34,454 nucleotides of DNA from the NCBI GenBank assembly GCA_037134835.1, contig JBAXLL010000001.1:1-34454 (forward strand). The letters run 5' to 3'. The translations under genes were made by a program, and so were the position numbers. The notes beneath the pieces are model-generated. The model worked only from the letters and a program-made list of their open reading frames with translations, did not search any database and was not told the DNA's origin. Below are positions 1 to 34,454 of the stretch, piece by piece. Numbering within the stretch: position 1 is the first letter of the stretch; the number at the start of each line of letters is the position of its first letter. Origin of the DNA: Verrucomicrobiota bacterium. GTDB taxonomy: Bacteria > Verrucomicrobiota > Verrucomicrobiia > Opitutales > Opitutaceae.

Positions 1-1575
1 GAGCACACCGCGCGCATCGTCCCACAGCTCGCGTTCGATGAATCCGGCCACCCGCACCGCCGCCGTCCGGCACCGCCCGCGCATCGCCCCAAGGCACTCC
101 GCCGGGCTGGTCGCACCGCGGGCGAAGGCCGAAAGCATCAGCCCGTTCCATGCCGTGATGATCTTGTCATCAAGGTGAGGCCGCGGCCGGGCAGCGCGCA
201 CCAAGCGCAGCTTCTCCAGTCCGCCACCGAGCGACGCCACCGCAGCTAGTAGATCAAGACCGAGCTTCCGGGCCGTCTCGGCCAGTGGGCGGGTCTGCGC
301 GAGGATGTTTTTGCCGGTAAATTCGCCGTGGGGATCGAGCTGCTCCCGCACATTGCCCTCCGGCCTGACGCCAAAGTGTGCGCAGAACAAGCCCGCGTCG
401 GCACCGAGCACCGAGACTATTTCCGCGTGGGTCCACGTGTAGAACGCGCCCTCGGCCTTCGCTCTTGTCCCTACTCGACACCCCTCCCCTCCCTCTCCTG
501 GTTTGGCAGTCTCGGGCAACAGCGAATCTGCATCCTCCGCCGAGTAAAGCCCCCCCCCCGGCGCCAGTAGGTCGCGCAGGACGTAGTCAAAAATCCCGCG
601 CGCAACCCAGGCGAAGCGCTCGTCGCCCGTCGCGAGGTAGGCATCGAGGACGTTTACCGCGATCTGCGCCTGATCATAGAGCATTTTCTCGAAGTGTGGC
701 ACCAGCCACCCCGCATCGACTGCATAGCGGTGGAACCCGCCGCCCACATGATCATGGATGCCGCCGCCCGCCATTTTTTGCAACGTGACTGTCGCCATGC
801 GCCCCGCCTCCCGGCCCAGCCCCGAGTCCTCCCCCTGGAGCACTGTGACGCGGAAGAGAAAATTCAGGTTCGACGCACACGGAAATTTTGGCGCACCGCC
901 AAAGCCACCATGCTGTGTATCAAATGCCTCGTAAAAATGCTGGAAGCCATGCCCAAAGGCCTCCCCGCCCGCCTCGGCCAGACGCGAGTCCGCAGACCTG
1001 GCACCGGACGCAACATCGGCGAGCCGGGCCGCTCCCCTTCCGGCGCCAGGCCCTTTGTCTTCCACCTTCGGCTCCAGCTGCGCCCGTAGTACGCCGATCA
1101 CCCGGTCCGCCTCGGCAACGAGCTTCTCCCGCCCCTCCGCCCAGCCCTTGGCGATGGCCCGCAGAACCGATACCAAACCCGGCCGTCCTTGCCGGTCCTC
1201 CGGTGGAAAATAGGTGCCGCCATGAAAGGGCTTCAGTTCCGGGGTGAGCCACGCGCTCAGCGGCCAGCCGCCGTGACCGGTGAGCCCCTGCACGTAAGTC
1301 ATGTAGATCTTGTCCACATCGGGCCGTTCCTCGCGGTCCACCTTGACGGGGACAAAATGCGCGTTGAGCAGCGCGGCGATGTCCGCGTGCTCGAACGACT
1401 CGTGCGCCATGACGTGGCACCAGTGGCAGGTCGAATAGCCGATGCTCAGGAAGATGGGTTTCTGCTCCGCACGTGCCTTGGCAAACGCCGCCTCGCCCCA
1501 CGGCAGCCAGGCGACGGGATTGTCCGCGTGCTGGAGCAGGTAGGGGGATTTTTCGTGCGCGAGGGCGTTGGGCAT
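1..1575 (-). CDS. Thioredoxin-domain protein of the DUF255/YyaL type (thioredoxin fold plus alpha/alpha-barrel); 3' end lies beyond the left window edge
   Basis: The frame is open from the ATG at 1575-1573 to nt 1. It is absent from the ORF track because no stop falls in the window. My translation gives [61 protein letters not shown]..., then [57 protein letters not shown] and EGAFYTWT. These are hallmark motifs of this family. Confidence 0.85.
550..559 (-). repeat. Homopolymer tract inside the CDS: C10 on the + strand, G10 in the mRNA
   Basis: Read directly as ...gtaaagCCCCCCCCCCggcgcc.... It is decoded in frame as CCG GGG GGG GGG CTT (P-G-G-G-L). Confidence 0.9.
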
Positions 1576-1685
1576 GAGAAAAAAAATAAGGGATAAGCGC
1601 CAAGACGCGAGGAAGCAACGCCGCCGGTGCGGCAACCGCACGGCAAAGTTTGGCCAAATTCACCGTAACCCAAAAGTAACATCGC

Positions 1686-3920
1686 GTGCCGCCGCAAATC
1701 TTGCCGTGCCGCTGGCAGGAATCATGCGTAGTCCGTTCACGCTTGACCAACGCACCCAAAACCCAATCCGCCGCGCCGCCGTTTGCACCCAATGTCCTCG
1801 CCGGGGCGATTTGCGCGCTGATGACGCTCGCTTACGCGAGCGGCTTCGCGACGCTGATTTTCGGCGGCACGCTCGCGCCGCACTCGGGGCAGGCGGTGCT
1901 GGCGGCCATCGTGAGCAGTTGCGTGACGATTTTGGTCTTGTCGTGGCGGAGCTCGTTTGGGTTCGCGATGGGCGGGCCGGACTCGAACCCGTCGGCCATC
2001 CTCGCGGTCACGGCCGGGGCCATCGCGGCCGAGATTGCGCGCGGAGCCACCGGCGCGGAGTCGGCGGACTTGCTGCCGACGGTGCTGATGTTTCTCTTCG
2101 TCGCCGCGTCGGGTTGCGGGCTGATCCTGTATTTTTTGGGTGCTCGCCATTGGGGCCGTTATGTGCGCTACATCCCGTATCCGGTGGTGGGTGGATTTCT
2201 GGTAGGCAGCGGTTTCCTGCTCGTGTCCGGCGCGTGGAAAATGCTCGTGGGCGCGTCGCCCGCGCACACGACCTGGGCGGAGATCGCGGCCGTGCCGCCG
2301 CTGGCGTGGGCGGCGGCGGCGGTCGTGGCGGCGGCGCTGCTCGTGCTGATGCGCGTCTCAAAACATTTTCTCGTGATTCCCGGCGTGATTTTTGGCGCGG
2401 CGGTTTTGTTTCACGTCGCGCTCCTCGCGACCGGCACCGGCCTTGCGGCGGCGCACATGTCCGGCCTGCTGCTCAGCCCGCTCAAGCCCGGCGCATGGAG
2501 CCAGCCGTTCAACCTGACGTGGGGCCATGTGCGCTGGGATTTGATTGTCGCACACGTCAACGATTTCGCCGCGATGACGATGGTCGTCGTTGTCACCATC
2601 CTGCTCAACGCCACCAGCCTCGACCACGCCACCGGGCTGGACGCCGACTTCGACCGCGAGCTCAAGGCGCTCGGGCTGGCGAATTTCCTGAGCGGTCTTC
2701 TCGGCGGGCTGGTCGCCGTGAACTCATTCAACCGCAGCCTGCTCAACCTCCGCGCCGGGGCCAACTCGCCGTGGGCGGGCCGCGTCTGCGTGGCCTTGGT
2801 GCTGCTGCTCACGCTCTTCGCGCCGGGCGCGGTGGCGCTGCTGCCCAAGCCGGTGCTCACCGGGCTGGTGTTTTACCTCGGCGTCTCGCTGCTGATGCAC
2901 TGGCTGTGGGACAGCCGGCACGAGATGCCGCGCGGCGACTACCTCACGATGCTGGCGATCCTCGCAATTGTGGTGGGCTTCGGCATCGTGCCGGGCGTGC
3001 TGCTCGGCGTGGTATTTTCGATGGTCAGCTTTGTGGTGACGTTCAGCCGCACCTCGGTCGTGAAACACCGTTTCAACGGCATGGTGCGCCACTCCAACGT
3101 CGAGCGCCTGCCCAAGGAAATGGACTGGCTGCGTCGCCACGGCGAGCATCTGCAGGGCGCAGTTTTCCAAGGCTACCTGTTCTTCGGCACCGCCACGGCC
3201 GTGCTCGACCAGTTGCGCGACGTGCCCGGCAAGGCCCGCGTGCTGCTCCTCGATTTCTGGCTCGTGCGCGGCATTGACGCCTCGTCCGTCATGGTCATGC
3301 GCAAGCTCCTCAAGCTCTGCGCCGACGCGAAAACCCAGGTGGTGTTCACCGGCGTTTCCCCGGCGTTGCGGGAAAAAATGCTCGCGAGCGGCCTCGACAT
3401 CGCACGCAGCCCCGCCCGAAGTTTTCCCGACCTCGACCGCGGCCTCGAATGGGCCGAGCAGACGGTCCTCAGCGAGGCCGTCGAGCAGATCACCCTCGGC
3501 CAGATGCTCGGGGGCCTCACGCCCACCGAGACCGAGACCGTCGCGCGCCACTTCGCAGAGCAAACGGCCCCCGAGGGCGAGACGTTCATCCGCAAAGGCG
3601 ACGCCGGCGACGCGCTCTTCATCGTGCTCAAGGGGCGCGTGAGCATCCAGCTCGTGATCAAAGGCTCCGACTTCCGCAAACGCCTCCGCACTTACGGCCC
3701 CGGCACAATCATCGGCGAGATGGGCTTCTACAGCGGCGCGCCGCGCAGCGCCGACATCTGCGCCGACACGTCCACCCATCTGCTGTGCATCACGCGCGAC
3801 AGTTTCGCGCAGATGGAAGCGGAAGACCCCGTGCTCGCAGGCAAGCTCCACCGCCTCGTGATCAACACGCTCGCCTCCCGCCTCCGCACCGCCAACGAGG
3901 CGCTGAACGATTTGCTGTAG
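1686..3920 (+). CDS. SulP/SLC26-family anion transporter fused to a STAS domain and a C-terminal cyclic-nucleotide-binding domain
   Basis: 744-aa ORF. The N-terminal part is multi-TM and hydrophobic (LAGAICALMTLAYASGFATLIFGG, NSFNRSLLNLRAGANS). A STAS-like segment follows (VLLLDFWLVRGIDASSVMVMRKLLKL...VVFTGVSPALREKM). The C-terminus carries a cNMP-binding signature (FIRKGDAGDALFIVLKGRVSIQ...GPGTIIGEMGFYSGAPRSADICA). The GTG start at 1686 is uncertain; TTG at 1743 is an in-frame alternative. Confidence 0.85.
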   Translation: MPPQILPCRWQESCVVRSRLTNAPKTQSAAPPFAPNVLAGAICALMTLAYASGFATLIFGGTLAPHSGQAVLAAIVSSCVTILVLSWRSSFGFAMGGPDSNPSAILAVTAGAIAAEIARGATGAESADLLPTVLMFLFVAASGCGLILYFLGARHWGRYVRYIPYPVVGGFLVGSGFLLVSGAWKMLVGASPAHTTWAEIAAVPPLAWAAAAVVAAALLVLMRVSKHFLVIPGVIFGAAVLFHVALLATGTGLAAAHMSGLLLSPLKPGAWSQPFNLTWGHVRWDLIVAHVNDFAAMTMVVVVTILLNATSLDHATGLDADFDRELKALGLANFLSGLLGGLVAVNSFNRSLLNLRAGANSPWAGRVCVALVLLLTLFAPGAVALLPKPVLTGLVFYLGVSLLMHWLWDSRHEMPRGDYLTMLAILAIVVGFGIVPGVLLGVVFSMVSFVVTFSRTSVVKHRFNGMVRHSNVERLPKEMDWLRRHGEHLQGAVFQGYLFFGTATAVLDQLRDVPGKARVLLLDFWLVRGIDASSVMVMRKLLKLCADAKTQVVFTGVSPALREKMLASGLDIARSPARSFPDLDRGLEWAEQTVLSEAVEQITLGQMLGGLTPTETETVARHFAEQTAPEGETFIRKGDAGDALFIVLKGRVSIQLVIKGSDFRKRLRTYGPGTIIGEMGFYSGAPRSADICADTSTHLLCITRDSFAQMEAEDPVLAGKLHRLVINTLASRLRTANEALNDLL

Positions 3921-3940
3921 GCCCGCGGCAAACCGTGCCG

Positions 3941-3962
3941 AGGCGGGGTTCGGCGACCCCGC
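3941..3962 (+). terminator. Possible terminator-like hairpin after the transporter gene
   Basis: GGCGGGGT-tcggcg-ACCCCGCC forms a perfect 8-bp GC-rich stem 21 nt after the stop. No clear U-tract follows (ctacaatgattt). Confidence 0.3.
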
Positions 3963-4035
3963 CCTACAATGATTTCGCCCGTCCCAGCATTCGTCTTGCC
4001 CACCGCGCGCCGGGCTGGTTTGCTGGCCGGTTCCG

Positions 4036-5922
4036 ATGCTCACCATCGCCGACGTTTCCAAGTCTTACGGCACCCGCGAACTCTTCGCGGATGTGTCGCT
4101 GTTCATCGCCCGCACCGACCGCTATGGCCTCGTCGGGCCCAATGGCGCGGGCAAATCCACGCTCTTTAATCTCATCCTGGGCGAAGAGGCACCTGACGAG
4201 GGCACCATCGAATGGGAACGCGGCGCCGACTTCGGCTTCCTGCCCCAGGAGAGCGCACCCGTCGGCGACGAGACGATCATCCAGATCGCCACCAGCGGGA
4301 AAAAACTGCTCCCGGAAACCGACGACGACTACGACATTGATTACACGCTGGAGCCGCGCGCGAAGAAGATCCTCGCCGGCCTCGGCTTCCGCGAAGGCGA
4401 CAGCGACAAGCTCGCCAAGACTTTCTCGGGCGGCTGGGTGATGCGCGCCCACCTGGCCCGGCTGTTGGTGGCCGAGCCCGCCCTGCTGCTCCTCGACGAG
4501 CCGACCAACCATCTCGACCTTGAGGCACTGCTGTGGTTTCAAGACTACCTCACGCGCTACCCCGGCGGCCTCGTGGTCATTTCGCACGATCGCGCCTTTC
4601 TCAACGTCCTCTGCACCGGCATCCTCGAGCTGCGGAGCTGCCGCCTCAACCGCTACACCGGCAACTACGACGACTATCTGGCCGAGAAGGAGGCGCGGAA
4701 GGATCAGCAGGCTGCCGCATTCAAGAACCAGCAGCGCGAAATCGCCCATCTCCAGAAATTTGTGGACCGATTCGGAGCCAAAGCCTCGATGGCTTCGCGC
4801 GCCAAATCGAAGGAAAAGCAGATCGAGCGCCTGGAGGCCGTCGCCGTCGAGGAACCGCAGGATGAGCTGAAGCGGATCCACTTTAAGTTCCCCCAGCCGC
4901 CGCGCTCCGGGCTCAAGGTCATTGAGCTTGAGCATGTGCAGCAGTCCTACGGGGACCATGTCGTCTACCGCGACCTGAACTTCAGTTGCGAGCGCGGCCA
5001 GCGCATCGTGCTCGTCGGCCCCAATGGCGCGGGCAAGTCCACGCTGCTCAAAATCCTCGGCGATGTCATCCCGATCCAAGGCGGCGTGCGCGAGCTCGGC
5101 AGCAACGTGATCACCGGCTACTTTGCCCAAAACCGCCTCGACAACCTGCACGCCGACGCGAGTGTGTTTGAAAACGTGATGGAGCTGCGGACCAATGAAA
5201 ACCAGCTCACCGAACAGCAGGGCCGGGCGATTCTCGGTGCCTTTCTTTTTCGCAAGGATGACGTTCATAAAAAGGTCTCCGTCCTTTCCGGTGGCGAAAA
5301 GTCCCGCCTCGCTCTCGCCCGGCTCCTCGTGAAGCCGCCCAACCTGCTCCTGATGGACGAGCCGACGACCCATCTGGACATCGCCTCGATTGACGCGCTC
5401 GTCGGTGCGCTGAAAAGCTACGAGGGCACGCTCATCTTCATCAGCCACGACGTGCATTTTATCCGGCAGCTCGCGCAAAACGTCCTCCACGTTCACTCCG
5501 GCCGGCTCACCCCCTACGCCGGCAACTACGACTACTACCTCGACAAGTCGAAGGCCTCCAACGAGCGCGCCGCCCTCACGGCCGGTTTCACCGACGCGCG
5601 GCCGAAGCAGAATCAGGCCGCCGCCCACTCCGGTTCCAACCGGACCCCGATGGCCGCGCCCCCCGCAGCCACCAAGTCCAAGGCCAATCCTGCCGAGATC
5701 AAAAAGCTCCGAGCCGAAGTCGGCCATCTCGAGGAAAACGTCTCCAAGCTCGAAGCGAAGCAAAACGAGCTTACGGCCGCCCTCGAAGCGCCCGAGACCT
5801 ACACGCAACCCGGCAAGGCCCAGCACCTGAACCGCGAGCTCAGTGTGATCGTGGACCAGCTCGCCGCCGCAACCACCGCATGGGAGCAGGCCGCCGGCCG
5901 CCTGGCCGCGCTCAACCCGTAA
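4036..5922 (+). CDS. ABC-F family ATPase: two ABC cassettes, no TM domain, C-terminal coiled coil (YheS/Uup-like)
   Basis: Two Walker A motifs (GPNGAGKST twice) and two ABC signatures (FSGGWVMRAHLARLL, LSGGEKSRLALARLL). The inter-domain linker is charged (YLAEKEARKDQQAAAFKNQQREIAHLQKFVDRFGAKAS). The C-terminal helix is charged (AEIKKLRAEVGHLEENVSKLEAKQNELTAALE). Confidence 0.9.
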   Translation: MLTIADVSKSYGTRELFADVSLFIARTDRYGLVGPNGAGKSTLFNLILGEEAPDEGTIEWERGADFGFLPQESAPVGDETIIQIATSGKKLLPETDDDYDIDYTLEPRAKKILAGLGFREGDSDKLAKTFSGGWVMRAHLARLLVAEPALLLLDEPTNHLDLEALLWFQDYLTRYPGGLVVISHDRAFLNVLCTGILELRSCRLNRYTGNYDDYLAEKEARKDQQAAAFKNQQREIAHLQKFVDRFGAKASMASRAKSKEKQIERLEAVAVEEPQDELKRIHFKFPQPPRSGLKVIELEHVQQSYGDHVVYRDLNFSCERGQRIVLVGPNGAGKSTLLKILGDVIPIQGGVRELGSNVITGYFAQNRLDNLHADASVFENVMELRTNENQLTEQQGRAILGAFLFRKDDVHKKVSVLSGGEKSRLALARLLVKPPNLLLMDEPTTHLDIASIDALVGALKSYEGTLIFISHDVHFIRQLAQNVLHVHSGRLTPYAGNYDYYLDKSKASNERAALTAGFTDARPKQNQAAAHSGSNRTPMAAPPAATKSKANPAEIKKLRAEVGHLEENVSKLEAKQNELTAALEAPETYTQPGKAQHLNRELSVIVDQLAAATTAWEQAAGRLAALNP

Positions 5923-6033
5923 GCCAACCGCACCAGCGCCAGGACACGGGCTACCCTCGCTGCCGCCCTTCCGGCACCCTCCCCCGCGCCGGCTTCCGGC
6001 CAGCCGAGGTGATCTTCCATCCCGGCTGACAAA

Positions 6034-6064
6034 ACGCCTGCCATGCACAGGGCACGGCAGGCGT
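6034..6064 (-). terminator. Hairpin terminator downstream of rplQ, in the convergent gap with the ABC-F gene
   Basis: ACGCCTGCC...GGCAGGCGT is a perfect 9-bp stem with an inner TGC/GCA extension, 25 nt after the rplQ stop. On the minus strand it is followed by TTTGT, a short U-tract. Confidence 0.5.
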
Positions 6065-6088
6065 AGTTCGCAAACTTGGCGCGGCGGG

Positions 6089-6598
6089 TCAGGCCTTGGC
6101 TTCGGGTGCGGCTGCGGCAGGCGCTTCCGCAGCCGTCGCGGTCGTGGCCGGCGCGGTCTTCACTTTGGCGGACTTGGCGGACTTGCGGCCCTTGGACTTT
6201 TTGTAGCCGGTGTCATCCGCCTTGATGACCTCGATGATGGCCATCTCGGCGGCATCGCTGATGCGCTGCGGGCCCAGCTTGTAAATGCGGGTATAGCCGC
6301 CGGGACGGCTGACGAACTCCTTGTACTTCTCATTAAAGAGCAGGGTGACGGCCGTCTCGTCGCGCACGGCTGAGAGCGCGATGCGACGAAGATGGATGGC
6401 GTCCTTCTGCTCGGCCTTGGCCGCCGCCTGCTTGGCCTTGGTGATGACCTTCTCGATGAAGGGGCGGAGCGCCCTGGCCTTGGTGAGGGTGGTCTCGATC
6501 CGACCGTGCGTGATGAGCGCGGCGGCGAGGTTGGAGAGCATCGCGCGGCGATGCCCGATGGTGACGCCGAGTGAGGCGTGGTGTTTTCCGTGACGCAT
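6089..6598 (-). CDS. rplQ: 50S ribosomal protein L17, with a Lys/Ala-rich C-terminal tail
   Basis: MRHGKHHASLGVTIGHRRAMLSNLAAALITHGRIETTLTKARALRPFIEKVITKAK. It sits last in the alpha operon, after rpoA. Confidence 0.95.
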   Translation of the reverse strand: MRHGKHHASLGVTIGHRRAMLSNLAAALITHGRIETTLTKARALRPFIEKVITKAKQAAAKAEQKDAIHLRRIALSAVRDETAVTLLFNEKYKEFVSRPGGYTRIYKLGPQRISDAAEMAIIEVIKADDTGYKKSKGRKSAKSAKVKTAPATTATAAEAPAAAAPEAKA

Positions 6599-6693
6599 GG
6601 TGGTTTGGTTTTAGGCGGTTCCCGATCGGCAATCCGGTCGCAGCGTGGGGCGGCAGCGGACGGCGCGAGAACCGAAATTATTTTTGATTTTGG

Positions 6694-6755
6694 ATTCTCG
6701 ATTTTGGATTTGGACTTCCGACCGCCGGGGCAATCGAAAATCCAAAATCGAAAAT
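6694..6755 (-). other. 18-bp A/U-rich inverted repeat (stem-loop, 26-nt loop) in the rpoA-rplQ spacer
   Basis: 6694-6711 attctcgattttggattt pairs with 6738-6755 aaatccaaaatcgaaaat. There is one mismatch, which becomes G-U in the minus-strand RNA. The arms are built from tandem NNAAATC/GATTTTN heptads. No U-tract follows. Confidence 0.6.
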
Positions 6756-6759
6756 TCGC

Positions 6760-7761
6760 TCACGCTTCCTTCTTGGTATCGAGCAGGCGCTCGTCGAACT
6801 TCATGCCGAGGGAGAGGCCGAGAGCTTCGAGCTTTTCCTTGATCTCGTTGAGGGACTTTTTGCCGAAGTTGCGATACTTGAGCATTTCCTGCTCGGTCTT
6901 CATCGCGAGTTCGCCGACGGTGGTGATGTTCGCGTTGTTGAGGCAGTTCGCGGCACGCACGGACAGCTCGATCTCGTTGACCGACATGTTGAGGAGCTTG
7001 CGGAGCTTGTTCTGCTCGTCGGATACCTCGTTCTGTTTGCTGTCGAACTCGTACTGCTCCTGACTGGCACGATCGAAGACATCAAGGTGATGCTTGAGGA
7101 TGGAGGAGCCCTGCTTTAGGGCATCATCCGGCGTGATGCGACCATCGGTCCAAATTTCGAGGATCAGCTTGTCGTAGTCCGTGATCTGGCCGACGCGGGT
7201 GGCCTCAACCGAGTATTTGACGAGGCGCACGGGGGCGAAGATGGTGTCAATGGAAATCACCCCAATGGCCTGCTCCTCTTTCTTGTTCTCAACACCGGGG
7301 CAATAACCGCGGCCGGTCTTGATCTCAACTTCGGCCTCAAAGGCGCGCTTGGCACTCAGGGTGCAGATCAGCTGGTCGGGGTTGACGATCGTAATATTGG
7401 CATCGGCCTGCAAGTCGGCCGCAGTGACGCGGCCGGCCTTGGCCGCCTTGAGCGTGAGCGTGACCGGCTCCCGTTTCTGGGAAACGACGAGGACCTTTTT
7501 GAGGTTGAGCACGATGTCCGTCACATCCTCCACGACGCCGTCCACGGACTGAAACTCGTGGTTCACGCCATCAATTTTGATGGAGGAGATGGCGCTGCCC
7601 TCAATCGAACCGAGCAGGATACGGCGCAGGGAATTGCCGATGGTGTGGCCAAAGCCGGCCTCAAAGGGCTCGGCGATGAACTTGGCGTAGGTCGGCGTGG
7701 AGCCTTCCTCGACCTTGGTGAGCTTGTTGGGGAGTTCGAATTTTCCGAGGCGTTTGGACAT
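6760..7761 (-). CDS. rpoA: DNA-directed RNA polymerase alpha subunit
   Basis: 333 aa. The N-terminus reads FIAEPFEAGFGHTIGNSLRRILLGSIEGSAISSIKIDGVNHEF. The C-terminal domain reads SVRAANCLNNANITTVGELAMKTEQEMLKYRNFGKKSLNEIKEKL. Operon position is as expected. Confidence 0.97.
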   Translation of the reverse strand: MSKRLGKFELPNKLTKVEEGSTPTYAKFIAEPFEAGFGHTIGNSLRRILLGSIEGSAISSIKIDGVNHEFQSVDGVVEDVTDIVLNLKKVLVVSQKREPVTLTLKAAKAGRVTAADLQADANITIVNPDQLICTLSAKRAFEAEVEIKTGRGYCPGVENKKEEQAIGVISIDTIFAPVRLVKYSVEATRVGQITDYDKLILEIWTDGRITPDDALKQGSSILKHHLDVFDRASQEQYEFDSKQNEVSDEQNKLRKLLNMSVNEIELSVRAANCLNNANITTVGELAMKTEQEMLKYRNFGKKSLNEIKEKLEALGLSLGMKFDERLLDTKKEA

Positions 7762-7806
7762 GGCGGATGAGTTTTGAGTCTGAGTGAAATGAAGATGAAA
7801 ATGGGT

Positions 7807-7830
7807 GGTTGCGACCCGGCTAACGCAACC
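7807..7830 (-). other. Small stem-loop in the rpsD-rpoA spacer
   Basis: GGTTGCG-(10 nt)-CGCAACC, a 7-bp stem. On the minus strand it is followed by ACCCATTTTCATCTTCATTT. It may be a weak attenuator or a processing site. Confidence 0.3.
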
Positions 7831-7862
7831 GGGCGGTCCTCCAAGGGCGCGCCCGGCAGGAA

Positions 7863-8474
7863 TCAGAAGCGAGAGTAAAACTCGACGATAAGCTGGTCGT
7901 TGACCTCGGGGGCCATTTCGTCGCGCTTGGGCAGACGCACGACCGTGGCTTTGAACTGCTCGGCGTTGAGGGCAAGCCAGCCAGGAACCGCACGGGCGCG
8001 GTTGTCTTCAAGGTTGCGAGTGGCGAGCTGGCGGGCAGCGGGACGATCCTTGATCTCCAGCTCGTCACCGGGCTGCACGTTGTAACTGGCGATATCCACC
8101 TTGTGGCCATTAACCCGGATGTGACCGTGGTTGACGAACTGACGGGCGGCCGCGCGAGAACGAGCGAAGCCAAGAAGGTAGATGACGCTGTCAAGACGCG
8201 TCTCCAACAACTGGAGGAAACGCTCGCCGGTGACACCGCGCTCCGACTTGGCGATGGCAAACACGCGACGGAACTGGCGCTCTAGCACACCGTAGATGGC
8301 GCGAAGCTTCTGTTTTTCGCGCAGGCCGACGGCGTACTCGGAGTGCTTGCTCCGAGACTTGGGGCCGTGAACGCCCGGGGGAAAATTGCGGCGCTCAAAT
8401 GCCTTGCCGGAGCCCAGAATGAACTGGCCGAAACGGCGGCTGATGCGGGTGGTGGGGCCGGTATAACGAGCCAT
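7863..8474 (-). CDS. rpsD: 30S ribosomal protein S4
   Basis: MARYTGPTTRISRRFGQFILGSGKAFERRNFPPGVHG..., 203 aa, in the alpha-operon position. Confidence 0.96.
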   Translation of the reverse strand: MARYTGPTTRISRRFGQFILGSGKAFERRNFPPGVHGPKSRSKHSEYAVGLREKQKLRAIYGVLERQFRRVFAIAKSERGVTGERFLQLLETRLDSVIYLLGFARSRAAARQFVNHGHIRVNGHKVDIASYNVQPGDELEIKDRPAARQLATRNLEDNRARAVPGWLALNAEQFKATVVRLPKRDEMAPEVNDQLIVEFYSRF

Positions 8475-8477
8475 GGA

Positions 8478-8505
8478 GATTTATGATTTACGATTGAAGA
8501 TTTAG
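8478..8505 (-). repeat. Four tandem heptads ending in AATC, immediately upstream of the rpsD ATG
   Basis: The minus-strand leader reads CTAAATC TTCAATC GTAAATC ATAAATC TCC ATG, read directly from the sequence. Confidence 0.7.
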
Positions 8506-8518
8506 GATGGCCGGCGGT

Positions 8519-9145
8519 TTACACGCGGCGGCGTTTGCGCGGGCGGCACCCGTTGTGCGGGATCGGGGTGACATCAATAATGGAGTGGATTTCCAGGCCG
8601 ATGGCCTGCAGCGCCCGAATGGCCGAGTCCCGGCCAAGACCGGGGCCGGAAACGCGGATGACGACATCCTTCAGGCCGTGCGACATGGCGTTGCGGGCGG
8701 CGTCCTGCGCGACGACCTGCGCGGCGTAGGCGGTGGACTTGCGCGAGCCGCGGAAGTTGCACTTGCCGGCGGTGGAGGAAGCGATGACCGCGCCCTTCTG
8801 GTCGGTGATGGAGACGATGGTGTTGTTGAAGGAGGCGAGAACGTGAACGATGCCGGAGGTCACGTTCTTCGAACCCTTGGCCTTGCGGACCTTGATCGCT
8901 CCCATCTCTTCGCGGAGTAGTTCTTCGGCGGTGGGCTGGCGGGCGACACCGCCGATCATCTCGACGGGCTTGGCCGGTGCGGCGGGAGCCGCGGCGGCCA
9001 CCGGGGCGGCACTGTCCGTTGGAGCGGACCTTGGCCCTTTGGGCTTTTTCTCGGCGGCCACGGATGCTTCCGGAGCGGGCGCAGCAGTAACGGCATCCTT
9101 TGCGGGGGCGCGTTCTTTTTTGGGAGCAGACTTTTCTTCGGCCAT
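8519..9145 (-). CDS. rpsK: 30S ribosomal protein S11 with an ~80-aa Ala/Pro/Lys-rich N-terminal extension
   Basis: The core reads [54 protein letters not shown]...[14 protein letters not shown] prefer the long start at 9145: it lies 20 nt after the rpsM stop and is preceded by a G-poor leader (TAATCCTCTTAAACTTTCCCAAT-ATG). The short alternative starts at Met81, nt 8905. Confidence 0.85.
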
Positions 9146-9165
9146 ATTGGGAAAGTTTAAGAGGA

Positions 9166-9546
9166 TTACTCAGCGGCGGGTTTGCTCACGCCGACCGTGC
9201 GGCGGGGCCCCTTGCGGGTGCGGGCATTGGTGCTGGTGCGCTGACCGCGGACGGGCAGGCCCTTGCGGTGGCGAACGCCACGATAGCAGTTAATCGCCTG
9301 CAAGCGCTTCAAGTTGCCGGCAAGCTCACGGCGGAGGTCACCCTCGACGACCCACTTGTGCTCGGTGATAATGTGGAGGATCTTGTTGAGCTGCTCCTCC
9401 GTCAGGTCGGCGGCGCGCATGTTCACATCGAGGCCGGCCTCAGCGACGACCTGATCGGCGCGTTGCGGGCCGATGCCGTAGATGTAACGGAGGGAGTACG
9501 CGACTTTCTTTTTCGCGGGGATTTCGACACCAAGGAGACGTGGCAT
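9166..9546 (-). CDS. rpsM: 30S ribosomal protein S13
   Basis: [34 protein letters not shown]..., 126 aa. Confidence 0.96.
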
Positions 9547-9601
9547 GGGTGGTTAAGGTGAAAGGTGAGAGTTGAAGGATAAAAGGCGGGAGAAGGAAAT
9601 T

Positions 9602-10381
9602 TTAGGAGCCGGCGGGCGGCAGGGTGAGAATCTCGGGGCCACGTTCGGTGGTGAGCACCGTGTGCTCAAAGTGGGCGGAGGGCTGGCCGTCGGCAGTGAC
9701 ACAAGTCCAACCATCCGCGAGGGTCTTCGTCTTTGGGCCGCCGAGGTTGACCATGGGCTCGATGGCGAGGGTCATGCCCGGCTTGATCTCGTCCGTGCGA
9801 TGGCGTTTCTTTTCCACGAAGTTCGGGATCTGCGGCTCCTCGTGCATCGTGAGACCGACGCCATGGCCAACCATGTCACGGACGACGCTGAAACCGTTGC
9901 CTTCGACATGACGCTGGACGGCCTGCGAGATGTCGCCGATCCGGTTGCCGACCGTCGCGGCCGCGATGCCGATTACCAGCGCCTCCTGCGTGACACGGAG
10001 CAGATCCGCGACCCGGGGGGCAATGGGCAGCAGCGGGATGGTAAACGCATTGTCGCCGATGTAGCCTTGGTATTCGACCACAACATCCAAGGTGACAATA
10101 TCGCCGTCGCGGAGGACCCGCTTCAGGGAGCCGATGCCATGCACTACCTCCTCGTTGACCGAGATACAGCTATAGGCAGGATAACGCCGCGAGTGTAACT
10201 GGTAACCGTAACAAGCGCTCCTAGCTCCGTGGCGCGCGATGAAATCGCGCGCGGCCTGATCCAAGTCGTAGGTCGTCACCCCTGGCCGCACGAGTTGTTT
10301 CAACTCCTGCAGCACCGAGGCCGCGACCGCACAGGCCGCGCGCATTTTGGCGATGCCGATTTTGTCTTTGATCGGGATCAT
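9602..10381 (-). CDS. map: Type I methionine aminopeptidase
   Basis: MIPIKDKIGIAKMRAACAVAASVLQEL...VVHGIGS...GDIVTLDVVVEYQGYIGDNAFT...HGVGLTMHEEPQIPNF...LAIEPMVN...HFEHTVLTT. I chose the start at Met43 of the track ORF. Its ATG overlaps the upstream stop as ATGA (10378-10381). Confidence 0.92.
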   Translation of the reverse strand: MIPIKDKIGIAKMRAACAVAASVLQELKQLVRPGVTTYDLDQAARDFIARHGARSACYGYQLHSRRYPAYSCISVNEEVVHGIGSLKRVLRDGDIVTLDVVVEYQGYIGDNAFTIPLLPIAPRVADLLRVTQEALVIGIAAATVGNRIGDISQAVQRHVEGNGFSVVRDMVGHGVGLTMHEEPQIPNFVEKKRHRTDEIKPGMTLAIEPMVNLGGPKTKTLADGWTCVTADGQPSAHFEHTVLTTERGPEILTLPPAGS

Positions 10382-10818
10382 GCGGCGAATTCGGCCTCCT
10401 CCGAGAGGAGGCCAAGCGTGCGGTAGTGTTTGATGACTGCCGAGGCGGCGGTAGCCGGATCGGCGAGGATGACGGCATCCAGCGACTCGGCGCGGGCGTC
10501 GAGCCATTCATCAAACACTTTGGCTTGGAGCAGCGTAGCCGGGAAGTCCGTGAGGACAAAACCCGCATCAGGTTTGCGCGACCAGAACCACCGACGCAAT
10601 AGGGCGAGAGTGGCGGCATCATCCGCCTGAGCGGAAGACGTAGGACGGCGCGAAATCTCCGACAGCATCAGGCGGGCGGGAGAGACGTGCTCGAGATTCA
10701 AAGAACGCATTCGGTTCATCAGGGCTTCGGAGGAAGGACTGGGCGAACCAAGTATCACCAGCTTAACCCGGGCCCGGAGGCCCGAGTTGGGAAAAGGGTC
10801 AGACTGTGCAGACGTCAC
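10378..10818 (-). CDS. Truncated, P-loop-less adenylate-kinase-like protein in the adk slot of the spc operon
   Basis: 146 aa with a GTG start. VKLVILGSPSPSSEALMNRM lines up with the Adk N-terminus, but GxPGxGKGT is replaced by GSPSPSS. GFVLTDFPATLLQAKVFDEWL resembles Adk GF(I/L)LDGFPRT..QA..L, with Arg replaced by Ala. No LID or C-terminal region is present. The gene lies between secY and map. Confidence 0.65.
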   Translation of the reverse strand: MTSAQSDPFPNSGLRARVKLVILGSPSPSSEALMNRMRSLNLEHVSPARLMLSEISRRPTSSAQADDAATLALLRRWFWSRKPDAGFVLTDFPATLLQAKVFDEWLDARAESLDAVILADPATAASAVIKHYRTLGLLSEEAEFAA

Positions 10819-10840
10819 GGGTCATGTAAAGCCTCAATTA

Positions 10841-12334
<1,494 letters not shown>

Positions 12335-12425
12335 GGGGGAGAGTTTATGATTTTGGGATTTATGCTCCGGTGGAGGACAGGTTTCCCTCATCAATCATGG
12401 ATCATCAGATCACCCATTGCGTGGG

Positions 12426-12872
12426 TCAGCCAACGAGAGCCTGACCGCCCGCTTTCTCGATCTTGGCCTTGGCGGAGGCGGAAAACTTCGCGGCCGTGAC
12501 CTTAAGCGCACGGTTGAGTTCGCCATCGCCGAGAACCTTGACCGACTTCTCGCCGCCACGGATGAGGCCGGCAGCGGCCAGCAAGATGGCGTTGGTCTCG
12601 GTCACAGCGGCATCGAGTTGGGCGAGATCACCCACATTGATGACGGCGATCTCCGTGCGAAATTCATAGTTGTTGAAGCCCCGGTGCGGGAGCTTGCGGT
12701 AGAGCGGCATCTGCCCGCCCTCGAAGCCGGGACGGATGCTGCCGCCGCTGCGAGCCGTCTGACCCTTGCCGCCGCGGCCGCTGGTCTTGCCGTGGCCGCT
12801 GCCTTCGCCGCAGCCGACGCGCTTCTTGCGGTGGACGGCACCGGGAGTGTTTTTGAGTTCGTGGAGTTTCAT
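12426..12872 (-). CDS. rplO: 50S ribosomal protein L15
   Basis: MKLHELKNTPGAVHRKKRVGCGEGSGHGKTSGRGGKGQTARSGG.... I chose the ATG at 12872, which is preceded by AGGAACCATC. The track ORF starts 30 nt upstream. Confidence 0.93.
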   Translation of the reverse strand: MKLHELKNTPGAVHRKKRVGCGEGSGHGKTSGRGGKGQTARSGGSIRPGFEGGQMPLYRKLPHRGFNNYEFRTEIAVINVGDLAQLDAAVTETNAILLAAAGLIRGGEKSVKVLGDGELNRALKVTAAKFSASAKAKIEKAGGQALVG

Positions 12873-12929
12873 GATGGTTCCTATATACGCCCGGATCCGC
12901 ATGGGGCGGAGCCAGACTCGGATTAAATT

Positions 12930-13592
12930 TTACGAGGCCTTACGGATGGCGTGGATGTCGGCCGCGAGGCGAAGCTGCTGCAACGCGGCGATGGTGGCGT
13001 GTACCACCGCGATGTGATTGCTCGAACCCATGGACTTGGTGAGCACATTCTTGACCCCGGCGGCCTCCAGCACAGCGCGAACTGCACCGCCGGCGATGAG
13101 GCCGGTGCCGGTCGAGGCGGGCTTGAGCAAAACCTTGCCCCCATCGTATTCGCCGAAGACGTCGTGAGGAATGGTGTCACCCTTTAGCTTGACATGGATC
13201 ATCCGCTTGTGGGCGTTGGCCGTGCCTTTCTTGATGGCCTCAGGCACCTCGTTGGCCTTACCGATGCCCACGCCGATGTTTCCCTTCTGGTCGCCGACCA
13301 CGGCGAGCGCAGCGAAACTGAAACGACGGCCACCCTTGACGACCTTGGCACAACGGTTGATGAACACGATTTTCTCCAGCATCGCGGGGCTGCCGTCAGG
13401 ATTGGTTGTGGCGGGCTTGTTCCGGTCATCGCGACGCGGTCCACGATTGCCACCACCAGGGCCATCACGGCGCGGGCCGCGCTGAGGACGATCGGATGGC
13501 GGGGCGGACGGAGTGGACGGGGCGGCGGATGGAGCAGCAGCCTCAACGGCGGACGCGGCGGTCTGGGAAATGGTATCGGGTTCGGTGCTCAT
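12930..13592 (-). CDS. rpsE: 30S ribosomal protein S5 with a ~70-aa low-complexity (Ala/Pro/Arg/Gly) N-terminal extension
   Basis: The core reads [52 protein letters not shown]. The ATG at 13592 lies 8 nt after the rplR stop and has a G-poor leader. The track ORF (to 13844) overlaps rplR and is not credible. Confidence 0.9.
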
Positions 13593-13599
13593 GCTATTT

Positions 13600-13962
13600 T
13601 TAGAATTGGAGGCCACCTTCGCGCGCGGCGTCGGCGAAGGTTTTGACTTTGCCGTGGTAGAGTGCGCCGGCGCGGTCAAACACCACCAGCCCCAGACCGG
13701 CGGCCTTGGCCTTGGTGGCGAACGCGAGCCCGAGGGCCTTGGCCCCGGCGAGATTGGCGGCCAATTTCTGGCGGCGCAGCTCGGGATCGAGCGTGCCGAG
13801 GAAAACAAGCGTGGCACCGGTATCGTCGTTGACAGCCTGCGCATAGATATGCTTGGCGGTAAAGGTCACGCAGAGGCGCGGGCGCGTGGAGGTGCCGGCG
13901 ACCTTTTTGCGGATACGCCAGCGGCGCTTCTGGCGCATCACGGCTTTGTGGACAGTGTTCAT
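13600..13962 (-). CDS. rplR: 50S ribosomal protein L18
   Basis: [44 protein letters not shown]...[28 protein letters not shown]. The start is Met60 of the track ORF. Confidence 0.93.
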
Positions 13963-14014
13963 CGGGAAGGGAGAAAGTTGTAAATGAAGAAGAGGAAGAA
14001 AACCGGCACAGACG

Positions 14015-14563
14015 TCAGGCGACGGTCTTGCCTTCCTTGCGGCGGACGCGCTCGGCATGTTCGCCCACGATGCGGACACCCTTGCCCTTGTAAGGCTCCG
14101 GCGGGTAGTAGGCACGAATCTCGGCGGTGACCTGACCAACGAGCTGTTTGTCCGCGCCTTCGATCGAGAGCTTGGTGCCCTCGACGACGGTGATCTTGAT
14201 GCCCTCGGGAATGTCGAACAGAATCGGATGCGAGTAGCCTAGGGCGAGATCGAGCTGACTGCCCTTGAGGTTCGCCTTGAAGCCGACGCCCTGGATTTCA
14301 AGCTCCTTCTTGTAGCCATCGGACACGCCCTTGACCATGCCGGCGATCACCGAACGCGCGGTGCCATACATGGCCTTGGCGAAGCGGCTGGTGTCGGCCG
14401 TCGGGGCGACGGTGATTTTGTTATCGGCCAGTGTGATGCTCACGACTGGCGCGAAGGTCTTGGCGACCTTGCCTTTGGGACCCTCAACGCGGACGGTATG
14501 ACCTTGGATGTCAACCTTGACCTTGTCGGGGATGGGAACGGGTTGTTTGCCGATGCGGCTCAT
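14015..14563 (-). CDS. rplF: 50S ribosomal protein L6
   Basis: MSRIGKQPVPIPDKVKVDIQGHTVRVEGPKGKVAKTF...YYPPEPYKGKGVR. The start is Met43 of the track ORF (CACCCACC-ATG). Confidence 0.94.
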   Translation of the reverse strand: MSRIGKQPVPIPDKVKVDIQGHTVRVEGPKGKVAKTFAPVVSITLADNKITVAPTADTSRFAKAMYGTARSVIAGMVKGVSDGYKKELEIQGVGFKANLKGSQLDLALGYSHPILFDIPEGIKITVVEGTKLSIEGADKQLVGQVTAEIRAYYPPEPYKGKGVRIVGEHAERVRRKEGKTVA

Positions 14564-14576
14564 GGTGGGTGCGGTG

Positions 14577-14969
14577 TTACCAGACGTTGCAGACCAGCTC
14601 GCCGCCGACCTTCTGGCGACGACAGTCCTGATCCTTGAGCAGCCCTTTCGAGGTGGAAAGGATGGCGATGCCGAGTCCGTTGAGGACACGCGGGATCTCG
14701 GTGTAGCGAAAATAAAGACGGCGGCCGGGCGTCGAGACGCGCGTAAGGTTCGTGAGCGCGGGTGCGCTGGCGACGTACTTCATTTTGACGACGAGGGTCT
14801 TGTGCCCCAGCGCGTCCGTGCCGTCGGCATAATCGGAGATGTAGCCTTCGGCCTTGAGAATGGTGGCGAGGCTCTGCTTGAGCTTGGAGTGCGGCGAGAC
14901 GCACTCGGCAAGGCCGGCTTTCGACGCGTTGCGAAGGCGGGTGAGGAAGTCGCTGACAGGATCGGTCAT
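14577..14969 (-). CDS. rpsH: 30S ribosomal protein S8
   Basis: MTDPVSDFLTRLRNASKAGLAECVSPHSKLKQSLATILKAEGYI..., 130 aa. Confidence 0.96.
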   Translation of the reverse strand: MTDPVSDFLTRLRNASKAGLAECVSPHSKLKQSLATILKAEGYISDYADGTDALGHKTLVVKMKYVASAPALTNLTRVSTPGRRLYFRYTEIPRVLNGLGIAILSTSKGLLKDQDCRRQKVGGELVCNVW

Positions 14970-15030
14970 GGCGGATGTTGGGTTATACCGGCCGGCGGGT
15001 CATATCCGACTCCCGGAGGCCAAAGGATTT

Positions 15031-15336
15031 TTACCAGGAGGATTTGGTGACGCCGGGGATTTTCCCGGCAAGCGCGAGCTCGCGGAAGGTGATGCGGGAC
15101 ACGCCGAACGCACCAATGTAGGCGCGCGGGCGGCCGCTGAGGGAGCAGCGGTTACGGATCCGCACCGGCGAGGAATTCTTGGGCAGCTTCTGCAACTTTT
15201 TCTGCGCGGCGAAAAATTGCTCGTCCGTCGTGGCGGGGTTGGCGAGGATGGCCTTGAGCTCGGCGCGAAGGGGCGCGAACTTGGCTGAGAGGACGATGCG
15301 CTTTTTGTTGCGCTCAATGGCGGAGGTCTTGGGCAT
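15031..15336 (-). CDS. rpsN: 30S ribosomal protein S14, long form without a zinc ribbon
   Basis: [28 protein letters not shown]...[41 protein letters not shown], 101 aa. Confidence 0.95.
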
Positions 15337-15347
15337 GGCGGAAAGGG

Positions 15348-15932
15348 TCAGGCGGCGGCGGGTTTCGGCTGGGTCGGCTGCGATTCAATGCGGCGGAACG
15401 GCATGCCGAGCAGCTTCAGCAACTCACGCCCCTCATCATCGTTCTGGGCGGTGGTGACGATGGTGATGTCGAGGCCCATGGTCTTCTTGACGTTCTCAAC
15501 CGTGATCTCGGGGAAAATGGTGAAATCGGCGATCCCCAGGTTGTAGTTGCCCTGACCGTCAAGCTTTGAACCGACCCCACGGAAGTCACGGATGGTAGGC
15601 AGCGCGACCGCGAGCAGACGGCAGAGAAACTCCCACATGGCGTCGCCACGCAAAGTGACGTGGCAGCCGGTCACCTGGTTGGGCTTGAGCTTGAAATTCG
15701 AAATGGCCTTCTTGGTGCGCGAGAGCACGGGCTTCTGGCCGGCGATGGCCCCAAGGTCGCGGGCGGCATCGGCGATCTGGTTTTTGTCAGCCTCCGCATC
15801 AATGCCCGTGTTCAGGCTGATCTTGGTGAGCTTCGGCACCTGATGCTTGTTTTTGTAGCCACGGCTCTTCACGAGCGCAGGGACAACCTGCTCATGGTAG
15901 AGTTTTTTAAGGACGGGAGTGTAGCTGCTCAT
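15348..15932 (-). CDS. rplE: 50S ribosomal protein L5
   Basis: [37 protein letters not shown]...[26 protein letters not shown], 194 aa. Confidence 0.96.
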
Positions 15933-16002
15933 GGAAGGTGCGAAAGAGGGAAAGGGTTCAGTAACTCAGGCGGCGGGCGGGTTTGGCAAGCGTGCAATCA
16001 GG

Positions 16003-16290
16003 TCAGGCGGCGGGTGCTTCGGCAGCAGGCGCAAGTTTCTTGCGCTTGCTCGCGTCATAGACGGCACGGATCATCAGGTTTGAAACGTGGACAGAGCCTT
16101 CGCGTTCGGTAATGGCGCCCTGCGGATTTTTCTCCGACTTTTTCTCGTGGCGCTTGACCATCGCGACGCCTTCGATGCGGGCACGGTTTTTGGCGGCAAG
16201 CACCTCAAGGATTTTCCCGGACTTCCCCTTATGGGAACCGGCGATGACGACGACCTGATCGCCGCGTTTGACGTGAAATTTGGTGGCCAT
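16003..16290 (-). CDS. rplX: 50S ribosomal protein L24
   Basis: MATKFHVKRGDQVVVIAGSHKGKSGKILEV.... A GGAGG motif lies 10 nt upstream. Confidence 0.95.
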   Translation of the reverse strand: MATKFHVKRGDQVVVIAGSHKGKSGKILEVLAAKNRARIEGVAMVKRHEKKSEKNPQGAITEREGSVHVSNLMIRAVYDASKRKKLAPAAEAPAA

Positions 16291-16292
16291 GT

Positions 16293-16658
16293 TCAGAGAA
16301 CCTCCGGGGCAAGAGAAATGATCTTCATGAAATTTTTCGCCCTCAGCTCACGGGCGACAGGACCGAAGATACGAGTCCCCTTAGGATTGTTGGTGGCGTC
16401 AATGATGACGATAGCGTTGCTGTCGAAGCGAAGGTAGCTGCCGTCGGCCCGGCGCACGGGCGCACGGGTGCGGATGACGACCGCCTTGGCGACCTCGCCT
16501 TTTTTTACGGTGGCATCGGGCGTGCTGTCCTTGATGTGGACGGTGACCACGTCGCCCACGGCGGCCGTGTCGGTGGTCTGGCCTTTTTTGGAAATCATGG
16601 CAGCCCGGCGGGCGCCAGTGTTGTCGGCGACGTCGAGAATGGAGCGAAGTTGGATCAT
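16293..16658 (-). CDS. rplN: 50S ribosomal protein L14
   Basis: [26 protein letters not shown]...[26 protein letters not shown]. Confidence 0.97.
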
Positions 16659-16684
16659 AGCGGGCCTTGGGTGAAAGTTGAATA

Positions 16685-17041
16685 TCAGGCGACCGGAGCG
16701 GTGGGCTTGGACGTCTTGGTCGGAACTTGGGCGGCCACATCCGTCTCGGTGACCGCGACCGCATCGGTCGTGATGGCCTTCTGCAAGATGGAGGTGACGC
16801 GCCAGCGCTTGAGGCGGCTGAGAGGGCGGGTGGCCATGACCTCGACCTTGTCGCCAAGCTTGGTCTCGTTTTGCTCGTCGTGGACGTGCAGGACGGTCTG
16901 GCGGTTGACGACCTTATGGTAGAGTGGATGCGGCGTCTTGTAAGCGACAGTGACCTTCACCGACTTGTCACCGGAGCGGCTGGAGACAAAACCCGTGAGG
17001 GTCTTGCGCGGGTTGCGGGCGTTAAGGGCGGGCGAGGACAT
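16685..17041 (-). CDS. rpsQ: 30S ribosomal protein S17, with a C-terminal tail
   Basis: [71 protein letters not shown]. Confidence 0.94.
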
Positions 17042-17047
17042 GGGAGA

Positions 17048-17257
17048 TTAGCGGGTGGCCGCGGCCTTGGTCTGGGCCTTGGCGTTCTGGACGGTGAGGA
17101 GACGGGCCACGTCCTTGCGGAGGGACCGCAACAGGTGCGATTTCTCGACCTGGCCGGTGTTCTTCCGCAGTCGGAGGTTCAGCAGCTCGGTGCGGGTGTC
17201 GCGGAGCTTGGTCTCGATCTCCACAACGGAGAGTTCACGAATTTCTTTGGCGGTCAT
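17048..17257 (-). CDS. rpmC: 50S ribosomal protein L29
   Basis: [56 protein letters not shown]. Confidence 0.94.
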
Positions 17258-17268
17258 GGCAGTGGGGC

Positions 17269-17691
17269 TCAGGCGGCGGCGCCTTCGCGGGTGATGAAGC
17301 GGCAGTGGAAAGGAAGCTTGGCGTCAGCGAGGCGGAAGGCCTCCTTGGCGATGGTGAGTGGCACGCCGGCCAGCTCAAATAGGATGGCACCCGGCTTGAT
17401 GATGGCCACATAGTATTCCACCGGACCCTTGCCGGAGCCCATGCGGGTTTCGGCAGGTTTCTTGGTCACGGGCTTATGCGGGTAAACGCGAATCCAAAGC
17501 TTGCCCTTGCGCTTGAGGTGGCGGGAGATGGTGACGCGCGCGGCCTCAATCTGCTGCCCGGTCATCGGACCACGGGTGAGCGACTGCAGGCCGAATTCGC
17601 CAAAGGACAGCACGTTGCCGCGCTTGGCGTTGCCGGCGGTGGAGCCTTTCTGCGACTTGCGATATTTGGTGCGGGCAGGAGCGAGAGCCAT
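17269..17691 (-). CDS. rplP: 50S ribosomal protein L16
   Basis: [82 protein letters not shown]. Confidence 0.96.
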
Positions 17692-17738
17692 GGAAATGCG
17701 GAGTTAAAAATTACGGAGTGCGGAGTGACGAGGGCGGA

Positions 17739-18371
17739 TCAGGCGGCGGCCTCTTCTTTTTTGCAGATCCAGACCTTGACGCCAATCTTGCCAAACAGCG
17801 TGTGGGCCTCGAAGAAACCGTAATCAATGTTCTCGCGGAGCGTGTGGAGCGGCACCCGTCCCTTGCGCTGCCATTCGCGGCGGGCGATGTCGGCACCGCC
17901 AAGACGGCCGGAGCATTGAATCTTGATGCCCTCGGCCCCCAGGGCCATCGCCATCTCGATGGATTTCTTGATGGCGCGGCGGAAAGCAACCCGGCGCTCC
18001 AGCTGGAGCGCGACATTTTCGGCGACGAGCATCGCCTCGATCTCGGGTTTCTTCACCTCCTGAATGTCTAGCAGGATCTCCTTGCCGGTGAGCTTGGCCA
18101 GCTGGGCCTTGATGTTGTCGATCTCCTGGCCTTTGCGACCGATGACTACGCCCGGACGGGCGGTGTAAATTTTGACGCGGACGCGGTTCGAGGCGCGCTC
18201 AATGAAGATGCGCGGCACGCTGGCCTGCTTGAGCTTCTCCATCAGCTTCGAGCGGATGAGCTGATCCTCAGCGAGAAGCTTGGGAAAATCCTTCTTGCTG
18301 GCAAACCAGCGGGACTGCCAGTTGCGGCGGACGGCGAGACGGAAGCCGGTGGGATTGGTTTTTTGACCCAT
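17739..18371 (-). CDS. rpsC: 30S ribosomal protein S3
   Basis: [40 protein letters not shown].... The start is Met46 of the track ORF. A GAGGA motif lies 7 nt upstream. Confidence 0.95.
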
Positions 18372-18381
18372 GGTAAAGTCC

Positions 18382-18723
18382 TCAGTTGGCGCTGCCGTCC
18401 GAGAGGACGATGCGGATGTGCGACATTTTCTTGACGCGGGGCTTGGCGCTGCCCTTCGCGCCGGCCTTGAAACGCTTGAGCACGGGGCCGTTTTCGATGA
18501 GCGCAAACTTCACAGTGAGGCTGTCGGCCGGGAGGTTGTTGTTGTTCTCCGCATTGGCGATGGCGCTCTTGAGAGTCTTGGCGATGAGGCGCGCGGACTT
18601 GCGCGGAATGAGTGCGAGATAGTCAACGGCAGCGGCGGCCTTGCGGCCCTGGATGATGCGTGACACTTCGCGCATTTTTTTGGGCGACATGCGGGCGTAG
18701 CGGGTGATGGCTTGGACTTCCAT
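18382..18723 (-). CDS. rplV: 50S ribosomal protein L22
   Basis: [61 protein letters not shown]. Confidence 0.95.
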
Positions 18724-18808
18724 GGTGGTGGGCAGGATTCCGCACCGGAGTGCGGCGACAGCAGCGCGCCGGAGAACGGCCCGCCCTGCCCTTTGGGCGT
18801 AGGTTGAT

Positions 18809-19138
18809 TTAGGTTTTTAAAGTTTTCATGCGGGCGAAATCGCCGGCGTGGATGGATTGCCTGGGCTCCAGACTGAGAATCACCGCGGCGCAACAGGTCG
18901 GCCGCAGTTCAACGAGAAGAATCTCGGCCACCGGCACAGCCCCGCGCGTGACGCGGCACACCATGCCGGGACGCAGGTCCGAGTCGTAGCCGCCGCCGAG
19001 GATGACCAGATCGGCCGCCCGGACAGACTGCACAGCGACCACCGGCGCCGCGCCAGCCACGCGCGCCGGAGCGGCGCGTCCCGTGAACGGGGCGGCGGCA
19101 ACCGCGAGCAGCAGACAGAGAGGACGGAGGAAGCGCAT
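18809..19138 (-). CDS. Small (109-aa) hypothetical secreted protein inserted between rpsS and rplV
   Basis: MRFLRPLCLLLAVAAAPFTGRAAP looks like a signal peptide (basic n-region, hydrophobic core). It is followed by ...VILGGGYDSDLRPGMVCRVTRGAVPVAEILLVELRPTCCAAVILSLEPRQSIHAGDFARMKTLKT. The ATG lies 11 nt after the rpsS stop in the same CGCC-ATG context as the neighbouring r-protein genes. The ORF fills an otherwise unexplained 426-bp gap. The track ORF (to 19327) overlaps rpsS and is not credible. Confidence 0.6.
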   Translation of the reverse strand: MRFLRPLCLLLAVAAAPFTGRAAPARVAGAAPVVAVQSVRAADLVILGGGYDSDLRPGMVCRVTRGAVPVAEILLVELRPTCCAAVILSLEPRQSIHAGDFARMKTLKT

Positions 19139-19149
19139 GGGCGAAAGGT

Positions 19150-19425
19150 TTAAATTTCCTTGCGGGTCATACCACCGTGCGCCTTGAAGATGCGGGTGAG
19201 CGCAAATTCGCCGAGCTTGTGGCCGACCATGTTTTCGGTGACATAGACGGGAATGAACGCCTTGCCATTGTGCACGCTGAACGTGTGGCCGATGAAATCG
19301 GGCGTAATGGTCGAGCGGCGGGACCAAGTCTGGATGGGTTTCTTTGCGCCGGACTTGACGGCCTTCTCGATTTTCTCGAGCAGGTGATAGTCAACAAAGA
19401 AACCTTTTTTGATGGAGCGTGCCAT
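19150..19425 (-). CDS. rpsS: 30S ribosomal protein S19
   Basis: [78 protein letters not shown]. Confidence 0.97.
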
Positions 19426-19443
19426 GGTGCGGAAAGGGCCGGG

Positions 19444-20310
19444 TTACTTTTTGCCACGCGGCTTGCGGCCGTTGTGGTGAACGAGGATCATGCTGTTCGA
19501 CTGCTTCGAGCGACGGCGGGTGACGAAGCCCTTGGCGAGCTGGCCCCACGGTGACACGAGATGCTGGCGGCCGCCGCCGCCCTTGGACTTGCCCTGACCG
19601 CCACCGTTGGGGTGGTCCACCGGGTTCATCGCCATGCCGCGCACGGTCGGGCGAACGCCCAGCCAGCGCTTGCGGCCGGCCTTACCGAGGGACTGCTGGT
19701 TGTGGTCGCCATTGCCGACGATGCCGATGGTCGCTCTGCAATTGGAGTGAACCAGGCGCAATTCGCCGGAAGGCATCTTGAGCTGCGCCTGGGTGCCCTC
19801 GACGCCAACCAGCTCCAAGGCGGTCCCGGCGGCCCGGGCGACCTGCGCTCCCCGGCCTGGCACCAGCTCAACCGCATGGACTTTTGTGGAAGGCGGAATG
19901 AGCGCGAGCGGGAAATTGTTCCCGACCTTGAAGTCGTTAGTCGTGGCCGTGTTGGAGGTCACGATGGTCGCACCGACCGCTAGACCCTCGGGCGCAAGGA
20001 TATAGTTCTTCACGCCGTTCGCGTAGGCGATGAGCGCAAGATTGGCGGAACGGTTGGGATCATACTCAATGGCCTGCACCCGAGCGGGCAGGTCGAGCAC
20101 CGAGCGCTTGAAATCCACGATGCGGTAAAGCTGCTTGTGGCCGCCACCCTTGTGGCGGGAGGTGATGCGGCCATAGGTGTTACGGCCGCCAGTTTTGTTT
20201 TTGGACTCGGTCAGGGAGCGTTCGGGGCGCTTCTTGGAGAGACCAGCGGCCTTGTTCAGCGCAGTGAAGCGGAGTGAAGGCGTGAGGGGACGGAAGGATT
20301 TGATCGGCAT
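19444..20310 (-). CDS. rplB: 50S ribosomal protein L2
   Basis: GRNTYGRITSRHKGGGHKQLYRIVDFKR...MNPVDHPNGGGQGKSKGGGGRQHLVSPWGQ, 288 aa. Confidence 0.97.
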   Translation of the reverse strand: MPIKSFRPLTPSLRFTALNKAAGLSKKRPERSLTESKNKTGGRNTYGRITSRHKGGGHKQLYRIVDFKRSVLDLPARVQAIEYDPNRSANLALIAYANGVKNYILAPEGLAVGATIVTSNTATTNDFKVGNNFPLALIPPSTKVHAVELVPGRGAQVARAAGTALELVGVEGTQAQLKMPSGELRLVHSNCRATIGIVGNGDHNQQSLGKAGRKRWLGVRPTVRGMAMNPVDHPNGGGQGKSKGGGGRQHLVSPWGQLAKGFVTRRRSKQSNSMILVHHNGRKPRGKK

Positions 20311-20327
20311 GGCGGTGGTTCTCCAGG

Positions 20328-20609
20328 TCAGACGAGCTCGATTTTATCACCCGCCTTGAGCGTGACGATGGCCTTTTTGTACTCCGAGGTCATGCCGGGA
20401 CGGCCGGCGCGGCCCCGCTTGTTCTTGCCCGCACAGTTCATCGTGTTGACGCGGCGCACCGTGACCTTGAAAGTCGTCTCGACGGCCTCGGCGATGGCGT
20501 GCTTGGTGGCCGAGGTGGCCACTTCGAAGGTGTACTGACCGAGTTCGGAAGAAAGCTTGTTGGCCTTTTCCGTGAGACGGACGAGTTTGAGAGTGTGGAC
20601 AGGATGCAT
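20328..20609 (-). CDS. rplW: 50S ribosomal protein L23
   Basis: LKLVRLTEKANKLSSELGQYTFEVATSATKHAIAEAVETTFKVTVRRVNTMN.... The ATG overlaps the rplD stop as TGATG. Confidence 0.94.
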   Translation of the reverse strand: MHPVHTLKLVRLTEKANKLSSELGQYTFEVATSATKHAIAEAVETTFKVTVRRVNTMNCAGKNKRGRAGRPGMTSEYKKAIVTLKAGDKIELV

Positions 20610-21241
20610 CAGTTTTTCCCTCCGTTGACGCGGGCGAGGATGGCGTCGAGCGCCTTGGCGCTGACAATGATTTTTTGGTATTGCGCGAGGTCGAGCGCGT
20701 TGAGCTTGGCCGCCTCCTGCAACGAAACGCGGGAGAGGTTGCGCGCGGCCCGGGTTGTCGTGGCGGCAAACGGCGCATCCACCAATAGCACCTTCCCCGT
20801 GGGGGCGATACGCGTGACGATCTGACCGACGAGCTTGGTCTTCGGCTGGGCCGGGGAGAACTGCTCGATCACCGCGATCTCGCCGGCGCTGGCGCGATCG
20901 AAGAGAGCGCGGCTGAAGGCGAGCGCCTTCACCTTGGCGTTGATCTTCTTGGAAAAATCACGCGGACGAGGGCCAAAGACCACCCCACCACCCGACCACA
21001 AAGGCGAACGGCTGGAGCCGGCACGGGCGCGACCGGAGCCTTTTTGGTTCCACGGCTTTTTGCCGCCACCGCTGACCTCGCCTCGCGTTTTGGTCGAGCG
21101 CGTGCCCTGGCGGTTGTTGGCATTGATGGCGACGATGACTTCCTTCAGGGCCTGCAGGCCTTTGTCACCCTCGAACACGGGCAGACCGAAGTCCTGCTCG
21201 GTGCTCGACGTGCCGTCGGAATTAAAAACAGTGAGTTTCAT
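20609..21241 (-). CDS. rplD: 50S ribosomal protein L4
   Basis: RSTKTRGEVSGGGKKPWNQKGSGRARAGSSRSPLWSGGGVVFGPRPRDF, 210 aa. Confidence 0.96.
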   Translation of the reverse strand: MKLTVFNSDGTSSTEQDFGLPVFEGDKGLQALKEVIVAINANNRQGTRSTKTRGEVSGGGKKPWNQKGSGRARAGSSRSPLWSGGGVVFGPRPRDFSKKINAKVKALAFSRALFDRASAGEIAVIEQFSPAQPKTKLVGQIVTRIAPTGKVLLVDAPFAATTTRAARNLSRVSLQEAAKLNALDLAQYQKIIVSAKALDAILARVNGGKN

Positions 21242-21259
21242 AGGAGCGGGTGCGTCAGA

Positions 21260-21979
21260 TTATTTCTTTGCGGCGGCGGGCTTGGCAGCCGGTTTGGCCG
21301 CGGGCTTGCCGGGGGCCTCGGCCTTCGGCGCGATTACCCTGGGCTGGCCCTTGATGGCCGTGCGCACCACGACGTCGTCGCCGTTGGCGCCAGGGACCGC
21401 CCCCTTGATCAGCAGGAGGTTTTTGTCGGCAATGATTTTGACGACACGCAAATTCTGCACGGTGCTGCTCAGCGTGCCCATGTGACCGGGCATGGACTGG
21501 TTTTTCCAGGAACGGCCGGGCGTCTGCCTCATGCCGATGGAGCCGATGCGACGGTGAAACATCGAGCCGTGCGCGGCAGGACCGCCCGCCACCTTGAAAC
21601 GGCGTACGACCCCTTGGAAACCTTTGCCCTTGGTGACGCCGGACACGTCAATGAACTGACCTTCCTTGAAGGCGGCATCCACGGTGACGACATCACCGAC
21701 CTTGAGGGTGGGTGCGGTCGCGAGCCGGACTTCACCGACGACGCGGGGCGCGGCATCCAGACCGGCCTTCTTCGCATGGCCTAACTCACCGCTCGCGGTG
21801 TTCTTGGTCTTTTTCTTCGCGTAACCGATCTGCACGGCGTTATAGCCGTCGGTGGCGGTGGTCTTGACCTGAATGACGGCACAAGGGCCGGCTTCGACGA
21901 CCGTGACCGGGACCAGGACGTTTTGCGCGTCATAGACCTGGGTCATGCCAATTTTTTTACCGAGGAGTGAGGTGATCAT
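21260..21979 (-). CDS. rplC: 50S ribosomal protein L3, with a PAAKPAAK-type C-terminal tail
   Basis: MITSLLGKKIGMTQVYDAQNVLVPVTVVEAGPC...FQGVVRRFKVAGGPAAHGSMFHRRIGSIGMRQTPGRSWKNQSMPGHMG. Confidence 0.96.
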   Translation of the reverse strand: MITSLLGKKIGMTQVYDAQNVLVPVTVVEAGPCAVIQVKTTATDGYNAVQIGYAKKKTKNTASGELGHAKKAGLDAAPRVVGEVRLATAPTLKVGDVVTVDAAFKEGQFIDVSGVTKGKGFQGVVRRFKVAGGPAAHGSMFHRRIGSIGMRQTPGRSWKNQSMPGHMGTLSSTVQNLRVVKIIADKNLLLIKGAVPGANGDDVVVRTAIKGQPRVIAPKAEAPGKPAAKPAAKPAAAKK

Positions 21980-22070
21980 AGTGCCAAGTGGTATCCGGGT
22001 TGCGGACCGACTTTAGCGAGGGGCCTGGCGGTGCGCGGGGCGCACACAGGCAGCTCGAAAAGATGGAAGG

Positions 22071-22382
22071 TCAGACGTTGATGGTGATGTCCACGCCGGA
22101 CGGGAGGTTGAGTTTTTTGAGTTCGTCCACCGTCTGAGCGGTCGGCTCAATGATGTCGATGAGACGCTTGTGCGTACGCGTCTCAAACTGCTCCATGGAC
22201 TTTTTGTCCACGTGCGGGGAGCGGTTGACGGAAAGCTTGGCGATATGCATCGGCAGCGGGATGGGACCGGAAACGCGGGCGCCCGAGCGCTTCGCCGTCT
22301 CGACGATGTCCTGCGCCGACTGGTCGATGACCCGGTAGTCGAAACCTTGGAGCTTGATGCGAATGCGTTGGCCTTTGGGCAT
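22071..22382 (-). CDS. rpsJ: 30S ribosomal protein S10
   Basis: [44 protein letters not shown].... I prefer the ATG at 22382. The track ORF starts at a TTG 9 nt upstream (22391). Confidence 0.95.
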
Positions 22383-22400
22383 GGTGGGCAAAGAACGTGG

Positions 22401-24593
22401 TTAGGTACGGGCGGGAGCCTTGGAGGAAGTCTCGACGATTTTGGTCAGCAGGGAGTTCGGTACCTGTTCAAAGTGTGACGGAGTGATCCCGGCGCTGGCC
22501 CGACCCTTCGAGAGTGAACGGATGTCGGTGACGTAGCCAAACAGCATCTCCAGCGGAACCGAAGCGGTGATGATACACGCGCCGGCCTTGTTTTCCATAC
22601 CCTGGATGCTGCCGCGGCGGCGATTGATGTCACCGATCAGATCGCCCTGATATTCTTCGGGCGTGGTGACCTCGACGCCCATGATTGGCTCGAGCAGGAT
22701 CGGACCGGCCTGCTTCATCGCATCCTTAAACGCGAAGATGCCAGCCATCTTGAACGCGAGCTCGGACGAGTCCACCTCGTGGAACGAGCCGTCAAGAATG
22801 CGCACGATCACGTCCACCACCGGATAGCCGGCGACCGTGCCGTTGTTGCACGCCTCCTCGATGCCGGCGATGGAAGGCTTGATAAACTCCTTCGGGATGC
22901 TGCCGCCCACGGTCTCATTGAGCACCTCGACGCCCTTGCCCTTTTCATTCGGCTCAAGCTTGATGACCACGTGACCGTACTGGCCCTTGCCGCCGGACTG
23001 GCGGATAAACTTGCCCTCGCCGCCGGCCGACTTGACCACGGTCTCCCGATAGGCGATCTGCGGTTTGCCGGCGGTGGCCTCGACCTTGAATTCGCGCTTC
23101 ATGCGGTCACGAATGATGTCGAGATGGAGCTCACCCATGCCGGCGAGAATCGTCTGGCCGGTGTCGGTGTCGGTCTTGACCCGGAGCGTCGGATCCTCGG
23201 CCACCAGGCGCTGGAGCGCCGTGCCCATTTTTTCCTGGTCCGCCTTCGAGTTCGGCTCGATGGACATCGAGATGACGGGCTCCGGGAAAGAGGGCGGTTC
23301 CAGCCGGATGTCAAAATCCTCGTCACAGAGCGTGTCGCCCGTGATTACTTCCTTAACGCCGACGACGGCGCAAATGTCACCCGAGTAGGCCACGTCAATT
23401 TCCTCGCGCTCAATGGCTCGCATGAGCACGAGCCGCGACACGCGCTCGCTGCGGCGCGTGCGGGGATTGTAGAGGGACATGCCGCGCTTGAGTTGACCGG
23501 TGTAGACGCGGAAGAACACGAGCCGGCCGACAAACGCATCATTCCAAAGCTTGAATGCCAGGCCCGCGACCTTCCCCTTGTCGTCCACCACGGCCTCGAC
23601 GGTCTTGCCGTCGCTGTCCTGCCCCTGCATGGGCGGAACATCAATCGGGCTGGGCAGATAGTTCACCACGCAGTCCAGCAGACGCTGCACGCCCTTTTTC
23701 TTGAAGGCGGAACCAGGGATGACACCTGTGAATTGGAGCGAGATCGTCGCCTTGCGGACGCCGAGCATCAGCTCCGGGACGGAGATTTCCTCGCCGTTGA
23801 GGTATTTTTCCGCAATCACGTCGTCGTAATCGCAAACGGCCTCAATGAGCTTGTCGCGGTATTCCTTGGCCTGGTCGGCCATCTCCGCCGGAATCGGCAT
23901 CGTCTGCGGATTCATCCCGAGCTGATCGGCCGGATCCTCGGCAAAGGAGTAGGCCACGTTCTGGACGAGATCAATCAGACCCGAAAAATTTTCCTCTTTG
24001 CCGATGGGGATAAAGATCGGATGCGCGTTCGCCTTGAGCTTCTCGCGCATCTCGGAGACCGCGCGGAAAAAGTCGGCCCCCGTGCGATCCATCTTGTTGA
24101 TGAACGCGACGCGGGGAACCTTGTATTTGTTCGCCTGCCGCCAGACCGTCTCGGACTGCGGCTGCACCCCCGCCACCGCACAGAACACGGCGACTGCGCC
24201 ATCGAGGACGCGCAACGAACGCTCCACCTCGGCCGTAAAGTCCACGTGTCCGGGAGTGTCAATGATGTTGATGCGCTGCTTGATCCCCTTCCACGGGCCA
24301 CATGAGGCGTTCCACGCGCAGGAAATGGCCGCAGCGGTAATCGTGATGCCACGCTCACGCTCCTGTTCCATCCAGTCGGTGACGGTTGTCCCCTCATGAA
24401 CTTCGCCCATCTTGTGGACGGCACCGGAGTAGAAGAGGATGCGCTCGGTCGTCGTCGTCTTGCCGGCGTCAATGTGTGCGGCAATGCCGATGTTGCGCGT
24501 CCACTCGAGCGGGAACGGGCGATCCTTGGAATTCACCGGCGAGATCTTCGCTTTGTCGGTGACGACAGTAATCTTGGGTGCAACAGCAGACAT
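22401..24593 (-). CDS. fusA: Translation elongation factor G
   Basis: NIGIAAHIDAGKTTTTERILFYSGAVHKMGEVHEG..., DTPGHVDFTAEVERSLRVLDGAV, FINKMDRTGADF. 730 aa, located between rpsG and rpsJ. Confidence 0.97.
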   Translation of the reverse strand: MSAVAPKITVVTDKAKISPVNSKDRPFPLEWTRNIGIAAHIDAGKTTTTERILFYSGAVHKMGEVHEGTTVTDWMEQERERGITITAAAISCAWNASCGPWKGIKQRINIIDTPGHVDFTAEVERSLRVLDGAVAVFCAVAGVQPQSETVWRQANKYKVPRVAFINKMDRTGADFFRAVSEMREKLKANAHPIFIPIGKEENFSGLIDLVQNVAYSFAEDPADQLGMNPQTMPIPAEMADQAKEYRDKLIEAVCDYDDVIAEKYLNGEEISVPELMLGVRKATISLQFTGVIPGSAFKKKGVQRLLDCVVNYLPSPIDVPPMQGQDSDGKTVEAVVDDKGKVAGLAFKLWNDAFVGRLVFFRVYTGQLKRGMSLYNPRTRRSERVSRLVLMRAIEREEIDVAYSGDICAVVGVKEVITGDTLCDEDFDIRLEPPSFPEPVISMSIEPNSKADQEKMGTALQRLVAEDPTLRVKTDTDTGQTILAGMGELHLDIIRDRMKREFKVEATAGKPQIAYRETVVKSAGGEGKFIRQSGGKGQYGHVVIKLEPNEKGKGVEVLNETVGGSIPKEFIKPSIAGIEEACNNGTVAGYPVVDVIVRILDGSFHEVDSSELAFKMAGIFAFKDAMKQAGPILLEPIMGVEVTTPEEYQGDLIGDINRRRGSIQGMENKAGACIITASVPLEMLFGYVTDIRSLSKGRASAGITPSHFEQVPNSLLTKIVETSSKAPART

Positions 24594-24610
24594 GGCGGAG
24601 AGATGGCAGC

Positions 24611-25084
24611 TTACCAGCGGAGGTGGGCAAAGGCACGGTTCGCCTGCGCCATCTTGTGGGTGTCTTCCTTCTTTTTTACGACCGAACCCGTGTTGTTGTA
24701 AGCATCAACGATCTCAGCGGCGAGAGCGTCCTTCATCGGCAGGCCTTTGCGCGCGCCGGCGGCGCTGACAATCCAGCGCAAGGCCAGCGATTCCTGGCGT
24801 TCGAACGAAATTTCCACCGGCACCTGATAGGTGGCCCCGCCCACACGGCGGCTCTTAACCTCAAGTCTTGGGCGGGCGTTCTCCAAGGCACCGAGGAGCA
24901 AGTCCACCGGATCGCCCTTCTCCAACTTCTCAGAAACTTTTTCAAACGCCCCATAAACGATGCGCTGGGCAATGCTTTTCTTGCCAGACTTCATGATAAT
25001 ATTGACCAGATGCGCGACCAGCGGGCTGCTGTAGCGCATGTCCGGTTCAACGTGACGTTTCTCGGCTCTGTGACGGCGTGACAT
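24611..25084 (-). CDS. rpsG: 30S ribosomal protein S7
   Basis: [50 protein letters not shown]...[12 protein letters not shown]...[13 protein letters not shown]. Confidence 0.97.
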
Positions 25085-25119
25085 GACTTAAAAGAATAAA
25101 GGGTTGAAAAACAGACAGC

Positions 25120-25500
25120 TCACTTGGCGGCCTTCGGCCGTTTGACCCCGTATTTGGAGCGGGAGCGACGGCGCTTTTCCACCCCGGTGGCGTCAAGCGT
25201 CCCCCGCACAATGTGATAGCGGACGCCGGGCAAATCCTTCACGCGGCCACCGCGAACCAAGACGATCGAGTGCTCCTGCAAAGAGTGTCCCTCGTCGGGG
25301 ATGTAGGAAATGACTTCACTGCCGTTCGTGAGCCGGACCTTTGCGACCTTGCGGATGGCGGAGTTGGGCTTCTTGGGCGTGCGCGTCATAACCTGCACGC
25401 AAACGCCGCGGCGGAAAGGGTTGCCCGCCAAGGCCGGCGATTTGGACTTCGCAACGATGTTGCGGCGTCCTTTGCGCACAAGTTGGTTGATGGTCGGCAT
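25120..25500 (-). CDS. rpsL: 30S ribosomal protein S12
   Basis: [100 protein letters not shown]. The start is Met21 of the track ORF. Confidence 0.97.
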
Positions 25501-25576
25501 ACGAATTGAGAGAGGGAATTGGTGGAAAAGAGGTTGAACGTGAACACCCGCCAACCGCACAGCAAGAACTTTTTGG

Positions 25577-25616
25577 AAAAAAAACGCGGTGCGCCGGCAA
25601 AGTGCCGCCGCACCGC
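25577..25616 (-). terminator. Strong rho-independent terminator closing the pseudopilin cassette, upstream of rpsL
   Basis: The + strand reads aaaaaaaac-GCGGTGCGCCGGC-aaagt-GCCGCCGCACCGC. This is a 13-bp stem with one mismatch and a 5-nt loop. On the minus strand it is followed directly by G-TTTTTTTT. It lies 68 nt after the stop of the 1549-aa gene. Confidence 0.8.
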
Positions 25617-25683
25617 ATGGGAACGAGCCACCGCCACCAGCCCGGGAGAGAAAATTCCGGCCGGATCGGTTCAGTCAAATCCC

Positions 25684-28600
25684 TTAGATTTCGTCCTGGG
25701 TGAGCCAGCGGAACGACACGATACGGAAGCGGCGGCCATAGACCTGATTGACCGGCTCGATGTGGCTCTCCGGAATACTCTGCTCACCGCTGGGATGCAC
25801 GGAAGCAGGATCGCGAGGATCAATGTAGTCGGGGAAACGCTGGACCACGGCCTCAAGCCAAGCCCGCGCCTTGATGTCACGCACCTGATCCACCTTGTCA
25901 GGGTTGGCGTTCAACGGATCAACCGCGTCACCATAGGCACGGATCACAAAGGTATCGGAACGGGCGGACAAGTTTGGCCCGATGGCCTGCAAAATGTCGG
26001 CCTGGGTCAGCCAGCCAGGGATCCCGGTACTGCGCGACAACGCCACACCCTCGCCGGGCGCGGTGACCGTCGTCACCGAGAGCGAGATGGTCGCGTTCGG
26101 AAGCACATCGGCAAATGGCGTAGAATCGGTCTTGCTGGTAGGGATGCCAGACTGGGCTCCATCGCCGCCCATCCTCTCATTGGGTCGCGAAGTAATTGCG
26201 ATCGAGTGCGATCCCGTGTACACATCTTTAAAAATTTGGTTGGGGTCGGTTGTGATATTGATACCCGCCCGGTCAATCGCCATTTGCAATGCCCCTGCCA
26301 CCTCGACGGTGTTTTTCTCATTGCCCAGGTAACCCTTTTCCATCTCAAAATTCCCTTCCAAGCCTTTCATCACGAGATCCTTGATGGCTGAAGTTGTGCC
26401 CGTGATGCCACCGCGATTGATGAAGCTGGCCAAGGAGGGAAATGGGCCGCGCAGCCGGATTTCCTGCACCAGCGTCGTGGCGAGCGCGACAATCTGCGCA
26501 TCGGTGAGCCGACGATAGCCTGCATAGCTGGAAAATGTGTGGGTGGTTTCCTTTTCACCCGCGGTGTAGCGGGATTGCCAGAGGGTGCGGGGGTAGGAAG
26601 TGCCCTTGCCTGTGACCCGGGTCGTGGCATCCTGAATATTGGTCTGGCTATTCATGCCGCTAGCACTGCGGTTGCGCAGGCCGCCCAATACCGCACTCCA
26701 CGCCTCAATGGAGGTGGAGTTGATGTTGAAGGCTCCGTCCACCATCAGGTAGCGGGCCGGCACATATTCCTTGGGAATGTGCAGGCTCGAATTAAAGGCG
26801 TCGGGGGCCGAAGCATTGGCCGGAATGTCACTCGGCCGGTCGTAAAGCGCAAGCTGCTCGTCGGTCGGTGTAACTCCGGCACCATACACCAGCCGTGGAT
26901 TGGCCGAGCGGCCCGTGCCGCCCTTCGCCTGCTTCAGCTGCGGAATACCGGCAAAATAAAACCGGTCCCACAGGGCGGTGTTGAGCAGGTAGGACATGTC
27001 AAAATAGTTGGTGCCCGTAAGACCGTTGGAGGTCGTCTCAGTGATCGTCGCCGCATTGGCGTACCAGATATTGGGCCGGATCTGTTTCGTCATGGTGCGG
27101 GTGACCAAGGGGTGAAACCAAGAATTGCCCACCGCATTGCCTGGCTGGTGCCCGACAAAGGGATATTGGTCGTCAGCCGTAAGGTTGGCATGCTGCAAAA
27201 ACCCAATGGAGAGGACGGGCATGTCCAATTCCGAACTGCGGCGCGGCAGATCAAAGAGCATCGTGCTGTAATTGATCGAACCGCTCAGACTTGAGTTGAA
27301 ATTGGTGTTGTCCGAAGTCGTACTTGTGTATTGGGAGTTGGGTCCCCAGGCCGGGGGCCAATTGTTGAGCATCCGGTCAAGCCCACGGCCGACAGCCGCC
27401 AAGGAGCCAGTCGCCCCGGGGCCTCCGGTGGCATCCAAATACCCGCTTTTATAAGGCGGGACCGGCCCCAAGCCAAGCACCGGGGTGGAAACCCACGGCA
27501 GCGGATGATATTGGGCCTGCAAATTGTAATCAGCAAATGTCCGATAGGCCCCGGTGGCCGCATCCACCGTTTCTGGCACGCCAATCCCCTGATTGACCTT
27601 GTAGTAATCATTAAATATTCTTCCCAAATAGCTGATTGTTATTGAGAAAGGTAGCAATGGCGCAGGCAACTGCAGTTCGGACATGAAACCGCCAATATTA
27701 CCGCCAGCCACTGAGCCCACGCCTTCTCTGATCTTTGTGGTCGTTCCCCGCGGAGCGAAGACTGCATCCGCCCACTCGGCGTTGATGATGGAGGAATAGA
27801 CCTGATGGCCTTTATCTATTTTGCGGTCATTATAATCCCGCAGATAGATACTCGATGCGGCGCCTTTGTTCAAACTGTTCGTAACCGTGACCTCGGTCAT
27901 TTCCGTTGAAACGGTGAAGACCAATTTCTCCCTATCCACTCCATCGACGATGCCAGCTCCGATGGAACTGAGGATGAAATGACTCGTGATTATATTGGGA
28001 GCACCAATGGTGGCGGTAATCAAACGCAGGTATTTTTTATGGGTCGTGTCGGCAAAAGTTTGTGCGGGCGTACTAGGGTCAAGCTGAAACCCGAGGACGC
28101 CGCCAGCGGGGATGGTGATCGGTTGGCCGCCGTTGGTCTCCCGGTCGGCATAATAGATGAACCCCGTCAGCCCGGACGGCTTCTCCGGCTCAATCTGGGG
28201 CAAGGGGTCTAGCCCATTGATATAGGTTCGTTTGGACATCCAACTGTTGGACACCGTGTTGCCTTGCGAATACTGGCCATTGAGAAAAATCGGCATACTG
28301 ACCCGAGCGTTGCCGCCACGAGGATCGGTGAACGAGGCGTCGATATTGACCCGATTAGGATTCCACACCGATCGGATACCCGGCCCCGGCTCTCTAAGCT
28401 TGGGATAACCCGGATTGACCCAAACAAACTCCAAGCCCTTGGGAAAAGTCAGGGCGGCATTGTAGGGATTGCCCACCGCGAAAGCCAACCTGATGTCATA
28501 GCTATAGGTCATCGTCCACGTTTTGATGGAAGGCAATGGATTTTCCAGCGTCGAATTCGGATCGGGCTCCATCTTGACCTCTGGTGGGGCAAAAATGGCC

Positions 28601-30333
28601 GAGCTATAAAACCTTGCCTGCACCAGTTGCGGGGCGACGTGAGCCAAAATGGGAACGCTGTTGGACGCCTGCGGCTCCTGATCCATCCCAATGGAGGGGA
28701 TCTGAGAGGTGCCAATCTGGGCAATCATGCTGGCGTTCGGCGTCGGCCTAAGCTGTTTCGAGATGTCATACCAGCTTTTCAAAATATCCCAAGAAGGCAA
28801 GGCCAGTCCCGAGCCGGAGATCATCAGATTATAGGGCGAAACATCCTTGGCATCTAGCGAGAGGGCGGGATCTCGGAGCGCAGGATCAATCCACAGGCTT
28901 CGAGCCAGCCCGTTGGGCAAAGAGTTCTGCACCCGAAAGGAAGGCAGGATGCCGAGGCTTCTGAGCCGCTCATTATAAAACGGGCTAAAATTGGGCACAG
29001 CCACCTGGTCGGCGTTGAAGGTGGGACGCATGCTCTCTGTCCCATCGTCTAACAGGGAAGTAAGGTCAATTTTCAAGCCCCCGCGCAGCGTGTCGGTGAG
29101 CAGTCCGTAAGAAGAAACCGTGAGGTTGTGAAAATTGCTCCGAATGATGGCGTCGGCTGTCGTGTAAGTGTTGGGCCGGGGATCCAGAAACCGCAGTTGC
29201 TGGAGCGACTGGACATTGGGGATGAGCGTGGTGGTGAAGGTGGTGCTGGCGGGAGCAGTCGAGGAGGTGTTAACGGGATAAGAAATGCTCGTCGCGGTAT
29301 TCCCACCCCCGGAAATGGAGTCGGTAAATCCCGGCACCAGCTCAATGCCATTCCGCAACGCGACCTGAATCCGCAACCTGGCGCGGGCGCTCGAAACACT
29401 ATTCGTCTCCGCCATGGCGTTGAATCCATCATTGGGATCCCGGAGATTGGCCTTGGCCTTCACCCCTTCATCCAACACCGCATAGCCAAACCGGCCGCTG
29501 AGCTTGCCGGTAGCACTGTTGCCAAGTCCAGGAATCATGGCTGAACTGACGGTGATGGACACCAACGGGACCGCCACATAGGTATCTGGCTGGCCCGGCA
29601 AGGTACTGGCCGTGCTCCAACTCGCTGTGCCTGGCCCCACGAGTATGACACCCTGCTTGCCATTGATGGTCACATTGGGACTGAGTGCGGTCGAAGTCGT
29701 GGTCACACCTTGAATCGTGCTGTCCGGGGTGTATGGCATCGTTGAAGCGGATGTCGCCGATATAATTCGGCCTGCACCAAAGGTGGAGGTGGTAAAGTTG
29801 ACCCCCTCATTGCCGCTCACCAACCAAGTGAGAAGAATGGGAGTGGGAGATTTGATGTAGCTGTCATCTGCCACATCTAAATTGCCCAAAACACCCGTCC
29901 AGAAACGGCTGCCCGCCTGGAGGTGCTGGGGCAACCCTGCCGTGGTCTCGTTTTTACCTTCTTTGACATAACTGTTCGTGACCGTATGCGCGAATGTATT
30001 CCGACCCTTCCCGGGTAGGGGAATGTTCAGGCCATTGGCCAAGAGGGTGGAATCGGCAAATTCAGCCTGGATGGTAATCCTCTGATCGTGACCGGCAAAT
30101 TTTTCCAACTGACCGATGGCAGTCTGCAGGCCCACGAGCGCGTTTTGCTGCGCCTGAATCTGCGCCGTGCCGCTATCGGCAATCTGGCCGCCAGTGCGGA
30201 TCAGAAACGTGAGCGAGAGCAGCAGAACGACGAGGAAGGCCGTCAACGTCAGGCTGACGATCAAGACGAAGCCACGCGATTTTACAGGCCGGCGGCCGGC
30301 AGGAGCCGAGAGAGGGGGATAGCGGTTGGTCAT
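25684..30333 (-). CDS. Giant (1549-aa) GspK-like minor pseudopilin / putative fibre-tip protein (candidate 'Verru_Chthon cassette protein A')
   Basis: The N-terminus ...RRPVKSRGFVLIVSLTLTAFLVVLLLSL is pilin-like with no Glu at +5, as in GspK. The last ~350 aa carry GspK/helix-hairpin-helix-like motifs: FNINSTSIEAWSAVLGGL, RRLTDAQIVALATTLVQEIRLRGPFPSLASFINRG and LSARSDTFVIRAYGDAV...ARAWLEAVVQR. The ~1150 aa between them are Ser/Thr/Asn/Gly/Pro-rich with no domain I recognise. It is the last gene of the cassette. Confidence 0.8.
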   Translation of the reverse strand: MTNRYPPLSAPAGRRPVKSRGFVLIVSLTLTAFLVVLLLSLTFLIRTGGQIADSGTAQIQAQQNALVGLQTAIGQLEKFAGHDQRITIQAEFADSTLLANGLNIPLPGKGRNTFAHTVTNSYVKEGKNETTAGLPQHLQAGSRFWTGVLGNLDVADDSYIKSPTPILLTWLVSGNEGVNFTTSTFGAGRIISATSASTMPYTPDSTIQGVTTTSTALSPNVTINGKQGVILVGPGTASWSTASTLPGQPDTYVAVPLVSITVSSAMIPGLGNSATGKLSGRFGYAVLDEGVKAKANLRDPNDGFNAMAETNSVSSARARLRIQVALRNGIELVPGFTDSISGGGNTATSISYPVNTSSTAPASTTFTTTLIPNVQSLQQLRFLDPRPNTYTTADAIIRSNFHNLTVSSYGLLTDTLRGGLKIDLTSLLDDGTESMRPTFNADQVAVPNFSPFYNERLRSLGILPSFRVQNSLPNGLARSLWIDPALRDPALSLDAKDVSPYNLMISGSGLALPSWDILKSWYDISKQLRPTPNASMIAQIGTSQIPSIGMDQEPQASNSVPILAHVAPQLVQARFYSSAIFAPPEVKMEPDPNSTLENPLPSIKTWTMTYSYDIRLAFAVGNPYNAALTFPKGLEFVWVNPGYPKLREPGPGIRSVWNPNRVNIDASFTDPRGGNARVSMPIFLNGQYSQGNTVSNSWMSKRTYINGLDPLPQIEPEKPSGLTGFIYYADRETNGGQPITIPAGGVLGFQLDPSTPAQTFADTTHKKYLRLITATIGAPNIITSHFILSSIGAGIVDGVDREKLVFTVSTEMTEVTVTNSLNKGAASSIYLRDYNDRKIDKGHQVYSSIINAEWADAVFAPRGTTTKIREGVGSVAGGNIGGFMSELQLPAPLLPFSITISYLGRIFNDYYKVNQGIGVPETVDAATGAYRTFADYNLQAQYHPLPWVSTPVLGLGPVPPYKSGYLDATGGPGATGSLAAVGRGLDRMLNNWPPAWGPNSQYTSTTSDNTNFNSSLSGSINYSTMLFDLPRRSSELDMPVLSIGFLQHANLTADDQYPFVGHQPGNAVGNSWFHPLVTRTMTKQIRPNIWYANAATITETTSNGLTGTNYFDMSYLLNTALWDRFYFAGIPQLKQAKGGTGRSANPRLVYGAGVTPTDEQLALYDRPSDIPANASAPDAFNSSLHIPKEYVPARYLMVDGAFNINSTSIEAWSAVLGGLRNRSASGMNSQTNIQDATTRVTGKGTSYPRTLWQSRYTAGEKETTHTFSSYAGYRRLTDAQIVALATTLVQEIRLRGPFPSLASFINRGGITGTTSAIKDLVMKGLEGNFEMEKGYLGNEKNTVEVAGALQMAIDRAGINITTDPNQIFKDVYTGSHSIAITSRPNERMGGDGAQSGIPTSKTDSTPFADVLPNATISLSVTTVTAPGEGVALSRSTGIPGWLTQADILQAIGPNLSARSDTFVIRAYGDAVDPLNANPDKVDQVRDIKARAWLEAVVQRFPDYIDPRDPASVHPSGEQSIPESHIEPVNQVYGRRFRIVSFRWLTQDEI

Positions 30334-30421
30334 GGTCCGTACGAGGTTGGGAGGGGCTTCGAAACGTTCAAAAAATACTCACAGGCGCAGCAAATTCAAC
30401 TCAGGAAACGCGAAAGGCCAT

Positions 30422-31858
30422 TCATGGCTGGACACCGGGCAGGGCGATGCGCCGGGTGAAGATATGCGAATGTTCCAAAGCAATCCGCCACCAGAAAGCC
30501 TTGGTGGTCTCCGTGTTCTCCCTTTGTGGAGCAGTGACCCCAATCGCAGGATTTTCCAAAGCGTCAATCAGGCGAGCTCCCTCTGCATCCAGAATCCGGA
30601 GAAAAACATCCACGTAAACGGGTGTACAAGGCCGGTCGGGCTCCTTCCCGGTATTGCCCGTGGCACGGTACGCGAATCCGTAAGTCATGTTCTTGACTGA
30701 CGCATATGGCCCGGTCCATCCAATGCCAGACACAGGTTGGATGCCTGGATATGGGATCCCTAGGTCATCCCGACGGGTGAAACCGTCCTCGGTACTGATC
30801 GCAAATCCAGTATTGGGAGTTGAAGTCGGATTAAGGGAGGAGGGGAAAAGCAACACATCCATCGGGTGGCCGCCGTTTGCGGGATCAGTCGTCCGCCCCC
30901 AGACCAGCACGCCAAAATCTATCACGTTTTCCGCAATGACCTGGTTGATGTTAGGCTGGCGAAGGGTGCCCGCGTCATTCAGGATTCGGCCGCCCTTGTC
31001 TGGGTCGTTGTAGATGCTCGCCAGACCGGTATGAACAGCGCCGGTTGAAAGGGTGCTGGTCGCAAAGACCTGAAATAAATCATACCCGGCGCCATAAGTG
31101 GACCGATTCCGCTGCAACGCGTCTTTGCTGTCAGCCGAGGGGCGCACCGTCGAGCGCATGAGATAATAACGATATGAGTCGTTGCTCTCACCATTTTTCA
31201 TGCGCACAATCTGGTAGCCGACCGCATGAGGCACCGATGCATTGATGGGATCAGCATCCTTTTTTTGCGATTCGATGGTAAAAAACCGCAGCCACACCCC
31301 GGCCTGCCCGAAGCGAAAGCGCGACAAATCCACCACATTGGTCTTCTTATCGAGGCTTGGTCTGGCAAGCGTTGGATCCGGGACAATCAGATCGCTTGAC
31401 GTGGCCGAGTGTGGCGGTTCGTAGGGGGGCAAAACCAACGACGAGCCCTCAACTTCCTTGTTCACCCCGGGATCCCCTTGGCCCGACGGCTTGATGGTGC
31501 CGTTTCCCTTCGATTTCCAAAAAGTGTAATCCAGCAAGCGAGCAGTGCCATTCGGACTTTCGGTCAACCCTTGGGTGTCGCCCTTGCCCTCTTGATCCGG
31601 CTGCACCGTAGCCGCCAGCCAGACTCGTCCATCCCGCCGTATCACCGCCGAACCCAGATCGCGATCCAAGTTTTCCAGCACGAGAGAGGCTTGGTTTTCA
31701 GTGGTGATGACGCCCACCGCCCGGTTCACCTGCTTCAGACTGTTCGTGGTGAAGCCGAGAAAAAAACTCACCATCAACAACGTAATGGCCAGCGCCACCA
31801 TCAGTTCGACCAACGTGAACGCACGCAGGGCAGGGAAATTGGAGGTTCGTCGAGTCAT
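30422..31858 (-). CDS. Large (478-aa) GspJ-position pseudopilin with a prepilin-type N-terminal cleavage/methylation motif
   Basis: MTRRTSNFPALRA|FTLVELMVALAITLLMVSFFLG has F+1 and E+5, with Ala rather than Gly at -1. Its ATG overlaps the upstream stop as ATGA (31855-31858). Confidence 0.8.
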   Translation of the reverse strand: MTRRTSNFPALRAFTLVELMVALAITLLMVSFFLGFTTNSLKQVNRAVGVITTENQASLVLENLDRDLGSAVIRRDGRVWLAATVQPDQEGKGDTQGLTESPNGTARLLDYTFWKSKGNGTIKPSGQGDPGVNKEVEGSSLVLPPYEPPHSATSSDLIVPDPTLARPSLDKKTNVVDLSRFRFGQAGVWLRFFTIESQKKDADPINASVPHAVGYQIVRMKNGESNDSYRYYLMRSTVRPSADSKDALQRNRSTYGAGYDLFQVFATSTLSTGAVHTGLASIYNDPDKGGRILNDAGTLRQPNINQVIAENVIDFGVLVWGRTTDPANGGHPMDVLLFPSSLNPTSTPNTGFAISTEDGFTRRDDLGIPYPGIQPVSGIGWTGPYASVKNMTYGFAYRATGNTGKEPDRPCTPVYVDVFLRILDAEGARLIDALENPAIGVTAPQRENTETTKAFWWRIALEHSHIFTRRIALPGVQP

Positions 31859-32511
31859 CGGGCCAAGGCGTAATTATAAATAAATGCACTCCGCTGGCTT
31901 CGCTCCACCGGAAGACCGGTGTTCGCATCATGCGCCGGCCATGAAATCCTTACGACGAACTGGACCGAAGCGGCCTCACGCAGCTTGATGGGGTCGGTTT
32001 CTCCGCTAGGGGAGTCTCGCGAGGCACTGTCATCAAAGCCCCGCACCAGCATGACCTCAAAGTATTTTTGCTTGTCCGATACAGGATCGTTTCTGGCACC
32101 CCAGATCGGATCGATATAAGTCCCGATCTTATCTCCCAATTTACTGACATAAAGTAATTTAACGTCGGTGTTTTTGATATTCGTATCGTCGGGGGATTGT
32201 GCCTTGCCGAACAAGAGTCCGGTTGCACCCACCGAGGGGGGATCGCCTTCGGCTGCGCCCTGCACCACGCGGTAGCCAAAGCTGTCCAACTTTGTGTTAA
32301 TGGTAGATACGATGCGCTTGGCAAGTGCATGATCCAAGACGGCGGTTTCCGCCTGGGTGCTATTGCTCATCATCACGATGGCCATGATCACCGCGACCGT
32401 AAAAATGCCAAGGGAGACCAGCACCTCGATGATGGTAAAACCACATGGAACGGGACGCCGGGGCAGGTGTGAAGCAGGCTTAGCGGGTAGTAGGGAAGTC
32501 ATACACATCAT
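31855..32511 (-). CDS. GspI-position pseudopilin (218 aa) with a canonical prepilin motif
   Basis: ...RRPVPCG|FTIIEVLVSLGIFTVAVIMAIVMM. Three candidate ATGs exist (32511, 32508, 32502). All overlap the upstream gene end (stop at 32480-32482). Confidence 0.8.
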   Translation of the reverse strand: MMCMTSLLPAKPASHLPRRPVPCGFTIIEVLVSLGIFTVAVIMAIVMMSNSTQAETAVLDHALAKRIVSTINTKLDSFGYRVVQGAAEGDPPSVGATGLLFGKAQSPDDTNIKNTDVKLLYVSKLGDKIGTYIDPIWGARNDPVSDKQKYFEVMLVRGFDDSASRDSPSGETDPIKLREAASVQFVVRISWPAHDANTGLPVERSQRSAFIYNYALAR

Positions 32512-33325
32512 TCAAAAGGACGGGGTTGCCATACTGCGTAATCCTCACGCCACGAACATTCTGCGGGTTGGTGAAGATCATGGGATCGCCGGAATTGGAT
32601 GCTGTGTCGCGCATGGCTTCGGAGAGCACGATCAGATCAGGCGTGTCACCCGAATTCACGTTGCCGAATGAATTAAACTCGATATAAAAATAGCGCCCAA
32701 CCTTCTCGTCCACGGTCATTTGCGTTTCGGTGGGGGCCACCGCCGCTCCGCTGGAGGGTTTGCTGGTGGTGGTATTGCTCATCGAGTTGAACTGGGAGAG
32801 CCGGGTCTTACCCGCCGGCCAGCTTCCCTCCCATACGCGCGGGATCTTGGTGGGCGGCACGACATAAATCCCTTGGGGAAAGACGAGCGGGCTACCCACG
32901 GTTTTCCATCGAGGGGAAGCGGGGCTCAATGGATCCAGTACGACCACCTGCATTTGCCGCAGATAAAGCGCCTTCTCGCTGTCGGTGCCAGCGTTGGCGA
33001 AAACGATCAGCCGTGAGGCACCAACACTGCTCGTGTTCAAGTTGACCGTACTGACCCGCGCCTGCAAACGAGCCAGATTTACCAGTGCGGCTACCTCGGC
33101 TTGGACGACTTTGAGGTTGGTTCCTGGATGGTTCATGCGGGCATAGCTGAACAGGCCCATTCCGATCACCATGATGCTCATGACCACCAGCAGCTCAACG
33201 ACGGTATAAGCCCCGTGTGCAGCTTGGACCCGCGCCCCACGCCCGACCCTCCCGATCACGCCGGAGCCCATCGCGGAGAACCGATCACGCGAGAAAAACG
33301 AGTGCGCTGAAACAAGAGGAATCAT
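32480..33325 (-). CDS. GspH-position pseudopilin (~281 aa) with a non-canonical prepilin motif
   Basis: ...RVQAAHGA|YTVVELLVVMSIMVIGMGLFS places E at +5 only if cleavage follows Ala. I chose the ATG at 33325, which overlaps the upstream stop as TAATG. The track ORF starts 21 nt upstream (33346). Met at 33271 is another option. Confidence 0.75.
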   Translation of the reverse strand: MIPLVSAHSFFSRDRFSAMGSGVIGRVGRGARVQAAHGAYTVVELLVVMSIMVIGMGLFSYARMNHPGTNLKVVQAEVAALVNLARLQARVSTVNLNTSSVGASRLIVFANAGTDSEKALYLRQMQVVVLDPLSPASPRWKTVGSPLVFPQGIYVVPPTKIPRVWEGSWPAGKTRLSQFNSMSNTTTSKPSSGAAVAPTETQMTVDEKVGRYFYIEFNSFGNVNSGDTPDLIVLSEAMRDTASNSGDPMIFTNPQNVRGVRITQYGNPVLLNDVYDFPTTR

Positions 33326-34029
33326 TATTTCGGGTCCAGATCCCAATTTGTCACCGCTGCTTTGGACTCAACGACCGTGCCATGGGGGTTGCCGGCGCCG
33401 GCCGAATAAAAAAGTACCCCGGCGCGCAGTCCTTTCACTGGGATATCACCGTTCGCCATCGGATCATAGGTGCCTCCAAATTGATCCGCAACTGCTGGAT
33501 AAGTATTGCTATCCACCGTGTTAATAAATCCGTCTAAATTTTTATCCAAGAGCACAGCAATTACTGTGTTTCCGAAGGCATCCATGAGCAACGGTTTCTT
33601 CTCGTCATCTCTGGAGATTTCATTGCCCGCAAACGTGTAGAAAGACAGCAGCCGACTGTTACCGTAGAGGTCAGAGGCTTTTGCCTTTGCTTGGCGCAAA
33701 TCGCTTGAATTTCCATCTGCATGCCGCCCTGTCAGGGCAACCGCAAATCGGTCCGTCGAGATGACATTGGGTGGGGTGGTATCTTTCGTGGAACTACCCC
33801 AAAGAATCGGATAAGATCCATATTCTGCCCGAAACATTTCCATCGCCGTGCCCCATTGGCTAAACTGGGCCTTCGTACGGGTCCGATACGCTTTATTTTG
33901 CAGCGCGCTGGCAATAGGTATTGTGATGGACATCAAGACCGTGATACACATGACCACCGTCAAGAGTTCGATGATGGTGAAACCTCGGCGGAAGCTCCAT
34001 GGATGAGGATTATTGGATGGCAGGTTCAT
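33325..34029 (-). CDS. Second GspG-like pseudopilin (~234 aa) with an EF-hand-like calcium loop
   Basis: MNLPSNNPHPWSFRRG|FTIIELLTVVMCITVLMSI is a canonical motif. It also has FRAEYGSYP, LMDAFGNTVIAVLLDKNLDGFINTVD and a C-terminal FYSAGAGN. An alternative ATG at 34062 would add 11 aa. Confidence 0.8.
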   Translation of the reverse strand: MNLPSNNPHPWSFRRGFTIIELLTVVMCITVLMSITIPIASALQNKAYRTRTKAQFSQWGTAMEMFRAEYGSYPILWGSSTKDTTPPNVISTDRFAVALTGRHADGNSSDLRQAKAKASDLYGNSRLLSFYTFAGNEISRDDEKKPLLMDAFGNTVIAVLLDKNLDGFINTVDSNTYPAVADQFGGTYDPMANGDIPVKGLRAGVLFYSAGAGNPHGTVVESKAAVTNWDLDPK

Positions 34030-34454
34030 AAATATTATCGGCGTTTTCACCGCTACTGGCATCTTCGCTCAAGAAGCCTTTCTCATTGTACACCGTCTTG
34101 GACACCCCGTCTATTCCGTCACTCCAAAGGAGGTAGGAAGGGTTGAGCCAGCTCTGTTCCGGCACCTTGTAAACATAGTGATAGGGATTTCCCCACGAAT
34201 CCAGCAATTCGTTCGTACCCATGGTAGATTCAGTCAGTGCCTCCGGATGGCTCACATCAAAATGGCTCAGGTTGGCCAGCAGGGTTTTGCCAGGCGGATC
34301 CACCTTGTCACGCTTCGGACCCATCTTGCCGGTCAACGCATCAAAGAGCTCTTTTGCCTTCTCCGTCTGGGGGTAGTCCCCATATTGCAATTTGTACAGG
34401 GTCAAAGCCTGGGCGATGCCAGCGAGCTGACTGCGTGTCCGCGCCACCAGAGCC
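34010..34454 (-). CDS. GspG-type major pseudopilin; 5' end (N-terminal helix) lies beyond the right window edge
   Basis: The open frame continues to the window edge (...ALVARTRSQLAGIAQALTLYKLQYGDYPQTEKA...). The C-terminal LLDSWGNPYHYVYKVP...YLLWSDGIDG resembles the GspG signature DPWGNPY...S.G.DG. Confidence 0.8.
   Translation of the reverse strand, partial: ALVARTRSQLAGIAQALTLYKLQYGDYPQTEKAKELFDALTGKMGPKRDKVDPPGKTLLANLSHFDVSHPEALTESTMGTNELLDSWGNPYHYVYKVPEQSWLNPSYLLWSDGIDGVSKTVYNEKGFLSEDASSGENADNIYEPAIQ

Follow-up and report, generated by a model that had tools for sequence, protein, structure and literature searches.

What do six consecutive pseudopilin-like genes build when the last of them encodes a giant protein and no assembly machinery follows? 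This question is raised by one end of the 34,454-nucleotide stretch of Opitutaceae DNA analyzed here (the window). Members of the Verrucomicrobiota rank among the main degraders of polysaccharides in soil, water and gut, and the way in which they reach and capture their substrates is only gradually becoming clear; for Akkermansiaceae, glycan attachment by a type IV-like pilus was recently proposed (PMC13174399). An earlier note on the DNA had read the genes as an enlarged gspG-G2-H-I-J-K set, probably of the Verru_Chthon type, a four-gene cassette (proteins A to D) with no assigned function. We refer to the genes as G1, G2, H, I, J and K (Table 1).

The six minus-strand open reading frames (25684-34454) are tightly coupled and agree with independent gene calls on a second assembly of the same sequence. 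The contig end falls inside G1, and the second assembly stops at most 15 nt from the same point. G1 and G2 overlap by 20 nt (53 nt with the alternative G2 start), G2 and H have TAATG in common (33323-33327), H and I overlap by about 29-32 nt, I and J share ATGA (31855-31858), and an 88-nt gap lies between J and K. The terminator hairpin has a dG of -30.4 kcal/mol (z = -3.8), and none of 200 shuffles folded equally well. Gene order, overlapping junctions and terminator together show that this is one operon, and since homologue E-values reach 0 and synteny is conserved the six genes are no chance open reading frames. The coupled genes, with their junctions and sizes, and the strong terminator that the earlier note had described were thereby found again.

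Table 1. Features of the cassette, in positions of the window.
Feature	Position	Strand	Basis and remarks
G1: GspG-type (probable major) pseudopilin, 3' part	34010-34454	-	Pfam T2SSG
G2: second GspG-like prepilin, 234 aa	33325-34029	-	TIGR01710, hhalign; alternative start 34062 gives 245 aa
H: H-like minor pseudopilin, 281 aa	32480-33325	-	motif, family matches to gspH
I: I-like minor pseudopilin, 218 aa	31855-32511	-	TIGR01707 match below cut-off, hhalign
J: J-like large minor pseudopilin, 478 aa	30422-31858	-	motif, hhalign to E. coli GspJ
K: K-like giant cap subunit, 1549 aa	25684-30333	-	G/F cleavage site, Glu-less hydrophobic helix, family statistics
Intrinsic terminator, closes the operon, upstream of rpsL	25577-25618	-	15-bp GC-rich stem, then U8

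Prepilins were recognized by a leader ending in G or A, followed by F, Y or M, a Glu at +5 and a hydrophobic helix of about 20 residues. The four complete genes for which such an N-terminus had been claimed all have it: G2 (GFTIIEL), H (AYTVVEL), I (GFTIIEV) and J (AFTLVEL) show G or A, then (F/Y)T(I/V/L)(I/V)E and a hydrophobic helix, and the prepilin-type proteins match N_methyl and TIGR02532 at or near threshold in Pfam and NCBIfam scans. The N-terminus of G1 lies beyond the contig; its 195-aa orthologue in the relative L003 has GFTVAEL, and judged from this orthologue about 48 N-terminal codons of G1 are missing. The GspG C-terminal signature ascribed to the partial gene is present ('WGNPY...SDGIDG'), and the fragment passes Pfam T2SSG (PF08334; 34.9 bits, cut-off 21). 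G1 matches the gspG model TIGR01710 at E = 5.6e-6, the L003 orthologue scores 53 bits on the same model, and the N- and C-terminal parts of this orthologue both match solved GspG structures. G2 (RRG/FTIIEL, the slash marking cleavage) matches TIGR01710 at E = 9e-10 over profile positions 1-60, and hhalign pairs it best with E. coli GspG (94.8% probability); its large C-terminal part gave no match to anything. Against the TIGR01710 equivalog cut-off of 88.85 bits, G1 and its orthologues score 26-53 and G2 scores 38.7.

The similarity of H to known pseudopilins is seen in its family, which has 173 representatives. Among 61 aligned members gspH was matched in 55 (E <= 1e-3; best 7.5e-11), Verru_Chthon D in 41 (best E 2.3e-9) and XpsH in 22; the window H itself gave no match to gspH (TIGR01708, cut-off 80 bits) and matched Verru_Chthon D (TIGR02596) at E = 0.004, with 17.3 bits for a cut-off of 70. 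I reaches 35.9 bits on gspI (TIGR01707), below the cut-off of 44.35, with 95 of 101 profile positions covered, and finds E. coli GspI as its best hhalign target (81.7% probability); the I orthologue in a second relative, L086, best matches Verru_Chthon B (25.4 bits, cut-off 51.4). For I, a word-index homologue search gave only a copy nearly identical to it and a single relative at 62% identity. J has 123 homologues of 311-510 aa, and of 44 family members 31 matched Verru_Chthon C (TIGR02599; best E 2.4e-9), 29 HpsC (best E = 3.5e-10) and three gspJ. No gspJ (TIGR01711) match was obtained for the window J in the NCBIfam scan; with hhalign the J family aligns best to E. coli GspJ (93.2% probability, 68 columns). 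An AF2 model of J (pLDDT 86.7) shows a 54-residue N-terminal helix followed by beta-sheets, and a Foldseek search of it against the PDB gave nothing significant (E = 3.3 against an XcpGHIJK model chain). The E. coli counterparts of H, I and J align with them over the helix regions only, and when the K, J and H family alignments were searched as profiles against PDB sequences, likewise only N-terminal pilin helices were found. None of the cassette proteins reaches a GspG/H/I/J/K equivalog cut-off. The arrangement proposed earlier, gspG-G2-H-I-J-K, is mirrored in the gene order, and the support for naming the genes in this way is remote homology only.

K begins ...SRG/FVLIVS, with a G/F cleavage site and no Glu at +5, in line with the Glu-less GspK-type helix that had been suspected for the last gene. 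Position +5 is occupied in 44 of 46 family members, always by I, V, A, T, M or L and never by Glu; 40 of 42 have G(-1), and the count for F(+1) is the same. A pilin-type leader and helix, the missing Glu5 and the position as last gene before the terminator are the features of a cap subunit of the GspK/PilX type. Past the helix follow about 1450 residues with no assigned fold. No Pfam or NCBIfam model matches the window K, and the GspK model NF037980 gives nothing at E <= 10; relatives of K score 22-27 bits on this model at profile positions 1-70 only (cut-off 130), and their N-terminal matches to NF037980 and to Verru_Chthon A (TIGR02600) lie at 19-30 bits. Pfam T2SSK was not matched by any of 23 K-family members. 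In an AF2 model of the K homologue P0019 (about 30% identical to the window K; pTM 0.84) the protein forms one compact body with a 63-residue N-terminal helix, the only strands that could complete a pilin sheet lie at the C-terminus, and almost the entire chain separates them from the helix. The pilin fold of K is putative, as hhalign of the family against E. coli GspK gave 4% probability with 21 helix residues aligned, and as Foldseek of the P0019 model against PDB and BFVD gave no match at E < 0.09 (best 0.096) and no GspK, PilX, ComZ or PilY1. Likeness of the model to beta-sandwich accessory domains of GH2, GH3 and dextranase was discounted (probability <= 0.3), and no recognizable binding domain was found in K.

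Genes of the K family were found at no fewer than 554 loci of Verrucomicrobiota and Kiritimatiellota, one of them in Akkermansia muciniphila (L011), with several paralogues per genome. Among the species representatives searched, which do not include the window's lineage, the best match to K is 38% identical. Most members have no adjoining pilin gene and stand alone with a conserved secreted partner of about 240 aa, as a two-gene module; these stand-alone paralogues have as neighbors glycoside hydrolases, sulfatases, lectin-domain and PATR proteins, and AraC/LacI regulators. The extra size of the window K does not come from an added terminal domain and is accounted for by about 19 insertions spread over a family core that by itself has about 1170 aa. 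A fusion with the 240-aa partner was also considered and rejected, as the partner HMM was empty in K and in the whole window and the extra residues are scattered. The K family is widespread, annotated as 'hypothetical protein', and has no Pfam or NCBIfam model and no solved structural relative. In the literature searched on Verru_Chthon, on verrucomicrobial pseudopilins and minor pilins and on the Akkermansia MUL loci no account of the family was found. The MUL1 and MUL2 genes named in the Akkermansia papers are loci other than the K homologue.

No GspD, GspE, GspF or GspO gene is present in the window, and no GspE-type Walker A motif was found in any frame; the rest of the window encodes a SulP-STAS-cNMP transporter, an ABC-F ATPase, SecY and the str, S10 and spc ribosomal operons. 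Two relatives, with K proteins 76% and 45% identical to that of the window, have an intact syntenic cassette in the arrangement scpB-pheA / G-G2-H-I-J-K / rpsL, and their contigs continue upstream of the cassette as pheA-scpB-lgt. No gspC, D, E, F, L, M or O is found near the window cassette, and in the two relatives the canonical gspC, D, E, F, L and M adjoin it on neither side, pheA bounding it upstream and rpsL downstream; the earlier observation that no assembly machinery follows the cassette is supported. Around 85 K-family loci we found no recurrent assembly genes, and a GspE/PilT-type ATPase (Walker A) lies within 10 kb in 2 of the 85; what connects K with a filament is therefore mainly the operon of the window's lineage. 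A motor encoded elsewhere has a parallel in an Opitutales isolate that has 67 PulG-like genes and whose T2SS genes form a cluster of their own (PMC13274419). The cassette also diverges much faster than its surroundings, its proteins being 55-76% identical in L003 and 36-53% in L086 vs. 93-100% and 81-96%, respectively, for the flanking genes, which suggests, from sequence comparison, the exposure expected of pilins on a surface.

The relation to the Verru_Chthon cassette is one of likeness in plan. The accessions given in the earlier note are correct (TIGR02600 for A, TIGR02598 for B, TIGR02599 for C and TIGR02596 for D), and the operon resembles this cassette in phylum and in combining a giant Glu-less protein with three prepilin-type proteins. 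Weak matches also align by position, H with D, I (of L086) with B, the J family with C and relatives of K with A, and two distant K homologues are named 'Verru_Chthon cassette protein A' in UniRef. Membership as such did not survive the analysis, as no protein reaches any cut-off (A 332.3, B 51.4, C 256.5 and D 70 bits) and scores are 5- to 15-fold under the curated values. The window K gave nothing against TIGR02600 even at E <= 10, and in its relatives the similarity to A is restricted to about 60 N-terminal residues, with one further collinear internal block in the single relative L011 (85 residues, profile positions 224-309). The window J did not match TIGR02599 and the window I did not match TIGR02598; TIGR02599 gave 17 bits on the N-terminus of G2 and 17.2 bits on J of L086. 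In addition, the two GspG-type genes fall outside the four-gene definition, and the K family occurs mostly as a two-gene module and not as a four-gene cassette. Because the cut-offs are missed and the weak matches nevertheless align position by position, we regard the cassette as a sister of Verru_Chthon; that it is a bona fide member is very unlikely.

We consider it somewhat probable that the six genes are the complete subunit set of a T2SS-type (GspG-class) type IV filament which displays the head of K at its tip, and whose motor is putatively encoded elsewhere. Read from the sequence, the set would consist of two G-like subunits and a four-member priming or tip complex resembling H-I-J-K, with no motor genes in the operon. 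The mechanism that we infer follows the established priming model of the T2SS and of type IVa pili. A prepilin peptidase, putatively encoded elsewhere, would cleave the class III leader peptides, and I, J and K would nucleate assembly on an inner-membrane platform with its ATPase, which may likewise be encoded at another locus. K would be the terminal subunit, because it has no Glu5, and H would join the tip complex to the G polymer. As this polymer grows beneath, it would push the ~165-kDa head of K outward, and at the fibre tip the head would most likely bind a surface or a polysaccharide, in adhesion or in substrate capture. K would in this way be a single polypeptide that caps the fibre, as GspK/PilX do, and serves as tip adhesin, as PilY1 does. 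The head is probably an adhesin or glycan binder; the idea of glycan binding comes from the neighborhoods of K paralogues, not from that of the window copy.

This reading has precedents in part. Type IVa pili with PilY1/PilC encode four minor pilins and a tip protein of ~1100-1500 aa in one operon, which can lie away from the motor genes, and their tip complex primes assembly and is displayed. Two things set the operon apart from these pili: its large protein itself has a pilin-type leader and helix, and its major subunit is GspG-like. The C-terminal PilY1/PilC beta-propeller (Pfam Neisseria_PilC) was not found by Pfam in the K proteins scanned. Among known systems, cyanobacterial HpsA/PilX-EPS and Thermus ComZ come closest. 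Both are cap pilins into which very large domains are inserted, and both were proposed to take the place of a distinct tip adhesin of the PilY1 type; HpsA exceeds 1280 aa and is encoded with pseudopilins (bioRxiv 10.64898/2026.02.12.705559). Like K, they are Glu5-less cap pilins of >1000 aa with a bulky insert, beside core minor pilins. They differ in phylum and in a major subunit of the PilA class instead of the GspG class; K has no detectable sequence similarity to HpsA, and the model of its homologue gave no Foldseek match to solenoid proteins.

The closest competitor is an ordinary T2SS pseudopilus, a short periplasmic piston pushing folded exoproteins such as CAZymes through a secretin, with the H-I-J-K tip remaining in the periplasm for substrate recruitment or secretin gating. 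The cassette agrees with the T2SS operons (E. coli K-12 b3328-b3332; P. aeruginosa XcpT-X) in the exact order gspG-H-I-J-K, translational coupling, class III leaders and a Glu5-less last subunit. G1 looks to be of the GspG class by Pfam T2SSG and its C-terminal signature, I, J, H and G2 each have their positional counterpart as best or near-best remote match, with T2SS models ahead for H, I and J, and the position beside rpsL is a conserved housekeeping one in the lineage. The T2SS clusters of related Opitutales are, moreover, thought to export polysaccharide lyases (PMC13274419). The products nevertheless far exceed the classical sizes, as had been noted before, with 195 (the L003 G1), 234, 281, 218, 478 and 1549 aa vs. 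145, 169, 125, 195 and 327 aa in E. coli; the K head together with J and H is much larger than any characterized T2SS tip, and we infer from this that it would fit a secretin vestibule poorly. A second G paralogue is present, the canonical gspC/L/M/D/E/F genes are absent on both sides in the relatives, and what K has in common with GspK is, in its relatives, the N-terminal helix alone. The many K paralogues per genome suit exchangeable tips better than a single piston, and the rapid divergence suggests exposure. Taken together, we hold the piston to be fairly unlikely.

Two further readings borrow from systems in which a large cap pilin is known. In the first, the giant cap and the pseudopilins would prime a filament that serves either the secretion of extracellular polysaccharide or motility of the gliding type, the model being hpsA-D of filamentous cyanobacteria. 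The matches of the J family to HpsC favor it, as does the similar build of HpsA, even if the window J scores 20.9 bits (E = 2e-4) for a cut-off of 200 bits. No K-family protein scanned matched any HpsA model, the K head predicted from the homologue appears to have long beta-strands and helices and not the short-strand pattern of a beta-solenoid, and the genes that flank the cassette include none for glycosyltransferases or polysaccharide export, so that we give this reading little credence. A competence pseudopilus for DNA uptake, with a large tip pilin like ComZ of Thermus, could explain a bulky tip and the sub-threshold N-terminal matches to ComGC/D/E/F models. These matches span the generic N-terminal helix only and score under the T2SS models, comEA, comEC and dprA are not found nearby, and Foldseek did not return ComZ; this reading is extremely unlikely.

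The operon places a very widespread family of giant proteins in the context of a fibre, and offers for hundreds of orphan genes, one of them in A. muciniphila, a hypothesis that can be tested. The operon also extends the emerging theme of cap pilins enlarged into tip adhesins, as in HpsA and ComZ, to a GspG-class system and to another phylum, and it suggests that the long unexplained Verru_Chthon cassettes are priming sets of the H/I/J/K kind. Going further, the K giants could be a large class of exchangeable fibre tips, not recognized before and specific to Verrucomicrobiota and Kiritimatiellota, loaded by one remote motor of the T2SS/T4P type and 'fishing' for polysaccharides or particles, where the K-plus-partner modules in glycan loci would be substrate-specific tips and the lineage of the window would have kept the complete ancestral fibre operon. 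We put this forward as a speculation that is unlikely to hold. If true, it would add a pilus-based substrate-capture arm to polysaccharide utilization in Verrucomicrobiota, the homologue of Akkermansia muciniphila included.

The six consecutive minus-strand genes that an earlier note had read from the sequence (G1, G2, H, I, J and K) are all present as open reading frames, and gene calls on ENA ERZ27300038, an independent 12-kb assembly of this sequence, agreed with this, giving products of 142+ (partial), 234, 281, 217, 478 and 1549 aa. The junctions were also found as described, with a 20- or 53-nt overlap between G1 and G2, TAATG between G2 and H, an overlap of about 29-32 nt between H and I and ATGA between I and J; 88 nt separate J from K. 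G2, H, I and J, the four complete genes for which class-III motifs had been claimed, carry G/A↓(F/Y)Txx-E, and the last gene, K, indeed has a Glu-less GspK-type helix, starting SRG↓FVLIVS without Glu5. The operon ends, as proposed, in a strong terminator consisting of a 15-bp GC-rich hairpin and a U8 tract behind it (dG -30.4 kcal/mol, z = -3.8). The window otherwise contains genes for a SulP-STAS-cNMP transporter, an ABC-F protein and SecY, along with the str, S10 and spc ribosomal operons; GspD, GspE, GspF and GspO are absent from the window, in line with the note, and no GspE-type Walker A was found there.

The reading of the operon as gspG-G2-H-I-J-K held for gene order, motifs and remote homology but not for family membership, as none of the six cassette proteins passed an equivalog cut-off. 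G1 passed Pfam T2SSG (34.9 bits, cut-off 21), and the N- and C-terminal parts of a full-length G1 orthologue both align with solved GspG structures. G2 matched gspG (E = 9e-10), with GspG as its top target when E. coli GspG-K were compared by hhalign (94.8% probability). I covered 95 of the 101 gspI profile positions at 35.9 bits (cut-off 44.35), and its top hhalign target was GspI. For H, an exhaustive HMMER search gave 173 representative homologues, and in the aligned family (n=61) gspH was matched by 55 members (best 7.5e-11), Verru_Chthon D by 41 and XpsH by 22. The 123 homologues of J are 311-510 aa long; in the J family (n=44) Verru_Chthon C was matched by 31, HpsC by 29 and gspJ by three, and GspJ was the top hhalign target in the E. 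coli set (93.2% probability, 68 columns). AF2 modelled the window J confidently (pLDDT 86.7, pTM 0.88) as a 54-residue helix followed by beta-sheets, for which Foldseek returned nothing significant (best, a Thermus type IV-like pilin, E = 0.23; XcpGHIJK model chain, E = 3.3). Taken together, the remote signals of the small subunits fall on a diagonal, each position pointing to its putative counterpart, in GspG-K alignments that for the most part cover the N-terminal helix plus its extension.

The giant K had no match in Pfam or NCBIfam, even at E <= 10, and a K-family profile matched none of the PDB sequences. A word-index protein search found 54 homologues, and with one genome per species at least 600 stretches were matched, of which at least 554 proved to be relatives. 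The top match among species representatives is just 38% identical to the window K, which places the window's lineage outside the species-representative genome set; going by the names of its nearest homologues, the lineage is probably related to Opitutae. Of the 80 K-family loci among the matches listed, all belong to Verrucomicrobiota and Kiritimatiellota except one that is labelled only 'Bacterium isolate'. The verrucomicrobial loci come from Opitutae, Chthoniobacter and Verrucomicrobiae, the last with an Akkermansia muciniphila MAG among them, and several genomes have multiple copies. Carriers that can be cultivated include Rubellicoccus, Cerasicoccus, Roseibacillus, Coraliomargarita and A. 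muciniphila. Family members are mostly 1150-1250 aa long, and the surplus of about 380 residues in the window K consists of about 19 scattered insertions, with no added domain. In the family alignment (46 members) Glu never occurs at +5, and G(-1) and F(+1) are each found in 40 of 42 sequences. Over their first 60-70 residues, K relatives scored 22-27 bits with the GspK model and 19-30 bits with TIGR02600, and one had a further collinear match to TIGR02600 positions 224-309. The AF2 model of a 1168-aa homologue (pTM 0.84, pLDDT 75.9) begins with a 63-residue helix, continues as a long body of mixed alpha/beta structure and has three long strands at its C-terminus; in Foldseek searches of PDB and BFVD it gave no match with E < 0.09 and none to GspK, PilX, ComZ, PilY1 or solenoid proteins. 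The label 'K' is thus based on last-gene position, pilin-type leader, missing Glu5 and weak N-terminal matches, and the pilin fold is putative.

The earlier note had proposed a Verru_Chthon-type cassette and gave its accessions correctly (TIGR02600, TIGR02598, TIGR02599 and TIGR02596, for proteins A, B, C and D). Membership itself was not borne out, as all curated cut-offs were missed widely and the window giant was undetected by TIGR02600. The weak matches are position-specific, with H to D, the J family to C, K relatives to A, and the I orthologue of a relative whose K is 45% identical (L086) to B (25.4 bits, cut-off 51.4). We read the window cassette as a probable sister of the Verru_Chthon cassette within a broader superfamily, which suggests that Verru_Chthon D, B, C and A may themselves be H-, I-, J- and K-like.

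Contig JBAXLL010000001.1 and the independent assembly (L001) both end inside the 5' part of G1, at most 15 nt apart (window 34440-34454; L001 position 1). The assembly break sits just downstream of the G1 segment coding for the conserved prepilin helix, and the shared break point is likely caused by this segment being repeated among many PulG-like paralogues. The closest relative (L003, K 76% identical), with contigs of up to 120 kb, has the order lgt-scpB-pheA, G1(195)-G2(233)-H(280)-I(218)-J(480)-K(1547), rpsL-rpsG-fusA-S10, and L086 has the same arrangement. Six genes therefore make up the complete cassette, and assembly machinery lies on neither side of it; upstream, where the note had thought that GspD/E/F/O genes might lie, both relatives have lgt-scpB-pheA. 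Cassette proteins are 55-76% identical to those of L003, as against 93-100% for the flanking S12, S7, EF-G, S10, L3 and L2; for L086 the values are 36-53% and 81-96%. The cassette is evolving much faster than its neighbouring genes. Its G+C (25001-34454) is 0.53-0.59, below the mostly 0.60-0.68 of positions 1-25000, which could reflect foreign origin or a differing amino-acid composition; given that relatives share the synteny, any acquisition was probably ancient.

In a more distant relative (L089, K 39% identical) K again lies immediately upstream of rpsL, as tandem modules of K and a partner protein, one of them fragmented. The family's rpsL-proximal position therefore predates the six-gene operon arrangement. 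The partner (~240 aa, Sec signal peptide, no Pfam match) directly follows the giant in 64 of 77 loci and is a candidate chaperone or second tip component. A partner HMM found nothing in the window, and the gene is also missing from the window's closest relatives. Pilin genes are rarely beside the giant in the 80 K-family loci, and in only 2 of 85 is there an assembly-ATPase Walker A no more than 10 kb away from it. As the partner is usual elsewhere and pilins are rare, the window's clade has a special arrangement, with K inside a full pseudopilin operon and without the partner. Genes that recur near the giants code for PATR/PEP-CTERM proteins, regulators of the AraC and LacI types, sulfatases, SASA esterases and a GH26 that carries ricin lectin domains; GH97, GH3, GH43 and rhamnogalacturonan lyases occur in individual loci. 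The A. muciniphila giant, which has housekeeping genes around it, is not among the MUL1/MUL2 genes named in the papers examined, and no publication on it was found.

Coordinates of features in the window and in K-family loci
Sequence	Position	Strand	Feature
Window	25684-34454	-	six-gene cassette
Window	25577-25618		terminator between K and rpsL
Window	18809-19138	-	109-aa ORF with Sec-type signal peptide (MRFLRPLCLLLAVAAAPFTGRAAP...), between rpsS and rplV
Window	19150-19425		rpsS
Window	1686-3920	+	SulP-family transporter with STAS and C-terminal cyclic-nucleotide-binding domain
L011 (A. muciniphila MAG, CAMDAD010000024.1)	9971-13492		1173-aa giant
L011	13500-14348		partner
L025	13500-14300		partner
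L078	13773-14528		partner
L089	144-914		partner
L089	1010-4945		second K-like gene in four ORFs (480, 456, 87, 240 aa), apparent pseudogene, in tandem upstream of intact K + partner
L089	9342-10070		partner
L090	8480-9184		partner

Two features elsewhere in the window were also observed. The 109-aa ORF lies within the S10 operon, an unusual place for a secreted-protein gene, and L003 and L086 have same-sized gene calls without a Pfam match at this position. The SulP transporter is an uncommon regulatory fusion, unrelated to the cassette.

Most likely, the operon supplies all subunits of a GspG-class filament, whose assembly would depend on a peptidase, an ATPase, a platform and a secretin with genes at other loci. 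In one Opitutales isolate the T2SS cluster stands apart and 67 PulG-like genes are present (PMC13274419), which makes motors encoded apart from the pilin genes plausible in this group. By analogy with the established T2SS and T4aP priming model, I, J and K would nucleate filament assembly with the Glu-less K as terminal subunit, H would be the adaptor between the tip and the G polymer, and the G polymer would raise the ~165-kDa K head. The main rival explanation is that the products form a normal T2SS piston in the periplasm whose tip is oversized. Four observations lead us to favour display of the K head at the tip, with a binding role: the head is large, there are multiple paralogues, the cassette diverges faster than its flanks, and the paralogues have glycan-utilisation neighbourhoods. 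Examples of cap pilins that have grown into putative tip plugs or adhesins have been described, namely cyanobacterial PilX-EPS/HpsA (>1280 aa) and Thermus ComZ (bioRxiv 10.64898/2026.02.12.705559).

The concept is therefore not new: cyanobacteria and Thermus already have minor-pilin priming sets that bear a giant cap, and an analogous Verrucomicrobium/Chthoniobacter cassette was flagged long ago by TIGRFAMs; our literature search found no paper describing the K giant family. The feature is real and outside every curated family, and at its centre is a large protein family that is unmodelled and of unrecognised fold.

Follow-up and report, generated by a model that had tools for sequence, protein, structure and literature searches.

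A GspK-like giant pilin-type protein in the K position of a Verrucomicrobiota pseudopilin cassette

The pseudopilin cassette and its last gene

The window analysed here, a stretch of 34,454 nucleotides from a Verrucomicrobiota bacterium (Opitutaceae; contig JBAXLL010000001.1 of assembly GCA_037134835.1), carries a cassette of pseudopilin-type genes in the order G, G', H, I and J, followed by a giant gene in the K position and by a strong terminator before rpsL (Table 1). The initial annotation had described this last gene as an expanded GspK-like tip pseudopilin; its reading frame, start and length agree with that description, every string quoted from it lies where it had been placed, and the GspK-type context, with the giant behind GspG-, GspH-, GspI- and J-position genes, was confirmed. 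The terminator has a free energy of -29.7 kcal/mol (z = -4.7), which none of 200 shuffled sequences equalled, and the gene order scpB-pheA-cassette-rpsL is conserved in relatives that are 76% and 45% identical.

Table 1. Positions of the cassette genes, the terminator and the regions of the giant protein in the window
Feature	Position	Strand	Evidence or remark
Intrinsic terminator, 15-bp stem and U8	25576..25618	-	After the giant's stop codon, before rpsL
Giant GspK-like pseudopilin ORF	25684..30333	-	ATG start, 1549 aa and stop; final cassette gene
C-terminal region, residues 1182-1549; GspK-like signals weak and co-linear	25687..26790	-	hhalign, AlphaFold model
Three C-terminal beta-strands, all highly conserved	25699..25962	-	Conservation, AlphaFold model
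Helix-hairpin-helix-like segment, residues 1276-1307	26413..26508	-	hhalign, weak Pfam HHH_6, model helices
GAFNINSTS motif, residues 1200-1208	26710..26736	-	Nearly invariant across the family
Conserved pre-C-terminal region, residues 1025-1181	26791..27261	-	Conservation, AlphaFold model
Variable middle region, residues 431-1024	27262..29043	-	BLAST coverage gaps, low column conservation
Family-conserved N-terminal region, residues 96-430	29044..30048	-	Conservation, homologue model
Hydrophobic helix alpha1 and amphipathic continuation, residues 22-95	30049..30270	-	hhalign to GspK, homologue model
Class-III (prepilin-type) leader, residues 1-21, ending Arg-Gly	30271..30333	-	Sequence; predicted cleavage G21/F22
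J-position pseudopilin, 478 aa, leader RA|FTLVELM, Glu+5	30422..31858	-	Pfam N_methyl
GspI-like minor pseudopilin, 218 aa, leader CG|FTIIEVL	31855..32511	-	TIGR01707 gspI
H-position pseudopilin, 288 aa, leader HG|AYTVVELL	32480..33346	-	Weak TIGR02596 and GspH matches
Second GspG-like pseudopilin, 245 aa, leader RG|FTIIELL	33325..34062	-	TIGR01710 gspG
GspG-like major pseudopilin, N-terminus cut by the window end	34010..34454	-	Pfam T2SSG E = 2.5e-8

The neighbouring genes are recognisable to different degrees. The orthologue of the major GspG-like gene is complete, at 195 aa, in two related loci (L001 and L087); the second GspG-like protein matches TIGR01710 (E = 9e-10) over its N-terminal 60 residues only, and the GspI-like protein matches TIGR01707 (E = 8e-9) over profile positions 1-95 of 101, under the curated cutoff. 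For the H-position protein the matches are weak, at E 0.004 with TIGR02596 and 0.08 with GspH, and its true start is probably an internal Met. The J-position protein matches only Pfam N_methyl and N-terminal NCBIfam pilin models, so that J is an assignment by position alone. PDB sequence searches with the I- and J-position proteins returned no match. Each of the four complete neighbours matches N_methyl, at E 0.0004 to 0.02 and short of the 21.2-bit gathering score of Pfam; all four (245, 288, 218 and 478 aa) have Glu+5, where the giant has Val. No GspD, GspE or GspF gene was found within the window or the examined flanks.

The giant gene is real and intact at 1549 aa. One homologue, of 76% identity, is co-linear across the full 1549 residues and occurs on 24 contigs that stem from independent samples. 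Furthermore, each of the best 150 of 6388 family cluster representatives (1046-1700 aa) fits the family profile essentially end to end. The suspicion raised at first that the frame might be a fusion artefact is ruled out, because more than 150 full-length relatives align end to end. As claimed, the middle ~1150 residues are rich in Ser, Thr, Asn, Gly and Pro (41% for residues 60-1200); Cys is absent from the entire protein, and self-BLAST detected no internal repeats. The description of this sequence as unassignable also stood: the giant matched no Pfam model (including T2SSK PF03934 and T2SSK_1st PF21687) or NCBIfam model (including NF037980) at E <= 0.1, and searches of PDB sequences with the single sequence and with the family profile gave no relevant match and no GspK.

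Regions of the giant protein

The N-terminus carries the clearest likeness to GspK. In the string RG|FVLIVSLTL (residues 20-31), cleavage after G21 would put Val26 at mature +5 instead of Glu. Residues 18-81 align to GspK 4-67 with a probability of 95% (hhalign, E 2-4e-8), the reversed-sequence control for this alignment reaching P = 0.0046 only, and the AlphaFold model of a homologue has a single long helix at residues 8-69. Several homologues match the NCBIfam GspK model NF037980 at the N-terminus, well under its cutoff of 130 (18.7-26 bits, E 6e-6 to 1e-3). Moreover, the N-termini of 80 related loci are of the types RGFALLITITLL, QGFTLIITISLL and SGFALVIAMLL, all without Glu at +5. The Pfam and NCBIfam scans gave no N_methyl (PF07963) or TIGR02532 match to the giant, as expected because Glu+5 is missing. 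The proposal of a GspK-like N-terminus is borne out by these results, and at the level of sequence they support a GspK-type, pilin-like protein with a class-III leader.

Behind alpha1, residues 96-430 are conserved in the family, with the motifs WTGVWGN, WLVSGNE, GRxxWxVxDEGVKAxxNL and GGLKxDLT. Their counterpart in the model of homologue P0020 is beta-rich (pLDDT mostly 80-97), and they hold no GspK signal, all hhalign windows having P >= 0.13. A mapping of GRxxWxVxDEGVKAxxNL (residues 280-297) to the FNLN strand of GspK, which would place the insertion inside the alpha-domain, was dropped because hhalign gave P = 0.7-0.9 there. Residues 431-1024 have a column conservation of 0.09-0.27 and differ in length among relatives; an invariant NPY (residues 622-624) lies inside them. 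In the homologue model this middle region is beta-rich at low confidence and has only non-significant jelly-roll or CBM-like structural matches (Foldseek); it is a candidate for an exposed or binding part. Residues 1025-1181 are again conserved (LFDxPR..LSLGxLQHA, GNSxAxP, DxSYLLNxALWDxYFFS), and in the AlphaFold model of residues 1000-1549 the ten-residue blocks of residues ~1030-1180 have a mean pLDDT of 55-89.

Propeller and lectin folds had been suggested as checks on the long middle part. No propeller occurred among the Foldseek matches of the full-length homologue model or of the model of residues 1000-1549, and the matches of the homologue model to CBM6, CBM35, GH11 and lectin-like folds were all non-significant and not localised to a region, so a lectin assignment was not made. 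Pfam gave no PilY1/PilC domain match either, and viral structures gave no match below E = 0.6 with the same homologue model.

In the C-terminal region (residues 1182-1549), AlphaFold models place short strands, the FNINS motif, helices that include an HhH-like segment, a long disordered loop (residues 1366-1420) and three long beta-strands in this order. Such an order is compatible with the globular part of GspK, a pilin sheet that has an inserted alpha-domain of HhH/SAM-like subdomains and is closed by C-terminal strands. The three strings that had been compared with GspK motifs were found as FNINSTSIEAWSAVLGGL at residues 1202-1219, LTDAQIVALATTLVQEIRLRGPFPSLASFINRG at 1276-1308 and SARSDTFVIRAYG...ARAWLEAVVQR at 1456-1499. 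GAFNINSTS falls on either of two GspK motifs, FNLN or INLN (P = 0.0055 and 0.01). The helix segment, of family consensus LTDxQI..LA..IV.EVRxRGPFxSLAxFVNR and with model helices at 1278-1295 and 1301-1305, aligns to GspK 218-267 (window 1265-1315, P = 0.036), and tiles 1260-1310 and 1285-1335 align to GspK 228-264 and 242-269 (P = 0.03 and 0.033). The strands are RSDTFVIRAYG (1458-1468), ARAWLEAVVQR (1489-1499) and the terminal GRRFRIVSFRWL (1533-1544); tile 1435-1485 falls on GspK 251-301 with P = 0.0037. Profile-profile alignment recovered all three correspondences together with their order, with P values of 0.004-0.04 only; the last 115 residues, reversed as a control, themselves reached P = 0.039.

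The wider claim, that the C-terminus is a GspK-sized module, met with evidence on both sides. Residues 1170-1549 align co-linearly to GspK 73/97-332 over 195-214 columns (hhalign, P = 0.04), and 8 of 15 C-terminal 51-residue windows (tile starts 1135-1485) gave P 0.0037-0.033 to GspK, against none of 43 windows in residues 82-1185 with P below 0.13. Among 40 diverse family members, a Pfam scan found just sub-threshold matches to HHH_6 (in four, best E 0.08), PilX_N and T2SSK (in one, E = 0.034). In a Foldseek search of 350,542 PDB chains with the full-length homologue model, GspK (3ci0_K) and XcpX (5vtm_X) ranked second and third and a third GspK-family chain ranked 28th; the two former matches had E 0.8-1.0 and an rmsd of about 20 A, not localised to any part of the model. 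The claim is weakened because GspK is missing from the 43 matches at E <= 10 that Foldseek gave for the model of residues 1000-1549 (best match VirB8, E = 2), a result that counts against the module on the structural check the initial annotation had itself named. Taken together, homology of this part to the globular part of GspK is weakly suggested.

A large Verrucomicrobiota protein family

The giant belongs to a very large, unstudied Verrucomicrobiota protein family for which a fitting Pfam or NCBIfam model is absent. An exhaustive search delimited 6388 clusters at 50% identity, with at least 548 loci in species-representative genomes, and a second, word-indexed homologue search with alignment added one fragment only. 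These numbers do not support the view of the giant as an unusual architecture. The named relatives are all Verrucomicrobiota or Kiritimatiellia, and many genomes hold several paralogues. Searches of the literature on Verru_Chthon, on the TIGR0259x/TIGR02600 accessions and on Verrucomicrobia pseudopilins found nothing on the family.

A conserved partner of ~240 aa with a Sec signal lies directly downstream in 75 of 80 related loci. No fused or hidden copy of it was detected by a six-frame search of the window (best E 0.2), and NCBIfam had no name for the partner or for neighbours in one locus (L088). Pilin-motif genes occur within 8 kb in about six of the 80 loci and are absent from about 74. 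At six of seven distant paralogue loci examined, large secreted neighbours carry CBM9, Laminin_G_3, F5/8-type C, malectin, PKD or PA14 domains; GH20, amylase, sulfatase, a cellulase and sugar regulators are further neighbours there.

A probable fibre cap and its comparison with known systems

We consider the giant to be, with reasonable probability, the cap (tip) minor pseudopilin of the GspK/PilK class, expanded about five-fold, of a T2SS-like or type IV-filament fibre. In such a fibre, prepilin peptidase would cut the 21-residue leader after Gly21, and alpha1 would bundle with the helices of the GspI-like and J-position proteins; a missing Glu+5 is expected in a first subunit, because there is no subunit above it to salt-bridge. 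The giant, the GspI-like protein (218 aa) and the J-position protein (478 aa) would together form an initiation complex for polymerisation of the GspG-like major subunit. A pilin-type sheet would be closed in cis, as in GspK, by the conserved C-terminal strands, of which GRRFRIVSFRWL is the last, and the ~1100 residues that comprise the beta-rich 96-430 and the variable 431-1024 would crown the fibre and form its exposed end. The intact gene, its place in the operon, the homology of leader and alpha1 and the size of the family are shown; we infer the location at the tip and any binding function at the exposed fibre end.

The best-placed alternative, which we regard as unlikely, is that the leader and helix are a mere membrane anchor or export signal and that the globular part has no relation to GspK. 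The protein would then belong to a Verrucomicrobiota family of its own, loosely 'Verru_Chthon cassette A-like', and would act with the ~240-aa partner in a surface or periplasmic machine and not as a cap. This alternative gains from alpha1 being the only significant GspK similarity, but the absence of Glu+5 from that same helix is family-wide and a GspK/PilK signature. Similarly, the C-terminal similarity is marginal and is missed by Foldseek with the C-terminal model, whereas the hhalign signals are co-linear and restricted to the C-terminal region, and GspK and XcpX stand second and third with the full-length homologue model. The partner gene in 75 of 80 loci, with pilin-motif genes near only about six, fits this alternative, as do the two members labelled 'Verru_Chthon cassette protein A' by UniRef; against it stands the K position in a G-H-I-J-K cassette that is kept down to 45% identity.

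An extension of the cap reading would give Verrucomicrobiota a large repertoire of exchangeable giant tips, several to a genome, each with a variable middle and usually a ~240-aa secreted partner, and often beside genes for huge surface proteins that bind or degrade glycans. Each tip would fit a shared pseudopilus or pilus to one substrate or cargo. In this scheme the window holds the ancestral or 'housekeeping' tip, which would have stayed with the core G-H-I-J genes beside the str operon and lost its partner. We offer this as a speculative and rather improbable scheme. Less probable still is that the giant is a cargo- or substrate-specific adaptor and not a generic adhesin, its paralogues being exchangeable tips of one pseudopilus, each paired with a large secreted glycan-binding or glycan-degrading protein of an adjacent gene, and the window copy a 'housekeeping' tip retained beside the core pseudopilins. 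Several paralogues per genome, the variable middle region and the glycan-related large secreted proteins and enzymes near six of seven distant paralogue loci agree with such an adaptor, but the neighbour evidence is anecdotal, from seven loci and with no statistics, the window copy shows neither such neighbours nor the conserved partner gene, and the use of one assembly machine by all paralogues is an assumption. Finally, an assembly or frameshift artefact merging several genes, for which unusual length is the sole basis, is refuted by the co-linear 76%-identical homologue on 24 contigs and the 150 end-to-end cluster representatives, and we give it practically no chance.

Tip subunits set what a type IV filament or T2SS pseudopilus touches and also initiate fibre assembly, and Verrucomicrobiota are a phylum known for polysaccharide foraging. 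To our knowledge, few large tip components have been described (PilY1/PilC, MshQ, ComZ and CpaL). Should the family proteins prove to be fibre caps, no larger in-cis tip pilin would be known, and they would be a handle on how Verrucomicrobiota bind glycans or secrete onto them. The window copy is useful here because it is among the few family members linked to recognisable pseudopilin genes, and its GspG-, GspH- and GspI-like neighbours give the whole family a context.

Among known systems, GspK and XcpX share with the giant a leader ending in Gly, the lack of Glu+5, a homologous alpha1, and a place as the last of the pseudopilin genes, behind GspI- and J-type genes. They are its second and third Foldseek matches with the full-length family model (E 0.8-1.0), and the co-linear FNxN motif, HhH-like helices and C-terminal strands add a weak likeness. 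They differ in size, ~320-330 aa against 1549 aa with ~1100 residues after alpha1; moreover, the giant fails all curated models (PF03934, PF21687, NF037980), its C-terminal model alone has no GspK match in Foldseek, and secretin, ATPase and platform genes are not nearby.

Verru_Chthon cassette protein A (TIGR02600) is, like the giant, a giant Verrucomicrobiota protein tied to prepilin-type genes, and its name is the UniRef label of two relatives. The giant gave no TIGR02600 match at E <= 0.1, and some relatives match only positions 1-59/62 of this 1296-position model (23.6-28.2 bits against a cutoff of 332.3). Among the models of the other cassette proteins, neighbouring genes of the giant match C (E 0.012 and 0.0026) and D (E 0.004 and 0.011), with scores well short of the cutoffs, and none matches B. 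Gene order also differs, the giant coming last here.

In Thermus thermophilus, the GspK-like pilin ComZ carries a large inserted domain of ~380 residues, for which the tip of the fibre is argued to be the only possible place (PMC6561018). Its insert is a beta-solenoid between the last two strands, whereas the ~1100-residue insert of the giant apparently lies behind alpha1; neither a solenoid nor sequence similarity to ComZ was detected. CpaL/TadG of Tad pili, and PilC/PilY1/MshQ with PilK-type pilins, are large fibre-tip proteins, as proposed for the giant. PilY1 and MshQ are non-pilins, whereas the giant has a pilin-type N-terminus, and CpaL has about 600 aa against its 1549 aa. CpaL and other large pilin-like tip proteins can accommodate big insertions in their middle, and the large middle part of CpaL is mostly dispensable for assembly (PMC13533445). 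The pilin-type sheet is completed by a C-terminal beta-strand supplied in cis in GspK and CpaL and in trans by PilY1 and MshQ, and in T2SS, which have no PilC/PilY1, the PilK homologue GspK itself carries the terminal sheet-closing strand (PMC13533445).

Sequence and family of the giant

The giant, the 1549-aa ORF at the end of the pseudopilin cassette, begins with a leader (...KSRG|FVLIVSLTL) in which cleavage after Gly21 leaves Val at mature position +5. The strings quoted in the initial annotation are located at residues 1202-1219 (FNINSTSIEAWSAVLGGL), 1276-1308 (LTDAQIVALATTLVQEIRLRGPFPSLASFINRG) and 1456-1499 (SARSDTFVIRAYG...ARAWLEAVVQR), Ser, Thr, Asn, Gly and Pro make up 41% of residues 60-1200, no cysteine occurs among the 1549 residues, and no internal repeats were found. 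Furthermore, neither Pfam nor NCBIfam gave a match at E <= 0.1, and the PDB sequence set gave none, whether the query was the giant alone or a 54-relative profile; therefore, that description proved accurate. An NPY motif at residues 622-624, within the variable middle, showed no variation in the first 54 relatives; in a 55-sequence alignment N and P are invariant and Y nearly so.

The closest relative (P0002, 76% identical) was seen on 24 contigs and aligns over residues 1-1549 of the giant, and nine more relatives with 35-56% identity are co-linear with it essentially along their entire lengths, the alignment of one of these (P0005) beginning at query residue 322. The ORF is thus not the fusion artefact against which the initial annotation had cautioned. 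An exhaustive family profile search, covering 1.84 billion cluster representatives, recovered 6388 proteins at E <= 1e-3, of which 3763 reached E <= 1e-30. The 150 top-ranking proteins are 1046-1700 aa long and almost all span the profile end to end; in so large a family the giant is no rarity, and its architecture cannot be called unusual, as it had been. Conservation peaks at residues 1-100, 251-300, 1101-1150, 1251-1300 and 1451-1549, and is lowest from ~450 to 1000.

A one-genome-per-species scan detected at least 548 loci of the family. Nearly all of the 80 kept carry Verrucomicrobiota titles (Opitutaceae, Akkermansiaceae, Verrucomicrobiales, Cerasicoccus, Coraliomargarita, Ruficoccus), one being Kiritimatiellia and one only 'Bacterium isolate', and several single genomes contributed two or three loci. 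Automatic names in the family include 'Verru_Chthon cassette protein A' (UniRef) and a 'Tfp pilus assembly protein Pi...' label (JGI); no paper on it was found in the searches made.

Comparison with GspK

An alignment of 195 sequences of the giant's family was compared by hhalign with 77 GspK sequences gathered with E. coli K-12 GspK. Residues 18-81 aligned on GspK 4-67 (probability 95%, E 2-4e-8), the reversed N-terminal segment reaching only P = 0.0046. Independently, NCBIfam GspK was matched by four relatives over its initial 63-75 positions (E 6e-6 to 1e-3), and TIGR02600 'Verru_Chthon cassette protein A' by three over its initial ~60, all far under the cutoffs. The giant is very probably a pilin-like protein with a GspK-type N-terminus.

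Residues 1170-1549 aligned co-linearly on GspK 73/97-332 over 195-214 columns, at P = 0.04 only, with FNINS paired to FNLN of GspK, the HhH-like helices to its alpha-domain, SARSDTF.IR to the S.YF strand, and the last strands to the last strands. When the giant was tiled with 51-residue windows, none of 43 had P < 0.13 in residues 82-1185, and 8 of 15 had P <= 0.033 in residues 1135-1535. The three C-terminal motif pairings proposed in the initial annotation were recovered by these windows, albeit weakly (P = 0.0037-0.033). For tiles 1460-1510 and 1485-1535, both among the eight, the GspK match is to 137-158; this breaks the order kept by the others and is probably due to chance. Reversed-sequence controls gave P = 0.19, 0.22 and 0.039 and, together with the window values, show that the C-terminal signal is real as to localisation but weak as to strength. 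Homology of this part to the GspK globular part is slightly favoured.

The AlphaFold model of a full-length 1174-aa relative, P0020 (pLDDT 74.7, pTM 0.84), presents, in this order from the N-terminus, a single long helix, a beta-rich region modelled with confidence, a beta-rich middle of low confidence, and C-terminal helices with three long strands. Foldseek found nothing significant for it in the PDB (350,542 chains); GspK 3ci0_K (E = 0.78, 242 columns) and XcpX 5vtm_X (E = 1.0, 282 columns) were non-significant matches at ranks 2 and 3, and a third GspK-family chain stood at rank 28. For a model of giant residues 1000-1549 (pLDDT 72, pTM 0.76), GspK was absent from the 43 matches at E <= 10, the top one being VirB8 (E = 2), possibly because this segment is devoid of alpha1 and contains a 130-residue disordered loop. 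The initial annotation had named the absence of C-terminal structural similarity to GspK/T2SSK, alongside a fused ORF, as evidence against it; with no such similarity for this segment, that objection now applies by half. Such a result is what the main rival explanation would expect, namely that the giant belongs to a separate family having only the pilin-type N-terminus in common with GspK; set beside the co-linear C-terminal alignment, we consider this unlikely.

Operon and paralogue neighbourhoods

The cassette genes share the giant's strand and are transcribed in the order GspG-like, second GspG-like, H-position, GspI-like, J-position and giant. Glu+5 is present in all four complete upstream pseudopilins and lacking in the giant. 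The J-position protein (478 aa) is more than twice the size of E. coli K-12 GspJ (195 aa; reference locus L003), and past its N-terminal helix has no family or PDB sequence match. At another locus, the giant homologue is preceded, at 127 bp, by the gene of a 449-aa N_methyl-type protein (Pfam match); a 449-aa GFTLVELL ORF in L030 is likewise 127 bp from its homologue.

Features of the window and of related loci (L004, L005, L006, L089, L090 and L091, loci with giant paralogues; L088, locus of the 39%-identical relative)
Feature	Coordinates	Strand	Remarks
SulP-STAS transporter fused to cyclic-nucleotide-binding domain; ABC-F type ATPase	1686-3920 and 4036-5922	+	window left end
Intrinsic terminator	25576-25618	-	15-bp hairpin stem then U8; -29.7 kcal/mol, z = -4.7
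Giant, 1549 aa	25684-30333	-	ATG start; no family match
J-position pseudopilin, 478 aa	30422-31858	-	N-terminal pilin matches only
GspI-like pseudopilin, 218 aa			TIGR01707 E = 8e-9 over 95/101 positions
H-position pseudopilin, 288 aa			weak matches to GspH and cassette D
Second GspG-like pseudopilin, 245 aa	33325-34062	-	TIGR01710 E = 9e-10; GspG-like in N-terminal 60 residues only
GspG-like pseudopilin	34010-34454	-	partial, window end; Pfam T2SSG E = 2.5e-8; complete 195-aa gene in relatives
Partner copies	L004 13522-14247; L005 13534-14220; L006 13816-14574
Partner copies, 39%-identical relative	L088 144-914 and 9342-10070		one between giant and rpsL
Large same-strand genes, 995-2909 aa	L004 6932-9940; L006 3789-9731; L090 1-8691; L091 4546-7533; L089 193-3669		often just upstream of or near distant paralogues

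Since a strong terminator lies between its stop codon and rpsL, the giant closes the operon, and the cassette is probably transcribed apart from the str operon. The ribosomal operons str, S10, spc and alpha follow. The cassette stands directly upstream of the rpsL-rpsG-fusA-S10 superoperon in the window (6089-34454), in L001 and L087 (loci of the 76%- and 45%-identical relatives) and in L088, so that the rpsL-adjacent position is retained down to 39-45% giant identity; in L001 and L087 scpB-pheA lies upstream and the order scpB-pheA-G-G'-H-I-J-giant-rpsL is identical. This site is unusually stable and housekeeping-like for pilus genes. No secretin, ATPase or platform genes were found in the window or the flanks of these two relatives. 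At the window left end, long ORFs antisense to the transporter and ATPase genes (2724-4061 and 3964-6048) have no family matches and look spurious.

In 75 of the 80 loci (L007-L086), a conserved ~240-aa partner ORF without a Pfam or NCBIfam name lies immediately 3' of the giant homologue, its N-terminus being hydrophobic and Sec-signal-like in the three seed copies read; it is absent from the window (1-34454), L001 and L087. A canonical pilin-motif ORF occurs within 8 kb in only about 6 of the 80. Among seven distant paralogue loci, an anecdotal sample, six have very large secreted neighbours with CBM9, Laminin_G_3, F5/8-type C, malectin, PKD or PA14 domains, enzymes (GH20, amylase, sulfatase, a cellulase, polysaccharide deacetylase) and AraC, LacI or GntR regulators. 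Domains of these six kinds are carried by the large same-strand genes that have Pfam matches, those of L006 and L091 having none on record, and sugar-metabolism and regulator genes surround them.

Reading of the giant

The best-supported reading, and a fairly probable one, is that the giant is a GspK/PilK-class cap subunit, because its leader is devoid of Glu+5, its alpha1 is homologous, it follows I- and J-type genes in the K position, and its C-terminal part, which ends in a highly conserved terminal strand, is weakly GspK-like. The PilK/GspK sheet is completed by a last strand that comes in cis in T2SS and from PilY1 in trans, and CpaL-type large tip proteins tolerate loss of their middle part (PMC13533445). 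ComZ, a GspK-like pilin with a 380-residue insert, is argued to fit only at the tip (PMC6561018). By analogy, the ~1100 residues that separate alpha1 from the GspK-like part of the giant would be placed atop the fibre, and the variable residues 431-1024 would be the likeliest surface for a putative binding contact. If the paralogue repertoire represents exchangeable, substrate-specific tips, the family would be of greater interest. The giant fails the curated models of both GspK and TIGR02600, and therefore is not filed as a member of either; its mode of action would come closest to that of a GspK bearing an adhesin-sized insertion in cis.
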